A stretch of 64,000 nucleotides of DNA, taken from an uncultured virus (IMG/VR IMGVR_UViG_3300030101_001550). Its lineage: Duplodnaviria > Heunggongvirae > Uroviricota > Caudoviricetes. The notes under the pieces are model-generated. The model saw only the letters and a program-made list of their open reading frames with translations. It was not told where the DNA came from and did no database searches. The position numbers and the translations under genes are program-made. Shown piece after piece: positions 1 to 64,000 of the stretch (position 1 is the first letter of the stretch; every line of letters begins with the position of its first letter). The stretch lies in the IMG/VR virus record IMGVR_UViG_3300030101_001550. The stretch is one strand, 5' to 3'.

Positions 1-24
1 CTTCACCCTCCTCCTCCAGGTGAG

Positions 25-59
25 TTGAGCACTAAGCCTTGAGCGTTGAGCATTGAGCA
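25..59. repeat. 7-bp periodic heptamer array (TTGAGCN), probable genome-end/packaging-associated repeat
   Basis: TTGAGCA 25, CTAAGCC 32, TTGAGCG 39, TTGAGCA 46, TTGAGCA 53; a related array lies at 63414..63441. Confidence 0.7.
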
Positions 60-206
60 TCAACATTCCACAAAACTTACGAAGTAAGTTTTATAATCTC
101 CTGTTATAAAAATTTTTTTATAGTAAAAAATAACGAAAATGTAGAGGTTATTTACTTGTTTTTATCTGTTATTATTAGTTTATATTAGAAGAACGAAAGG
201 AGAACT

Positions 207-266
207 ATGCTAGAATTTTTACTAATATTTATTTTAGGAATACTAGTTTTAGTATTTACTAATTAA
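207..266 (+). CDS. 19-aa hydrophobic micropeptide MLEFLLIFILGILVLVFTN
   Basis: Strong SD (GAAAGGAGA) just upstream; single transmembrane-like segment; below the ORF track size cutoff. Confidence 0.55.
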   Translation: MLEFLLIFILGILVLVFTN

Positions 267-309
267 TCGAAATAGTATAATAATTAACTTAGAAAGGAGA
301 GAAAAAATT

Positions 310-684
310 ATGAAAGAAGCTACTAATAAAAAATTTCCTAATAGTTTTAAGAAATTAGCTAGTAGAAGAATTCTTTTTCGTTTAGTAAATACTAAACGAG
401 GAAAATCTTTCGATATATTCGAAGCGAATAAATTCGCTACGACTATCGAAGAACTTTTTTCTAATTCGAATTATCGTTCTATAGATTACTCTTACGATAC
501 TAGAATTAATAATAAATTATCTAGTATTAAGTTAATCGTAGAAAACGTAAACGATAAAGACGATATAGAAGAAATTAAAACTATTCTAAAAGAGAATAGA
601 GAATTCTTAAACGCTAATAAAACTATTAAGAATAGAAAAGCGATAGAAGAAAATATTAAATTCTTCGAAAGTAAAATTTCTTAA
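310..684 (+). CDS. Hypothetical early protein, paralog of 63647..>64000; CA/TG-free coding sequence
   Basis: SD AGAAAGGAG; NKKFPNSF...FRLVN matches NKKFPTSF...FLLVN in the paralog; followed by a terminator. Confidence 0.85.
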   Translation: MKEATNKKFPNSFKKLASRRILFRLVNTKRGKSFDIFEANKFATTIEELFSNSNYRSIDYSYDTRINNKLSSIKLIVENVNDKDDIEEIKTILKENREFLNANKTIKNRKAIEENIKFFESKIS

Positions 685-695
685 TTAATAAATTT

Positions 696-726
696 AATCT
701 CTCTCTTTTTTAAGAGAGAGATTTTT
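696..726 (+). terminator. Rho-independent terminator
   Basis: AATCTCTCTCTT-tttt-AAGAGAGAGATT 12-bp stem followed by a T run, directly after the 310..684 stop. Confidence 0.8.
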
Positions 727-890
727 TATTTTTATTTCTAATTTATAAATCTCTAAAAAAATATTCGTATTAAGTTTGCTGTGTAATAAATCGTATAAAG
801 TTTGTACGTTTTGTAGGCGATTTGTTTATATACGAATAAGCTTTACCACTAATGGCTGTTATATGTATAAATAATATATATACTAATTTG

Positions 891-1130
891 ATGATAAAGG
901 TCTGGTTACTACTGTTTCTTACCTCTGCCCCTAATTTACCTTCTGTTAAATACAATGCTTGGCTTTACAAGACAGAAATAGAATGTAGAGAGGCGCAAGT
1001 AGAATATTTAAATCTGTACGAATCTCAGTCAGATTTCTATAAATCAACTTTAATAACTGACGCTTTTTGTATAGAGTTTGAATCTTTTCCAATCGAGAAG
1101 TTTCAACCACAACTATTTGAAAAAACATGA
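891..1130 (+). CDS. Hypothetical protein with hydrophobic N-terminus
   Basis: MIKVWLLLFLTS start at ATG 891 preferred over 852; overlaps the terL start (ATGA). Confidence 0.6.
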   Translation: MIKVWLLLFLTSAPNLPSVKYNAWLYKTEIECREAQVEYLNLYESQSDFYKSTLITDAFCIEFESFPIEKFQPQLFEKT

Positions 1131-2638
1131 GAACTGAATTAATAGAAAAAGCAAAAACAATTCTTTTGGATCCTAAAGCTCCAAAAAATATCAAAGCACA
1201 AGTTTATGAGATATTAGAGAAACAGCGATCCAAAGAAGCAAACGCCGGAGCAAAAGAAACTATTATAGGATATGCAAAACATATGTATCCTGGATACAAC
1301 GATCCAGCACATATAAAACTTATTGCACAAAACCTAGAAAGTTTGGAGAAAGGCGATATAGACAGACTAGCTATATTTATGCCACCTCGACATGGCAAGT
1401 CCATGTTATGCTCCGAGTTTTTTCCAGCTTGGTACTTAGGTCGTAATCCTAAAAAATTTGTTATACAATCAACATACGCTCAAGAATTGGCTGATGATTT
1501 TGGACGCAAGGTACGTAACCAAATACGCTCAGAAGAATTTATGTCAGTCTTTGAAGGTGTAGGCTTACGAGAAGATTCAAGCTCTGCTAAACGTTTTCAC
1601 ACAGTACATGGTGGAACGTATAGTGCAGTCGGTGCTGGCGGTGCTATTACAGGTCGTGGTGCACACTTACTAATTATTGATGATCCTATAAAAGGGCGTG
1701 AAGAAGCAGAGTCAGGGCTTCAACGTAGAAATTTAGTCGAGTGGTATAAGTCAGTCGCTTACACACGATTACAGCCAGGTGGTAAAGTTATTTTAATTCA
1801 AACTCGATGGCACGAAGAAGATTTAGCGGGATGGATATTAGAGAACTCAGGAGAGAAGTGGAAAGTTTTAGACTTACCAGCGATAAACGCAAGTGGTGAT
1901 GCGTTGTGGCCAGAAGCATATCCCGTAGAAAAATTACAAAAAATCAAAGCGACAGTCGGAGATAGAGTATGGGAGTCATTATACCAGCAACGTCCAACAG
2001 CAGAACAGGGCGCTATACTCAAGAGAGATTGGTGGCGAAAATTGGATCATCAACCTAAATACGATTTTATATTACAAAGTTATGACACAGCATTTAGTAC
2101 GAAAGAGTCTGCAGACTTTTCAGCAAGAACAACGTGGGGAGTGTTTTCTAGAGTGAACGAAGATACTGGCGAAATAGAAGCATGTATAGGTTTAATCGAA
2201 GCATGGAAAGATAGAGTAGAATATCCAGATTTAAGACGTATTGCACAAGAAGCATATCGAGAGTATAAGCCTAATGTAATTCTAATCGAGAAACGTGCAT
2301 CAGGGCAATCGTTACTTCAAGACATGAGAAGGGCGGGTTTACCAGTACATGAATATAGGCCTGATAGAGATAAAGTTTCAAGAGCACATGCAGTCGCTCC
2401 ACTTTTAGAAAGTGGACTTATCTATACTCCAGAAGAATTATGGGTAGACGATATAATTGCAGAAGCGGCGGCGTTTCCATATGGTAAACATGATGACTTT
2501 GTAGATACTTGTACTCAAGCATGGCAGTTAATTCGAGAACAATATTTAGTAGCACATCCATTAGATCCAGATGATTTTGACGAATGGGACGATAAACCAG
2601 TTTTAAGTAAATTAGTCGAAAAGAGATATTATAGTTAG
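1127..2638 (+). CDS. terL: Terminase large subunit
   Basis: Walker A MPPRHGKS, Walker B LLIIDDP, QTRWH, nuclease motifs SYDTA and KHDDFVD. Confidence 0.95.
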   Translation: MRTELIEKAKTILLDPKAPKNIKAQVYEILEKQRSKEANAGAKETIIGYAKHMYPGYNDPAHIKLIAQNLESLEKGDIDRLAIFMPPRHGKSMLCSEFFPAWYLGRNPKKFVIQSTYAQELADDFGRKVRNQIRSEEFMSVFEGVGLREDSSSAKRFHTVHGGTYSAVGAGGAITGRGAHLLIIDDPIKGREEAESGLQRRNLVEWYKSVAYTRLQPGGKVILIQTRWHEEDLAGWILENSGEKWKVLDLPAINASGDALWPEAYPVEKLQKIKATVGDRVWESLYQQRPTAEQGAILKRDWWRKLDHQPKYDFILQSYDTAFSTKESADFSARTTWGVFSRVNEDTGEIEACIGLIEAWKDRVEYPDLRRIAQEAYREYKPNVILIEKRASGQSLLQDMRRAGLPVHEYRPDRDKVSRAHAVAPLLESGLIYTPEELWVDDIIAEAAAFPYGKHDDFVDTCTQAWQLIREQYLVAHPLDPDDFDEWDDKPVLSKLVEKRYYS

Positions 2639-2683
2639 ACAAGTTGTAAGAAATATTATAAGTATTACAAAAAAGGAGGGCAT

Positions 2684-2917
2684 ATGCCAAGAAAAAAAAT
2701 GGGTCCTAAGGGTAGAATGAAAAAACCTGGAGGAATGTTAAAAAAACCTAATACGCCAGGAGAAAAAAGTAGAGCAGTAAAAGGATTTATTACTAAAGCT
2801 TTAGCAGATTTAAGAAAAGGCAACAAAATGAAAGGTAATCCATCTGGAAAAGATACAAGATTACTAAAAAGATTAGCGCCTAAAATGAAAAATAAAAAAC
2901 AAAGAGCAAAAGTATAA
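2684..2917 (+). CDS. Small Lys/Arg-rich protein
   Basis: SD AAGGAGG; very basic composition. Confidence 0.7.
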   Translation: MPRKKMGPKGRMKKPGGMLKKPNTPGEKSRAVKGFITKALADLRKGNKMKGNPSGKDTRLLKRLAPKMKNKKQRAKV

Positions 2918-2973
2918 TGAAAGATGATTGTCCAGTATGCGGAGGCACCGGCTGTGTTTGTCCTAAGAAATGA
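2917..2973 (+). CDS. 18-aa Cys-rich micropeptide MKDDCPVCGGTGCVCPKK
   Basis: Translationally coupled on both sides (TAATG and ATGA); CxxC...CxC motif. Confidence 0.5.
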   Translation: MKDDCPVCGGTGCVCPKK

Positions 2974-3176
2974 ATACTATAAAACCTAAACCAAAACCTT
3001 TATCGCCTCGTCAGCAAGAGATGATGGATTCTATAAATAGAATTTATAAAACTGTAGCGGCGGATAAAAAGTCTGGTAGAATAAAAAATAAAATAGCGAA
3101 AAAGTTTAAAGAGGGCAAAATGAAAAAGCCACCTAAACCTAAAGCTAAAAAGAAAAAAGGAAAGATGGGAAGATGA
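2970..3176 (+). CDS. Small Lys-rich protein
   Basis: Coupled ORF with basic composition. Confidence 0.65.
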   Translation: MNTIKPKPKPLSPRQQEMMDSINRIYKTVAADKKSGRIKNKIAKKFKEGKMKKPPKPKAKKKKGKMGR

Positions 3177-3355
3177 ACAGAAAAAATTTTGGTAAATCAA
3201 TGTTAGGAGATTTAAATAAAGATGGTAGAATGTCTGGCTATGAAAAAGCTAGACAGAAAGCTATCTCTAAAGCTATGTCTAAGAAAAAGAAGCCAGTAGG
3301 TAAAAGTGGACCTGCTACTAAAGGTAAAAGAAAAAAAGCTAAGAAAAAAATATAA
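3173..3355 (+). CDS. Small Lys-rich protein with GDLNKDGRMSGYE motif
   Basis: Coupled ORF; DxNxDG loop. Confidence 0.65.
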   Translation: MNRKNFGKSMLGDLNKDGRMSGYEKARQKAISKAMSKKKKPVGKSGPATKGKRKKAKKKI

Positions 3356-3522
3356 TGCCTAATATAAAAAAAGACGGAACTCGTTACGGTAAGCCAATCA
3401 GAATCGGTGTTGTCGTTCCACAAATAGTTGCTGACATTGCAGTTCAGATGATTCAAGATGGTAAGATGACACAAAAAGAAGCTATCTCTATTTTGAAAAA
3501 AAATTTTAAAAAGAAAAAATGA
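3355..3522 (+). CDS. 55-aa hypothetical protein
   Basis: MPNIKKDGTRYG...KNFKKKK; coupled at both ends. Confidence 0.55.
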   Translation: MPNIKKDGTRYGKPIRIGVVVPQIVADIAVQMIQDGKMTQKEAISILKKNFKKKK

Positions 3523-4028
3523 TTAGTATTACTCAAGACATATTTAACTGGAGTAAAAAGTTTTTAGAGAAACCTAATAAACATTTAGGTGGAATGCCAG
3601 TATGCCCTTATGCAAAAAAAGCAAGAGTAGACGGTAAATTAAAAGTTGTAGAAGTAGATAGTTCAGAAAAATTTTTAAAAAAAATAATAGAAGTATGTGA
3701 TAACTTCGGTGTATACGATGTAGTTATCGTAGCTTGTGAAGATATGGAAATAAGTGCAGATGAATTACATGATTATGTTCATGCTTTAAATCATGTGTAT
3801 GTTCCTAAAGATGTTTATTTAATTGCAAGTTACCCTGATGATGAAGAAGTTGATTTTTTAGAAAGTTTAGATTATGATCCTTCTAGAGAATTTTATATGG
3901 TTTTGATACAGTCGTATCAAAAACTTGAAGATGGCAGTTCATCTTTAAGTAAAACTAAATATTATGAGAATTGGCCAGATGATTATTATGCTGACACAGT
4001 TCTTTTAAGAAAAAAATATAGGAGATAA
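3519..4028 (+). CDS. Hypothetical protein (DUF1415-like CPYA motif)
   Basis: GMPVCPYAKKA motif. Confidence 0.6.
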   Translation: MISITQDIFNWSKKFLEKPNKHLGGMPVCPYAKKARVDGKLKVVEVDSSEKFLKKIIEVCDNFGVYDVVIVACEDMEISADELHDYVHALNHVYVPKDVYLIASYPDDEEVDFLESLDYDPSREFYMVLIQSYQKLEDGSSSLSKTKYYENWPDDYYADTVLLRKKYRR

Positions 4029-4030
4029 AT

Positions 4031-4138
4031 ATGCCAGGAATGAAAAAAAGGTCTATGAAAAAAAGATCAAAAAAGGCTATGACTAAAGCTGAAAAAGCTA
4101 AAATGGAAAAAATGAAAAAAGCTAAAAAGAAAAAGTAA
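4031..4138 (+). CDS. 35-aa Lys/Met-rich protein
   Basis: SD AGGAGA; MPGMKKRSMKKRSKK...; stop overlaps the portal start. Confidence 0.6.
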   Translation: MPGMKKRSMKKRSKKAMTKAEKAKMEKMKKAKKKK

Positions 4139-6432
4139 TGGTAGAAGTGATCGAAGAAATTGCTGTTCAACTTCCTGAGGAAGATATACTTGAGACAGGT
4201 GTAGAGGTAAATATAACAGAAGAAGAATTTGTTAATCCTCTCGACACCGATCATCTTGCAAATTTAGCAGAAGGCATGAACAAAGACCAATTAGGTCTTA
4301 TTGCTAGTGAACTTATTGAAAAATTTGAAAATGATAAGACAAGTAGAAAGCAATGGGAAGATCAATATTCTAAAGGTTTAAAGATGCTCGGTATCATTAC
4401 AGAGGATCGCAACGATCCTTTTCCTGGAGCATCTGGCGTTCATCATCCTCTCATGGCAGAAGCTGCTACGCAGTTTCAAGCTAGAGCCATTGCAGAGATG
4501 TTTCCTCCCGGCGGACCTGTAAAGACACAGATTATAGGAAAACAGACTGACGAAAAAGTAAAACAGGCACAGAGAGTTCAAGAATACATGAACTATCAGC
4601 TTACACAAGAGATGCCTGAGTATTTCAATGAGTTAGATCAACTTTTATTCTATTTAGCTGTGTCAGGGTCTGCCTTTAAAAAAGTTTATTATGATCCAAC
4701 TTTAGAAAGAGTGGCGTCATCTTTTATACCAGCAGAAGATTTTGTTATATCTTATGGTAGTAACGACTTAGAAACTGCTGAACGATACACTCAAGTCATG
4801 AAGATGAATAAAAATGACTTAAAAAAATACATACAAACAGGTTTTTATAAACAAATAAACATGATGGAAGATAACTACAACGATGAATATAGCGATGTAG
4901 AGAAAACAATAGACAGATTAGAGGGTGTTTCTAACAGTATGAGCTCAAGTGTGTGCACAGTTTTAGAAATACACGCTGATTTTAACATAGAAAACCCTGA
5001 TGACGATGCCGCTGTAGCACTTCCTTACATAATTACAATAGAAAAACAAACACAACAAGTATTAGCTATCAGAAGAAACTGGAAAGAAGATGACGAGATG
5101 AAGAAAAAAAGAACTTATTTCGTTCATTACAAATATTTACCAGGTTTAGGCTTTTACGGATTTGGTTTAATTCACATGATTGGTGGATTACAACACGCCG
5201 CAACTGGTGCTTTACGTGCTTTATTAGATTCTGCAGCATTTGCAAATCTAAATGGAGGATTTAAAGCAAAAGGTGCACGAATTGAAGGCGGCGATTTAAC
5301 AGTTTCACCCGGCTCTTGGATAGAAGTAGAAGCATATGGCGATGATTTAACAAAATCATTTATGCAACTGCCATTTAAAGAGCCATCTCCGACCCTAATG
5401 CAACTTTTAGGCATATTAACTGAATCCGGCAGACGTTTTTCTAGCATAGCTGACGCTATGGTAGGAGACGCTGCTGGAACTTCTCCTGTCGGAACAACTA
5501 TTGCACAAATAGAACAGGGCAGTAAGATATTTTCTGCTATACATAAACGTTTACATCACGCTCAAGCTAGAGAATTACAATTAATTGGCCAATTAGATGG
5601 AGAATATTTACCAAATGATTACCCATACGAAGTTGTAGGCGATGAATTAGCTGTAAGAAGAATGGATTTTGATGATAGAGTAGATATTATTCCAGTATCT
5701 GACCCTAACATATTTTCTCAAGCACAAAGAATAGCTTTAGCTCAAACTACATTACAAATGGCGCAACAAGCACCTCAATTTTTAGACGTAAAAGAAGCAT
5801 ATAAAAGATTAATGACTGCTTTATCACTACCAGAGCCAGATGATTTGTTAATAGATGAAGATGATATGCCTAGACGTGATCCAGTTTCAGAAAATATGGC
5901 CTTATTAAATGGTAAACCTATAAAAGCTTTTTCTGATCAAAATCATGACGCTCATATGGCAGTACATCAACAATTTATTTCTGATCCTAGATATGGAGGT
6001 AGACCAGAAGCAAAAGAAGCACTTATTGGTCCTATGTTAGCACACTTAGGAGAACACGTTGCATTTCAATATCGTTTACAAATGCAATCTATGGCGCAAG
6101 GCGCTGAGTTTCCGTTACCTTCTTTTGACGATGGCGAAGAAGAACAGCAATTACCGCCACAAGTAGAAAATCAATTAGCTGCAGTTCAAGCTCAAACAGC
6201 ACAAGCTTTAGCTCAATCACAACCGCCTAGTCCAGAACAAGTAAAACAACAGCAACAAAGTCAAAAAGAACAAGCTGAGTTACAACTTAAAGCGAAAGAA
6301 ATGCAAATTAGAGAAGCACGTTTTGCAGAGGGCGTAAAAAATAACGAAAGAATGCAGGACAGAAAAGATAAAGAATTACAATTAAAAGCTGTAGATCAAA
6401 TATCAAAAACTAATGAAAGAAAAAAGAAATAA
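4138..6432 (+). CDS. Portal protein
   Basis: 764 aa following terL; PFPGASGVHHP, GSAFKKVYYD, GFYGFGL motifs; Gln-rich coiled C-terminal tail as in P22-type portals. Confidence 0.9.
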   Translation: MVEVIEEIAVQLPEEDILETGVEVNITEEEFVNPLDTDHLANLAEGMNKDQLGLIASELIEKFENDKTSRKQWEDQYSKGLKMLGIITEDRNDPFPGASGVHHPLMAEAATQFQARAIAEMFPPGGPVKTQIIGKQTDEKVKQAQRVQEYMNYQLTQEMPEYFNELDQLLFYLAVSGSAFKKVYYDPTLERVASSFIPAEDFVISYGSNDLETAERYTQVMKMNKNDLKKYIQTGFYKQINMMEDNYNDEYSDVEKTIDRLEGVSNSMSSSVCTVLEIHADFNIENPDDDAAVALPYIITIEKQTQQVLAIRRNWKEDDEMKKKRTYFVHYKYLPGLGFYGFGLIHMIGGLQHAATGALRALLDSAAFANLNGGFKAKGARIEGGDLTVSPGSWIEVEAYGDDLTKSFMQLPFKEPSPTLMQLLGILTESGRRFSSIADAMVGDAAGTSPVGTTIAQIEQGSKIFSAIHKRLHHAQARELQLIGQLDGEYLPNDYPYEVVGDELAVRRMDFDDRVDIIPVSDPNIFSQAQRIALAQTTLQMAQQAPQFLDVKEAYKRLMTALSLPEPDDLLIDEDDMPRRDPVSENMALLNGKPIKAFSDQNHDAHMAVHQQFISDPRYGGRPEAKEALIGPMLAHLGEHVAFQYRLQMQSMAQGAEFPLPSFDDGEEEQQLPPQVENQLAAVQAQTAQALAQSQPPSPEQVKQQQQSQKEQAELQLKAKEMQIREARFAEGVKNNERMQDRKDKELQLKAVDQISKTNERKKK

Positions 6433-6679
6433 TATAAGAGCAACTGGAGAAGAAATAAGAAAAGCTAAAAAGTTTTTAAGAAATAAAAAAGTACCTTTAG
6501 CTTTATTTAAACCTAATTTATTTGCTTCTGCCAGTAAAGAAATAAATAAAAATTTTGATGGAACGTTTGATGCATTAATGAATGTGTATAAAACAGGTAA
6601 TCCATATTACAAAAGGAGAATGAAGAATGCCGACAATACCAGTAATAAAAGCGATACAAACAGAAATAAAAAAGTATAA
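6413..6679 (+). CDS. Hypothetical basic protein
   Basis: Fills the gap between the portal and the next gene. Confidence 0.55.
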   Translation: MKEKRNNIRATGEEIRKAKKFLRNKKVPLALFKPNLFASASKEINKNFDGTFDALMNVYKTGNPYYKRRMKNADNTSNKSDTNRNKKV

Positions 6680-6830
6680 AGTAGAATTAGCTAATAAAAC
6701 ATTAGCACCCGGTTTTGATAATTATGAAAGTTATCAAAAAGCAAAAGGAATAGCAGAAGGATTAGACATTGCTATTCGTATTTGCGAACAAATGGAAAAA
6801 AGATATATAGAAGGAGATACAGATGAATAG
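6627..6830 (+). CDS. Hypothetical protein
   Basis: SD AAGGAG; precedes GroES. Confidence 0.7.
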   Translation: MPTIPVIKAIQTEIKKYKVELANKTLAPGFDNYESYQKAKGIAEGLDIAIRICEQMEKRYIEGDTDE

Positions 6831-7197
6831 AAATCAAGATTGGTTTACAGACGATAATATCCCTGACCCTAAATCAAAAGATTTACCAAAACCAGTAGGT
6901 TGGAGAATATTAGTTCGACCAATTGGAATGGTTAAAAAAACTAAAGGTGGAATTATTTTAACTGATAAAAATATGGAAGAGCAACAATATTTGAATTCTA
7001 AAGGTAGAGTAATAGCTATGGGAAAAGAGTGTTACAATAATAGAAGAACAAATTGGTGTACAAGTGGAGATACTATTGTATATAGTAGATATGCAGGGTC
7101 AAGAATTGACGTTCAAGGCGTTAAAATGCTCTTGCTAAATGACGATGAGGTACTGGCAGTATTACCAAATCCTGATGCAGTAACTCAACAATTTTAA
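6823..7197 (+). CDS. groES: Co-chaperonin GroES-like protein
   Basis: PVGWRILVRP, KTKGGIIL, GRVIAMG, YSRYAG, LLNDDEVLA motifs. Confidence 0.9.
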   Translation: MNRNQDWFTDDNIPDPKSKDLPKPVGWRILVRPIGMVKKTKGGIILTDKNMEEQQYLNSKGRVIAMGKECYNNRRTNWCTSGDTIVYSRYAGSRIDVQGVKMLLLNDDEVLAVLPNPDAVTQQF

Positions 7198-7234
7198 CAT
7201 ACGCACTTGTTGCGAAAATACATAGGAGAATACT

Positions 7235-8152
7235 ATGAACGAAGAAGTACAGAATATTACACCCGATAATGATATTGAGGTAAAAATATTAGACGACAAA
7301 CCTAAAGAACAAGAAGATGTTTCTTTAGTACAACCAGAAGAAAATCAACCACAAGAATCAGCCTCAGACGTAAACGAAGAATTACAATCTTTGAAAAACG
7401 AATTAGCTGAATTAAAAAAAGAGCCCTATAGTTCACGAGTAAAAAATCGTATTTCTAAAGAGGTTTCTAAAAGAAAAGTGCTTGAAGATCAAAACAAAGC
7501 TTTAGAAAATAGACTTGCTAAATTAGAATCTAATGCTCAAGAACAAAATAAAAATGTTTTACAGAACACTTATCAAAAAGTTTCTCAAGAATTAAAAGAA
7601 GCTATTGAAGGTGGAAATACTGAAAAACAAGTTGAGCTTATGGATCAAATGGCAGAGGTCAGAAGTAAAATACAGACTAACCAACAACCTGTAAAAGAAG
7701 AAAATAAATCTCAAACACCTGAAGTTCAAGTGCCAGAAATAGCACAGAAATGGATAGGTAAAAACAGTCATTGGTGGAATAAACCTGGTTTTAACGCTGC
7801 AACTCAAATGTCTTATGCTATTGATAAAGACTTAACAGAAGAAGGTTTTGACATAAATGACCCTGATTATTACACAGAAATGGATAAAAGAATGAGTAAA
7901 GTGTACCCAGACTTAGTTAAAACAGAAGAAAACGCTGTTAATGAAACAAAAAAAGATGTAGAATCCAAGCCAAGAGTGCAATCACCAGTAGCAGGTGTTT
8001 CTCGATCAAATCAAGGCTCTGCTAAAAGTGTAAGATTGACGTCAGACGATTTACAAAACGCTGTGCGTTTTGGCATTGATATCAACGATCAGTCCGCACT
8101 GAAGAGGTACGCAAAGGAACTTGCGAACTACACAGGAAATAAAGGAGCCTGA
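7235..8152 (+). CDS. Probable capsid scaffold protein
   Basis: Acidic coiled coil upstream of the capsid genes. Confidence 0.65.
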   Translation: MNEEVQNITPDNDIEVKILDDKPKEQEDVSLVQPEENQPQESASDVNEELQSLKNELAELKKEPYSSRVKNRISKEVSKRKVLEDQNKALENRLAKLESNAQEQNKNVLQNTYQKVSQELKEAIEGGNTEKQVELMDQMAEVRSKIQTNQQPVKEENKSQTPEVQVPEIAQKWIGKNSHWWNKPGFNAATQMSYAIDKDLTEEGFDINDPDYYTEMDKRMSKVYPDLVKTEENAVNETKKDVESKPRVQSPVAGVSRSNQGSAKSVRLTSDDLQNAVRFGIDINDQSALKRYAKELANYTGNKGA

Positions 8153-8154
8153 TT

Positions 8155-8619
8155 ATGAAAAAAGACAAAAACACTTCTCTAAAAAACGAGAGAGAAACAC
8201 GTGATGAAAGCTCACGAATAAAAGAGTGGAAACCGCCTTCCTTGTTAGAGGCACCTCCAGCTCGGCCTGGCTACAAGCAGAGATGGATTGCAACTAAAAT
8301 ACTTGGAGTCGATAATCCAACTAACTGGGCAAAGCGCCGTAGAGAAGGGTGGGAGCCAAGAAAACCAGAAACAATTCCTGGTGATTTTCATGCTCCAACT
8401 ATTAATCACGGAACTTACCAAGGATATGTAGGAATCGAGGGTATGGTACTGTGCGAAATGCCAGAGGAAATGGTTACTCAGAGGAACGAATATTATCAGC
8501 AAAAAACTGATTCTCAGATGACTGCTGTTAAAAACGATTTGAATAGAATCGAACAACCTGGTAACCCAATCCAACGTGACCATAAGTCAAGTGTAACAAG
8601 AGGTGGAATCAAAGAATAA
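8155..8619 (+). CDS. Conserved head-module hypothetical protein
   Basis: WKPPSLLEAPPARPGYKQRWI and REGWEP motifs; position in head module. Confidence 0.7.
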   Translation: MKKDKNTSLKNERETRDESSRIKEWKPPSLLEAPPARPGYKQRWIATKILGVDNPTNWAKRRREGWEPRKPETIPGDFHAPTINHGTYQGYVGIEGMVLCEMPEEMVTQRNEYYQQKTDSQMTAVKNDLNRIEQPGNPIQRDHKSSVTRGGIKE

Positions 8620-8652
8620 ATTCGTAGCATAAATATTTGAAAGGTATTTAAA

Positions 8653-9222
8653 ATGGCTAACGCAGATACACCTCATGGTTTTACGCCAATGAGACATCTA
8701 ACAGGTGGTATTATACGTGCTAATGAATACGAAATTGCTAATGGTGAAGCAGATAGTTTTAGTTTTGGAGACATAGTTCAACTTGACTCTGACGGATTTC
8801 TAGATGCTTTCGCTAATAACGAAAATGCTATTGGCGTATTTTATGGTGTTCAATACACAGATGATACAACTGGCGATGTAAAATTCGAAAGAAAATGGAC
8901 TGGTGGATCTACATTTAAAGCTAATACAAAATGTAAAGCTTTAGTTTATGACGATCCTAACATTACATTCAAAGTGCAAGCCGGAGGAGCCGCTATTGCA
9001 CAAGCTAACGTTGGTGAATTATGCAACGTTATATTAACCGCTGGAGACGCAACTTTCTTAAACTCTAAGCATGAAGCAGATATGTCAACTTTGGCAAACA
9101 CTGCAAAAGTGTTAAGAATTTTAAGAATCGTTGACGAGCCCGGCAATGAAGTTGCTGAGAATGCAGAGATTGAAGTTGTTATTAACAACCACCTCTTTGG
9201 AACTCAGAACGCAGGAATATAG
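8653..9222 (+). CDS. Probable head decoration/cement protein
   Basis: MANADTPHGFTP...VYDDP; immediately precedes the major capsid gene. Confidence 0.65.
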   Translation: MANADTPHGFTPMRHLTGGIIRANEYEIANGEADSFSFGDIVQLDSDGFLDAFANNENAIGVFYGVQYTDDTTGDVKFERKWTGGSTFKANTKCKALVYDDPNITFKVQAGGAAIAQANVGELCNVILTAGDATFLNSKHEADMSTLANTAKVLRILRIVDEPGNEVAENAEIEVVINNHLFGTQNAGI

Positions 9223-9231
9223 GAGGGTAGT

Positions 9232-10149
9232 ATGGCATTAAATAGAGCATTATTTCAAAAGCAACTACAACTCGGACTTAACACTATTTTTGGCATGGAA
9301 TACGATAACTATCCAGAACAGTGGAGAGATGTATTTTCTGTTGAAAACTCAAACAAAGCATTTGAAGAAGATGTTCAAATGTACGGTTTCGGTGCTGCAC
9401 CAGTAAAAGCTGAAGGTGCTGCTATTTCTTATGATAGTGGTGCTGAAGGTATTGTTGCAAGATACACTCATGAAACTATCGCACTCGCTTTTGCTATTAC
9501 AGAAGAAGCAGAGGAAGATAATCTTTATGGGTCACTTGGCGCAAAATACGCTAAAGCTCTTGCAAGATCAATGCAACACACTAAAGAAATCAAAGGTATG
9601 AATATCTTGAATAATGGATTTTCTACATCATCTGCACCAGTAACTGGTGGCGATGGTAAAACATTATTCGCTACTGATCACCCATTGGGTGGCGGTGGTA
9701 CTAGTTCTAACCAATTAGCAACTAACGCAGATTTAAGTGAAACATCTCTAGAGAGCATGTTAATCTTAATCTCTGAACTAAAAGACGATAGACAAATTCC
9801 TATCGCTGCAACAGGTCAGAAGTTAGTTGTTCCACCAGAACTAATGTTTGTCGCAGAAAGAATTATTGCAACTAACCTAAGACCAGGTACAGCTGACAAT
9901 GATACTAATGCAATGAGAAGCATGGGAATGATTCCGCAAGGAGTAGCAGTAAATCAAAGATTAACTGACCCTGATGCTTACTTCATTATGACAGACATGC
10001 CAGATGGACTAAAACACTTTGTTAGACGTCCAATCAAAAGAGCTGTTGAAGGCGATTTTGAAACAGGCAACTTACGATACAAAGTATCAGAAAGATACTC
10101 ATTCGGTTTCACAGACTGGAGAGGTGCTTTCGGTACACCTGGAGCGTAA
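9232..10149 (+). CDS. Major capsid protein
   Basis: 305 aa; GDGKTLFATDHP, LVVPPEL and C-terminal RYSFGFTDWRG; strong SD; followed by a terminator. Confidence 0.9.
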   Translation: MALNRALFQKQLQLGLNTIFGMEYDNYPEQWRDVFSVENSNKAFEEDVQMYGFGAAPVKAEGAAISYDSGAEGIVARYTHETIALAFAITEEAEEDNLYGSLGAKYAKALARSMQHTKEIKGMNILNNGFSTSSAPVTGGDGKTLFATDHPLGGGGTSSNQLATNADLSETSLESMLILISELKDDRQIPIAATGQKLVVPPELMFVAERIIATNLRPGTADNDTNAMRSMGMIPQGVAVNQRLTDPDAYFIMTDMPDGLKHFVRRPIKRAVEGDFETGNLRYKVSERYSFGFTDWRGAFGTPGA

Positions 10150-10161
10150 TTATTATTAATT

Positions 10162-10190
10162 AAAAAGGGCGAAGTTGTTTCGCCCTTTTT
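10162..10190 (+). terminator. Rho-independent terminator after the capsid gene
   Basis: AAAAAGGGCGAA-gttgt-TTCGCCCTTTTT. Confidence 0.85.
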
Positions 10191-10229
10191 ACAACCCAAA
10201 GACTTAAAAAGACTACTAGGAGGTAGACA

Positions 10230-10691
10230 ATGGGCTCAACAACTTTTTCCGGTCCTATAAAAGCCGGAACAATTAAAGAAACTACAGGCACTACAGTAGG
10301 TAGTGACATGAAAAATATTGGTCATGTTGTAATGTCTCAATCTGCAGTTGTATTGCACACTAATACAACTGATTTGACAACTGATATAATTATACCAGCA
10401 AAATCACATATCATAGCTATTGATATTAATGTTGAAGTAGCATTCAATGGTGGCGGTAATGATAATATGGATATCGGTATTGTAGGCAATTCTGACTTAT
10501 ATGTTGATAACGCAGACGTTTCAGCAATTGGTCCAGTAGCATTAGGTGCTACAGGGTTATGCGCTAATTGGAAAAATGTCGGAACTTCTGATGTTAGAAT
10601 AGCAGCAAAATACATTGATGCAAGTGGTAACTCTGGCGCTGGAAAAGCAAGAGTGACTATTACTTACAGTCAAGGTAACAACCATAGTTAA
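10230..10691 (+). CDS. Probable virion structural protein
   Basis: MGSTTFSGPIKAG N-terminus; beta-rich; follows the capsid gene. Confidence 0.7.
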   Translation: MGSTTFSGPIKAGTIKETTGTTVGSDMKNIGHVVMSQSAVVLHTNTTDLTTDIIIPAKSHIIAIDINVEVAFNGGGNDNMDIGIVGNSDLYVDNADVSAIGPVALGATGLCANWKNVGTSDVRIAAKYIDASGNSGAGKARVTITYSQGNNHS

Positions 10692-10701
10692 TATACAATT
10701 C

Positions 10702-10721
10702 AGTGGCTCTTCGGAGCCACT
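10702..10721 (+). terminator. UUCG-tetraloop hairpin (terminator or mRNA stabiliser)
   Basis: AGTGGCTC-TTCG-GAGCCACT. Confidence 0.6.
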
Positions 10722-10729
10722 TAACTATT

Positions 10730-11149
10730 ATGGCACCAAAATTTAAATTTAATAATGCGTTAAGTCTGATAAACTTTATTTTTAGTCCTAAAGGAGACGA
10801 TAAAGTCGACACACAAGCTGGAGGAAATGAACGGTTTGAAAGTCAAAAAGAAGGCGAAACTACAAAGAAAAAACGTAACGATTTTTTTAAAAGAACATTA
10901 GCTGCGTCAGAAGCAGCTACAAAAAAACAATCAGAAGATCCAGATATATTCAAAGGGCCTGCAATCAATCTTAGTGGTAATCCATACGATTTATCAGCTG
11001 TTAAAATAAAAACTCCACAACAAAGAAACAGTCCTTTATTTGCAAGCTTAAATGATATACAATCTGGTAATTTAAAAATGTTAGGAGAGAAACAAGGGCA
11101 AATTATGGGCTCTTTGTTTAATCTTCCAAAAACAGTTGTAAGGAGGTAA
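10730..11149 (+). CDS. Hypothetical protein
   Basis: ORF; ATG 10730 preferred because the GTG at 10703 lies within the hairpin. Confidence 0.6.
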   Translation: MAPKFKFNNALSLINFIFSPKGDDKVDTQAGGNERFESQKEGETTKKKRNDFFKRTLAASEAATKKQSEDPDIFKGPAINLSGNPYDLSAVKIKTPQQRNSPLFASLNDIQSGNLKMLGEKQGQIMGSLFNLPKTVVRR

Positions 11150-11150
11150 G

Positions 11151-11465
11151 ATGATTTCAGATACTAGACAATCAACACTAACTGCTGATGGTCGTTTTCG
11201 AGAAGGTCATACAGGATCAGGTCCATTCATAGGTAGAGCTAGAGTGCACGGGGTTACTGCAAGACATGACGGAACATCGGCAGCAGGGGTTATAAAACTT
11301 CATGATGGTACAGACGCAACTGGAACTGTTGTTTATCATGGTCGCTTTGGAAATGCAGTAGGCGATATGTTAGATCAATACATTCCAGGCGAAGGTCTTA
11401 GATTCAAAGTTGGTATATACGTTGATTTAACTAACTGTACTTCTGTAGAAATTTTATACAGCTAA
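11151..11465 (+). CDS. Probable virion structural protein
   Basis: SD AGGAGG; IPGEGLRFKVGIYV C-terminus. Confidence 0.7.
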   Translation: MISDTRQSTLTADGRFREGHTGSGPFIGRARVHGVTARHDGTSAAGVIKLHDGTDATGTVVYHGRFGNAVGDMLDQYIPGEGLRFKVGIYVDLTNCTSVEILYS

Positions 11466-12151
11466 TGGCAGTTTCAGGCACTAAAACTTTTGCGTTATCT
11501 ATTAACGATTGTATTCTAGAAGCTTTAGACAGAATTGGTGGAGGTCCATATCTTGGATACGACATAAAATCTGCGAGAAGAAGTCTAAATATAATGTTTA
11601 CTGATTGGGCTAACAGAGGTTTAAATCAATGGACATTGCAAAAACAAACTTTGAACATGGTTACAAATCAATCTTCTTATGATTTAGACGCAAGCACTGT
11701 TTCTATAGTAGATGTTTATGTTACAAGAGATTCTACAGATTTTGCTGTAAATGAAATATCTTTAACAGATTACAATGCATATCCTAATAAAGCTCAAACA
11801 GGTAGACCGTCTCAATATTATTTACAAAAAAGTATGACGCCTAAATTATTTCTATTTCCTGCTCCAGAAAATAGCACTGATGTTATTACATATTGGAGAA
11901 TAGCTAAAATAGATGATGTAACAGCTTCTACAGTCGGTGGAGTTGAACAAGATTTTGACGTACCTTCTCGTTTTTACGAAGCGATGATTTCCGGTCTTGC
12001 TTATTATATGAGTTTAAAAAGAGCAGGTATGGACCCTAACAGGTCGGTATACTTAAAACAGGAATATGAATTGGCTTTTCGTAGAGCACGAGATGCTGAT
12101 TTAAATCAATCAATAAATATAGTTCCTAATTATGGTTACACCTTCGAGTAG
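11465..12151 (+). CDS. Head-tail adaptor / tail tubular-like protein
   Basis: SARRSLN...WANRGLN, GRPSQYY, DVPSRFYEAMISGLAYY motifs; position. Confidence 0.7.
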   Translation: MAVSGTKTFALSINDCILEALDRIGGGPYLGYDIKSARRSLNIMFTDWANRGLNQWTLQKQTLNMVTNQSSYDLDASTVSIVDVYVTRDSTDFAVNEISLTDYNAYPNKAQTGRPSQYYLQKSMTPKLFLFPAPENSTDVITYWRIAKIDDVTASTVGGVEQDFDVPSRFYEAMISGLAYYMSLKRAGMDPNRSVYLKQEYELAFRRARDADLNQSINIVPNYGYTFE

Positions 12152-12512
12152 AACAGCAAGAAAAGCTTCATCTGGTAAATATGCTAGAGGAAAGTATGCT
12201 AGAGCTATTTCTGATAGAAGTGGATTAGAATATCCATATAAAGAAATGGTAAGAGAATGGACTGGAGCTTTAGTTCATACTTCTGAATTTGAACCTAAAA
12301 ATCCTTTACTCGATCCAGTTTCTTATACAGATCCAGAAGCTTTAAAAAATGCTAGACCTCAAGCATCTCTTGCAGCAACTGGTGGAGTACCAGATCAAAT
12401 TACTAACACTTTTCCTGGCACATTCGGTGAAACAGGAATATCATACCCTAAAATAAATACAGGAATAAAAGCAAATGCCAGTATTGGAACAGTCACAGTC
12501 GTCATCAGCTGA
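12132..12512 (+). CDS. Hypothetical protein
   Basis: AISDRSG...EFEPKNP...DPEALKNARP motifs. Confidence 0.65.
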   Translation: MVTPSSRTARKASSGKYARGKYARAISDRSGLEYPYKEMVREWTGALVHTSEFEPKNPLLDPVSYTDPEALKNARPQASLAATGGVPDQITNTFPGTFGETGISYPKINTGIKANASIGTVTVVIS

Positions 12513-13311
12513 AGAATATAATTTTAAAGGCAAAACCATTATGGTTGGTACGCCTTGTTATGGTGGAATGATGCATGAATCTTACATGCACTGTTTTTTA
12601 AAAACATTAAAAGAAGCAGAAAAACAAGGATATAAATTACACTTGAATACTATGGGAAATGAAAGTTTGATAACTAGAGCTAGAAATACAATAGTATCTC
12701 AATTTATGGATCAAGATAATCTTACACATTTACTTTTTATCGATGCTGATATTGCGTGGAAACCAGAAACTATTACTCGTATGTTAAAAGTAGATGAAGA
12801 TGTCGTTGGTGCAATATACCCTAAAAAGACTATCGAATGGAAAAATTTACCTAAATATATGAAAATGTATCCAGATGATTTGGATAATATGGAACAAAAA
12901 CTTATGGGGTATAATATAAATTTTAAAGACCCTAGAAATATACCTATGTATCAAGGTGGTTTTGTAGAGGTATTAGACGCTGCTACAGGTTTTATGCTAA
13001 TAAAAAAAGATGTATTTGTTCGTATGAAAGAAGCATATCCAGAGTTAAAATATAAATCAGATCAAATAATGAATGGTAAATCTTATAGTAGCGATAATTG
13101 TTACGCTTTTTTTGATACTCTAATAGACCCTGACAGTAAAAGATATTTAAGTGAAGACTACGGTTTTTGTCGTTTATGGCAAAAAATAGGCGGAAAAATA
13201 TACGCAGATGTAGTAAGTTCTTTAACACATTATGGAACGTATCATTTTAGAGGAAATATCTCGCATAAATTTGCAGAAAAGAGTAATATAGAGGATAGAG
13301 ATGGCAACTAA
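12475..13311 (+). CDS. GT-A fold glycosyltransferase-like protein in the structural module
   Basis: VGTPCYGG, ESLITRARN, DxD motif FIDADI, TGFMLI, SEDYGFC. Confidence 0.75.
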   Translation: MPVLEQSQSSSAEEYNFKGKTIMVGTPCYGGMMHESYMHCFLKTLKEAEKQGYKLHLNTMGNESLITRARNTIVSQFMDQDNLTHLLFIDADIAWKPETITRMLKVDEDVVGAIYPKKTIEWKNLPKYMKMYPDDLDNMEQKLMGYNINFKDPRNIPMYQGGFVEVLDAATGFMLIKKDVFVRMKEAYPELKYKSDQIMNGKSYSSDNCYAFFDTLIDPDSKRYLSEDYGFCRLWQKIGGKIYADVVSSLTHYGTYHFRGNISHKFAEKSNIEDRDGN

Positions 13312-13954
13312 TTATACAACATTAAAAAGTGCAATACAGACTTGGATGCAGAATACAGGCACTGATTTTACAGCTCAATTAGACACATTTATTACAAACG
13401 CTCAACAAGAATTAGTTAGATTAATTGATCCAGAAGGCTTAACATTTAGAGCTTTTAGTACATTTGTTTCTGGCAATCAATTCTTGACAACTCCATCAAA
13501 TACATTAGTTATAAAAAGTTTACAGTATGATCATAGTAATAAAAGAGTTCTTATGGAAATGCAAACAGATGAATACATAAGAGAATACTGGCCTAATCCA
13601 GCTTTGACTGGACTTCCTAAATATTTCGCTAATTACAACGATGGTAATATTTTAGTAGCCCCAACACCAAATTCAAACTATACTGTTTATATGGAATATA
13701 TACAAAATGTTGCTGATTTAAATAATACAAATACAACTAATTATTTTACAGATCAGCTCTCTGACTTGTTATTGTATGCTTGTTTAGCACAAGCTTCAAT
13801 TTTTACTAAGAATATGGAGGATTATGGTATATATAACCAAAAAGTTCTTGAAGGTGTAGCAACAGTTAATAACGAAGCTAGACGTAGAAGAAGAACAGAT
13901 TACAGATTCCCTGCCAGCCCGGCTGGTACGGATACTTTAACAGGAAGCCAATAA
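13301..13954 (+). CDS. Adaptor / tail tubular-like protein
   Basis: TGLPKYFA, VAPTP, DLLLYACL motifs; position. Confidence 0.65.
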   Translation: MATNYTTLKSAIQTWMQNTGTDFTAQLDTFITNAQQELVRLIDPEGLTFRAFSTFVSGNQFLTTPSNTLVIKSLQYDHSNKRVLMEMQTDEYIREYWPNPALTGLPKYFANYNDGNILVAPTPNSNYTVYMEYIQNVADLNNTNTTNYFTDQLSDLLLYACLAQASIFTKNMEDYGIYNQKVLEGVATVNNEARRRRRTDYRFPASPAGTDTLTGSQ

Positions 13955-13964
13955 GGAGGGTACT

Positions 13965-14387
13965 ATGGCAATAGATCAAAAAATATGCACTGTATTCAAA
14001 GCTGATTTAATGAATACTGACGCTAATTTAGAAGCGAATACTCTAAAACTTGCTTTGTATAATCAAAATGCAAGTTTAGATGAAACAACTGCTGCGTACA
14101 CAACTTCGCAAGAAGTAAGTGCGTCAGGAAGTTATTCAGCTGGAGGAGCAACATTAACAAGTGTTGCAATTACAACAAGTGGAAACACTGCAATATTTGA
14201 TTGTGGCAATGTAAGTTTTACAAATGCAACTATTTCAGCTCAGGCTGCTTTGATTTACAATAACTCTAAAGCGAATGCTGCAATTGCAGTATTAGATTTT
14301 GGAGCAGTAAAATCATCGTCTAATGGTACATTTGAAATACAAATGCCAAATCCAACTGCCAGTGACGGATTAATTAGAATACAGTAA
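13965..14387 (+). CDS. Probable virion structural protein
   Basis: LKLALY, YSAGGATL, ALIYN, VLDFG motifs. Confidence 0.7.
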   Translation: MAIDQKICTVFKADLMNTDANLEANTLKLALYNQNASLDETTAAYTTSQEVSASGSYSAGGATLTSVAITTSGNTAIFDCGNVSFTNATISAQAALIYNNSKANAAIAVLDFGAVKSSSNGTFEIQMPNPTASDGLIRIQ

Positions 14388-14395
14388 GGATAGAC

Positions 14396-14848
14396 ATGGC
14401 GTTTGTCCTTAATGATAGGGTAAAAGAAACTACTACTACGACAGGAACTGGAGCGATTACTTTTGCAGGAGCAGTTACTAATTTTGAAACTTTTGCTGCA
14501 GGCATAGGAAATAGTAATAAAACTTTTTATGCAATAGTTCATAAATCAGCTTCAGAATTTGAAGTAGGTATAGGTACGTTAAATGGAAGTAGCAGTACGA
14601 TAACTCGCACTACTGTTATTTCTTCAAGTAACAGCGATAACGCTGTTGACTTTAGCGCAGGAGAAAAAGAAATATTTTGTACGTATCCAGCATCTCGTGC
14701 TCCCTCAGCAGGTATGACGGCTACTACATATGTTACTACTCATAACTCTACTATTAGCGATGATCAAACTATGGATTCCGGTGTTTTAGCTGGCCCTATT
14801 ACAGTTACAGGGTCATTAACAGTTACAGGTAATTTATTTATATTATGA
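14396..14848 (+). CDS. Tail-associated structural protein
   Basis: DRVKETTTTTGTG, FEVGIGT, FSAGEKEIFCTYPA motifs. Confidence 0.7.
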   Translation: MAFVLNDRVKETTTTTGTGAITFAGAVTNFETFAAGIGNSNKTFYAIVHKSASEFEVGIGTLNGSSSTITRTTVISSSNSDNAVDFSAGEKEIFCTYPASRAPSAGMTATTYVTTHNSTISDDQTMDSGVLAGPITVTGSLTVTGNLFIL

Positions 14849-15651
14849 GTCAGATTGAAGTAGATAAAGTTATACCACAGTCAGGTACAGCTCTTCAAAT
14901 AGGAGAAAATGGAGATACTATTACTTTGCCTGCAGGTACAACTTTAACTCTTCCAAACAGTGCGATAACAAATGATGAATTAGCTGGATCAATAGCAAAT
15001 TCAAAATTACAAAATTCTGCAATAACTATAAATGGAAGTTCAGTATCTTTAGGCGGTAGTGTAACTATACAAGGTGAAACTAGACCAACTTTTAGTTCAG
15101 TATCACCAACTGTAATTACAAACGCACAAGATACACTTACAATTGCTGGAACTAATTTTGTGTCTGTACCTTTAGTGACAGCTGTAAACTCTTCTTCTGG
15201 TGCAACCATTGTTGCAGATGAAGTATCTTTTAGTTCAGCAACTAGCATTACAGCTAAATTTACAATAGCTGTTGATGGCACTTATAAATTATATATTGAA
15301 AATCCAGACGGTAACGCAGTTCAATCTGGTGCAGTTTTAACAGTTTCTGACGCTCCTTCGTGGACAACAGCAGCAGGATCACTCGGCACATTTGCAGCTT
15401 CTTCTGCAATAAGTGTTACAGTAGCAGCAACAGACGCAACAGCCTTTGCTGTACAATCTGGTTCACTTCCTGGTGGACTTAGTTTAAATACTAGCACAGG
15501 TGTAATTAGTGGTAATGAATCTGGTGCAACTCAGACGACAACTTACAATTTCACTATTAGGGCAACTGATGCTCAATCTCAAACTGCAGATAGAGCTTTC
15601 AGTATAACTATAACAACAAGCATACAAAATGCAGCGAGGTTTGGTGTATAA
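14845..15651 (+). CDS. Tail fibre module 1A: Ig-like/IPT adaptor
   Basis: Paralog of 18167 and 21766 (ITINGS, GET[RK]PT, W-T-AGSLG, YNFT..TDA). Confidence 0.75.
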   Translation: MSQIEVDKVIPQSGTALQIGENGDTITLPAGTTLTLPNSAITNDELAGSIANSKLQNSAITINGSSVSLGGSVTIQGETRPTFSSVSPTVITNAQDTLTIAGTNFVSVPLVTAVNSSSGATIVADEVSFSSATSITAKFTIAVDGTYKLYIENPDGNAVQSGAVLTVSDAPSWTTAAGSLGTFAASSAISVTVAATDATAFAVQSGSLPGGLSLNTSTGVISGNESGATQTTTYNFTIRATDAQSQTADRAFSITITTSIQNAARFGV

Positions 15652-17051
15652 TGGGTAATGGAGTTTATTTAAGTAGATCTCAATCATCTAATGAAGATTC
15701 AGCAGCTAGAAAAAAATTCACTATTAGTGGTTGGTATAAACTAGGCAATAACGGTGATGCTGGAGGTTGGAAAGGTTTCTGGTCTGCTGCTGTAGATGGT
15801 AACAATTATTCATCTTTAAAACAAAACGCAGATGGACAAATAATTTTTGAACAAAAATCAAGTGGCACAGGTGTATCTTGGACATCTACAGGTAAGTACA
15901 GAGACTTTGCATCTTGGTACCACATAGTGGTAGCTTATGATTCTACTCAAGCAAGTAATACTGACAGAGTAAAAGTATATATTAATGGCACTCAACCAGC
16001 AGGAACTTATGGTAGTTTTACACAAGACCAAGAAGGTTTCTGGGGAAACAGTTCTGCAACCGCTGGAATAGGTAGATACAATAATAATACTGGTAATTCT
16101 TATATGTATACTGGTTACATGACACATGTAGCTTGTACGGTAGGATATGCTTTAGCACCAACTATTTTTGGTGAAACAGATTCTACAACTGGAGAGTGGA
16201 AAATTAGAGGAGTTCCTACAGGAATTACTTATTCAGCAAATGGTTTTCTCTTAAAGTTTGAAAACAGTGGCACCATGGGCACTGATTCTTCTGGTAATAA
16301 TAATACTTTTACTGTGAATGGTGTAGGTGGATCAGATGGAACTTTGGTTCAAGTAACAGATGTTCCAGATAATAATTTTATTACGATGAATGAATTAACA
16401 AGAAGTAGCTATGTTGATTTAAGAGAAGGTGGTTTAAATAATCTTGGTAATACAAATTCTAACAATGGTAATATAGATGCAAATCAGGCTTTTTATGCTG
16501 GTAAATGGTATGCTGAATACAAATTTGTAACTGCAGCTTCAACTAGTACCACCTCTTATCCAGCAGTAGGAGTTTATCCAGTTTTTATAAGTAGACAACC
16601 AAAAGATGGGGGCAATTCTTCTCAAGCTGGTTATTTTTCTAATGGAGTTCAGTTTGAACCAGATGGAGAAAAAATGATAAACAATTCTAGATCATCATAT
16701 GGAAATTCATGGAGCACAAATGATATCATACAAATAGCTTTAGATATGGATAATTATGCTGTTTATTTTGGAATTAATAATACATGGCAAGCCTCTGGTG
16801 TTCCAACAAGCGGAGCATCAAAAACAAATGCTGCAAAAACATGGACAGCGGATGAGGGACCTTATGTTTTTCACGACTCTCCTTTTAATGGGTCTGTTAC
16901 TTCTTGGAACTTTGGTAATCCTCAACATGCTATTACCAGTAATAGTGGTAATGGATACGCTGACGCAAATGGTCATGGTAAATTTCAATATGCACCACCA
17001 ACAGGTTATTACGCTTGTTGTACAAAAAACATAAACCAATACGGAGGATAG
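15651..17051 (+). CDS. Tail fibre module 1B: ConA/LamG-like plus SPRY-like lectin protein
   Basis: WYHIVVAYD, GKWYAE, ADANGHGKFQY, CTKN motifs; paralog of 18976 and 22608. Confidence 0.75.
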   Translation: MGNGVYLSRSQSSNEDSAARKKFTISGWYKLGNNGDAGGWKGFWSAAVDGNNYSSLKQNADGQIIFEQKSSGTGVSWTSTGKYRDFASWYHIVVAYDSTQASNTDRVKVYINGTQPAGTYGSFTQDQEGFWGNSSATAGIGRYNNNTGNSYMYTGYMTHVACTVGYALAPTIFGETDSTTGEWKIRGVPTGITYSANGFLLKFENSGTMGTDSSGNNNTFTVNGVGGSDGTLVQVTDVPDNNFITMNELTRSSYVDLREGGLNNLGNTNSNNGNIDANQAFYAGKWYAEYKFVTAASTSTTSYPAVGVYPVFISRQPKDGGNSSQAGYFSNGVQFEPDGEKMINNSRSSYGNSWSTNDIIQIALDMDNYAVYFGINNTWQASGVPTSGASKTNAAKTWTADEGPYVFHDSPFNGSVTSWNFGNPQHAITSNSGNGYADANGHGKFQYAPPTGYYACCTKNINQYGG

Positions 17052-17052
17052 C

Positions 17053-18165
17053 ATGGCATACGCAACAATTAATAACCCTTCAGCAAATTTTACACTTAAA
17101 CAATATACTGGTACTGGCAATGACAATACAGCAATAACTAATGATGCTAGTGCAGGTAATTTTAAACCTGATTTATTGTGGATTAAAGAAAAAGTTTCTT
17201 CTTCAGCATCATCACACAGACTATTTGATTCTAATAGAGGTGCTTCTAAAAGAATAGAATCAGATACCACGTCTGCGCAAGCTACTGATACTTCAAACCA
17301 AAAAAGTTTTGATACTAACGGTTTTACACTTGGCAACAGTAGTTCTGTAAATGCAAACGGTGATACATATATTGCAGCACAATGGAAAGCCAACGGTGGC
17401 ACTACATCTTCAAATTCAACTGGAGATATTACATCCACAGTTCAAGCAAACACTGCCGCTGGTTTTAGTATTGTTACATGGACAGGTAACGGTGGTGGAA
17501 CAAATGTTAATATTGGTCATGGTTTAGGAGGTGTGCCAGAAATAGTGGCTGTAAAAAATTTAACTGACACTACTAACTGGAGAGTTGGTATTAGTAATAA
17601 AATTAAAGGTCAAGGTGGAACTGGTAGAGATATGGCAGCATCAAATGGTAAATACATGGAATGGGATGATTCTGCTGCTCAAAAAAATCCTGGAGGCACA
17701 ACAGTTTGGGGATCTCCACAAAATCCTACGTCAACAGTTTTTACAGTAGGTTCAAATAATTCAGTTAATGGTAATGGCGATTCAATGCTTGCATATTGTT
17801 GGAGAAGTATAAGAGGATATAGTCAATGCGGAACTTTTATTGGGACTGCTGATTCTGGAGCAAATGCTCCTTTCGTTTATACTGGATTTAGACCAGCATA
17901 TGTCATGATAAAACCAATTGACAATGCTTCTTCTTGGTCGTGGCATGACGTGGTAAGAAGTCCACACAATGAATCACAAGAATATCTTTGGTATAATAGT
18001 TCAAACACACAAGGAACCAGAGCTGCTTTTGATATAGTATCAAATGGTTTTAAACTTAGAACAACTGATAACGATTACAACTACAACGGTGGTTACATGC
18101 TTTATTATGCTGTAGCAGAAATGCCATTAGTTGCAACAAACGATGTATTTGCATTAGCGAGGTAG
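17053..18165 (+). CDS. Tail fibre module 1C
   Basis: PDLLWIK, AGFSIV, GHGL, YTGFRP, NGFKLR motifs; paralog of 20309 and 23944. Confidence 0.75.
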   Translation: MAYATINNPSANFTLKQYTGTGNDNTAITNDASAGNFKPDLLWIKEKVSSSASSHRLFDSNRGASKRIESDTTSAQATDTSNQKSFDTNGFTLGNSSSVNANGDTYIAAQWKANGGTTSSNSTGDITSTVQANTAAGFSIVTWTGNGGGTNVNIGHGLGGVPEIVAVKNLTDTTNWRVGISNKIKGQGGTGRDMAASNGKYMEWDDSAAQKNPGGTTVWGSPQNPTSTVFTVGSNNSVNGNGDSMLAYCWRSIRGYSQCGTFIGTADSGANAPFVYTGFRPAYVMIKPIDNASSWSWHDVVRSPHNESQEYLWYNSSNTQGTRAAFDIVSNGFKLRTTDNDYNYNGGYMLYYAVAEMPLVATNDVFALAR

Positions 18166-18166
18166 G

Positions 18167-18976
18167 ATGACATCAGAGATTAAAGTAAATGTAATTAAAA
18201 AAAATTCAGGATCAACAATTACGATTGGCGAAGTTGGTGATACAGTAACTATTACACCAGGTATTAGTGCAGCTTTACTTACATCAGGTAGTTTACCAAT
18301 AGCTCGTATCGATGATGATAGTATTACAAATGCTAAACTCGATAATAATTCAATTACTATAAATGGCTCTGCAGTTCAATTAGGCGGATCAGTAACAGTC
18401 GGTGAAACAAAACCAACAATATCTTCTATCAGTCCTACAGTAATAACTAATGACGCAACTAACGTAACTATTAATGGCTCTAACTACGTTTCTGTGCCAA
18501 TAGTAGAAGCAATTAATTCTACTGGTGTAATTACTGCTGCAAATTCAATTACTTTTAATAGTGCAGCTCAACTAGTTGCCAACTTTACATTAGGAACTGA
18601 TGGTACATATTTTATAAGAATAGAGAATAATGACGGTAACGCTGTTCGTAGTGGATCAGCATTACTTACTGTATCTGACGTACCTGCATGGACCACAGGT
18701 GCTGGCAGTTTAGGAACTGTTGATGCTGGAGGGTCGATGAATTTTACAGTGGCAGCAACTGACGCAACTGCTTATGCTGTTACATCTGGAGCATTACCTG
18801 GTGGCGGAAGTATAAACAATTCAGGAGTAATATCAGGAACAGAAAATGGTTCCACTGCAACGACTACATATAATTTCACGATAACTGCAACTGATGCGCA
18901 AGGTCAAACTGCAAATAGAGCCTTTTCAATTACAGTAAATCACGGTATAAGTAACTCAGTAAGGATGGATCCATAA
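18167..18976 (+). CDS. Tail fibre module 2A: Ig-like/IPT adaptor
   Basis: Paralog of 1A and 3A. Confidence 0.75.
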   Translation: MTSEIKVNVIKKNSGSTITIGEVGDTVTITPGISAALLTSGSLPIARIDDDSITNAKLDNNSITINGSAVQLGGSVTVGETKPTISSISPTVITNDATNVTINGSNYVSVPIVEAINSTGVITAANSITFNSAAQLVANFTLGTDGTYFIRIENNDGNAVRSGSALLTVSDVPAWTTGAGSLGTVDAGGSMNFTVAATDATAYAVTSGALPGGGSINNSGVISGTENGSTATTTYNFTITATDAQGQTANRAFSITVNHGISNSVRMDP

Positions 18977-20307
18977 TGGCATATATGCATAGATCAGTTT
19001 CAGGTACAGTTACCACTTTCACAATATCTATGTGGACAAAGTTATGCGGTCTTAATTATATCGATTCTTTATGGGGATCGGGTAGTGGTTATGGTTTATT
19101 TATTAACTCCACTCGTCCTATAAAAATGCAGGGTGGAAGTCCTGTTACAAGTACAAGATTGTTTAGAGATACAAATGGTTGGTATCACGTTGTATATAAA
19201 TGCAGTGGTGGTAGTGCTACAACATATATAAACGGAGATTCAGTAATATCACACACAGGTGTTTCTATAAGCTCAGACATTTCATTAGGTGCTTTAAATA
19301 GTTCTGGCGGCGACTCAACTAAATCTTCAATATTTTTTGCAGATGTAATTTTTGTTGATGGCACTGCTCTCGACCCAACTTCTTTCGCAGAAACTGATTC
19401 ATCTACTGGTGAATGGAAACCTAAGTCATATTCAGGCTCATATGGAACAAATGGTTTTAAACTTGAATTTAAAAATTCAGGTGCATTAGGTACAGACACT
19501 AGCGGTAATAGTAATAACTTAACAGTTTCTGGTAGCAATAGTCAAATGGTTACTTCTCCAACAAATACATTTGCAACGATAGATAGAATAAACGGTAATC
19601 CTACTTTAAATGGTAGTGGTAATCCTGTTGATGGTTTAAGATATGGTAATTTAGAAGTAAATGCTAACGCAGGATCAGTTGGTAACGATAACTATATGTG
19701 GAGTCCTTCTAATATGATGGTTACAAAAGGTAAATGGTATGCTGAATTTAAACTTACAGGTGCTTTTTCAACCACAGGTGATGCAGCTCATTTAGTTGGT
19801 GTTGGCAGTGGAAGCTATCCGTATTCAGCAGCAAATAGAAGCACTGCAGTTGGAGGATTTACAACGTATTGGATAGATCATCCTGATGATCGTATAATTG
19901 TTGATGGTAACGTTTCAAACACATCTGTAACAGGTGGTAGTAAGTTTGTGCAAAATGATATTCTAGGTGTTTATTTAAATTGTGATACAACAATTCCACA
20001 AGTTACATTTACAAAAAATGGAGCAGCTTTATCTGGTGCATCTAATTCACCTTATAATGTAAGAAGAACTGGTGTCTATAACTATGACGATAATCTTCCT
20101 ATAGCTTTTTTCACAGTTATTAAATATGGAACTACTTCTGGAACTGGTTGGGGAAAAATACAAGCTAATTTTGGTGAACCATTATATACTGTTAGTTCAT
20201 CAAATGCAGACGCAAATGGTCATGGAAGTTTTGAATATAGTCCACAATTAGGTGGAGTAAATTATTATGCGCTTTGCACAAAAAATATAAACGAGTTTGG
20301 AGGATAG
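18976..20307 (+). CDS. Tail fibre module 2B: ConA/SPRY-like protein
   Basis: Paralog of 1B and 3B. Confidence 0.75.
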   Translation: MAYMHRSVSGTVTTFTISMWTKLCGLNYIDSLWGSGSGYGLFINSTRPIKMQGGSPVTSTRLFRDTNGWYHVVYKCSGGSATTYINGDSVISHTGVSISSDISLGALNSSGGDSTKSSIFFADVIFVDGTALDPTSFAETDSSTGEWKPKSYSGSYGTNGFKLEFKNSGALGTDTSGNSNNLTVSGSNSQMVTSPTNTFATIDRINGNPTLNGSGNPVDGLRYGNLEVNANAGSVGNDNYMWSPSNMMVTKGKWYAEFKLTGAFSTTGDAAHLVGVGSGSYPYSAANRSTAVGGFTTYWIDHPDDRIIVDGNVSNTSVTGGSKFVQNDILGVYLNCDTTIPQVTFTKNGAALSGASNSPYNVRRTGVYNYDDNLPIAFFTVIKYGTTSGTGWGKIQANFGEPLYTVSSSNADANGHGSFEYSPQLGGVNYYALCTKNINEFGG

Positions 20308-20308
20308 A

Positions 20309-21766
20309 ATGGCTTACACAACAATAAACGATTCATCAGCACATTTACAAACAGCTTTATACACAGGTAATGGTAGTTCAAATGCAATTACAAATGATGG
20401 TAATTCTAATTTAAGACCAGATTGGTTATGGACAAAAAATAGAAGCGGTACAGCAAATCATAAAATTTTTGATTCTGCAAGAGGTGTAACAAAATTTATA
20501 GAATCAGATACAAGTGATGCTGAGGGAACACAAGCAAATCTTTTATCAAGTCTTGATTCTGACGGTTTTACATTAGGATCAGGCGGTGAAACAAATTCTG
20601 GTAGCACAAACTATGTAGCTTGGCAATGGGCCGCTGGTGGAACAGCACCTACTAAAACATACAGAGTTGTAGTTGTATCCGATAGTGGTAATAAATATAG
20701 ATGGAGAAATTCAGGTAATACCGCAACTTTTGCTCAAAGTGCTGTAACTTTAGACTTACAAGAGGGCGGCACATATACGATTGATGGATCTGACTCTACA
20801 ATGGCTTCTCATCCAATAAAGCTATCAACAACAGCTAATGGAACGCATGGAGGAGGATCTTCATATAATACTGGTGTAGTTTATAAATTAGACGGATCAA
20901 CTGTTACTGAATCAGCATATGTATCAGGTTATGCCACTGCAACAACAAGACAACTAGTAATTACGGTGGCTGCTTCTGCACCTACTCTTTATTATTACTG
21001 TCATTATCACAGTGGTATGGGTGGACAAATAAATACAAATACTCTTTTTGGCTCTACAAATTTTGACGGATCAGTTTTATCAGTAGTATCTGTTAATTCA
21101 ACAGCAGGTTTTAGTATTGTTAGATGGACAGGTACAGGAAGTGCTATAACAATAGGACATGGATTAAGTTCAGCGCCACAATGGATAACTGCTAAAAATC
21201 TTAATAACACTGGAGGAGCGGCTAGTTGGCCTGTATATCATCGGTCAATGGGATCAACTGGCGCTGAATATTATATGAAATTAGATACAGATGTAGCAAG
21301 AATAGATTCTTCTGGTTTGTGGAATGACACAGAACCTACATCCACTGTATTTACAGCAAATACAAGTCATCAAATTAACGCTAGTGGTGGTTCATTTATT
21401 GCGTATTGTTTTACAGAAGTACAAGGTTACAGTAAATTTAGTGGTTACACAGGTAGTGGCACCGCAGATGGAACTTTTGTTTACACAGGATTTAAACCTT
21501 CTTGGCTTTTAATTAAAAGAAAAACTGGAGTAAATCATTGGCATATATTTGATGATAAAAGAGACCCGAGCAATGTTATCTCTAAACAAATATTAGCAGA
21601 TTTAGACAATGCAGAAGGAAGTAATACTTGGCTTGATATTACAGCAACTGGTTTTAAACTTAGAACAACTTTAGTTGGAGTAAATGGAGCTGAAGATTAT
21701 GTCTATATGGCTTTTGGTAGAAGTCCACTTGTAGCAACTAACGATGTAGTATCAACGGCGAGATAA
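20309..21766 (+). CDS. Tail fibre module 2C with cupredoxin-like insertion
   Basis: Starts MAYTTIND (ATG 20309 after GGAGG); insertion carrying HP...YYYCHYHSGMGG. Confidence 0.75.
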   Translation: MAYTTINDSSAHLQTALYTGNGSSNAITNDGNSNLRPDWLWTKNRSGTANHKIFDSARGVTKFIESDTSDAEGTQANLLSSLDSDGFTLGSGGETNSGSTNYVAWQWAAGGTAPTKTYRVVVVSDSGNKYRWRNSGNTATFAQSAVTLDLQEGGTYTIDGSDSTMASHPIKLSTTANGTHGGGSSYNTGVVYKLDGSTVTESAYVSGYATATTRQLVITVAASAPTLYYYCHYHSGMGGQINTNTLFGSTNFDGSVLSVVSVNSTAGFSIVRWTGTGSAITIGHGLSSAPQWITAKNLNNTGGAASWPVYHRSMGSTGAEYYMKLDTDVARIDSSGLWNDTEPTSTVFTANTSHQINASGGSFIAYCFTEVQGYSKFSGYTGSGTADGTFVYTGFKPSWLLIKRKTGVNHWHIFDDKRDPSNVISKQILADLDNAEGSNTWLDITATGFKLRTTLVGVNGAEDYVYMAFGRSPLVATNDVVSTAR

Positions 21767-22608
21767 TGTCAGAGATTAAAGTAAATGCTATAAAAAAACG
21801 TAACGGTAGTACGATCACTATTGGTGAATCGGGTGACACTGTTACGATAACAGGTGGCGCAGCTTTATCTGGCTCTGGCGCATCTCTTACAGCTTTAAAT
21901 GGCAGTAATGTTGCGTCAGGAACTGTAGCGAATGCTCGTCTAGTAGGTAGCGGTGCAATAACAATAAATGGATCGGCAGTATCTCTTGGTGGCTCTGTTA
22001 CTGTAGGAGAAACGAAACCAACAGTTACTGGTGTTACGCCAAGCACGATAGATAATACAGCACAAAATGTTACGATAGCTGGTACTAACTTTGTATCTGT
22101 ACCGCAAGTAGAAGCTATTTCTACGACAGGTGCAATTACAGTAGCGAATAGTGTTAGTTTTACTAGTGCTACATCTATTATAGCTAATTTTACTTTAACG
22201 ACAGATGGCACGTATTTTATTCGTGTAGAGAATAATGACGGTAATGCTGCAAGGTCAAGTTCTGCAATATTAACAGTATCAGACGCTCCAACATGGACTA
22301 CAGGAGCTGGCTCTCTTGGAACTATCGCAGGTGGATTTTCAGGTACAGTTGCAACAGTAGCAGCTACTGGAGACAGCACATTAGCTTTTTCAGAAACAAC
22401 AAGTGTTTTAACAAACGCAAGTCAAGCAAATTGCTCGCTAAATTCAGCTACAGGTGTTATAACTACTACTGATTTTGGTGGATCGTCAACGTCTGCTACG
22501 ACATATAATTTTACACTTCGTGTTACTGATGCAGAAGGTCAGACAGCAGATCGAGCTTTTTCGTTGACATCAAGCTTTCAAATAGAAAACTCAGGAGGGT
22601 TTAACTAA
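21766..22608 (+). CDS. Tail fibre module 3A: Ig-like/IPT adaptor
   Basis: Paralog of 1A and 2A. Confidence 0.75.
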   Translation: MSEIKVNAIKKRNGSTITIGESGDTVTITGGAALSGSGASLTALNGSNVASGTVANARLVGSGAITINGSAVSLGGSVTVGETKPTVTGVTPSTIDNTAQNVTIAGTNFVSVPQVEAISTTGAITVANSVSFTSATSIIANFTLTTDGTYFIRVENNDGNAARSSSAILTVSDAPTWTTGAGSLGTIAGGFSGTVATVAATGDSTLAFSETTSVLTNASQANCSLNSATGVITTTDFGGSSTSATTYNFTLRVTDAEGQTADRAFSLTSSFQIENSGGFN

Positions 22609-23942
22609 TGTATTTATTTGCAGATAGATTTGGAACACCGACAAATGCTAAAAAATATACTTTAGCTACATGGTTTAAAATTGCCAAAGAAACAAATAAT
22701 AATATTTTAAATTACAGCTATGGTAATGGTAACAGAGGTTTAATCATACAAGTAAGAAATAATGATCAAACTTTGAGAGTAAATGATTTTACAGCAGGAG
22801 TAACTGACCACTATGATGTTAGAACAAACAGAGTGTTCAGAGATTACGGTGCGTGGTATCACCTTGTCGTAGCATATGATAGTACACAAGGCACTGCTGC
22901 AGACAGGGTAAAAATTTATATTAATGGTGTGCAAGAAACAAGTTTTGCAGCATCCTCATATCCTAGTCAAGATTTAGATAGTTTTATAGCTACAACACCA
23001 AACAATAACAAAGGTTTTAATATTGGAGCTTACTATAATAGCTCTGGTAACATTGATGCTGGTAATTATTTTACTGGTAATTTTGCTCAATATATTTTCG
23101 CAGACGGCACAGCTTACGCTGCAAGCACTTTTGGTTCAACAGATGCAAATGGTGTGTGGGTACCAAACACATCTCCGTCAGTCACATACGGTACAAATGG
23201 ATTTAAATTGGAATTTAAACACACAGGATCAAGTGCTGCTGCAAGCAATTTTGGATCTGATACTTCTGGTAATAACAATCATTTTGCAGTAAATAATATT
23301 ATAACAGGAGCTAAACAAACAGATACTCCACATAATTCTTTTGCAAAATTACAAGAAACAAATGCTTACGCTTCTCCAGTAATAGGAAAAAATGGCTTAG
23401 AGTTTGATTCTAATTCTTCTGGTGGATCAGCTTTACCATCTACAATGGCTGTTAGTTCTGGTAAATGGTACGCAGAATTTAAAGTCACTGCTGGAGGAAC
23501 TATGGCTATGGGAGTTTCTGATATTGGAGCAGAATCTTTTAGAACAGGATCAACAGCCAATAACGCAATAAATTATGTATATGGTGGTCAAATTATGAGA
23601 AATGGTAGTAACGTTCAAACTAGTTTGGCTACGTTTACAACTAACGATATTATTGGAATAGCCTTAAATATGGATACAACATCAGGTAATGTAGCATTTA
23701 CAAAGAATGGTGTTGCTGTAGGATCTGCTCAAGATTTTACAAGCAAACCAAATTTTGCAGGTTTCTATATACAGACCCATACAAGTGGTGGTAGTCAAAA
23801 GGGTGAGTTTAATTTTGGTCAGCCAGTGTTTACCATCGCTTCGGGTAACGCAGATGCAAACGGCTACGGTAATTTCGAATACGCTGTACCTTCAGGGTAT
23901 TATGCATTATGTACAAAGAACTTAGGACAATACGGAGGGTAA
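22608..23942 (+). CDS. Tail fibre module 3B: ConA/SPRY-like protein
   Basis: Paralog of 1B and 2B. Confidence 0.75.
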   Translation: MYLFADRFGTPTNAKKYTLATWFKIAKETNNNILNYSYGNGNRGLIIQVRNNDQTLRVNDFTAGVTDHYDVRTNRVFRDYGAWYHLVVAYDSTQGTAADRVKIYINGVQETSFAASSYPSQDLDSFIATTPNNNKGFNIGAYYNSSGNIDAGNYFTGNFAQYIFADGTAYAASTFGSTDANGVWVPNTSPSVTYGTNGFKLEFKHTGSSAAASNFGSDTSGNNNHFAVNNIITGAKQTDTPHNSFAKLQETNAYASPVIGKNGLEFDSNSSGGSALPSTMAVSSGKWYAEFKVTAGGTMAMGVSDIGAESFRTGSTANNAINYVYGGQIMRNGSNVQTSLATFTTNDIIGIALNMDTTSGNVAFTKNGVAVGSAQDFTSKPNFAGFYIQTHTSGGSQKGEFNFGQPVFTIASGNADANGYGNFEYAVPSGYYALCTKNLGQYGG

Positions 23943-23943
23943 C

Positions 23944-24999
23944 ATGGCAGTATACACATCAATAAACGATCCTTCGGCATTTTTTCAAGTAGCTTTATGG
24001 ACTGGTAATAGTAGTTCAACACAAGCAATTACAAATGATGGTACTTCTAATTTACAGCCAGATTTTGTTTGGTTAAAAAGAAGAAGCGATGCTGAAAATC
24101 ATACTTTAGCTGATACATCCAGAGGAATTACTAAAAGAATGGTTTCTAACAGTGATGCAGCAGAAAATACTGCAGATGGCGTAGTTAGTGTTCAAAGTGA
24201 TGGATTTACAGTTGGTGGTGGTTACAATGGAAATACAAACGGTGCAACTTATGTAGGGTGGCAATGGAAAGCTAATGGTGGAACCACTGCTTCAAACACA
24301 ACTGGAAGCACTAATGTAACCACACAAGTTAATTCTACCGCTGGATTTTCTATAATTACAGGAAATGGTTCAAGCTCAGCTGGTCAAACTTTTGGTCACG
24401 GATTAAGTCAAGCACCAGAATTTTTTACGTTTAGAATGAAAGATGAAACAGCACATTGGATTTGTTATCATAAAGATATGGGTCCAGGTCATTATTTAAG
24501 ATTAGATCAAAACGTTACAAAAGTAAGTAATACTAATATTTTTTCTAACACCGATCCATCATCAACTTTAATTTATTATGGTGGCAACTCAATGTTTACT
24601 AGTAACGCTCCTTTTATTTGTTATGCTTTTCATTCTGTTCAAGGATACAGTAAATTTGGTACTTATACAGGTAATGGTAGTTCGGACGGGCCGTTTATCT
24701 ACACAGGATTTAAACCTGCCTATGTAGTAACCAAAACTATTGATACCACAGCTAATCAGTGGGCTATAAAAGATCACAGAAGAAATCCTCATAATGAAAG
24801 AACTCTATCTTTGTATGCAAATTTAAATAATGCTGATGATACAGGCGGTGGTAATATTGCTTTAGATTTTCTTTCAAATGGATTTAAATGTAGAAAAACA
24901 GATAGTCAAATAAATGAAAATGGCACTGCATATATTTATTTAGCATTTGCAGAATCACCTTTTGTTTCGTCAACAGGCGTACCAACAGTAGCGGAATAA
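23944..24999 (+). CDS. Tail fibre module 3C
   Basis: Paralog of 1C and 2C. Confidence 0.75.
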   Translation: MAVYTSINDPSAFFQVALWTGNSSSTQAITNDGTSNLQPDFVWLKRRSDAENHTLADTSRGITKRMVSNSDAAENTADGVVSVQSDGFTVGGGYNGNTNGATYVGWQWKANGGTTASNTTGSTNVTTQVNSTAGFSIITGNGSSSAGQTFGHGLSQAPEFFTFRMKDETAHWICYHKDMGPGHYLRLDQNVTKVSNTNIFSNTDPSSTLIYYGGNSMFTSNAPFICYAFHSVQGYSKFGTYTGNGSSDGPFIYTGFKPAYVVTKTIDTTANQWAIKDHRRNPHNERTLSLYANLNNADDTGGGNIALDFLSNGFKCRKTDSQINENGTAYIYLAFAESPFVSSTGVPTVAE

Positions 25000-25356
25000 A
25001 TGAAGATTTCAGAAAACACTGCAATATCAATGCCTATGCGAAACTTGCTTTCAATATTAGGAGCAACTGCTGTTGGAGTGTGGGCGTATTTTGGAGTTAT
25101 AGAAAGATTAAATAACATAGAAACTAGAGCAACTTTATTTGAAGCTGACTTATTAAAAGCTGCAGATCAAAAACCTATTGATCAAGAACAATATATGTTG
25201 TTAGAATTTACAGCTTCTCAATTAGAGAAAGTAACAACTGAAATGGAATCTATGATGAATAATCGTGTAAATATAGATTTTCTTAGAAAACAAGTAGATA
25301 AGTTACAAAAAGATGTAGAGCAACTAAAAGATAAGGTAAGACAGAATGGTGGTTGA
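25000..25356 (+). CDS. Membrane-anchored coiled-coil protein
   Basis: N-terminal hydrophobic helix followed by heptads. Confidence 0.65.
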   Translation: MKISENTAISMPMRNLLSILGATAVGVWAYFGVIERLNNIETRATLFEADLLKAADQKPIDQEQYMLLEFTASQLEKVTTEMESMMNNRVNIDFLRKQVDKLQKDVEQLKDKVRQNGG

Positions 25357-25576
25357 AACAGTATTCGCTATGATGATGATAGTAAATGGATCAATGGATG
25401 GATTCATGAAAACAGAGGGTTTATCTCACTGTCTTAAAGTTAAGAGAGAAAGTGAACGCAATTTAGCAGATAATAGAACGAATGTTATTCGTTATGAGTG
25501 TGGTTTAGTTAAAGCAGAACTAGAGCCAGATTCAGAAGGCGTTCTTAAAATAAAAAAGATACTTGAGAAAAAATAA
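25346..25576 (+). CDS. Hypothetical protein
   Basis: Coupled ORF with two Cys. Confidence 0.6.
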   Translation: MVVETVFAMMMIVNGSMDGFMKTEGLSHCLKVKRESERNLADNRTNVIRYECGLVKAELEPDSEGVLKIKKILEKK

Positions 25577-26349
25577 TGCTGTTCGGCTCTACAGCATTTG
25601 CAGAAGCTCCGTTTTCATCAACATCTTCGACTAATGTAACCTTGGCAGTATCAGGGCAAGAAATGTCCATGTTTACTCCAGGAACAGTAATTCCTAAAGG
25701 CTCTATGGTTTTAACTGCTGGAGGGCAGGAAATGTCTATGTTTACTCCAGGCACAGTAATCCCTAAAGGAGCGTCTATTTTAACCGCTGGAGGGCAAGAA
25801 TTAACGCCAACGCCTGGTAATATCAGCGCAAATACCGAACAAAAAATAGTGGCGTCTGGACAAGAAATGTCTATGTTTACTCCAGGGACAGTCGTTCTTA
25901 AAACTGGAGTAAGCGTTTCTGTAAGTGGAGAACAATTAACAGTTACTGAGGGAGACGTTGGTTTTGGATTAGGTGTTTTAGTTAATGCTACAGGTCAACA
26001 ACTACAAGCGGTAGTAGATGACGTAATAAATAAAACTGGAGTTAAAGTAATTCCAACAGGAATACCTGCTTCAATCGTTGTAAATGACGTAACTTTAAAA
26101 ACTAGCATTATTACAGTGGCTTCTGGAATAGATTTAAATGTTCTTGGCGGCTCAATTAGTTCAGTAAATACTGATCAAATACTGTCAATTTCTGGAAATT
26201 CTGTTAATATAAGAGGAGGTTCAGTTATTTTTTGGGATCCAGTAATTCCTGGTGCAACAAATAGCTGGAGCAACGTAAACGCTGCAACAGGCAGAACATG
26301 GACTAATGTAAATGCAACAACAAATACAACATGGACTAAACAAAACTAA
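25576..26349 (+). CDS. Virion protein with internal GQEMSMFTPGTV repeats
   Basis: MLFGSTAFAEAPFS start; three near-identical repeats; Trp-rich C-terminus. Confidence 0.7.
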   Translation: MLFGSTAFAEAPFSSTSSTNVTLAVSGQEMSMFTPGTVIPKGSMVLTAGGQEMSMFTPGTVIPKGASILTAGGQELTPTPGNISANTEQKIVASGQEMSMFTPGTVVLKTGVSVSVSGEQLTVTEGDVGFGLGVLVNATGQQLQAVVDDVINKTGVKVIPTGIPASIVVNDVTLKTSIITVASGIDLNVLGGSISSVNTDQILSISGNSVNIRGGSVIFWDPVIPGATNSWSNVNAATGRTWTNVNATTNTTWTKQN

Positions 26350-26358
26350 GGAGGTATA

Positions 26359-27342
26359 ATGGCGTCAACATATTCATCAAGACTAAAGTTAGAACTCATG
26401 GAAGCTGGTGCTAATACAGGTACATGGGGTAATAACACAAACGAAAACTTACAAGTAATCGATGCGAGTATCGGTGGCTATTTAAGTAAATCAGTAGCAG
26501 GAAGTGCTAACGTTACTTTAACAACTGCTAATAGAGATGCTGATGTAGAAACTACTAATGAGGCTGGAAATAAAGTAATAGATTTAAATGGAACTTTATC
26601 TGGTAATATTTATGTATTTCTACCAGCAGTAGAAAAAGAATATACTTTATTTAATAATACAGCAGGCAATCATACATTACAAGTAGCACCAACAGGACAC
26701 GCTGCTAATAATGTTACTTTAACTAAAGGAGCGCATACAACAGTTTATGTGCAAAATGGTAATAAAGTTATAGATGAGTTTGCTGCAAATGTAGGAACAA
26801 CCACTACAACTTACATAGGAAATGGCGCTAACTTAACAGGAATACAACCTTTTGCACAAGGCACGAGAATGTTATTTCAACAAACAGCTGCGCCAACGGG
26901 ATGGACGAAAGATACTTCGCACAATAATAAAGCACTTCGTATTACTTCTGGCTCTGTAACTACTGGAGGAAGTGTCGCTTTTACTGACGCTTTTAAAAGT
27001 CAAACTGTAAGCATATCAGGAACAACTGGAGGTAGTACAGTTAGTATAACAGGTAGTGTTGCTTCTCATACTTTGACTGTAGACGAAATACCAGCTCACA
27101 ATCACTTAGAAGGTGGACACGTTGAGTTTGGTACAGGAAGTAGTCAATCAGCAGGAACTAGAAATACTGGTAACTCTGGTGGTGCAAGAAGATTTTTTAC
27201 AGCAGATACTGGTGGAGGTCAAGGTCATACACATGCTGCTGGCACATTAGCTGGTGCTTCTCATACACATTCTTTTTCTGATACTGATGCAGTCGATTTA
27301 GAAGTTCAGTATGTAGACGTAATCATTTGCGCTAAGGATTAA
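26359..27342 (+). CDS. Tail fibre/baseplate-like protein
   Basis: MASTYSSRLKLE, GTWG, QTAAPTGWTK, HTLTVDEIPAHNH, His-x-His motifs. Confidence 0.75.
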   Translation: MASTYSSRLKLELMEAGANTGTWGNNTNENLQVIDASIGGYLSKSVAGSANVTLTTANRDADVETTNEAGNKVIDLNGTLSGNIYVFLPAVEKEYTLFNNTAGNHTLQVAPTGHAANNVTLTKGAHTTVYVQNGNKVIDEFAANVGTTTTTYIGNGANLTGIQPFAQGTRMLFQQTAAPTGWTKDTSHNNKALRITSGSVTTGGSVAFTDAFKSQTVSISGTTGGSTVSITGSVASHTLTVDEIPAHNHLEGGHVEFGTGSSQSAGTRNTGNSGGARRFFTADTGGGQGHTHAAGTLAGASHTHSFSDTDAVDLEVQYVDVIICAKD

Positions 27343-27343
27343 T

Positions 27344-27631
27344 GTGAAGTTAGAGGTAAAAGACAATTGTCCTTTAAATAACTTTGAGCCTTGCAAAAAA
27401 TTTGATTGCGCTTGGTTTATACAAGTAAAAGGAACACATCCTCAAACCGGTCAAGACATAGATGAGTACGGCTGTTCTATGGCTATGCTTCCAATGTTAA
27501 TGATAGAAAATTCTAGACAGACTAATCAAGCTGGTGCTGCTATTGAAAGTTTTAGAAATGAAATGGTAAAAACTAATAAAGAATTAAACATACAAATTAT
27601 AGAAGCTAACAATAGGAAAAAATTAAAGTAA
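27344..27631 (+). CDS. Cys-containing hypothetical protein next to the tail fibre
   Basis: CPL...C...CAW, GC, AAIESFRNEMV motifs; GTG start. Confidence 0.65.
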   Translation: MKLEVKDNCPLNNFEPCKKFDCAWFIQVKGTHPQTGQDIDEYGCSMAMLPMLMIENSRQTNQAGAAIESFRNEMVKTNKELNIQIIEANNRKKLK

Positions 27632-29484
27632 TGGCATATACAAGCATACAATTTGTACCAGGAATAAATAAAGAAACTACAGAGTATGGTGCTGAAGGTC
27701 AATGGGTAGATTGCGATAAAGTTCGTTTTAGATATGGTTTACCACAAAAAATAGGTGGTTGGGAAAAAGCTTCTCCTCATGCTCTCATAGGAGTTTGTCG
27801 TGGATTATTTTCTTGGTTTGATTTAAATGGAATACGATACGCTGCAATAGGAACTAATAAAAAAGTTTACTTATTTAGTGGAGGTAACTATTACGATATT
27901 ACCCCTATAAGAACTACTAAATCATCTCAAACTAATTGTTTTACTTCTTCTAATGGTCAAGCTTTAATTACATGTACTGTTGTTAATCACGGTGCAGTAG
28001 CAGGAGAATTTGTTACAATAAGCGGTACTTCAAGTTTATCGAATACTAATTTTACTGCTTCTGATTTTAACCAAGAATTTGAAATAACTAGTGTAGTTGA
28101 TAACGACAACTTTAAAATTACAATGCCTAGTAACGAAACAGGAACTGGAATGTCTACAGTAGGAACTGCTACATTTGCATTTCAATTAGAAAATGAACCA
28201 GATAGTCAAACTTTTGGTTTTGGTTGGGGAACAAATACTTGGAATACCGCAGCATGGGGTACAGCTCGTTCTACATCTAACGTTACTCTTGACGCTGGTA
28301 TATGGAGTTTTGATAACGCAGGTGAAGATTTATTTGCATGGTTAAAAAACGGAGGATTATATAAATGGGATGTTACTTCTGGGTTTGGCTCTCCACTAGC
28401 TGCAGTAAGTGGTGCTCCTACTTCTTCAGTTACAGGTTTAATTTCTACTCCAGATAGACATGCTATATGTTTTGGAACAGAAATAACAATAGGAAATGCT
28501 TCAACACAAGATAAAATGTTTATTCGTTGGTCAGATCAAGAAAACTTTACAAGTTGGAATCCAACTACAACTAACACTGCTGGATCACAACGATTAGGAG
28601 AAGGTAGTAGAATAATATCAGCGTCATCAACTAGAGGTGAAATATTAGTATGGACAGATACAGCACTACATTCAATGCAATTTATTGGTCCACCGTTTAC
28701 TTTTGGTTTTAAATTACTCGGTACAGACTGCGGATTAGTTGCACTTAATGCAGCGGTCGTAGTAAACGATAAAGCGTACTGGATGACTGACGGTCGATTT
28801 ATGACTTACGCAGGTGCTATTTCAGAAATACCTTGTAGTGTAAAACAATATGTATTTGACGATATAAACAGAACACAATATTCACAAGTTTATGCAGGAG
28901 AGAATAATCAATTTAACGAAGTCATATGGTATTACTGTTCTCAAAGTTCTGGATTTATAGATAGATATGTTATTTACAATTACATAGAAAATGTTTGGTC
29001 TATTGGTAATTTAAATAGAACAGCATGGGTAGATAACGCAGTATTTCAAAACCCTATGGCTTTAGAATATTTACCAAACTCTACTGCAGCTACTCAAACT
29101 ACAGTTAATGGTGCTACTGCTGGTCGTTCTTTTTTATATGATCATGAAAAAGGTTCGTCAGATGATGGGGCTATTTTAGAATCTACATTAACTAGTGGAG
29201 ATGCTGACGTAGGCGATGGAGACGTGTTTACTTTTATACGAGGCGTAATACCTGATTTTAAAAATTTAGCAGGAACAGTAAAATTAAATATACAATCTAG
29301 AGATTTTCCAGCAGATTCACAACGTACAACAGGAGATTTATCTGTAACTACTTCTACTCGATTTGTAAATACACGAGCTAGAGGTAGACAAGTATCATTG
29401 AAAATAACTAATGATAGTTCAACTTCTGATAATTGGAGATTTGGAACTTTACGATTAGATACAAAAGCGGACGGTAGAAGATGA
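27631..29484 (+). CDS. Tail nozzle / packaged-DNA stabilisation protein
   Basis: 617 aa, beta-rich; KVRFRYG.P.KIGGW, IRWSDQE, NTAGSQRL, WR.G.LRLD..DGRR motifs. Confidence 0.75.
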   Translation: MAYTSIQFVPGINKETTEYGAEGQWVDCDKVRFRYGLPQKIGGWEKASPHALIGVCRGLFSWFDLNGIRYAAIGTNKKVYLFSGGNYYDITPIRTTKSSQTNCFTSSNGQALITCTVVNHGAVAGEFVTISGTSSLSNTNFTASDFNQEFEITSVVDNDNFKITMPSNETGTGMSTVGTATFAFQLENEPDSQTFGFGWGTNTWNTAAWGTARSTSNVTLDAGIWSFDNAGEDLFAWLKNGGLYKWDVTSGFGSPLAAVSGAPTSSVTGLISTPDRHAICFGTEITIGNASTQDKMFIRWSDQENFTSWNPTTTNTAGSQRLGEGSRIISASSTRGEILVWTDTALHSMQFIGPPFTFGFKLLGTDCGLVALNAAVVVNDKAYWMTDGRFMTYAGAISEIPCSVKQYVFDDINRTQYSQVYAGENNQFNEVIWYYCSQSSGFIDRYVIYNYIENVWSIGNLNRTAWVDNAVFQNPMALEYLPNSTAATQTTVNGATAGRSFLYDHEKGSSDDGAILESTLTSGDADVGDGDVFTFIRGVIPDFKNLAGTVKLNIQSRDFPADSQRTTGDLSVTTSTRFVNTRARGRQVSLKITNDSSTSDNWRFGTLRLDTKADGRR

Positions 29485-29735
29485 CATTTAAACCACCACC
29501 AAGTTTACCAATAGCAACGAAAGAAATTGATGTAAAAGAAACTCTTAACGTTACAACTAAAACGATAGAACAATATTTAACTGAAGTAAATCAGCCAGCA
29601 GCGAATGGTTATTCTACATCTAATATCGTAGATACTCGCACTTTAAATGGCTCTACAGCCAGTTTAGCTGACGTAACTAACGTATTAGGCACGTTAATAG
29701 AAAGACTTAAAGGAAAGGGATTATTAAGTGATTAA
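29481..29735 (+). CDS. Hypothetical protein
   Basis: Coupled ORF. Confidence 0.6.
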   Translation: MTFKPPPSLPIATKEIDVKETLNVTTKTIEQYLTEVNQPAANGYSTSNIVDTRTLNGSTASLADVTNVLGTLIERLKGKGLLSD

Positions 29736-30171
29736 GCTAAGAAAAGCAATAGAAACTGATGTTATTCAGATACGAGAGCTTTTAAAGAAATGGTTAATTG
29801 AAACAAAATTAAACTTTGGTGTAACAAACAATAGCAAAGCAAGGGAAAATATATTAGAATACATACGTCAAAACTTTGTCGTAGTGGCAGTTAAGGACGG
29901 TAAAATTATTGGAAGTATAGCAATGGCGCATTGTGATACTTGGTATACCGATAAAGCTTTTTATCGAACACTATGGTTTTTTGTCGATGAAAACGAGAGA
30001 AACCCTAGTATTGCAAAATCTTTATTAGACTTTGCGAGAGAATATGCTAAAGTACAAAATATTCCAATGATTTTAGAAATTATGCAAGGAAAAGATATGG
30101 ATAGAAAACATCAATGGATTACTCGACAAAACCTTGACTATCTTGGTGGAACTTATGCAGAGGGATTATAA
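29728..30171 (+). CDS. GNAT-family acetyltransferase-like protein
   Basis: IKLRKA, GKIIG, FFVDENERNPSIAKSLL (motif A-like). Confidence 0.7.
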   Translation: MIKLRKAIETDVIQIRELLKKWLIETKLNFGVTNNSKARENILEYIRQNFVVVAVKDGKIIGSIAMAHCDTWYTDKAFYRTLWFFVDENERNPSIAKSLLDFAREYAKVQNIPMILEIMQGKDMDRKHQWITRQNLDYLGGTYAEGL

Positions 30172-31274
30172 TGGGAAGTATCTTCAAACCTAAAACTACT
30201 ACTGTACCAGCTTCTTCATCAGGAACAGTTACATACGAAATACCAGAATATTTTAAGAAAGCTCAAGAAGAATTATTTCAACGAGCTACAGCTGAATCTA
30301 AAAGACCTTATGAATCTTTTCAAGGGCAACGAATAGCTGATTTTACACAAGCACAGCGTGATGCAATATCTGCAGCAGGCGGACAAATAGGTGCTTTTGA
30401 AAGATCAGGTGCTACTACAGAAGCAAGGGGCATGTTAGATGAAATGAGAAATGTAGGTGAAAGAAGATTTACAGGCTCTACTGTAGATGAATACATGAAT
30501 CCTTACATAGAAAATGTTGTTAACAGATCAGTATCAAGAATAGCTGATATGGAAGGTCAAAGAAGAAATGCAGCTAGTGCAAATCAAATAAGTGCAGGTG
30601 CATACGGCGGTAGTCGTGGTGCAATAGAACAAGCTGTTGGTGCTGCAGAGAGTGGAAGAGCAGCAGGTGATTTAGCTGCGGGATTATACGCTCAAGGATT
30701 TAACACAGCACGAGGTGCATTTGATCAAGATAGAAATATTGAAATGGCAAATTTAGGTGCACTAGCGCAAGCAATACCTGCGCTTCAATTACAAAAACAA
30801 GGCGCTGCTATGCAAGAAGCAGAGGGTGCGATGAAGTTTGGAGCAGCAGAACAAGGATTAGAACAAGCTAGATTAAATGAAGCTTACAAAGATTTTATAG
30901 AACAGCAAGGTTTTGGAAGAGGGCAACTTGCTTTTTTAACTTCTATCTTATCTGGAGCACCTATAAGAAGTTATGGTCAATCTTCTACAGGCACTCAAGA
31001 TCAAGTTATAGGAGGTACTTCACCTTTTGCACAAATAGCAGGAACAGCAATGGCGTTTGCAAGACCGCCTTCTGATGTAAGACTAAAGAGAGATATAGAG
31101 CTAGTTGGTAAATCACCTAGTGGAATAAATGTTTATAACTTTAAATATCTAAATTCTGATGACACTTATCAAGGGGTTATGGCACAAGAGGTTCCAGAAG
31201 CTTCTGTATTGATAAACAATTATTATCATGTTGATTATTCGAAAGTAGATGTAGAATTTAAAAAATTAAGTTAA
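30171..31274 (+). CDS. Ejection/internal virion protein with C-terminal peptidase S74-like chaperone domain
   Basis: YMNPY, AGAYGGSR motifs; C-terminal SDVRLKRDI...GVMAQEV...VDYSKV. Confidence 0.75.
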   Translation: MGSIFKPKTTTVPASSSGTVTYEIPEYFKKAQEELFQRATAESKRPYESFQGQRIADFTQAQRDAISAAGGQIGAFERSGATTEARGMLDEMRNVGERRFTGSTVDEYMNPYIENVVNRSVSRIADMEGQRRNAASANQISAGAYGGSRGAIEQAVGAAESGRAAGDLAAGLYAQGFNTARGAFDQDRNIEMANLGALAQAIPALQLQKQGAAMQEAEGAMKFGAAEQGLEQARLNEAYKDFIEQQGFGRGQLAFLTSILSGAPIRSYGQSSTGTQDQVIGGTSPFAQIAGTAMAFARPPSDVRLKRDIELVGKSPSGINVYNFKYLNSDDTYQGVMAQEVPEASVLINNYYHVDYSKVDVEFKKLS

Positions 31275-31281
31275 AAAAGCG

Positions 31282-33708
31282 ATGGCTATACGAAATTTTT
31301 TTAACCCAAATGGAAGTGCAACAGACGATATTACTCAATTAAAATCATTAGTAGATGCTTCATCTACTGGAGATGTAGATGACGTTGTGCAACAACAAAT
31401 AATAAATAAGTATGGAAGTTATGACGCTTTATACAACGCATACGAAGAAGAACAAAATTATCAAGATTTAGTTAGTAGAACTATCGCAGAGGGCGGAGGC
31501 ACAGGCAACGATATGATGGCTGATTTCTATGCTAATCAAACAAATGCTCTTGGTCAAATGCAATCTATGGTAGACCAATCAGGAACTGGTGGAACTGTTT
31601 TACAAGCTTCTACTACTAATAATCAAAATCAAAATGAAGAACCACCAGAAGATGATAGAAATTTAAGAGAAAAAATAACTGACTCTATTGTTGAGATAGT
31701 TGGTTTTCCAGGTAGAGTAGCAGGAAATTTAAGAGATACTGTAAGTAGTCCAGATAAATTTACAAACTTTTTATTAGACCCTAGAACACAAGCTGGATTA
31801 CGAATGATACAAGAAGGTGGAACGCCTAGTTTTTCTTCTCCTTTTGCTCGTATATCAAAAGCTTTAATAGATACTTCGACATCTTTACAAGCACAAGCGG
31901 CGGCTGCTGCGAGTGCTAAGTCTGGAAAAGTAAACGCAAGAAGTCAAATCTATATACCAGGACAAAACCCAGTAGTTGATACTTATCTTATGAGTTTACC
32001 TTATGAATTAACTGAAGATGGTAAAGGAGTTAAAACAACTTATTATGACTACTTAACACAACAAGCTGCTCTTAATAATTATAGTGATATAACTTTAGAA
32101 TTTGATGATCAAAACAATTTAGTTGGTGTATCTAATATTCTTAAACAACATGATATGACTAAATACAAAGATGAAATATTTGAAAATTATATTATAGGAA
32201 CTAACAAAAATATTGATAATTTATTAGGAGACACTAATTCAACATTAGTAAAAAATAATACTGAAGCTGGAGGAACGAATAAAATCATAGTAGAGACAGG
32301 GCCTAAAGGTTTATACAAAGTTGAAGCTATGGAACTTGAAGGATTAACATATACAAATCAAGAATTTTTTGCAATAACAGGGCAAAACGATACGTTAGAT
32401 AAAGCACTTAAAAAATCAGGTTATGAATTTCCTGAAGGAACTAGAATAAAAGTAGAGGGACTAGTAGGAGATTTAAATGGAAAACAAGTCTATGGAGATT
32501 TAAATGCAGCAGAAGCTCCAGCAAGCACTGCGGGTAAAAAAGCTGATGATGTTCAATTAGATGAATTACCAATGCAAGAGGTAGCTACTACAGAAGTAAC
32601 TGAATTTTTAGAAAAAAGTAAAACAAGTAAAGAACAGTCTAATATTCTTTCTGCTGCAGTTTCAGGGTTAGGAAGTTTAGATCAACCTTTAGAATCTTTA
32701 GGTATTATGGAAACATACTTCCAAAGTCTAGCGAATGTTTCAGATAGTATTCTTGGTCCTAATAGTCCACTAAATCAAAAAATTCAAGAAGTATTACAAG
32801 GCGGTCAAGATGTTTATAGAAAGAGAGAAGAAGTTCAAACGTTATTAAACAACTTACTTCTTCCTAAACTTAAAGATTTATATCCAGTATCAGATAAAGA
32901 TATTGTTTTTTTAGGTAAATCACAACCTAGCTTATCGTCTAAATCATTCTTTAAAACAGCGTCATTTAACCAAGGTGTTTTTGCTTATGATGCTTTAATG
33001 GAACAAGGAATAGAAGCTTGGAATAACGCAGCAATTGCAGCAGGCAAACAGGCAGGATTCTTTTATTATCCTGGAGGTTTAGAATTTAACGGTAAAAAAT
33101 ATTACAAAGCGTTAGATTATGCTGAAGCATGGGCTAAAAATAGAACGAATGAATTATACGCTGAAGCTCTTGAAGATAATAACGCAGATATTATAGAAGC
33201 AACAAAAGCGTTTGGTTACGCTGATGGTAGTGATGAAACAATGCGTGAAGTTTCTAAACTTGCTATTCTAGATTATGCGAAAACGAAAAAATTTAGAGAA
33301 GGTAAGTCTGATCAATTTAAAGAAGCTAACTCAGATTATGTTAAAGGAATATTCCAAGTTGGATATACTTCAGGACAAGATAGTGACGCTTATAAAAATA
33401 TGGTAAGTGTATCGGATAGAATACATAGAGATAGACTTCAAATCTTATATATGATTCAAGCACTAGATAAAAAAGATGTTGACCTTACAAGAATAAATGA
33501 TCAAATTGGAAAATTAGTTACACAGTTCGAAGATTCTTATGGAATAAATTTTGATTCACCAACTCGTGAAGGAGAATTTATGATAAGTAACGTAGATAGC
33601 TATATAGAAGGATTAGGTTGGGCAAACCTTCAAGCTGATCAAAACAACATCATGTCATACATATATACTAATGATTTAGGTTTAAGTTTAGTAGGAACAC
33701 AACAATAA
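31282..33708 (+). CDS. Probable internal virion/ejection protein
   Basis: Large helical protein in the ejection-gene position. Confidence 0.6.
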   Translation: MAIRNFFNPNGSATDDITQLKSLVDASSTGDVDDVVQQQIINKYGSYDALYNAYEEEQNYQDLVSRTIAEGGGTGNDMMADFYANQTNALGQMQSMVDQSGTGGTVLQASTTNNQNQNEEPPEDDRNLREKITDSIVEIVGFPGRVAGNLRDTVSSPDKFTNFLLDPRTQAGLRMIQEGGTPSFSSPFARISKALIDTSTSLQAQAAAAASAKSGKVNARSQIYIPGQNPVVDTYLMSLPYELTEDGKGVKTTYYDYLTQQAALNNYSDITLEFDDQNNLVGVSNILKQHDMTKYKDEIFENYIIGTNKNIDNLLGDTNSTLVKNNTEAGGTNKIIVETGPKGLYKVEAMELEGLTYTNQEFFAITGQNDTLDKALKKSGYEFPEGTRIKVEGLVGDLNGKQVYGDLNAAEAPASTAGKKADDVQLDELPMQEVATTEVTEFLEKSKTSKEQSNILSAAVSGLGSLDQPLESLGIMETYFQSLANVSDSILGPNSPLNQKIQEVLQGGQDVYRKREEVQTLLNNLLLPKLKDLYPVSDKDIVFLGKSQPSLSSKSFFKTASFNQGVFAYDALMEQGIEAWNNAAIAAGKQAGFFYYPGGLEFNGKKYYKALDYAEAWAKNRTNELYAEALEDNNADIIEATKAFGYADGSDETMREVSKLAILDYAKTKKFREGKSDQFKEANSDYVKGIFQVGYTSGQDSDAYKNMVSVSDRIHRDRLQILYMIQALDKKDVDLTRINDQIGKLVTQFEDSYGINFDSPTREGEFMISNVDSYIEGLGWANLQADQNNIMSYIYTNDLGLSLVGTQQ

Positions 33709-36700
33709 TGGCAGATATAACAACAAATTTAGATACTAGCGAATTAGATGATGATATTTTAAAAATATTACAAGACGATGCTGGAATAACAGAGGAAGTA
33801 GCTACTACAGAAAATATAGAACAATCTAATGCAGATTATCTCGCTACATTTGGATTAAGTTTAGACGCCATGAAACAAGGCTCTGACATGAAAGCGAAAA
33901 GAGAATCTGAGGGTAAACAGGCTTACTATCAAGATGTATTTCAAAATTTTATAGTTCCTAACGAACTTTTAATGCAACAAATACAAACTGACACTACTAA
34001 TTTATACGGACAAAAATATGGAAGTGTAGATAACATAGATAATTTTTTATTTGACGAATTAAAACAAGAAGTTATTGGCATGACTGTTGATAGAATGTTT
34101 GATCAACAAATTCCACAAGTTATGGGTGCGTATGAAAATTATATAAATAAATTAGAAGCTGATACACCAGCAAAAGAAGCAATGCTACTTGGCGGTATTG
34201 ACGAAAATTTAAAAATGAATATAGGGCCAAGAATCATCACAGAACTTGTAGGACCTAACGCTGATATAAGTGTTAAAAAAGATTTAGTAAAAGCTGTTTT
34301 GATGAACGCTAACCCTGACATGGACCCATCATTAATTACAGTAGGCACGTTTAACGAAATCACCGGCGGAACATACAAAGGTGAAAATGGAGATATGCTT
34401 GCGTACAGAATAGGTAATGGCTTAGTTCAACCAGTAAATGTTCCAGGTATGGACTCAGGTGATATGGCTATGATCATAAGAGAAATACCTAATATTATAG
34501 CAGGAATAGGTGGAGGTGTAGTTGGCTCGCCAGGTGGAATATTTGGAAGTGCTGGAGGAGCAGCTGCAAGTGTAGCAGTAACAGAACTTATTGTAAACAG
34601 TATAGGTCATGCTTATTCTCTACAAGCTAAAGAAGGCGATATATCTGAAGAGCAAATAGTACAATTTATAAAAGATAATTATAAAAATGTTTTAGGAGAT
34701 GTTGCTATGGCGGCAACATTTGAAGCTGCATTTGGTGTAGCAATACCAGGTATAGCTAGATTCGTTAAAAGATTTGTAGCTAAAAGAGCAGGGGCTTTAC
34801 CGCCTAATCAACTAATAAAAGCATATGAAACATTTCAAAAAGCTGGTGGAGAGGTAAATGAAGCTTCTGTTAATAGAGTTAATAAAATATTACAAGACGA
34901 ATTAGGACCAGACGCTCCTCAAGTCGATATTACAATTTTACAAGCTTTTAAATCTGGAGCAGTTCCAGTAACTAAAGATGCTTTAAATAAAACTTCTACG
35001 CCATATCAAGTAACTGCATTTGATTTAGCACAAGTTCAAATAATAAGAGAAGTTAGTGAAGCATTTACAGAATTAAGTAAAAAAACAGCTAAAGGAGATA
35101 TATCAGATGTTCCTGATTTTGCTGTCAGCCCTCAAATATTATTTGGTAATGACTTTCTCGCTGCAGCGAATAAAATAACACAACAACAATTAGACGAATC
35201 AAGTTCTTTGTTTGTTAATCCTTATAACGAATTAAATGCTATTTTATACAGCGTAGTAAAAACTGCTGACGGTGAAACATTTAACCCTAACATGATAGCT
35301 CAAACTGCTAATAAATTTACGCTAGAAATGATACAAAAACAAAACAATAAAATAGCAACTTTATTAGAGGGTGCATTAGGAAAAGATCCGTTAAATGTAA
35401 AATTTATAAAACCACAACAATATAGACAAACAGCTTATTCTTTAATTAGAACACTTAATAAGTCTTTTATGAAAGACATGGATAAAGGACAAAGAGAAGC
35501 TTTAAAAAGTATAATTGATCAAGTATCAATATTTACAAAAAGCACGCCGGGACCGGGTAAGATAAAAGCTTTTTCTTATGGTGAAATAGATTCTTTATTA
35601 AATGACTTAAACGATATTATTGATAATCCTGGAACTTATGGAGCTTTAGCTAAAAAGCAAAAAGTTGTAAGTTTAGCAAGTAGTTTACGTGATGATTTGT
35701 ACGGAGCGATAAACAGAGAATTTAGAGATAAATTTGGACTTCAAGAAGGACCTGCTAAATTTAAAGAATTTTTAAATACAAGAAATTTTGCAAGACAGTT
35801 AAACAATTTAAAAAACTCTGACTTGTTAATGAAAGTATTAAGAAATGACGAAATAGGATTTACTCAAGGTGGAGAAAATTTATTTATGGGCATGATGTCC
35901 AGTCAAGCTGGAAAGAAACAATTAGGACAAATAAGTTATCTATTTAATGAGATTCCAGAACTAGCTCCTCAAAAAGAATTATTTAAAGAAAGTATATTGC
36001 AGACTTTAGCGAAAGCACTAGATGGTGAAACTGGAGATGGCTTACAAACTGCGATGAATAATAAAGATTTTGCAGGTATAAATAAAATTTTTAAGAAATG
36101 GATAAATCAAAATGGCGCTATTGCAGAACAATTTTTTAGCCCAGCAGAATGGAAACAAATTTCTAAAGGTGGAATAAACGCTGTTAATAAATTAAAACAA
36201 TTAACGTCAGAGAGAGCTGCTTTAAATAGTTACATAAAAGGATTTACAGGGAAAATTGGAAGTATGGAGTATCAAAGTCTGTACAAATTTTTTCAAGATA
36301 ACCCTACTAAATTAAATGAATTTATAACAGAAGGTGTTAAGCGAAAAGTATTAAGTAAAGAAATGGTTAATAATTTTAGAAGATACTCGATGATGCAGTT
36401 CAATAATAAAACTATGATACAAGCTGGAGAAGGTATATTTATATTTGATCCTAAAGCACTAAAGAACGAAATTGCTAGTAAACCAGAATTTTATAGAGAA
36501 ATGTTTGGTGAAAAATGGCTTAATTCTTTTACAGAAATGTCTAGTTTCTTAGATCAATATTATAGTCCTGTTATTGCTGCATTAAGAAGTGGAGATGCTG
36601 CAGTTGCAGATGCTCTTAAAAACGTTTTCTTCGGTCAGTTAGATAGAAAAAGAACTTTAATAAGAGGTATTGCTAATCTAATGAGATTGAACGATAATAG

Positions 36701-36953
36701 AGGATTTGTAAATTTCTTTAAGTTTGAAGATTTTAAAAGTGCTTATAAGAACGCAAACCTTTCTACAACAGCTATGAATGTATCTCAGATAATAGAGTCA
36801 AGTGTGGCAGGTGGATTTAGAGCTGATGAAGATAGACAAAATACAACTGTAAGTAATGTAACCGATGCTGCAATAATAACAGGAGCAGCTACAGTAGGGG
36901 CTGTTGATAAAGGATTAGAAATAGGCGCAGATATTATAGGGTTAGGTGAATAA
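33708..36953 (+). CDS. Probable large internal virion/ejection protein
   Basis: 1081 aa with a Gly/Ala-rich hydrophobic segment; position. Confidence 0.6.
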   Translation: MADITTNLDTSELDDDILKILQDDAGITEEVATTENIEQSNADYLATFGLSLDAMKQGSDMKAKRESEGKQAYYQDVFQNFIVPNELLMQQIQTDTTNLYGQKYGSVDNIDNFLFDELKQEVIGMTVDRMFDQQIPQVMGAYENYINKLEADTPAKEAMLLGGIDENLKMNIGPRIITELVGPNADISVKKDLVKAVLMNANPDMDPSLITVGTFNEITGGTYKGENGDMLAYRIGNGLVQPVNVPGMDSGDMAMIIREIPNIIAGIGGGVVGSPGGIFGSAGGAAASVAVTELIVNSIGHAYSLQAKEGDISEEQIVQFIKDNYKNVLGDVAMAATFEAAFGVAIPGIARFVKRFVAKRAGALPPNQLIKAYETFQKAGGEVNEASVNRVNKILQDELGPDAPQVDITILQAFKSGAVPVTKDALNKTSTPYQVTAFDLAQVQIIREVSEAFTELSKKTAKGDISDVPDFAVSPQILFGNDFLAAANKITQQQLDESSSLFVNPYNELNAILYSVVKTADGETFNPNMIAQTANKFTLEMIQKQNNKIATLLEGALGKDPLNVKFIKPQQYRQTAYSLIRTLNKSFMKDMDKGQREALKSIIDQVSIFTKSTPGPGKIKAFSYGEIDSLLNDLNDIIDNPGTYGALAKKQKVVSLASSLRDDLYGAINREFRDKFGLQEGPAKFKEFLNTRNFARQLNNLKNSDLLMKVLRNDEIGFTQGGENLFMGMMSSQAGKKQLGQISYLFNEIPELAPQKELFKESILQTLAKALDGETGDGLQTAMNNKDFAGINKIFKKWINQNGAIAEQFFSPAEWKQISKGGINAVNKLKQLTSERAALNSYIKGFTGKIGSMEYQSLYKFFQDNPTKLNEFITEGVKRKVLSKEMVNNFRRYSMMQFNNKTMIQAGEGIFIFDPKALKNEIASKPEFYREMFGEKWLNSFTEMSSFLDQYYSPVIAALRSGDAAVADALKNVFFGQLDRKRTLIRGIANLMRLNDNRGFVNFFKFEDFKSAYKNANLSTTAMNVSQIIESSVAGGFRADEDRQNTTVSNVTDAAIITGAATVGAVDKGLEIGADIIGLGE

Positions 36954-37195
36954 TGACTGACTTAAGCACACAAACGGTAGAATTAGCTGTGCATGAAGCT
37001 CAAGAAAAAGAAAAGTGGAAAAGACAAAACGAAATAAATTTAAGATTAGAAGAATTGGTAGAAAAAAATACAGAAGCGATTAACAGTTTAAATGTTACCA
37101 TTGCAAATAGTAAAGGAACATTGAAAGCGTTAGGTATAGTCAGTTTGATAATAGGTATAATTGTATCTTTATCAAACATATCATGGCCGAGATAA
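36953..37195 (+). CDS. Coiled-coil protein with C-terminal transmembrane segment
   Basis: LAVHEA motif; hydrophobic C-terminus. Confidence 0.65.
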   Translation: MTDLSTQTVELAVHEAQEKEKWKRQNEINLRLEELVEKNTEAINSLNVTIANSKGTLKALGIVSLIIGIIVSLSNISWPR

Positions 37196-37494
37196 GTAAA
37201 GTTAGATTAGGAATAGTTGCAGAACATTACGCCGTTCAATGGTTATTGAAACAAGGACATCAAGTATTCAATAATGTAGTTCATACTGGACCGATAGATT
37301 TAGTAATATTGAAAAACAATAAACTAATACCAGTTGACGTTAAAGTTGTTAGTCATAGAAAGAACAAAGACTTGTTAGAATGTCAACGTAAAGTATTTAG
37401 GTCGCCAAATACTAGGCAAAAAGAGCTAGGAGTTAGAATTTTAAACGTTGATTTAATCAATAATCACTGTTATTGGAACGAAAATATAGTATAA
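37183..37494 (+). CDS. PD-(D/E)xK nuclease-like protein
   Basis: G..AE..A..WL..G, GPIDLV, VDVK motifs. Confidence 0.7.
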   Translation: MAEISKVRLGIVAEHYAVQWLLKQGHQVFNNVVHTGPIDLVILKNNKLIPVDVKVVSHRKNKDLLECQRKVFRSPNTRQKELGVRILNVDLINNHCYWNENIV

Positions 37495-37519
37495 TCGAAA
37501 CAATAACAAAGGAGTTTTT

Positions 37520-37639
37520 ATGAAACTTTTACAAGATTTATGGGCGCATTTAAAAGAGTGGTCTGATTGGAGCATGAAAGATTGGATTAAAGCTGCGATA
37601 GTAGCAATAATTGTAATCATAGTGATAGGGGCTTTATAG
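37520..37639 (+). CDS. 39-aa membrane protein in the lysis module
   Basis: SD AAGGAG; MKLLQDLWAHLKEWSDW...IVAIIVIIVIGAL. Confidence 0.65.
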   Translation: MKLLQDLWAHLKEWSDWSMKDWIKAAIVAIIVIIVIGAL

Positions 37640-37642
37640 AAA

Positions 37643-38038
37643 ATGGTTTGGCAGTTGTTAGCAAAACCCTTACTAGGCGTTGTCGCTGATGGCGTCAAGG
37701 GTTTTGTTGACACTAAAAAAGCCAAAGCTCAATTAAAAGTTACAGAAATAAAAGCACAGACTAAATTAAAGCAAGACCAGATTGCTGGTAAAGTTGCATG
37801 GGAACAGAGCGCAGTTGATCAAATGCAAGGGTCATGGAAAGATGAATTAAGTCTCATAGTCCTTTTGGTCCCTGCAGTTTTGGTGTTCATTCCAGGGATG
37901 ACTGAACATGTAGAACGAGGGTTTATAGCGTTACAGCAATTACCAGAATATTATCAACATTTATTATACATTGCAATAAGTGCTTCCTTTGGTATAAAAG
38001 GAGTAGGAGGAGCAGTTAAAATGCTCAAGAAAAAATAA
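37643..38038 (+). CDS. Holin-like membrane protein
   Basis: SWKDE followed by hydrophobic segments, ASFGIKG; directly upstream of the lysozyme. Confidence 0.65.
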   Translation: MVWQLLAKPLLGVVADGVKGFVDTKKAKAQLKVTEIKAQTKLKQDQIAGKVAWEQSAVDQMQGSWKDELSLIVLLVPAVLVFIPGMTEHVERGFIALQQLPEYYQHLLYIAISASFGIKGVGGAVKMLKKK

Positions 38039-38460
38039 TGGAAGATTTAGAAAAAAGAATCAAGCATCACGAAGGTTACAGAAATATGGTGTACAAAGAT
38101 ACACTTGGAAAAAGAACAATAGGGTGGGGACATCTATGTCGTAAAGACGAAACTTGGGAAGATGATACAGAATACCCTGAAGAAGTATTACAGCATTATT
38201 TCGATATAGATTTCGATACTGCAATAGCTGGCGCAGATAGACTATGCGGAAACATGAATTTACCAGAAAAAGCAGAAGAAATAATTATAGAAATGTGTTT
38301 TCAGTTAGGGGAAACAGGAGTATCTAAGTTTAAAAATATGCTTAGTGCTTTAGAGAAAAAAGATTTTCAAACAGCGGCTGACGAAATGATGGACTCTAGA
38401 TGGGCGAAACAAACGCCTAATAGAGCTAAAGAGTTAAGCGAAACAATGAGGAGTGTATAA
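38038..38460 (+). CDS. Lysozyme/endolysin (T4-lysozyme-like, GH24)
   Basis: HEG...YKDTLGKRTIGWGH, AADEMMDSRWAKQTPNRA. Confidence 0.9.
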   Translation: MEDLEKRIKHHEGYRNMVYKDTLGKRTIGWGHLCRKDETWEDDTEYPEEVLQHYFDIDFDTAIAGADRLCGNMNLPEKAEEIIIEMCFQLGETGVSKFKNMLSALEKKDFQTAADEMMDSRWAKQTPNRAKELSETMRSV

Positions 38461-38591
38461 TGCCAGGACTTTGGGCTAATATTCATGCTAAAAGAAAGCG
38501 TGGAGAAAAAATGAGAAAAAAAGGCCAGAAGGGTGCGCCAACAGAAAAAGCTTTGAAAAGAGCGCAACAAAAAAGTAAAAAGAAAAAATGA
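38460..38591 (+). CDS. 43-aa basic protein
   Basis: MPGLWANIHAKRKRGEKMRKKG...; coupled at both ends. Confidence 0.65.
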   Translation: MPGLWANIHAKRKRGEKMRKKGQKGAPTEKALKRAQQKSKKKK

Positions 38592-38782
38592 AAAAGATAC
38601 CTAAAAAATATCTTTCTGGCACTAGCGGTAAAACAAGAACTGCTAGAAAAAAAGCAATACAAAGATTAAATAAAAATAATAAAGGATCTGGAGTTTTACC
38701 TGGAGATAAGAAGGGTGGAAAATTTGTAGGCTCTAAAAAAGAGAGTGTACACAATAAACGATTTAGGAGAATGTATGGCTAA
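38588..38782 (+). CDS. Small basic protein
   Basis: IPKKYLSG, LPGDK, FRRMYG motifs. Confidence 0.65.
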   Translation: MKKIPKKYLSGTSGKTRTARKKAIQRLNKNNKGSGVLPGDKKGGKFVGSKKESVHNKRFRRMYG

Positions 38783-39059
38783 AAAGAAATCAAGTAGTAC
38801 GTCAACAGCTATTGCTAACAAAGCAAAAAAAGCAGGTGTATCGCCAAGTAAAGTAAGAGCTATTTACAATAGAGGATTAGCAGCTTATAGAACTAGTGGA
38901 CACAGAAAAGGTGTTTCTCCACAAGCATGGGCTATGGCGAGAGTAAACTCAGCTTTAACTGGTGGAAAAGCAGCGAAAGTAGATAGTGATATTTTAAAAG
39001 GAAAGAAAAGTAAAAATAGAAACCCTGACGGTACGACTAAAAAGAAAAAGAAAAAATAG
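38745..39059 (+). CDS. Small basic protein (true start probably MAKKK)
   Basis: YNRGLAAYRTSGHR...QAWAMARVNS. Confidence 0.7.
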   Translation: MYTINDLGECMAKKKSSSTSTAIANKAKKAGVSPSKVRAIYNRGLAAYRTSGHRKGVSPQAWAMARVNSALTGGKAAKVDSDILKGKKSKNRNPDGTTKKKKKK

Positions 39060-39343
39060 TGAAAAAAGAACACAAAAATAAAAAAGGCGGTCTATCTGCA
39101 AAGGGCAGAGCTTTTTTTAATTCTAAAGGTGCTAACTTAAAAGCACCTGTAAAGAAAGGTACCAATCCTAGAAGGGTATCGTTTGCTGCCAGATTTGCTG
39201 GTATGAAAGGACCAATGAAAGACGAGAAGGGTAGACCAACTCGAAAAGCACTAGCACTTAAAGCATGGGGTTTTGGCTCAGTAGAAGCAGCTAGAAACTT
39301 TGCTAACAAAAATAAAAAATCAGCTAAAAAGAAAAAATCTTAA
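39059..39343 (+). CDS. Small basic protein
   Basis: GGLSAKGR, NPRRVSFAARFAGMKG motifs. Confidence 0.7.
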   Translation: MKKEHKNKKGGLSAKGRAFFNSKGANLKAPVKKGTNPRRVSFAARFAGMKGPMKDEKGRPTRKALALKAWGFGSVEAARNFANKNKKSAKKKKS

Positions 39344-40106
39344 AATGCGTTATTATTTATGTACATTAATAACGTTCGTAAGTATTGTTCTTTTTTGTTT
39401 TAAAGTAAATGCAACAGACACAAACAGTCAAACAAATACATCGGGCAGTAATACGAACATTACAGGGGGCTATACATCGACTACTACCAACACATATTCC
39501 GGTGGACAAACGAATACGACAACATCAACAACATCAAATGCATCAACTACCAATGGGTCAGATATACCACCACCTTCCGCAAACTCACCATCTTATTCTT
39601 CCATGTCTCAAGATGTTTGTAGTATGGGTGTTAGCGGTAGTCTTTCTACTGGTGTCGTTGGTTTTTCTGGCGGAAAGCATGTCATAGATGAAAATTGTGA
39701 ACGAATAAAATTAGCTAAAGTATTACAAGATTTTGGTATGAAAGTTGCTTCTGTTGCAATACTATGTCAAGATGCTCGTGTATTCGCAGCTATGGAATCT
39801 GCAGGAACACCTTGCCCTTTTGCTGGTAAAATAGGCGATGAAGCTAAAAAGTTATGGGCTACATATCCAATGTTAAGACCTGACTATGAAACATACTTAG
39901 AGAGAAAAGAAGTAGTCACTGAAGTAAACGAAAAAATAAGAGAGCAAAAAGAAAAAGAAGAAGCTGAACTTGCAAAAAAAGAAGCAGAAGAAAGAGCAGC
40001 AGAAGCATTAAGACTTGAAAGAGAATTACTAACACTAAAGGAAAAAGATGAAGTTGAAAATATTGAGCCTATTGCTGACTCTCCTGTTATCAACGTACAC
40101 GAATAG
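39300..40106 (+). CDS. Secreted/membrane protein with signal peptide (true start probably MRYYL)
   Basis: Signal-like N-terminus, Thr/Ser-rich segment, Cys motifs DENCERIKLAK and GTPCP. Confidence 0.65.
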   Translation: MLTKIKNQLKRKNLKMRYYLCTLITFVSIVLFCFKVNATDTNSQTNTSGSNTNITGGYTSTTTNTYSGGQTNTTTSTTSNASTTNGSDIPPPSANSPSYSSMSQDVCSMGVSGSLSTGVVGFSGGKHVIDENCERIKLAKVLQDFGMKVASVAILCQDARVFAAMESAGTPCPFAGKIGDEAKKLWATYPMLRPDYETYLERKEVVTEVNEKIREQKEKEEAELAKKEAEERAAEALRLERELLTLKEKDEVENIEPIADSPVINVHE

Positions 40107-41673
40107 TATAGAAGTAACTACTGGAAATTTACTACCTAACGCAGGTGACGGAGTAGATTGGAATTCATCATCTACTGATATGATTAATGATGGCGGTAGC
40201 GGATTCGTTACTAATGGTCAATCGTTTAATGGATTTACTATAACTTGCCCTACAGGACAAGCTAATTGTGGATATAAATACGATGTTGGCGGAGACTTCG
40301 AAGTAACAGGAACAGCTACAGTTAGTGCAGATGATATAAAATTATACAGTAATTCTATTACTCAATCAATGTTAGATACAGGAATTACATTAAATAGTAA
40401 CGTAGATGTAGCTAACTGTGAAAGTGTAGAAGGTAATTGTGAAAGTAAAACTGGAAGTAACGATACACATACAACTATTATGGTTTTAAAAGATTCTGAT
40501 GGAAATATTTTAAGTTCAGTATCACAGACTAGAAATGAAATAACTGGATTTAAAGGTAATTGTAATGGATATCCAGGATCAAATGCTTCTGGAGTAACTG
40601 CAGCATGTGGTCAGTACACTGATACTCTTATACATAATGATGTAGGTGCTAACAATATAGATTGGTCTTGGTCAGGAACAGATAGTCATGGATCATCAAC
40701 TTCAAGAGGAGGACCTAATTTACTCGGCACTTCTTTGTACATGACATACAATACTGACGAATATAACCCAATAGATGATGACGCACAAGATGCGATAGAT
40801 GAAATAGAAAATAACATACCAGACTTACCAGATTTTGAAGAAGAATTTACTTTTGAGGAAATTGATTTTAATGACGATTTTTATTTTCCAGAAGAATTTG
40901 ATATGCCAGAAGAATTTGAAATAATAGAAATGCCTGATGATATGGAAGAAGCATTTTCAATTGTAGCAGAGGAAATGCCTGGCGAGTTTGAAGAAATGGA
41001 AATGGAAGAAGAATTTGTAGAAATGGAAGAACAACCTGAAATGGAAACTATGGAAGAACAACCTGAAATGGAAACTATGGAAGAACAACCAGAAGAAATG
41101 GAAATATCAGAGAACAAAGAAATGAAAGAGCCTGAGCCAACAGAAGAAGAAATGACTGAACCTGAAGAGGAGGTTACAAATGATGAACCTACTGAAGAAG
41201 ATAATTCTACTATGGAAAACGAGTCAGAGGAGAAAGAAAGCGTTTCAGAGGCTGCTGAGAATGAATCAGAAGAAGATGGTCCAAGCGAAAAGAAGGCCGA
41301 AGATACCGCAGTTAACGATACAAACGAAACTAAGATAGCTGACAAGAAAGTAAACAAATCTGTAAACATAGATGAAATAAAAGTAGATGAAGTAAAAGTC
41401 GATGTGAAAGAAGTAACATTGTTCTCAGAACAAGATTCTTTAGATAGCTATTCTACAATGGCATTTTATGGAGAAGAAAATTTAGATTACGAAGTAAACA
41501 ACGACTTTTTTATTCAAACTAATCTTATTGGATATACTAAACAAATATACGAAAATGTGTCACTTACAGTGTATATTGAAAATGATCCAGTAGAAATACA
41601 ACGAAAAAAACTAGAAGAATTGTCTATACAGAAAGCAGGAATTATGTTAGAACTTAAATTATTAAAGCAATGA
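40048..41673 (+). CDS. Secreted protein with long acidic low-complexity region
   Basis: Signal peptide, Cys-containing beta domain, Glu/Met repeats. Confidence 0.65.
   Translation: MKLKILSLLLTLLLSTYTNSIEVTTGNLLPNAGDGVDWNSSSTDMINDGGSGFVTNGQSFNGFTITCPTGQANCGYKYDVGGDFEVTGTATVSADDIKLYSNSITQSMLDTGITLNSNVDVANCESVEGNCESKTGSNDTHTTIMVLKDSDGNILSSVSQTRNEITGFKGNCNGYPGSNASGVTAACGQYTDTLIHNDVGANNIDWSWSGTDSHGSSTSRGGPNLLGTSLYMTYNTDEYNPIDDDAQDAIDEIENNIPDLPDFEEEFTFEEIDFNDDFYFPEEFDMPEEFEIIEMPDDMEEAFSIVAEEMPGEFEEMEMEEEFVEMEEQPEMETMEEQPEMETMEEQPEEMEISENKEMKEPEPTEEEMTEPEEEVTNDEPTEEDNSTMENESEEKESVSEAAENESEEDGPSEKKAEDTAVNDTNETKIADKKVNKSVNIDEIKVDEVKVDVKEVTLFSEQDSLDSYSTMAFYGEENLDYEVNNDFFIQTNLIGYTKQIYENVSLTVYIENDPVEIQRKKLEELSIQKAGIMLELKLLKQ
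41023..41090 (+). repeat. In-frame 27-bp tandem repeat (MEEQPEMET, about 2.5 copies)
   Basis: ATGGAAGAACAACCTGAAATGGAAACT at 41023 and 41050, partial copy at 41077. Confidence 0.85.
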
Positions 41674-42188
41674 GTATTGTAAACAAACTAACAAACTGGG
41701 CTTCTCTTGCTGGAGTAGTCGGAGCTTTAGGTGGAGGATTCTACGCATGGGGAGAATTTAACACTAGATTAAGTGCAATAGAAAATCAAGAATTTGTAAT
41801 AAACGAAACTGTAGATTTAACAGACATAGAAGTAAAATTAAAAGAATTAGAAACTACAATAATAGGTTTAGATAATGATGTCTTAGATAATTTAAGAAAT
41901 GACATTGCAGGTAACAGCAATGATATAAAAGCTATGACAAGCGACATTATCAAAGACATAAAAGTAATACAATCTGCTTTAGCAGACGCAGCATCTAATG
42001 ATGATTTAGATAAGTTAGATAAAAAATTACGCACACCTATAAAAGAGTTAGAAGAATATGCTTGGGAATTAGAAGAGGACATAGAAGAAAATTCTAAAGG
42101 TATAGCAATTATTAAAAAAGAAAATGAATTACAAGACGTTTTGATTGAAGAAATAAAAGAATCAGCGTCTAATCCGTTAAACGGTTAA
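41670..42188 (+). CDS. Membrane-anchored coiled-coil protein
   Basis: GVVGALGGGFYAWGEF segment followed by heptads; C-terminal NPL. Confidence 0.65.
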   Translation: MSIVNKLTNWASLAGVVGALGGGFYAWGEFNTRLSAIENQEFVINETVDLTDIEVKLKELETTIIGLDNDVLDNLRNDIAGNSNDIKAMTSDIIKDIKVIQSALADAASNDDLDKLDKKLRTPIKELEEYAWELEEDIEENSKGIAIIKKENELQDVLIEEIKESASNPLNG

Positions 42189-43654
42189 ATCCATTCTTTC
42201 CAATTATCGCCGGTAATGCTGTTAGCTAAAGATAATTTATTTTTTAAACTTGTAAATATTTTTTCGTCAATAGTTTTAGGAGTTACAAAGTCTATATATG
42301 TTACATTATTTTTTTGACCAATTCTATGTGGTCTATCTTCTGATTGTAATCTTGCTTCTAAATCGTATGTATTAGCATAATAGATTACAGTATTTGCTGC
42401 AGTTAAAGTAATACCGTAACCACCCATACGAGGATTAGCTACGATATATTTATAATAACCGCTTTGAAACTTCTTAATTATGTTTTGTCTATCTTCAGCT
42501 TTAGTATCACCAAAGTAAGTAGCTACAGGTATTTTAAAATGTTCTTTTAATTTTTCTTGTATTTCTCTTATAGACCTTTTATAATTAGCCCATATAATAA
42601 CTTGTCCATCTGTTTCTTCTAACACTTGAATTAATTCATTAAGTCTAGAATTAGTTCCAGGTATAGATTCTTCAGTGCCATCATCATGTTTTAAAAATCC
42701 ACATAATACTTGGTGAAGTCTTAACAAACGAGTAATAACTAAAGGAGCTGTTACTGATTTTTCGTTTTCTAATTCTACATAAGCTTTTTTTCGTAATGTT
42801 TCGTATATTTTCTTTTGCTCTGGAGATAATTCTATTTCTCTTTTTTGATACAATTTATCTGGTAAATCTAAGCATTCATCTTTCTTAACTCTAAACATAT
42901 GGTCTTTTATATAAGCTTGTAACTCATCTAAGTTTTGATAGTCAACTACTTCGTGAAATGTTTTCATGTTTATCGTTCTTCGTCTTAACACGCAATATCT
43001 ATTTCTAAATCCGTAATAACTACAATTTAAAATGTATTGAGATAAAAAAGTCATCTGAGTATAAATATCAATCGGGCTTTGCGTTATAGGTGTACCTGTT
43101 AGTATTCTTCTATACTTAGATGTTTGCGTTAATTTTAAAATGTTTTTAGTTCTTCTAGCAGTTCTATGCTTTATGGTACTTGATTCATCAACAACTACCA
43201 TAGTTTTATGCACATTTAAAAATCTTTGAATATAATGAAACCCTTTATTTGTACTAAAAGCTTCTACATTTATGACAAATATTTTTAATTCATGCGTTTG
43301 TTTAGTAAGAAAATTTTTTAATCTTTCTACATTAGATTTAGTTTCTAGTGGCTTCCAAAGTTCTATGTACGAGTAATCATAAACATCTTCTGGCATATGC
43401 GTAGGTATTTCTTGCAGTTGCCAGTTACGATACACGCCTTTAGGGGCTACGATTACTGCAGCATTAATTTCGCCTTTTCTATATAAATAAGCTATATTAT
43501 CTACGATTACTTTAGATTTTCCAGTGCCTTGTTCCATAAACAAAGCATAATACTCTTTATCTCTACTAATGTTAAACGCCTCTAATTGATGGTCGAAAGG
43601 CTTAGTTTTAAATTTAAAATCTTTTTTCTGTACTTTGTCTAACTTTAATTTCAT
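42185..43654 (-). CDS. SNF2-family (SF2) helicase
   Basis: EQGTGKS, VVVDESS, ILTGTP, QSEDRPHRIGQ. Confidence 0.9.
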   Translation of the reverse strand: MKLKLDKVQKKDFKFKTKPFDHQLEAFNISRDKEYYALFMEQGTGKSKVIVDNIAYLYRKGEINAAVIVAPKGVYRNWQLQEIPTHMPEDVYDYSYIELWKPLETKSNVERLKNFLTKQTHELKIFVINVEAFSTNKGFHYIQRFLNVHKTMVVVDESSTIKHRTARRTKNILKLTQTSKYRRILTGTPITQSPIDIYTQMTFLSQYILNCSYYGFRNRYCVLRRRTINMKTFHEVVDYQNLDELQAYIKDHMFRVKKDECLDLPDKLYQKREIELSPEQKKIYETLRKKAYVELENEKSVTAPLVITRLLRLHQVLCGFLKHDDGTEESIPGTNSRLNELIQVLEETDGQVIIWANYKRSIREIQEKLKEHFKIPVATYFGDTKAEDRQNIIKKFQSGYYKYIVANPRMGGYGITLTAANTVIYYANTYDLEARLQSEDRPHRIGQKNNVTYIDFVTPKTIDEKIFTSLKNKLSLANSITGDNWKEWI

Positions 43655-43739
43655 TTTCTACTTTCTTGTATAAATTATTTTATTTACTATATATTAAAAT
43701 AATATAAAAATATATTTTTTTATAGAAAGGTAAGAAATT

Positions 43740-44072
43740 ATGAAAGGTAAAGTATATGTAGTTCAAGAGAATCCTAAGTTCAGCGTAATATCTGCTGGCA
43801 ACTATGGAGAACTTGTACCACTTCTTCCTTTCGGCTCACAAGTTGTATTGAGCGTTGCACCTACACTAAGTCTATGTAGAAAAAAATTGTCTAGTTTTTC
43901 AGATAACGATTATATTATGGCGATTGGCGACCCTACAGCAATAGCTATTGCTTGTATGGTGGCGGGAGAGAATAATAGAGGTGTAGTTAAAATGCTTAAA
44001 TGGGATAAACGAGAGAAGATGTATTATCCCGTAACTATAAACTTGACAGGTAGAAAGGTAGAAGAATCATGA
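43740..44072 (+). CDS. Hypothetical replication-module protein
   Basis: SD AGAAAGG; GDPTAIA and LKWD motifs. Confidence 0.7.
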   Translation: MKGKVYVVQENPKFSVISAGNYGELVPLLPFGSQVVLSVAPTLSLCRKKLSSFSDNDYIMAIGDPTAIAIACMVAGENNRGVVKMLKWDKREKMYYPVTINLTGRKVEES

Positions 44073-44650
44073 GTAATGTAGATATATTTAAGTCGTTAGA
44101 ATCTGATGCTAAAGAGCAGAAAGAAATACCTAGTGACGAAAAATTTAAACAACTAAATACTCTTGCTAAAAAATTTGTAGACACAAAGAACGATATTAGT
44201 GTGGCTGAAGAAGAAATTAGCAAATTAAAAGATAACTTAAAACAGATTAGAGAGAATGATTTACCAGAAATGATGTCATCTCTACATATGGATCAATTTA
44301 AGTTAACAGATGGAACAGTTATTATGGTGAAAGATGACGTGTTCGCATCAATTAAAAAAGATAAACAAGTCGAGGCGTTACAATGGCTAGACGATAATGG
44401 ATTAGGCGATATTATAAAACATAAAATATCTATCTCTTTCAATCGTGGAGAACATGAAGATGCTGAGAAGTTTAAGAAACAGTTCGGTGAATCGTTTAAA
44501 CAAGAGATGGACGAGAAGTCGACAGTACATCCTCAGACTCTAAAAGCGACAGTTAAAGAAATGGTACAGAGTGGCCAGAATTTACCTGAAGAATTTTTTA
44601 GTGTTTACGAGGCTAAAGTTGCAAACGTGAAATTATCGAAAGGAGAATAA
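44069..44650 (+). CDS. Conserved phage replication-module protein
   Basis: LPEMM, WL..NGLGDIIK, VHPQTLKA motifs. Confidence 0.7.
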   Translation: MSNVDIFKSLESDAKEQKEIPSDEKFKQLNTLAKKFVDTKNDISVAEEEISKLKDNLKQIRENDLPEMMSSLHMDQFKLTDGTVIMVKDDVFASIKKDKQVEALQWLDDNGLGDIIKHKISISFNRGEHEDAEKFKKQFGESFKQEMDEKSTVHPQTLKATVKEMVQSGQNLPEEFFSVYEAKVANVKLSKGE

Positions 44651-44651
44651 T

Positions 44652-45407
44652 ATGTCAGATACACAAGTTGCAAAGAAGAAGAATGGCGCATTAAGTATTC
44701 CTAGTGAGGACTTATTAGCCGATGTCGGTAAGGGTTTAGAAAAAGCTAACTCTGACGATATGACGATACCTAGATTGGCTTTAGTACAATCAGGTAGTCC
44801 ACAACGAAAAAAGAAAGACGATAAATATATTGATGGAGCAGAAGAGGGTATGGTCTTTAATACTGTATCTAACAAGCTTTATTCTGATACATTTTACGTT
44901 GTACCCTGCGAATTTGAAAAAGTTTTTATCGAATGGGTACCTAGAGAAAGCGGTGGTGGTTTAGTTACAATATACAACTCAAGTAATAAACCGCAGGCGA
45001 AAAAAGAAGAAAATGGAAGAAGATTTTTATTAGAAAATGGAAATCAGTTAGTCGATACTGCACAGCACTATGTTATGGTAGTAAGTAAAGATGGTTCTTT
45101 TGAGCCAGCAGTTATGTCTATGTCATCTTCTTTATTAACAGTTTCTCGTAATTGGGTAACTCGTATGAAGTTACAGAGAGAAAATGTAAATGGTAAATTA
45201 GTTGAGCCACCTACTTTTTATTACAAGTGGCCAATATCAACTATTGAGAAAACTAATTCAGATGGATCATGGTTTATTTATAAAGTAGGTAACCCAGAGC
45301 CCGTTGATAATCTTGATTTATACAACGCAGCTAAAAGTTTATCTGAATCAGTAAGAAAAGGAACTGCTACTGCAGATACATCTACGGATTCTGACGTACA
45401 GTTCTAA
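44652..45407 (+). CDS. Probable ssDNA-binding protein
   Basis: IPRLALVQ..SPQ, EWVPRE.GGG motifs; acidic tail ending DSDVQF. Confidence 0.6.
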   Translation: MSDTQVAKKKNGALSIPSEDLLADVGKGLEKANSDDMTIPRLALVQSGSPQRKKKDDKYIDGAEEGMVFNTVSNKLYSDTFYVVPCEFEKVFIEWVPRESGGGLVTIYNSSNKPQAKKEENGRRFLLENGNQLVDTAQHYVMVVSKDGSFEPAVMSMSSSLLTVSRNWVTRMKLQRENVNGKLVEPPTFYYKWPISTIEKTNSDGSWFIYKVGNPEPVDNLDLYNAAKSLSESVRKGTATADTSTDSDVQF

Positions 45408-46906
45408 TGTCAGCACAAGACTTCTTTGAATTATTCAAAGGTCTTGAGCGTGCTCATGGCCGTTATGACCTAGCTCCCGAAAGCGATAACGGCCAAAAGC
45501 AAGGTGGCAGTGCACGAACTGTTCAAGAATCTTTAACTGTACACGAGTGGGAATTACACTTGAAAGGCGAGAGAGGTCTCGGCGTAATACCTATTCGTGA
45601 TGACAGTAAAGTTTATTGGGGAGCAATAGATATAGATATTTATGACATAGATTTAGAAAAATTTAGCGAGAATCTAGGATCATCATCAATATTTCCATGT
45701 AGGACTAAGAGTGGAGGTTTACACCTCTATATATTTTTTAGCGAGCCAGTGTTAGCTAAATTGGTTGTACCTAAATTAAGAGAGATAGCAACAGCTTTAG
45801 GACATTCGTCTGCTGAGATATTTCCTAAACAAATAAAAATAATATCAGAAAGAGGAGATGTTGGAAACTGGATAAATATGCCATACTTTGGTGGAGAGTT
45901 TTCGACACGTTATTGTATTTATAATGGCAAAAGATTAACGACAAAAGAGTTTATAAGATTAGCAAATGAAAGTAAAGTAGATAACATTAGTAAAATATCT
46001 TTACCAAATTTTAAAAAAGAAGATACAGAAATACTACCAGATGGTCCGCCATGTTTACAGTATTTATTAAAAACAGGATTTCCACAAGGAACTAGAAACA
46101 ACGCCTTATATAATTTAGGAGTGTATGCGAAGAAGGCATTTCCTAATGAATGGGAAGAGAAATTAGAAGATTATAACCTTGAGCACATGCAACCGCCGTT
46201 GAAGTCCAAGGAAGTAATAACTGTAATTTCTTCTTTAGATAAGAAATCGTATAACTACATGTGTAGTGAACCTCCTATTCAACCATTCTGTAATAGGGCG
46301 TTGTGTGTATCTTGTAAGTTTGGTATATCGGAAAATGGAACAATGCCTAGAATAACTGGCATATCAAAAATACAAACAGACCCTCCTACATATTTCTTAA
46401 CTGTAGATGATTTAAGAATAGGTCCATTAGAATCAATAGATATACTTAATCAGAAAAACTTTCAACGTGTGGTATTTGAGCATATAGATAAAGCTATTCC
46501 TTTAGTATCGCCTCATCTATGGATAGAGATGATGAACGATTTAATGTCTAAAGTAGAACTAGTCGAAGCAACTACAGATTCATCTAATAAAGGTAGGCTA
46601 TGGGAATTATGCGAAAGATTTTCTACAGGAGTTTCATCTTCTGATTCAATAGAAGATTTATTAAGAGGTAAAGCTGTAACGATAGACGGATCTACTATGT
46701 TTAGAATAAATGATTTTATAGAGTTTCTTGAGAAGCATAGGTTTAGAGAGTTTAAATTACACGAAGTAACTGCACATTTAAAAGAAAAGAATGCGAAACA
46801 CCAGACTAAAAAAATAAAGGGAAAGCATGTAAACATATGGGTAATACCAGAGTTTGAAAAACAAAAAGAAGAATTTACTGAACCTAACGTAGAGGAGATA
46901 TTATGA
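45407..46906 (+). CDS. AEP-type primase with PriCT-like domain
   Basis: WGAIDID, RTKSGGLHLY, EIFPKQ, GNWINMPY, PPCL, GTRNNALYN motifs. Confidence 0.8.
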   Translation: MSAQDFFELFKGLERAHGRYDLAPESDNGQKQGGSARTVQESLTVHEWELHLKGERGLGVIPIRDDSKVYWGAIDIDIYDIDLEKFSENLGSSSIFPCRTKSGGLHLYIFFSEPVLAKLVVPKLREIATALGHSSAEIFPKQIKIISERGDVGNWINMPYFGGEFSTRYCIYNGKRLTTKEFIRLANESKVDNISKISLPNFKKEDTEILPDGPPCLQYLLKTGFPQGTRNNALYNLGVYAKKAFPNEWEEKLEDYNLEHMQPPLKSKEVITVISSLDKKSYNYMCSEPPIQPFCNRALCVSCKFGISENGTMPRITGISKIQTDPPTYFLTVDDLRIGPLESIDILNQKNFQRVVFEHIDKAIPLVSPHLWIEMMNDLMSKVELVEATTDSSNKGRLWELCERFSTGVSSSDSIEDLLRGKAVTIDGSTMFRINDFIEFLEKHRFREFKLHEVTAHLKEKNAKHQTKKIKGKHVNIWVIPEFEKQKEEFTEPNVEEIL

Positions 46907-47133
46907 CAGAAAAGAAAGACGTTGTAGTAAAAGTTAAAGGATTAGCTTTTAACTTAACCAATAAACCGGAGAAAAAAGATGTCAAAGACACCGAGCCACT
47001 TAAAGACAGGGATAACAGTAAAGACAGTCCCGCAAAGAAAGACGAAACACATGGGAAAACATAACCCTATCTATACTAAACATAGAAAAGGTAAACGTCA
47101 GTTTAAAAGAAAAAATGATCATTGGAGTCAATT

Positions 47134-47919
47134 ATGAAATATTTATTTTTTGATGTAGAAACAACTGGATTATGGAGGCGAGATTTAGAAGCTACAGATA
47201 AAAATCAACCTCGTATAGTTCAAATAGCAGCGCAATTAACAGATGAAAAAGAAAAAGTGCATGGACAATTAGCGTGTATAGTTCAGCCAGATGGTTGGAA
47301 AATACCTAAAGAGGCGTCAGATATTCATAAAATAACTGAAGAAATAGCTTTGCAACATGGACTTCCTTTGATAAATGTGTTAAGTATGTTTAATTCTATG
47401 GCAGCACAAGCTGATGTATTAGTTGCTCATAACACTTCTTTTGACTTACAGATGGTGTTAAGAGAATTTAATCACATAGGTAAAAATTTTAGAGCGCCTA
47501 AAACACAACATTGTACGATGATGACTGCGAAAGATATTCTAAAATTAGAAAGTGATTTTGACGATTACAAATTTCCTAAATTAGAAGAAACATATAAACA
47601 TTTTTTAGGTGGCGGTTATATGAATTGGCACGATGCACTAACTGATATTATAGTTTGTCGTATAATTTATTTCCACATGAAAGCGAAAGGAATAGAAATG
47701 GTAAAACCTAGAGATATGCCTAAAGCATTAATAAAAAACCTTGACGAAAAAGTGTTTAAAGAAGTAAAAAATCTTTTAGAATTATCAGATACGAAGGACT
47801 TAACAGATTGGGAAAGTAAATTTGTAAATGATCAGAAAGAAAGATTAGAGAAATATGGAGAAAAAATACTTATGAGTGATAAACAATTAAATGTATTGAG
47901 AAAGATAGCAGACAAATGA
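47134..47919 (+). CDS. DEDDh 3'-5' exonuclease (DnaQ-like)
   Basis: FFDVETTG, VAHNTSFD, HDALTD motifs; ATG start at 47134. Confidence 0.85.
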   Translation: MKYLFFDVETTGLWRRDLEATDKNQPRIVQIAAQLTDEKEKVHGQLACIVQPDGWKIPKEASDIHKITEEIALQHGLPLINVLSMFNSMAAQADVLVAHNTSFDLQMVLREFNHIGKNFRAPKTQHCTMMTAKDILKLESDFDDYKFPKLEETYKHFLGGGYMNWHDALTDIIVCRIIYFHMKAKGIEMVKPRDMPKALIKNLDEKVFKEVKNLLELSDTKDLTDWESKFVNDQKERLEKYGEKILMSDKQLNVLRKIADK

Positions 47920-48878
47920 AGATAGTAGTAACAGGTGGCGCAGGATTTTTAGGCTCACATTTAGTACAACATCTTGTACAAAAAGATCATGAGGTATATT
48001 CTATTGATAATTTTTTAACAGGTCAAGAAGAACACACTATATTTTGTGATAATTTTACTAAAGCAGATATTTCTGATACTTACGATATGAAACAAGTATT
48101 TGAACAAATAAGTGCTAGTGGTCCAATAGATGTAATTTATAATTTAGCTTGTCCTGCAAGTCCTGATCATTATCAAAAACATTCTCTTAAAACATTAGAT
48201 ACGTGTTACATGGGAGTTAAAAATATTTTAGAAGCAGCGAAGCAATCTAACGCTATGGTTATACATACTTCAACTTCAGAAGTATATGGTAACCCTGATC
48301 ATACTCCACAAGAAGAAACTTATTATGGAAATGTAAATTCTTTTGGACCACGTGCTTGTTATGACGAAGGCAAGAGAGTTGCTGAAGCACTTATATTTGA
48401 ATATACTAGACTGTTTAAAACAGATGTTAAGATAGCTAGAATATTTAATACATACGGTCCTCGTATGTCTATACAAGATGGTAGAGTAATATCTAATTTT
48501 ATATGTAACGCATTACAGAATAAAGACCTTTTACTTTATGGAGATGGAAATCAATCTCGTTCTTTTTGTTATGTAAGCGATACGATACATGGTTTATTGC
48601 AAATGATGAATACGACTAGATTAAAATTACCAATAAACATAGGTAATCCATCAGAGTATACAGTAAAAGAAATAGCAGAATTAGTAATTAGTATGACTGG
48701 TTCCACATCAGGAATCATGTCAGTATCACCAAAGAAAGATGATCCTTTACAAAGATGTCCAGATATAAATAGAGCAAAAGAACTTTTACATTGGACTCCA
48801 AGAGTAGGACTTGTAGATGGATTAAAGAAAACAGTAGAATATTTTGAAGAATGTTTACAGCAAGAGATACAAACTTAA
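47916..48878 (+). CDS. UDP-glucuronate decarboxylase (UDP-xylose synthase)-like extended SDR
   Basis: TGGAGFLGSH, LACPASP, STSEVYG, GPRACYDEGKRVAE, RIFNTYGPRM, DGRVISNF, DDPLQRCPDI are UXS-family signatures. Confidence 0.85.
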   Translation: MKIVVTGGAGFLGSHLVQHLVQKDHEVYSIDNFLTGQEEHTIFCDNFTKADISDTYDMKQVFEQISASGPIDVIYNLACPASPDHYQKHSLKTLDTCYMGVKNILEAAKQSNAMVIHTSTSEVYGNPDHTPQEETYYGNVNSFGPRACYDEGKRVAEALIFEYTRLFKTDVKIARIFNTYGPRMSIQDGRVISNFICNALQNKDLLLYGDGNQSRSFCYVSDTIHGLLQMMNTTRLKLPINIGNPSEYTVKEIAELVISMTGSTSGIMSVSPKKDDPLQRCPDINRAKELLHWTPRVGLVDGLKKTVEYFEECLQQEIQT

Positions 48879-50365
48879 TACTCGGTCCACCTGGAACTGG
48901 CAAGACAACTTCGTTACTTAACAAGTTAGAGAAAGAGATTGCTTCAGGAATACAGCCAATAAACATTGGTTTTGTTAGTTTTACAAAAAGAGCAATAAGA
49001 GAAGCACGAGAAAGAACTGTACAAAAATTCAACATTACAAACGAAAATGATTTAGATTATTTTAGAACGTTGCATAGTTTGTGTTTTAGAACATTAGCTT
49101 TGAATGGAGAGCAAGTTTTTAAAGGTACACACATTACCGAATTTAAAAAGTTATTAAAGATAGAAATGAGCGGTGGAGTTGACGAAGAAGAAATTGTACA
49201 TTCAGGAACTAAATTAGGCGATCAAATGTTATTCTGCGATCAGTTAGCTAGAGCTACGTTACAACCCTTAAAAGAAATGTGGCGACACTTAGAGTTTGAA
49301 TATTCTTGGAAAGAACAAGAGTTGTTTTCTAATACACTTATTAAATTTAAACAGAAAAGAGGTCTGTTAGATTTTACTGATATGTTACAAGAGTTTCTAG
49401 AAAGAGGCGACCCTCCTAAATTAAAAGTTTTATTTGTAGATGAAGCGCAAGACTTGACAATATTACAATGGAAAGTTGTACAAAAACTTTCGCAAGATAT
49501 TGATAAACTTTACATAGCAGGAGATGATGATCAAACTATTTATAAATGGGCTGGTGCTGATATAAAAACATTTCTTAAATTAAAAGGTAATGTAGAAGTA
49601 TTGCCGTATAGTTATAGACTGCCTAAAAAAGTATATGATCTTGCGATAAAGATAAGCTCACGAATAAAAAACAGATTTGATAAAGAGTGGAAAAGCAAGA
49701 AAGAAGAAGGCACGGTAAATTATGTATCGTCAATAGAATATATAGACATGAAAAAAGGGTCATGGCTCATCCTTACTCGATACAATTATCAACTTTCTCC
49801 TATACAAAAGTTTCTTAAAAATCAAGGGTTTGTATTCGAAAACAGATACGGCGGCTTCAAAGCTAATAAACATGTGCAAGGTATTCGTGCTTGGAAAAAA
49901 TTACATCAAGGAGAAAAACTTGTATATTCTGAAATCAAGAAATTATATTCTTGCTTGAGAACAGGAACAGGTATAGAAAGAGGATTTAAGAATTTAAAAA
50001 CTATTGACGAAAACGAACAGTATGAATTAGAAACTTTAGTCATGCATCATGGGTTGATAGCGCAAGGTCCGTGGCAACAAGCATTAGAAATGATACCAGA
50101 AGAAGATAAATTTTATTACGAAGCACTAGAAAAAACAGGAGATATTGATGAAGATAATCCTAGAATTAGAATAAGCACTATACATGGCAGCAAAGGTGCT
50201 GAAGCAGATAATGTTATTTTATTTACAGATGTTTCTTACAAGACTTGGAAAAACTTAGTTCAAGAGGACGATGATGAGCATCGTGTTTTTTATGTTGGAA
50301 TTACAAGAGTTAAAAACAATTTATTTATTGTAAATCCACAAACAGAATACAGTTATAGGATATAG
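48851..50365 (+). CDS. UvrD/Rep-like SF1 helicase
   Basis: GPPGTGKT, VDEAQD, GDDDQTIY, STIHGSKGAEAD, YVGITR. Confidence 0.9.
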   Translation: MFTARDTNLILGPPGTGKTTSLLNKLEKEIASGIQPINIGFVSFTKRAIREARERTVQKFNITNENDLDYFRTLHSLCFRTLALNGEQVFKGTHITEFKKLLKIEMSGGVDEEEIVHSGTKLGDQMLFCDQLARATLQPLKEMWRHLEFEYSWKEQELFSNTLIKFKQKRGLLDFTDMLQEFLERGDPPKLKVLFVDEAQDLTILQWKVVQKLSQDIDKLYIAGDDDQTIYKWAGADIKTFLKLKGNVEVLPYSYRLPKKVYDLAIKISSRIKNRFDKEWKSKKEEGTVNYVSSIEYIDMKKGSWLILTRYNYQLSPIQKFLKNQGFVFENRYGGFKANKHVQGIRAWKKLHQGEKLVYSEIKKLYSCLRTGTGIERGFKNLKTIDENEQYELETLVMHHGLIAQGPWQQALEMIPEEDKFYYEALEKTGDIDEDNPRIRISTIHGSKGAEADNVILFTDVSYKTWKNLVQEDDDEHRVFYVGITRVKNNLFIVNPQTEYSYRI

Positions 50366-50366
50366 T

Positions 50367-51029
50367 ATGATAAATGAATACATGAAATATTTTTTACAAA
50401 AAATAGATAATGACATCTATGACGAACCTAAATCTCAATTACATTACAGTGTTATATTACCTATGACAGGAAAAGTTTTAGCTGAGTACAATTTACAAAC
50501 AACCGATAAGATATTAGACATGGGTTGCGGTGATGGATATTTTTTAAAATTATTAAAAGAAAAAGGATTTACTAATTTAGTTGGAGTAACAAAAGCAGAT
50601 AAAGATATAGAACGTTGCAAAGAAAAAGGTTTAGATGACATAAGAAAAATAGACATGACTTTTTCTGGTATAAAAGAAGAATTTGATTTTTTATGGTGTA
50701 GACATGCATTAGAGCATAGCCCTTTTCCTTATTTAACTTTACATGAATTTAATAGATTAGTTAAGATGGACGGCGGAGCATATGTAGAAGTTCCCGCTGC
50801 TGTTAATGTAGCTAATCATGAAGATAACAGGAATCATTATTCTTTACTTACAAAAACTAATTGGATAGCATTGATGTTGCGTTCTGGTTTTGATGTAAGC
50901 AGTGTAGAAGAAATAAAGTTAGATATAAAAAATCCAAACTACAAAGATGGAGAAGCTTATCCAGAAACATGGTGGGGATTTTATCTAAGAAAAACAGTAG
51001 AGCTTAATTTTATGAAAGGAGTATTATGA
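50367..51029 (+). CDS. Class I SAM-dependent methyltransferase
   Basis: ILDMGCGDG, FDFLWCRHALEH, GGAYVEVP. Confidence 0.85.
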   Translation: MINEYMKYFLQKIDNDIYDEPKSQLHYSVILPMTGKVLAEYNLQTTDKILDMGCGDGYFLKLLKEKGFTNLVGVTKADKDIERCKEKGLDDIRKIDMTFSGIKEEFDFLWCRHALEHSPFPYLTLHEFNRLVKMDGGAYVEVPAAVNVANHEDNRNHYSLLTKTNWIALMLRSGFDVSSVEEIKLDIKNPNYKDGEAYPETWWGFYLRKTVELNFMKGVL

Positions 51030-52084
51030 AAGCAATAGGAAGTTACATATTTGCTGGTGGTTTTACTATTGGAGTTAAAAAACATTTTAATGTACTAGCG
51101 CACTTTGAAGGCGATGGATATGGCGCAGATACATTTAGTTTAAATTATCCAGAAATACCAGTTTTTGTTGGTCCAGAAAATTGGCCAACAGGAGATTATA
51201 AAGACATAGATTTTGTATATGGAAATCCACCTTGTGCGCCATGGAGCACACTAGGGTCAGGAAGTAAAGGAGCAGATGGTTGGAAATCAGATCCACGAGT
51301 AAGTTGTTGGAGCGATGTATTTTCTTTAATATATACAGTAAAACCAAAAGCTATCGCTATTGAGTCAGTTCCACGTGCTTATTCTCCAACAGGTGGATTA
51401 CCGATGATAAAAGATTTTACAGAGAAAGCAAATAAAGAAGGTTATGCTGTTACACATCTTATGGTAGATGGACAGTACACTGGTCTTAATCATACTAGGC
51501 GAAGATTCTTTTTCTTAGCTCATAAAGGTAAGTTCAGTCCTCCAGCACCAAACTGGAATCCATCACCAAATGTAGGCGATGTATTAGATGAGTTTAAAGC
51601 AGAACATGGTGGAGACCCTGGACATTATGGAAAACTAAGTGACAATGAAATGAAATTAGTAAAGATTGCGAAACCAGGAGAATCGTTAAGAAACATATGG
51701 GAAAGTTTAAACCCACCAGAAACTTGGAAAAGGTCAACTAAAGGACGAAAAGGAGTTATTGGTAGACCACAATTTATGAAGTGGAGATTGACTAGAGAGC
51801 AAACTATGGGAGTAATAGCAGGAGGTTTTGCAATACATCCAGAAGAAGATAGACTTTTAGGTATAAGAGAATTGTGTGCTTTCTCTGGGTATCCAGTAGA
51901 TTACAAATTTGCTGGAGCAAAATCAGGTTGGCCTAGCTTAATAGCAAGAGGCGTAATGCCACCAGTAGGCGAGTGGCTTGCGAGAAATGTAAAAGCTATG
52001 ATAGAAACAGACGCTAAATACCACGTTGATTCTCAATTTATAGATTACAGAAAACCAGCAACAGGAGATTTATTTAATGCTTAA
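51026..52084 (+). CDS. DNA cytosine-C5 methyltransferase-fold protein with atypical SAM motifs
   Basis: GNPPCAPWS (IV), ESV (VI), HTRRR (VIII), HPEEDRLLGIRE...GYP (IX); motif I YIFAGG and motif X ARGV are divergent. Confidence 0.8.
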   Translation: MKAIGSYIFAGGFTIGVKKHFNVLAHFEGDGYGADTFSLNYPEIPVFVGPENWPTGDYKDIDFVYGNPPCAPWSTLGSGSKGADGWKSDPRVSCWSDVFSLIYTVKPKAIAIESVPRAYSPTGGLPMIKDFTEKANKEGYAVTHLMVDGQYTGLNHTRRRFFFLAHKGKFSPPAPNWNPSPNVGDVLDEFKAEHGGDPGHYGKLSDNEMKLVKIAKPGESLRNIWESLNPPETWKRSTKGRKGVIGRPQFMKWRLTREQTMGVIAGGFAIHPEEDRLLGIRELCAFSGYPVDYKFAGAKSGWPSLIARGVMPPVGEWLARNVKAMIETDAKYHVDSQFIDYRKPATGDLFNA

Positions 52085-52457
52085 AGATATAGAAGAATTT
52101 CATAAGAAGTTTGATTTACCTAAACGTCATGGTATCAAGAATAATAAAGATATTGTAGACTTTAGGATTAAATTTCTAGAAGAAGAATTAAGAGAATTAA
52201 AAGAAGGCGTTGAGAAAGACGATGACGCAAAGATTTTAGATTCTTTAGTAGACATAGTTTATGTAGCACTCGGTACCGCTTATATATTTGACTATCCTTT
52301 TTGGATAGCATGGAAAGAAGTACAAGATGCTAACATGAAAAAAGAAAGAAAAGAAAGTGCTCGTTCTAAATTTGATGTAACAAAACCAGAAGGTTGGAAA
52401 CATCCAGATATTGAGCAAGTGCTTAAAACATTTAAACATTGGAGTTCGTGGTCATGA
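52077..52457 (+). CDS. MazG-like/PRA-PH nucleotide pyrophosphohydrolase (putative dCTPase/dUTPase)
   Basis: EFHKKF, LEEELRE, DSLVDIVYV, EVQDANMKK motifs. Confidence 0.8.
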   Translation: MLKDIEEFHKKFDLPKRHGIKNNKDIVDFRIKFLEEELRELKEGVEKDDDAKILDSLVDIVYVALGTAYIFDYPFWIAWKEVQDANMKKERKESARSKFDVTKPEGWKHPDIEQVLKTFKHWSSWS

Positions 52458-53488
52458 AAGTTTTAGTAACAGGGTTTACCTCTAAAGGTATTGGAACTAA
52501 TAAAAATGTACTAGAAATAGCAACAGCAGCAAACTGTTTGCCTAGAGCATTAAGAGAATGTGGAATAGAAGTTGATCATAGAGTAGTAGTGCCTGGCGAT
52601 GATATATCAGAATACGATAAAGTTGTTGTATTTGCATTTGCCCCTAATTCTTTACCGTCATCTTATTTGTATGGAGGTCTTTACACTTTATTAAAAAGAC
52701 CTGACGCATATATTGCATTAGATGATTGGCAAACTAGAGATATACCTAATGGTTGTAGAACTTTTGCACGTGAAGATCATTGGCGATTATGGAAAAGAGT
52801 AAGCAAAGCAGGTAATTCTGTAGGTAAAAAATTCTTTGACGAAGCACAGCCTTATAAAAAAGAAATGGAAGATTTAATTACAGAACTAGGTTTTAAGAAA
52901 TGGAACTTTAAAGTATTAGCACCAATGTACGATGGTGGGGATAGTAGTCAGTTAGGAATAGATTGCGAAAAAATAATACCCTGGGATCCTACACCTGTTA
53001 CTGATAGTTATAAAGAAAAAAGAAACAGTTTATTCTCTGCATTAGAACATACTGGTCCTAAAGAAAGAGAATGGATTATGGCTTCTCTTATACAAAAACA
53101 AAGTTGGCTTAATCGTCAAAACTTTACTTGGAAAGTAACTGGATATGGTAACGTAAATCTAGGCCAGCAACGAATCACAGAGCCAGAATTGTATAAAGAA
53201 TACTTACGAGTAAGAGGAATACTTATACCTCCACACTATCATACGATAAAAGGTAGTGGCTGGTGGAGAGTTCGTTATGGAATGATAGCAGACGCAGGTT
53301 GCATAGCTTATGGCGATTTAGAAGAAACAAAACTATTTGGTTATTCTTACAAGATTAGAAATAACGATATTGAGTACATGTCAGATAAAGGTTTAGATGA
53401 CTTGGCTCAAGCACAAAAAGAAGATTTTATTTCTACAGTGTGGAATAAAAATAGATTAAATACGTTTATCGGAGATAATTTTTTATGA
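52454..53488 (+). CDS. GT-B glycosyltransferase, T4 beta-glucosyltransferase-like
   Basis: By-eye similarity to T4 BGT: G.EVD..., EYDKVVV (BGT DYDRLIV), YIALDDW (YYLFTDI), RVRYGMIADAGCIAYGDLEE (TLRVWETMASDAVMLIDEEF); ATG 52454 after GGAG. Confidence 0.6.
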   Translation: MKVLVTGFTSKGIGTNKNVLEIATAANCLPRALRECGIEVDHRVVVPGDDISEYDKVVVFAFAPNSLPSSYLYGGLYTLLKRPDAYIALDDWQTRDIPNGCRTFAREDHWRLWKRVSKAGNSVGKKFFDEAQPYKKEMEDLITELGFKKWNFKVLAPMYDGGDSSQLGIDCEKIIPWDPTPVTDSYKEKRNSLFSALEHTGPKEREWIMASLIQKQSWLNRQNFTWKVTGYGNVNLGQQRITEPELYKEYLRVRGILIPPHYHTIKGSGWWRVRYGMIADAGCIAYGDLEETKLFGYSYKIRNNDIEYMSDKGLDDLAQAQKEDFISTVWNKNRLNTFIGDNFL

Positions 53489-54123
53489 GAGATGTAAGCG
53501 ATATAATCAAAGGTATAATTATAATAGAAGGTGCAGACTGTACTGGTAAAACTACTCTTGCTAAATATCTATGCGATAAATTTAAAGCAAGATATATGCA
53601 TTTAAGAATACATAAGAAGATGGAGATATGGCATACTGCAACTGTTCGTAGAGCAATAAGACTTGCTAAAAAAGAATTAGTTGTAATAGATAGACACTGG
53701 CCATCAGAAGAAACTTATGCTTACGAAAGAGCAGACGGTCCAGAATATAATCCTAAAGAATTATACAAAAAACTAAAAGAAGCAAATACTTTATATGTGT
53801 GGTGTGCACCTGAAGATAGCAGTAAAGTTATTAACATGCATAAGAATAAAAAACTAGAACGTCACGAAGAATACAGTGACATATCCAAAGTTGTAGAGAG
53901 ATATAGACGTTCATGGTACGGTAATAATAACGAACATAAAAACTTCTTATCATCTCTCGGTATGTTAAAAGAAAGGTCTAACTTTATTCGCTACGATGTA
54001 TTTAAAGAAGGTAGCATGATAGACGTAAAAGTATATACGATAATAAATAGATTACGATACTTGAAAGGAGAATGCCCATGGAACGAATCGATGTCAAACT
54101 TTCCGCTGACAATGAGTGGTTAG
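53485..54123 (+). CDS. dNMP kinase (thymidylate kinase-like P-loop)
   Basis: IIIIEGADCTGKTT, VVIDRHWPSE. Confidence 0.85.
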   Translation: MRDVSDIIKGIIIIEGADCTGKTTLAKYLCDKFKARYMHLRIHKKMEIWHTATVRRAIRLAKKELVVIDRHWPSEETYAYERADGPEYNPKELYKKLKEANTLYVWCAPEDSSKVINMHKNKKLERHEEYSDISKVVERYRRSWYGNNNEHKNFLSSLGMLKERSNFIRYDVFKEGSMIDVKVYTIINRLRYLKGECPWNESMSNFPLTMSG

Positions 54124-54905
54124 ATGCTATTAAAGATATAAATCATGGTAAGTGGACAAGACCACGTGGTTTAGAAACACTTGAAAAAATAAATCATACT
54201 ACAATGTGCGATATGAGATATCCCGTTATAACTAACAAAAAGAGAGAACTTGGCTACAGGTTTATGGTAGCAGAAGCACACTGGATTCTTACTGGAAATA
54301 ATAAATTATCTACAATAAAACCTTTCTCTAAAAACATAGCTAGATTTAGCGATGATGGTTATTTCTTTAGAGGAGCATATGGTCCTAAGATAGTTGATCA
54401 ACTTCAGTACGTGTGTAGAATATTAAATGACGATATAAATACACGTCAAGCTGTTATAAATATATGGAGAGAAAGTCCTTACGATACTGACGATGTACCC
54501 TGCACTATCTCTTTTCAATTTCTTATTAGAGAGAACAAACTAAATGTTATCGCTAATATGCGTTCAAACGATTTATGGCTAGGTTGGCCTTACGATAATT
54601 TTAACTTCTCAATGCTAGGTGCGTATGTCGCATTACTTATGTGGGATATTTATAGAATGGATTTAGACTTAGGAGTTACTGTAATCAATGCTGGCTCTCG
54701 TCATTTATATCAATCTGATCATGATAAAGCTTTAGAATGTGTAAAAGCAGGAGAGAATGATTTCTATGATTATAGACCTTTAAACATTAAAGATTTTAGA
54801 AATAGCATGAGTACGAGTGCTAATAATCTTCTTGATCATCTAGCTTACTGTACTGAGGGTTGGAAAGCCGATAGTCAGTTCTTACACGAGTTCTTTGAGA
54901 TATGA
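54072..54905 (+). CDS. Thymidylate synthase-family dCMP-modifying enzyme (dCMP hydroxymethylase-like)
   Basis: GAYGP, TRQA, DVPCT..QFLIR, MRSNDLWLGWPYD (Asp at the E. coli TS Asn177 position), SRHLY. Confidence 0.8.
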   Translation: MPMERIDVKLSADNEWLDAIKDINHGKWTRPRGLETLEKINHTTMCDMRYPVITNKKRELGYRFMVAEAHWILTGNNKLSTIKPFSKNIARFSDDGYFFRGAYGPKIVDQLQYVCRILNDDINTRQAVINIWRESPYDTDDVPCTISFQFLIRENKLNVIANMRSNDLWLGWPYDNFNFSMLGAYVALLMWDIYRMDLDLGVTVINAGSRHLYQSDHDKALECVKAGENDFYDYRPLNIKDFRNSMSTSANNLLDHLAYCTEGWKADSQFLHEFFEI

Positions 54906-56770
54906 GTTTATTTTCGCCTAGCAGCGATTGGAAACCTAGAGAAATATTAATTGATTATTCTAACTCTAAATACATTGCTGTAGACACTGAAACATACGAC
55001 CCTAATCTAAAGAGTAATGGACCTGGTGGTTTTAAGAAAGATGGATTTGTAGTTGGCATATCTCTATGCGATGAGCATAATAGAATGTGTTACTTGCCGA
55101 TACGCCATCAAGGAGGCGGTAATCTTCCTGAAGAACTAGTCATATCGTATTTAAAAAACGTCCTTGAGAACTCTAAAACGAAAGTATTTGCGAATGCTCT
55201 CTATGATTTAGAGTGGCTATCAACTTTAGGAGTAAATACTCAAGGAAGCATATTCGATATTCAAGTTGCAGAAACATTGATAAACGAGAATAGAAAATCA
55301 TTCTCTCTTGATAACATATCATACGATTACTTGAGAGAGAAAAAAGACGAAACATTATTAGAAGATGCGGTCCGAAGCATGGTATCTGCGAGGGCTAACG
55401 TAAAACAAAACTTGTGGAAATTACACTCGTCATACGTTGGTCCTTACGCAGAGAAAGATGCTGAGTTGACTATGAGAGTATTTTTATTGCAACTACCGAT
55501 ACTTGAGAAAGAGGAATTAACAAAAGTCATGAAGATAGAATCAAGGCTCATCCCTCTATTATTGTCTATGAGACAGAAAGGTGTTCGTGTTGATATTGAG
55601 AAAGCAGCGAAGCTTCGGGATACGCTAGTTAAAAAACAAGATCAAGTTCAAGCAGAACTTAATTCGATAGCAGGTCAAGAAGTAAATGTATGGGCTAATG
55701 CAAGTATTGCGAAAGCATATGAAAAAGAAAACATAACTTTCTTGCGAACTGCAAAAGGCTCGCCATCATTTACACAAGACTGGTTAGAGAGTGCACAAGA
55801 TAACTTGAGTGGTTTAGTTTTAAAAGTGCGTAAACTGTATAAGTTGAGAAGTACATTCATTGAGAACATGATTATTGGAAAATCAGTAAATGGTAGAATA
55901 CATAGTCAATTACATTCTACAGGAACAGTTACGGGTAGATTCAGTTCATCACATCCTAATTTGCAACAAGTACCTGCTCATGATCCTGAGTTAGCGCCTT
56001 TGGTGCGAGGTCTATTTATTCCTGAAGATGGACACGAATGGGTATGTGTAGATTATGCACAACAAGAGCCTAGACTTCTTGTACACTTTGCAAGTCAGAC
56101 GAATAATGAATCAGCAAAATTGGCACAAAATCAGTACAAAAATGATACATCTACAGACTTTCATACTATGGTTGCGAACATGGCAAAAATCAAGAGAAAA
56201 CAAGCAAAAACTATAAATCTTGGACTTACATATGGCATGGGAAAAAAGAAATTAGCAGCAGAATTAGGACTATCGTATGATGATGCAGAAATGTTATTTG
56301 AGAAGTATCATCGTAACGTGCCTTTCGTTCAAGCATTAAATAATCAAGTTGTGGCACTCGCTTCTTCTCGTGGATACATTAGAACATTATTAGGTAGACG
56401 CAGACATTTTAATTTGTACGAGCCAGGTGGTTGGGATAACTTTGGTAAGCCTGCTTATCCTTATGAAAAAGCAAAAGAAGTGTATAAAGATTTGCCATTG
56501 AAAAGAGCATATACACATAAAGCTTTGAATTGTTTAATACAAGGATCAGCTGCTGATGTTACAAAAGCTGCGATGTTAGAAGTATGGGATAACAAAGTTA
56601 TGGACATAGGACTAACGATACATGATGAGTTAGATTTTTCTGTGCCTAAAAGCAAAGAGGGAGAAGAAAAATTAAAAGAAGTTGTACACTTAATGAAAAA
56701 TGCAGTAAAGTTAAATGTACCTTTACAGGTAGACGTAGAAAGAGGAGCCAGTTGGGGAGAGATTAAGTGA
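54902..56770 (+). CDS. polA: DNA polymerase family A with 3'-5' exonuclease domain
   Basis: AVDTET, TGRFSS..PNLQQ, DYAQQEPR, RKQAKTINLGLTYG, IQGSAAD, TIHDEL. Confidence 0.95.
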   Translation: MSLFSPSSDWKPREILIDYSNSKYIAVDTETYDPNLKSNGPGGFKKDGFVVGISLCDEHNRMCYLPIRHQGGGNLPEELVISYLKNVLENSKTKVFANALYDLEWLSTLGVNTQGSIFDIQVAETLINENRKSFSLDNISYDYLREKKDETLLEDAVRSMVSARANVKQNLWKLHSSYVGPYAEKDAELTMRVFLLQLPILEKEELTKVMKIESRLIPLLLSMRQKGVRVDIEKAAKLRDTLVKKQDQVQAELNSIAGQEVNVWANASIAKAYEKENITFLRTAKGSPSFTQDWLESAQDNLSGLVLKVRKLYKLRSTFIENMIIGKSVNGRIHSQLHSTGTVTGRFSSSHPNLQQVPAHDPELAPLVRGLFIPEDGHEWVCVDYAQQEPRLLVHFASQTNNESAKLAQNQYKNDTSTDFHTMVANMAKIKRKQAKTINLGLTYGMGKKKLAAELGLSYDDAEMLFEKYHRNVPFVQALNNQVVALASSRGYIRTLLGRRRHFNLYEPGGWDNFGKPAYPYEKAKEVYKDLPLKRAYTHKALNCLIQGSAADVTKAAMLEVWDNKVMDIGLTIHDELDFSVPKSKEGEEKLKEVVHLMKNAVKLNVPLQVDVERGASWGEIK

Positions 56771-57183
56771 GTGAAAAAAATTTATGGACATCTTGTAGAA
56801 AGAAATGGCCAGATATATTTTTACAAAGAATTGAAACTGCAGTAGAACGAGGGATACCAGATTTGTTTTATTGTTACCAAGGACTAACAGGTTGGCTTGA
56901 AGGTAAGTATCTCGATAAACCTGTACATGAAACAAGCAAGTGTAGGACGAAAGTATCAGTAGAACAAATCGCATGGCACAGATCATTTCGCCGTAATAAA
57001 GGTGCGGTATTTCTTCTAGTAAAAGTATCGAAAGAAGTTTTTTTATTCGACAGTGGCGAAGCAGAGAAGCTTAATTCTGGCGTTGTTTATAAAAATTTAA
57101 AAGATTTATCTTTAGCGCAAGGGTGGGATAAAATAAGAGATTTTTTGATCAATAAAGAAAATTACTGTATTAATGATAACTAA
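56767..57183 (+). CDS. VRR-NUC / resolvase-like PD-(D/E)xK nuclease
   Basis: QRIE, GIPDL, WLEGK, EQIAW motifs; follows PolA. Confidence 0.75.
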   Translation: MSEKNLWTSCRKKWPDIFLQRIETAVERGIPDLFYCYQGLTGWLEGKYLDKPVHETSKCRTKVSVEQIAWHRSFRRNKGAVFLLVKVSKEVFLFDSGEAEKLNSGVVYKNLKDLSLAQGWDKIRDFLINKENYCINDN

Positions 57184-57225
57184 AATTTTATATTATAAAA
57201 TAAGTACAGAAGAAAGGATAAACCT

Positions 57226-57978
57226 ATGAGTATGGAAAATATAAAAAGCAAGATAGCAAAACTTATTGCTTTATCTCAAGACGAGGGCGCTAGTGAGCAA
57301 GAAGCAGAACTAGCTACTCAACGTGCTTTAGAGTTATTGTCTAAATATAATCTCAGTATGTCCGATGTTCGAACTAACGATGAGTTCCAAGACATAGAGC
57401 AAACTAAGATTATGGAAGTTCTTCGTGACGAGTGGATTAAGAGTTTATACTCAGCTAACTGTAAATTGTATTTCTGTAAATACTATTACACGAATAAGTT
57501 AGATGCTAAGTATAAAACAGCTACCGAGCATAATATTGTCGGTAGACCTCATAATCAACTAGTAGCGAGAGAGATGACTCAGTATCTTATTAAGACAGTT
57601 AAGAAATTAAGTGAAGAGCACACTTTACCGATTCCAGGCGATAAACGGACGATCAATAAGATTAGGCGTAATTTCGAGCTTGGTTGTGCGCATCGAATTG
57701 TATCTCGAATACATACTTTGGCGGCACAGAAGATGGCTGACGATGGCAGCGACAAGTTAGAAAACAAGTCGTCTGGAAACACTCTACCAGCTTTGTATAA
57801 GTCAGAACTAGCTTTATGCGAAGATTTTCTACAAAAAGCTGGAATTCGTCTAAGTTCGGGTAGAAGTCGTTCAAATGTTACGTCAAACGAAGCATATAGA
57901 AGGGGCCAAAGCGCCGGAAATAGTGTAAGTTTAAATACACAAATAAAGGGGGCGGCATCACGACATCTTCTGAATTAG
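57226..57978 (+). CDS. DUF2786-like protein
   Basis: KIAKLIALS...EAELA...LLSKYNL N-terminus; AYRRG C-terminus. Confidence 0.75.
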   Translation: MSMENIKSKIAKLIALSQDEGASEQEAELATQRALELLSKYNLSMSDVRTNDEFQDIEQTKIMEVLRDEWIKSLYSANCKLYFCKYYYTNKLDAKYKTATEHNIVGRPHNQLVAREMTQYLIKTVKKLSEEHTLPIPGDKRTINKIRRNFELGCAHRIVSRIHTLAAQKMADDGSDKLENKSSGNTLPALYKSELALCEDFLQKAGIRLSSGRSRSNVTSNEAYRRGQSAGNSVSLNTQIKGAASRHLLN

Positions 57979-58001
57979 ATTATGATATAACAAAACGACC
58001 G

Positions 58002-58268
58002 ATGGTACGTATCACGTGGAAAGACGCACGTGATATGGAAACCGGTTGGCTTGATATAAAAGATATTAAAGACGCACCTCTTGCAACGTGTCAAGAGGTG
58101 GGTTATTTAATCGTAGACAACAGTGAGAAAGTAGTTGTCATGCGTTCTTGGTGTACTGACAAGGGCGACAATCATGGAGGCGGCGTGGTTGCTATTCCTG
58201 CTGGTTGGATAGAGAAAGTTGAGTACCTTAAGGTAGATTACATATTACATAAATCAGACCGAGACTAG
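58002..58268 (+). CDS. Hypothetical protein
   Basis: ITWKDA, GW, VGYL, IPAGWI motifs. Confidence 0.7.
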   Translation: MVRITWKDARDMETGWLDIKDIKDAPLATCQEVGYLIVDNSEKVVVMRSWCTDKGDNHGGGVVAIPAGWIEKVEYLKVDYILHKSDRD

Positions 58269-58295
58269 ACAATTTTTTTGTGGTAAAGATTATCT

Positions 58296-58541
58296 ATGTC
58301 TTTCATATTCGAATGTAACGTTAGTGTTACATACATGGATTTTAATGATAAGGTAAAAGTATTTCAATTTAAGGAATACGATAAACCTGAAGCATATCCT
58401 CGTATCATGAGCACTGTTAATGTAATACACGAATGTAGTTACATTATGGATATTAACATAAAACCAAATAAGTCAAAGAAGATGCCTGAGTATCCTTTTT
58501 CTTTAGAATTAATAGATAAAGGATCAGTCGTTTTTCATTGA
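58296..58541 (+). CDS. Hypothetical protein
   Basis: ORF only. Confidence 0.55.
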   Translation: MSFIFECNVSVTYMDFNDKVKVFQFKEYDKPEAYPRIMSTVNVIHECSYIMDINIKPNKSKKMPEYPFSLELIDKGSVVFH

Positions 58542-58570
58542 GTATATAATAAGAAAACGAAAGGAAGCAG

Positions 58571-58849
58571 ATGAGCGGTATAACATATGCGAGTAAAGAT
58601 AACCTCTTGCTATTAAACGAACACAATAAAAAGAATTTTAACCATGGCTATGCGCCAGAAGAATTTGTACAGCTAAGTGATAAGATAAATTACCCTGTAG
58701 TTGAGATAAAGAAAACACGAAAATCAGAGGATTATAAAGTCATGCATTTTATGTTAGACGATAAAGGTAAGTTTTGCGTCTTTTACGTTAATCAATATTT
58801 ATTTGAACAGCTAAACTCTATGGAAATACCATCAAGATTAGTAAATTAA
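58571..58849 (+). CDS. Hypothetical protein
   Basis: SD GAAAGGA. Confidence 0.65.
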   Translation: MSGITYASKDNLLLLNEHNKKNFNHGYAPEEFVQLSDKINYPVVEIKKTRKSEDYKVMHFMLDDKGKFCVFYVNQYLFEQLNSMEIPSRLVN

Positions 58850-58863
58850 TTGTATATATTGTA
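58847..58863 (+). promoter_or_regulatory. Repeated 17-mer TAATTGTATATATTGTA, probable early promoter element
   Basis: Identical copy at 61518..61534; both lie in AT-rich intergenic regions upstream of SD-bearing genes. Confidence 0.5.
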
Positions 58864-58910
58864 ATAAATTTATCGTAATATTATATATGATTAGCGAGAA
58901 AGGATAAATT

Positions 58911-59237
58911 ATGGCTAACAAAACTAAAACGTATATTACAATTCAACCTGACGGTAAGGTAGAAAAACACGAAAACGTTGCATGGGAACTGAAAGACTTG
59001 CAGAAAAACGTTGGCGGTGGCTACATAGAAGGAGTCACTTTTAAAATTCAAGGTAAGAATTATAGAGGTTGGGCTAACGAAGAAGGATTGTTAAAACGAT
59101 TTCCTGTTAATAGTAAAGCGAGTCATTATCGTGCAGCATATTATGGCATAAATAAGGAAAACCCTATGTATATAGAATATACTTTGGTTGGTCCTATTAT
59201 TGTCGAGGACTTTAGAGGAGACGAAAAGTTAGTATGA
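58911..59237 (+). CDS. DUF3846-like protein
   Basis: LKDLQK.VGGGYIE, NEEGL, N.KAS, LVG motifs. Confidence 0.75.
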   Translation: MANKTKTYITIQPDGKVEKHENVAWELKDLQKNVGGGYIEGVTFKIQGKNYRGWANEEGLLKRFPVNSKASHYRAAYYGINKENPMYIEYTLVGPIIVEDFRGDEKLV

Positions 59238-59356
59238 TTACAAACATTTTATTAGGGCTAATACTTTTAGCCCTAGTGTTTAACGGCTTTATGATATTTG
59301 TTATCGGTAAGATGATAGATGAACGAGTAGGAGATGAAAACAAAAAACGTAGATGA
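59234..59356 (+). CDS. 40-aa membrane peptide
   Basis: MITNILLGLILLALVFNGFMIFVIGK...; ATGA-coupled. Confidence 0.55.
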   Translation: MITNILLGLILLALVFNGFMIFVIGKMIDERVGDENKKRR

Positions 59357-59804
59357 CATTTTAGAAATACCCGAGTGGTTAAGAAAACTAAACCCAGGTC
59401 CGAAATGGCAGTATTATCCTGGCGAGAAAGTCGTCACGAAAAGAAAAAGGGATAATGGAGAAATAATAATTACCGAAAGGTGGATAAAGAGACCTTACTG
59501 GCTTGTTAACGGAGTTCCCGAGCATGAGTATTACAAGAAAGAAAAGAAATCATTCGTAGTTTCTGAGTCAAAACCTAAGAAAAGTAATGGCAAACAACGA
59601 GAACGATGGCTCACGGACATCATACGAAAGACGGGACCGATTGGAACTAAAACATTATACAAATATTTACACGAACATAAACTAGAGCCACACGAAGGGT
59701 TTTTATCTCACTCGAATTACCAAGCACATATGAGAAGTATTTTGATAAGATTGAAAAGAAAAGGTATACTTGGTAAGAAAAAAAGTAAATATATAATTAG
59801 ATAA
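59334..59804 (+). CDS. Hypothetical basic protein
   Basis: SD AGGAG; DILEIPEWLR motif. Confidence 0.65.
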   Translation: MKTKNVDDILEIPEWLRKLNPGPKWQYYPGEKVVTKRKRDNGEIIITERWIKRPYWLVNGVPEHEYYKKEKKSFVVSESKPKKSNGKQRERWLTDIIRKTGPIGTKTLYKYLHEHKLEPHEGFLSHSNYQAHMRSILIRLKRKGILGKKKSKYIIR

Positions 59805-59851
59805 TCGAAAAAGGTAGTATTTGACTAGTTGTTACCTGTAAGATTATCTGT

Positions 59852-59966
59852 GAGTCACGCTGGTTTGCTCCCGGCGTGCTTATTAGTAGCGCAACGATGG
59901 ACCAGGGCTGGCGTTCTCCTTTAGCTAGGGTTCGGCGGGTAATACCGCTTTACCAGTCCGTCTGTC
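59852..59966 (+). ncRNA. Candidate structured RNA / 5' leader
   Basis: GC-rich island with stems CACGCTGG/CCGGCGTG, GATGGAC/GTCCGTC, CTGGC/GCTAG, GCGG/CCGC. Confidence 0.4.
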
Positions 59967-59982
59967 ATGTAGAAAGGATTTT

Positions 59983-60510
59983 ATGAATATCTTTTATTTA
60001 CACAAAGACCCGATACAAGCTGCAGAGTGGCATTGCGATAAGCACGTTTGTAAGATGATTATCGAGTCTGCTCAAATGCTTAGCATCGTAACACGTCAGA
60101 AAAATATTGACTTAGGGTATAATATGTCTACCACAGGTGCTTTCTCCAAGCATCCACAAACTATATGGGTAGGTAAAAGTGGCGAACATTTCGAATGGTT
60201 AGTATGGCTAGGTATAGCTTTATGCAGACAATATAAATTTAGATACGACAAAGTACATAAGACTAGTAAACTAATGACTGACTTCTTCATGTTATTAAAT
60301 GACGACTTTTATCACAAGTTCGAAGAACAAGGGTTCAGGGATCCTCCTCAATGTATGCCAGAAGAATACAAAAGAGATACGACAATAGAAGGTTATAAAA
60401 ACTTCTACATCCAAGAAAAGTCTAGATTTGCCAAGTGGTATGGTGGCTACGATAAAGCACCGCCATGGTGGCCTGAAGATAAAAAGGTTTTAAATGTTAC
60501 TAAAAAATAG
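59983..60510 (+). CDS. Pyrimidine-dimer DNA glycosylase/endonuclease V-like protein
   Basis: MNIFYL...HCDKHVCKMIIESAQMLS, HP.T.W, Y..RY.K.H, PPQCMP motifs. Confidence 0.75.
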   Translation: MNIFYLHKDPIQAAEWHCDKHVCKMIIESAQMLSIVTRQKNIDLGYNMSTTGAFSKHPQTIWVGKSGEHFEWLVWLGIALCRQYKFRYDKVHKTSKLMTDFFMLLNDDFYHKFEEQGFRDPPQCMPEEYKRDTTIEGYKNFYIQEKSRFAKWYGGYDKAPPWWPEDKKVLNVTKK

Positions 60511-60546
60511 TATTATTTCTTACTTGTTGAAACGATATATACAAGT

Positions 60547-60638
60547 TAGCCAGGTAGCCTCAAGCAGACGTGCATAGTAACTTTATGTTAGGGTTGAAAA
60601 CCGTAGCCGCTCAGGAAAAATAAGATTGCCTGATGCTA
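60547..60638 (+). ncRNA. Candidate structured RNA / 5' leader
   Basis: Closing stems TAGC/GCTA and CAGGTAG/TTGCCTG enclosing hairpins GCATAG/TTATGT and GGT-TGAAA-ACC. Confidence 0.35.
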
Positions 60639-60669
60639 AAAAACCGGGGCCAGATGAGAAAGGACGCTA

Positions 60670-60846
60670 ATGACTACTAATACATATCTCTTTGATAAAC
60701 GAGTTAGGTTGCTCGTAAGTCAAGTTGAGAAAGTTAAAAACCAAAAGCCGTATGTGTATGGCCCGGTCAAGAAAAGACGAGATACCTCCACTGACTTGAG
60801 CATGTGGGAGGGTAAACTTAGGGACTTAATGAAAAAACTCCCTTAG
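60670..60846 (+). CDS. 58-aa hypothetical protein
   Basis: SD AGAAAGGA; MTTNTYLFDKRVRLL...MWEGKLRDLMKKLP. Confidence 0.6.
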   Translation: MTTNTYLFDKRVRLLVSQVEKVKNQKPYVYGPVKKRRDTSTDLSMWEGKLRDLMKKLP

Positions 60847-61039
60847 TATATAGAGGCCATATTGGTTTTTACGATTTTTCATTTCGCTAAATGGCAATCC
60901 CTAATCCCAATACTTGATTCTCTATATCCACTACTAAATTTGCGGGATTACTTATAGTAATTACAAGTAATCCCTCTAATCCCGAGACCAGACGCAATCT
61001 CATCTCATACATCAGAGAGTGTGATATGGCCTCTATATA
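60847..61039. other. Non-coding element bounded by a 16-bp perfect inverted repeat; candidate replication origin
   Basis: TATATAGAGGCCATAT 60847..60862 and ATATGGCCTCTATATA 61024..61039; internal GGGATTACTT/AAGTAATCCC inverted repeat; four AATCCC copies. Confidence 0.55.
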
Positions 61040-61056
61040 TAGAAAGGAAATTAACT

Positions 61057-61122
61057 ATGGACTTATATACAATGGCACTTATAGTAGTTGCCGGATTAGT
61101 AATTATGATGTTTACTAATTAA
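61057..61122 (+). CDS. 21-aa hydrophobic micropeptide MDLYTMALIVVAGLVIMMFTN
   Basis: SD AGAAAGGA; ends in FTN like 207..266. Confidence 0.55.
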   Translation: MDLYTMALIVVAGLVIMMFTN

Positions 61123-61190
61123 AATAAATGTATACTGCTGATTTTATTAATTATATATTATAAATAGTAATTGTAGAAAGGAGATTATTT

Positions 61191-61520
61191 ATGGCTACAA
61201 CGCAGTCAACTACAAAAACTAATGGGTCTAAAAAGCCCGTTGTAATTAAAACTCCAAGCGATATGACTGGAGTAAAGAAATACGACCACGATGCTAGAAT
61301 CCAAGTTCTAGTGCCAAAAAACCCTAAACGAGTAGGGTCAGGTGGTTGGAAACGATTTGGTTATTACAAAAATGGTATTACTATCAAAGAGTTTTTGGCG
61401 AAAGGCGGGAAGACTATCGACTTGGATTGGGATAGAGAACGAGGGTTTATTGCTACTGAAGATAGAGATAAATCTGGTTCCAAGAGTAAATCGCCAAAAG
61501 CGACATTTACTTTAAAATAA
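61191..61520 (+). CDS. Small basic early protein (NPKRxGS...RF..Y..G.T..E motif)
   Basis: SD AGAAAGGAG; distantly similar to 310 and 63647. Confidence 0.75.
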   Translation: MATTQSTTKTNGSKKPVVIKTPSDMTGVKKYDHDARIQVLVPKNPKRVGSGGWKRFGYYKNGITIKEFLAKGGKTIDLDWDRERGFIATEDRDKSGSKSKSPKATFTLK

Positions 61521-61613
61521 TTGTATATATTGTATTCGATTATTTTATTATATAATTATAGGGCGTCTATCCGTTCAGATGCCCTATGCTAACAACTAGA
61601 AAGGATACAGAAC

Positions 61614-61799
61614 ATGTTAGGACCATTTACAGACATTAGAAAGCTAGAGATGTATGAGACTAAATCTGGTAGGTACCAAGCTTATTTCCAATTGACTAGA
61701 CCGAATGGTGAACGAGAGTTCATTACTCCAGAGCAATATGAGAAAGCTAAAACACAGTTTCTGAGAATCCAAAGAAAGAAAGGAAAACGACATGGGTGA
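61614..61799 (+). CDS. Hypothetical protein
   Basis: SD AGAAAGGA; preceded by hairpin AGGGCGTCT/AGATGCCCT at 61560..61585. Confidence 0.6.
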   Translation: MLGPFTDIRKLEMYETKSGRYQAYFQLTRPNGEREFITPEQYEKAKTQFLRIQRKKGKRHG

Positions 61800-62292
61800 T
61801 AGAGTTAGTATACAATTTCAAGACAAAGATGGCGACAGTAGTATCTGTTTGTTCCATCACTGGGGCGGCAAGTGGTTTCCACATTTTGCCGGCGCTTGGT
61901 TTATGTTACATAAACAAAAGATTAATCCTAGTCAAGCAACTCCATTAACTAGATTCGAAGCAAGAAATGTTATGGTGCAATTTATACAATCGCTTTCAAG
62001 ATATAATAGTATGCGAGGTATAAAAGGGTTTAGTGGAGATTACGATAATCCTCAAATAGATTATTATGATTCTGTAATATCACATAGTATTTACACAGGT
62101 GCTACTCCTGATGATGGCGATAACTCAGATAACGGTCATTATACTATACGAACAGACACAGGAGATTTAAGTAATCAAGATGGCGAGATAATTACCATAT
62201 GTAACCCTGCTATCATGAAAGAAGTTGAGGCGATGACTAGAAAAACTAACAGAGAAGAAGTTATGGAGGTACTTAAACAATGCGCGAATTGA
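61792..62292 (+). CDS. Hypothetical protein
   Basis: MGDR, HWGG, DNSDNGHY motifs. Confidence 0.7.
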   Translation: MGDRVSIQFQDKDGDSSICLFHHWGGKWFPHFAGAWFMLHKQKINPSQATPLTRFEARNVMVQFIQSLSRYNSMRGIKGFSGDYDNPQIDYYDSVISHSIYTGATPDDGDNSDNGHYTIRTDTGDLSNQDGEIITICNPAIMKEVEAMTRKTNREEVMEVLKQCAN

Positions 62293-62369
62293 TTTTATTT
62301 CTATCTGGTGCAATGGTGGCTATTTTCGCTATTGTTGTAGTGATAGTTTTTGGTACGATTTTGTTTTAA
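62280..62369 (+). CDS. 29-aa membrane peptide
   Basis: SD GGAGG; MRELILFLSGAMVAIFAIVVVIVFGTILF. Confidence 0.55.
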   Translation: MRELILFLSGAMVAIFAIVVVIVFGTILF

Positions 62370-62410
62370 TTAGTTTACTATTAATAATAACAAAAGAAAG
62401 CGAGAACATT

Positions 62411-62725
62411 ATGATTAGAGATAACGACAAACTAAAAGCTTACATCATAGTAGCAGTTAGGGATATTAGTTTAGAGGATAGCTTAAAGAGCAATCCCTGG
62501 TCTCATGTCGTCACTGAAAACATAGACGAAAAACACTGGGATCAAAAGAGTAAACAATATCTAGCTTACACAATATACAACGACTTAGACGCCGCAAGAA
62601 ATTTTGCAGAATGGTGGACAGGTAATTGCGGAATAGAGTGTCAAGTTAAAGAAGTAGAAATCAACATTAAAAGTACAGCTTTTGATAATACAGACGAAGG
62701 GAGAAAACAACATGCCGCTAACTAA
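62411..62725 (+). CDS. Hypothetical protein
   Basis: ORF after an AT-rich intergenic region. Confidence 0.6.
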   Translation: MIRDNDKLKAYIIVAVRDISLEDSLKSNPWSHVVTENIDEKHWDQKSKQYLAYTIYNDLDAARNFAEWWTGNCGIECQVKEVEINIKSTAFDNTDEGRKQHAAN

Positions 62726-62921
62726 CAAACACATAAAACCAAAACTAACTGCCAAGCAACAAGAAGAAGCTTTTGTTTGGTGGTGCAATCAAAATGAAGA
62801 AGAACTTAATGTATATTTTAACAAGAATAAAATAACAGAACAGCCTCAAATAACAGCTGTAGCTAAAGGTCTTTGGCTGGATAGACTAGAGAGGGTAGGA
62901 CTACGAAGTTGCAATTCCTAG
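62682..62921 (+). CDS. Hypothetical protein (true start probably MPLTNK)
   Basis: SD GGGAGA precedes the internal ATG. Confidence 0.55.
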   Translation: MIIQTKGENNMPLTNKHIKPKLTAKQQEEAFVWWCNQNEEELNVYFNKNKITEQPQITAVAKGLWLDRLERVGLRSCNS

Positions 62922-62958
62922 AATAAAAACCTATACAATTAGCCTTCAATACGATAAA

Positions 62959-63417
62959 TTGGAGGTTAATTATATGGATAACATTATTGAATTTAATCAA
63001 GTTGAAAATAAGATTTTATCAGACAAAGAAAAGAAGTTCGTCAATAACATAATTTCTGGATTAGGTAAGAAACAAGCGGCGTTAGAGGCAGGTTATGCTG
63101 AATCGTCAGCTCACGTACAAGCTACCCGACTACTAAAAAAGGATAAAATTCTGAGGGCCGTGACCCGTGCTCGTCAGATTCAGACTCAAAGAACAGTACA
63201 CACAGTCGAAGAAGAGGTCAAAAAGCTAGACGGGCTGTATGATGCTGCGTGCGATAAGAAACAATTCGGGGCAGCGGTCCAGGCTGCGAGGTTGAAGGCA
63301 CAGTTATTGGGGTACCTTGTTGAGAAGAAGGATGTCAAAGTATCACAAGTCGATAACATGGATGAGGGTGAGTTAGTCGCATACCTTGACAAGTTGAAAT
63401 TAGACTACGGCGGTTGA
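62959..63417 (+). CDS. terS: Terminase small subunit (true start probably MDNII)
   Basis: LSDKEKKFV...QAALEAGYAESSAHVQATRLLK HTH typical of TerS; AAVQA...AQLLG. Confidence 0.8.
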   Translation: MEVNYMDNIIEFNQVENKILSDKEKKFVNNIISGLGKKQAALEAGYAESSAHVQATRLLKKDKILRAVTRARQIQTQRTVHTVEEEVKKLDGLYDAACDKKQFGAAVQAARLKAQLLGYLVEKKDVKVSQVDNMDEGELVAYLDKLKLDYGG

Positions 63418-63441
63418 GTGATGCGGCTTGAGCATTGAGCC
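63414..63441. repeat. Heptamer array (TTGAGNN) after terS
   Basis: TTGAGTG, ATGCGGC, TTGAGCA, TTGAGCC in 7-bp register. Confidence 0.55.
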
Positions 63442-63646
63442 GTCCGCATTCCACCTCCGTCCTCCCGCCGCCGGCGGCGGTCGGCGGATGTTTGTCCACA
63501 CATCAACAACCACAAACCGCCCGGCCTGGGCCGTTTCCATATGTTAATAACTTTGTAAATTAATTGTTTAATAATGATTTTATTAGTTTATATTAGTATT
63601 ATAACATAAGGTTATAGAAAGAATAACGTAAATATAGGAGTTTATA

Positions 63647-64000
63647 ATGACTCAGACTATTAATAAAAAGTTCCCTACCTCATTCAGAGCGATAGAGAAC
63701 AGAGCAATCATGTTTCTTTTAGTTAATCAAAAGAAACCATCAGGCAAAGCCTTTGCCCGATACGAACTTTACAAAACAACAACTTCGTTACTAGACGCAG
63801 TCAATAATGGTTTCACACCGTTAGACATGCAATATGAAACGAAGTCCAACCACCGTTTTAAGAAGTTCCATACTATGTGTTTCATCGAAGGTGTCAACGT
63901 AAACGAAAAAACCAAGACATCTTTAGAAACCGTTATCAATAAGAACAAAGAAGTAGTCAAAGACTTACCGACCGCAGTTCAAAAAAAGATAACAGAGAAC
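63647..64000 (+). CDS. Hypothetical early protein, truncated by the window edge; paralog of 310..684
   Basis: SD AGGAG; MTQTINKKFPTSFRAIENRAIMFLLVNQKKPSGKAFARYELY...; open to the end of the window. Confidence 0.8.
   Translation, partial: MTQTINKKFPTSFRAIENRAIMFLLVNQKKPSGKAFARYELYKTTTSLLDAVNNGFTPLDMQYETKSNHRFKKFHTMCFIEGVNVNEKTKTSLETVINKNKEVVKDLPTAVQKKITEN

Follow-up and report, generated by a model that had tools for sequence, protein, structure and literature searches.

A terS-adjoining phage cassette free of CA, CC, TG and GG, and its possible link to cytosine hypermodification

We analyzed a 64,000-nucleotide stretch of DNA (the window) from an uncultured phage whose record is 64,367 bp long. 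The record has a terminal overlap of 277 bp that is indistinguishable from an assembly overlap. The phage was detected in 20 runs from 8 studies, and 19 of these runs were labelled marine or seawater. On the circular map, the small terminase gene (terS) is followed by a GC-rich spacer, the gene X1, a terminator, heptamer repeats, a hairpin, a promoter region, a peptide ORF and the gene X2. Downstream of X2 lie a terminator, a tandem motif, ORF 852 and the large terminase gene (terL). The features of this locus, together with those of a distant gene cluster discussed below, are listed in Table 1.

Table 1 Features of the phage genome in window coordinates.
Feature	Coordinates	Strand	Basis
Heptamer repeats (TTGAGCA type), left border	39..57	+	repeat search
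Perfect inverted repeat (9 bp, 3-nt loop), left border	72..92	.	z -5.0, -5.1, -2.9
C[A/C]-free island	73..846	.	dinucleotide counts and segment observed/expected in 55 relatives
Putative promoter element, common to the X1 promoter (63580)	172..186	+	motif match
Hydrophobic 19-aa peptide ORF	207..266	+	ORF and relatives
X2, 124 aa	310..684	+	ORF; without family or fold match
Intrinsic terminator, CT/AG-built	696..723	+	stem analysis
Tandem boundary motif (765-778, 791-804), right island edge	765..804	+	motif search
Terminase large subunit	1127..2638	+	profile match
Nucleotide-sugar epimerase/dehydratase	47916..48878	+	profile match
SAM methyltransferase	50367..51029	+	profile match
C5-cytosine methyltransferase homologue	51026..52084	+	alignment to CmoX
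MazG/PRA-PH nucleotide pyrophosphatase, putative dCTPase	52077..52457	+	profile match
Putative DNA glycosyltransferase, 344 aa	52454..53488	+	homology
dNMP kinase	53485..54123	+	profile match
Thymidylate-synthase homologue, putative dCMP hydroxymethylase type	54072..54905	+	active-site residues
X0, distant X2 paralogue, normal dinucleotides	61191..61520	+	profile comparison
Terminase small subunit, 5' of X1 and island on circular map	62974..63417	+	profile match
X1, X2 paralogue (31% identical)	63647..64000 (ends at genome position 64039)	+	alignment

Both borders of the locus are marked by repeats. Heptamers of the TTGAGCA type also follow terS (63428) and X1 (genome position 64077), and at least 11 copies occur in one relative (L024). 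The inverted repeat has a different sequence but the same arrangement in L005 and L024. The putative promoter element has three matches in the genome at two or fewer mismatches, two of them being the island and X1 sites; a sigma-70 promoter scan scored no better than chance. A hydrophobic ORF of 17-26 amino acids was found at the place of the peptide ORF in 36 of the 46 strictly purged loci listed. The terminator stems of relatives use CT, AG and CG. The boundary motif is unique to the island within its own genome and follows 93 of the 97 low-count genes that have 300 nt of downstream sequence. A search of Rfam returned no family (best E 0.83).

Some further features were observed around the locus and in the rest of the window. 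The sequence TGTATAAAT at 864-872, before ORF 852 and terL, also occurs at 43667 in the divergent replication-operon promoter. The genome holds four exact copies of it, and relatives have a similar motif after the island; it is a candidate phage promoter element. The replication-operon promoter itself (43655-43739) is too AT-rich for a depletion test. CG is in excess (z +2 to +5.7) in several small genes and terS (57226-63417) and also in terL, and some tail-fibre genes are CG-poor (z down to -3.8). Alternating pairs of similar tail-fibre-like genes of about 270 and 350-490 amino acids at 14845-24999 suggest repeated receptor-binding modules.

X2 is a small basic protein that belongs to no family in Pfam, PHROGs, NCBIfam or PADLOC, and neither X2 nor X0 had a tblastn match in 50,697 phage records. 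The AlphaFold model of X2 (pLDDT 90) had no Foldseek match at E<=0.001 in PDB or BFVD. Its best comparison with VIA gave a Z of 3.7, an rmsd of 2.7 and 69 aligned positions. Queries of the ESM Atlas returned unnamed viral clusters for X0 and no usable result for X2. The N-terminal half of X2 matches X0 (probability 86%, E 5e-6). In 4 of the 15 long X0 homologues scanned, the X0 domain is fused to other domains (pyrimidine-dimer glycosylase-like, SNF2 helicases, PHD finger), which suggests that it may bind DNA or chromatin. A pyrimidine-dimer glycosylase-like gene also lies near X0 (59983-60510), and both domains are fused in P0155. The paralogue X1 has 11 coding TG+GG against 23 expected and 54 CA+CC against 31 expected.

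We counted dinucleotides across the locus. The span 313-776 contains no CA and no TG, one CC (at 337, in the Pro codon CCT) and one GG (at 400, in the Gly codon GGA). It is AT-rich, with 105 G+C among 464 nucleotides. CG is abundant (19 copies, observed/expected 3.2) and TA is not enriched (0.97). The + strand lacks CA throughout 73-846, a stretch that has only two CC, at 100 and 337. Between 168 and 776, TG and GG are confined to two ATGs, two ribosome-binding sites and two Gly codons; 5' of X2, TG occurs at 102, 140, 157 and 167 in addition to the ATGs at 208 and 311. The run without CA or TG is 466 nt long and is the longest in the window. The second longest (103 nt) lies immediately upstream, separated only by an ATG, and the best unrelated run is 78 nt.

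The purge extends to protein composition and codon choice. X2 lacks Gln, His, Cys, Trp and internal Met, a composition with a probability of about 1e-6 by genome residue frequencies. Before a codon starting with G, the preceding codon ends in A in 17 of 28 cases, in C in 11 and never in T, and the 14 codons that end in C are followed by G (11) or T (3) and by no other base. GAATTC occurs twice and TCGA five times. These counts bear out the original prediction in its particulars, namely that CA and TG are absent from 313-776 and CA from 73-846, that the only CC and GG sit in the single Pro and Gly codons, that five kinds of residue are missing from the 124-aa protein, that codon ends are chosen to avoid T before G, that CG is abundant, that palindromes are tolerated, and that the terminator stem is built of CT/AG repeats.

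Four null models were run for CA+TG in X2, with 20,000 replicates each. The mean was 40.4 (minimum 21) when bases were shuffled, 19.6 (minimum 7) when codon order was shuffled, and 26.2 (minimum 11) when the gene was recoded by genome codon usage. The strictest null, a shuffle among the gene's own synonymous codons that preserves the protein and its codon counts, gave a mean of 14.1 (minimum 4). A count of zero was reached in 0 of 20,000 replicates in each of the four, including the codon-preserving shuffle that had been proposed as a check. Against synonymous recoding, the z-scores were -5.3 for TG and -4.8 for CA, and X2 alone among the 80 genes tested was low in both beyond z -3. The purge is real and lies far outside chance expectation.

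CA, CC, TG and GG form a set that is closed under reverse complement and equals C[A/C] on either strand; we refer to these four as banned steps. To see how far relatives share this trait, we collected 253 family ORFs from searches of viral contigs. After removal of ORFs with N, bodies below 300 nt and those missing the anchor motif, and collapse of duplicates, 156 distinct gene bodies remained. Of these, 45 contain no banned step and 71 contain two or fewer, in line with the expectation that homologs in related phages would show the same avoidance. Protein identity within the strict set reaches down to 35% (median 75%), and its sequences share ancestry and so are non-independent. In six strict pairs that differ at 22-111 sites, the gain of banned steps was 0 or -1 in every pair, against 8-29 expected when the same substitutions were placed randomly. 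Substitutions between strict genes are of every type, yet banned steps are never created. One clade has, in addition, given up Pro and Gly and lost GG from the ribosome-binding site.

The constraint is positional. In L026 and L027 a second, unrelated 89-aa gene lies within the island and has no banned steps, so it is the place that is constrained and not the protein. In the protein tree, whose placement of these copies is possibly composition-biased, the CA-rich upstream copies of one clade nest within the strict clade, which indicates that duplicates outside the island relax. Searches of more distant clades yielded at most one further locus, which carries the same island. We found no gradient of depletion across genes upstream of terS, where 4 of about 690 small genes were strongly low. 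Upstream of terS in L040, L047, L020 and L171, two small genes outside the X family are very poor in coding TG/GG at normal CA levels and are possibly further template-clean modules. In L021 (1536-2682) the whole island module is tandemly duplicated, and the two X2 copies are TG-free and differ in CA counts.

The start codon is also affected. Every NTG start codon contains TG. Among 60 distinct 5' ends in a distant clade, 11 lack an in-frame NTG start, and each of the 11 has an ACG 17-18 nt past GAAAG, where their closest ATG-bearing sisters have ATG 16-17 nt past GAAAG. An in-frame ATA 9 nt upstream of the ACG is the alternative start in these genes. The NTG-less genes evolve under purifying selection (pS 0.50, pN 0.09). 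The change from ATG to ACG is T-to-C and is no product of deamination. The lost NTG starts, the orthologs and the positional purge all support the claim that selection acts against C[A/C].

We compared observed and expected counts in 55 strict loci. Gene bodies contain 5 CA (793 expected), 11 CC (156), 5 TG (738) and 5 GG (241). From stop codon to terminator all four steps are at zero (CA 0 of 96 expected, TG 0 of 131). Depletion is partial 100-300 nt upstream, where TG is tolerated. On the other side, TG reappears at the boundary motif and CA and CC remain at zero for about 40 nt farther. The absence of coding-strand CA/CC reaches beyond the transcript on both sides.

The two strands were then compared in 12 partly relaxed genes, selected after their counts were known. 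In six lineages (L003, L008, L021, L209, L206 and the L105 upstream copy), coding CA/CC was regained at the neutral rate, and gains of TG/GG were 0-1 against 2.7-11.3 expected (p 0.03 to <0.001). Two of the other six genes were also low (p<0.05), and the remaining four gave no significant result. The largest case in the opposite direction was 0 to 3, and a plain sign count across 107 low-count genes gave 23 to 17. In the L105 upstream copy, the run without TG/GG extends exactly from the ATG to the terminator stem, with CA present throughout. Positive selection for coding CA was not supported as a cause of the half-relaxed pattern, with gains neutral in 11 of the 12 genes (L201, p 0.049). On the template strand, C[A/C] relaxes last. 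That the template is kept clean while the coding strand relaxes points to transcription and supports the suggested link to host RNA polymerase. According to the accessible text of a review (PMC8989532), lesions in the non-template strand affect RNA polymerase little, so this order of relaxation fits a block to the polymerase.

A banned set that equals C[A/C] on either strand matches a cluster of cytosine-modifying genes between the helicase and PolA genes. This cluster encodes the C5-methyltransferase homologue, the MazG-like pyrophosphatase, the 344-aa protein, the dNMP kinase and the thymidylate-synthase homologue. The last of these has D143, D169 and D177 (E. coli numbering), and its best PDB match is a CMP hydroxymethylase. 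The residue rule given for hydroxymethylases in the accessible part of PMC13326640 is Asp at ThyA position 177 and an acidic residue at 143, and the protein has the gp42/MilA-type residues (T4 dCMP hydroxymethylase). A 5hodCMP synthase of the RB69 gp48 type was rejected, as it requires D169N; the retained D169 argues for a putative hydroxymethyl rather than hydroxy type. The 344-aa protein has no sequence match in Pfam, NCBIfam or PDB. Its homologues occur within the sugar-modification clusters of T4-like phages, one of them matched at 99.5% probability, and some are annotated as glycosyltransferases.

The best PDB match of the C5-methyltransferase homologue is CmoX (8YF3, E 1e-8). Its R308 aligns with R350 of CmoX, the position of N304 in HhaI, and this arginine is conserved in all 11 relatives aligned. 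Its motif is NPPC, which differs from the SPPC used in the CmoX search. No CmoA or CmoY homologue and no ligase was recognized among the 63 ORFs scanned; the SAM methyltransferase, at 15.9 bits, falls far below the CmoA cutoff of 193 and was rejected as a CmoA. A host CmoA could substitute for a phage one, as stated in the accessible portion of PMC12783734. We found no copy of the C5-methyltransferase homologue in bacterial genomes. In one genome with a strict island (G004, L229:9129-10175) it aligns in two pieces, reflecting a frameshift or a sequencing error.

The cluster is present in all nine island-bearing relatives with a contig spanning that region; eight show five genes, and in G003 the hydroxymethylase gene is cut by the stretch fetched. 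The epimerase/dehydratase gene was not found at the corresponding place in G005, G007 and G011, and the SAM methyltransferase gene is absent from the complete genome G009. Neither enzyme would therefore set the context. The CmoX-like C5-methyltransferase homologue is as good a candidate for the context-setting enzyme as the sugar transferase. Island and cluster co-occur in these relatives. G018 combines an intact cluster with a relaxed gene, the only X gene between its terS and terL (CA 23, TG 11, CC 2, GG 2). In an unrelated siphovirus that encodes homologues of the hydroxymethylase, glycosyltransferase and C5-methyltransferase, 50 of the 56 kb contain no island. The phages without the cluster that served as controls have no X gene either and so provide no clean test, and none of the X-gene homologues found comes from a phage shown to be cluster-less.

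Other sugar-related genes were noted. In a distant clade, genes resembling nucleotide-sugar dehydrogenase, NAD synthetase and epimerase directly follow PolA (L205:17-2037, L210:1615-4295; identified by eye) and may supply other sugars. A second, GT2-like glycosyltransferase gene lies amid the head-tail genes (12475-13311); it also occurs in HTVC023P and HTVC027P and is thus unrelated to the island.

Taken together, C[A/C] is probably the context of the phage's own modification, if avoidance of a polymerase block and escape from host defence are considered jointly as the reason for the purge. Between these two, we tentatively favor the first, in which C[A/C] is the hypermodification context and the cassette, being unmodified, is the part that host RNA polymerase expresses first. 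Judging from the active-site residues, the phage would replace cytosine with 5-hydroxymethylcytosine, and cytosines preceding A or C would be further modified on DNA by the putative glycosyltransferase or the CmoX-like homologue. The modified base would hinder host RNA polymerase, chiefly on the template strand. The cassette of promoter, membrane peptide, X2, terminator and boundary repeats would be expressed from fully modified incoming DNA, ahead of other phage products. We propose that this need to be read first has stripped C[A/C] from both strands, with the template strictest. X2 probably binds DNA and may license the rest of the infection, perhaps by rendering modified DNA open to transcription or by finishing DNA entry together with the peptide. 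The full scheme is possible though more doubtful, namely that hypermodification makes a phage's own virion DNA silent to host RNA polymerase, that the new DNA-binding fold of an unmodifiable boot cassette unlocks the genome, and that the missing dinucleotides predict C[A/C]-specific cytosine hypermodification, possibly by a CmoX-like enzyme on hydroxymethylcytosine DNA.

Several observations count against a polymerase block. The glucosyl-hmC DNA of T4 is transcribed by host polymerase. The relaxed gene of G018, the siphovirus without an island, the lack of depletion in other small genes upstream of terS and the sign count of just 23 to 17 over all low-count genes also weigh against it, as does the ban on coding CA/CC, which in most members continues past the transcribed region. 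Small C5 marks are passed freely. According to the accessible text of PMC8989532, RNA polymerase bypasses 5mC and 5hmC, and E. coli RNA polymerase passes 5-carboxylcytosine without pausing.

The second reading, in which C[A/C] is likewise the phage's own modification context, places the threat in a modification-dependent host defence, such as a Brig1-like glycosylase or a type IV nuclease, with the cassette as a target-free counter-defence. We regard it as rather unlikely. Brig1 cuts out alpha-glucosyl-hmC, an activity that its authors suggest impedes transcription (accessible part of PMC11078745), and T5 and BF23 are restricted only if sites lie in the first-transferred DNA (accessible part of PMC10644984). 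Host defence accounts for a ban on both strands, and relaxed lineages would reflect a change of host; abasic sites would count most on the template strand. However, a double-strand nuclease would not yield one-sided relaxation, and X2 has no match among known defence families. Marine and other clades alike show the purge almost universally, down to 35% identity, whereas a patchy distribution is usual for defence systems.

A third reading is unlikely, in which the island is a DNA-handling element at the genome end (an entry leader, injection stop, packaging site or origin) that has to stay unmodified so that proteins can bind it or transcription can drive entry or priming, with X2 and the peptide acting in cis. 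Its position between terS and terL, the heptamers and hairpin on its left, the conserved tandem motif on its right, the conserved membrane peptide and the absence of coding CA/CC past the transcript on both sides are all consistent with this. However, coding sequence is where the purge is strictest, and in a duplicate that lies outside the island it tracks the transcription unit. Nor are contig ends concentrated at any one site (0.52, 0.34 and 0.39 per kb in three segments, rates confounded by the selection procedure of viral contigs), and contigs from four sequencing runs showed strain variants and no genome ends. This reading overlaps the favored one if entry is transcription-driven.

Still less probable is a host or phage factor, independent of the cluster, that reads unmodified C[A/C] or UG/GG in RNA, such as a nickase, deaminase or mRNA interferase. 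The strictest ban is on coding TG/GG, which could be an RNA signal, and the link to the cluster is a co-occurrence within one clade. However, the ban on CA/CC is the exact reverse complement and reaches untranscribed DNA, a pattern not expected of a cause that acts on RNA. Erasure of the steps by local C-to-T hypermutation at C[A/C] instead of by selection, whether RIP-like or by transcription-coupled deamination, fits the AT-richness of the island but is very unlikely, since there is neither a TA excess nor a C-to-T-dominated spectrum, the ATG-to-ACG change runs from T to C, and transcription-coupled deamination would clear the coding strand first, the opposite of what is seen.

If the favored reading is true, hypermodification carries a cost that is paid through a dedicated, purged first cassette, and this cost is so strong that Gln, His, Cys, Trp, Met, Pro, Gly, the ribosome-binding site's GG and ATG have been lost to it. 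Modification contexts in uncultured phages could then be predicted from sequence, with a sharp prediction for two unassigned enzymes. X2 would be a new transcription-licensing or counter-defence protein, and the family would provide natural, conserved non-NUG starts.

Parts of this system resemble known ones. The cluster is similar to the pathways for hmC and glucosyl-hmC in T-even phages and for arabinosyl-hoC in RB69 and DLP3 (accessible text of PMC13326640) in having a synthase homologue with N177D and an acidic residue at 143, a kinase, a dCTPase-like protein and a putative glycosyltransferase clustered together. By contrast with these pathways, D169 is kept here and a C5-methyltransferase homologue lies within the core cluster; the accessible text of PMC13326640 does not describe a context-free island for these pathways. 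CmoX of the Synechococcus phage S-B43 (accessible text of PMC12783734) is similar in being the best PDB match and in its aligned Cx-SAM-binding arginine. It differs in that the homologue here has NPPC instead of SPPC, adjoins a dCMP hydroxymethylase and comes without a recognized CmoA or CmoY. CmoX acts on GC, and the island does not avoid GC. Nothing on modification context was found in the accessible part of PMC13216743.

The gene order (primase, helicase, PolA, small genes, terS, modules, terL) is that of HTVC023P-type pelagiphages such as HTVC023P and HTVC027P, with identities of 56% for the capsid, 39-44% for PolA and 41-45% for TerL; for HTVC023P and HTVC027P, the PolA and TerL values are 39-40% and 41-42%. 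Unlike here, the cluster, the X gene and the CA/TG island are absent from four such phages in the stretches read (HTVC023P whole, HTVC027P over 1-24 kb; three in part). A literature search, with most subscription journals outside its scope, found no description of a modification-free island.

A parallel in logic is the first-step-transfer DNA of T5 and BF23, a first-expressed, target-free region, as is proposed for the cassette, whose products can then protect or license the remainder, with repeats at the border. The T5 pre-early region avoids host restriction sites of 4-8 bp over about 9.7 kb of unmodified DNA (accessible text of PMC10644984). In our case, a dinucleotide class is fully removed from about 0.6-1 kb, with a strand hierarchy, and the purge reshapes the protein, ribosome-binding site, terminator and start codon. 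Genes purged of a short word are also familiar at the RNA level, where motif-poor mRNAs escape MazF-type interferases and the gene stays expressed when others are silenced. Unlike this one-stranded escape, the banned set described here is closed under reverse complement and reaches into untranscribed DNA.
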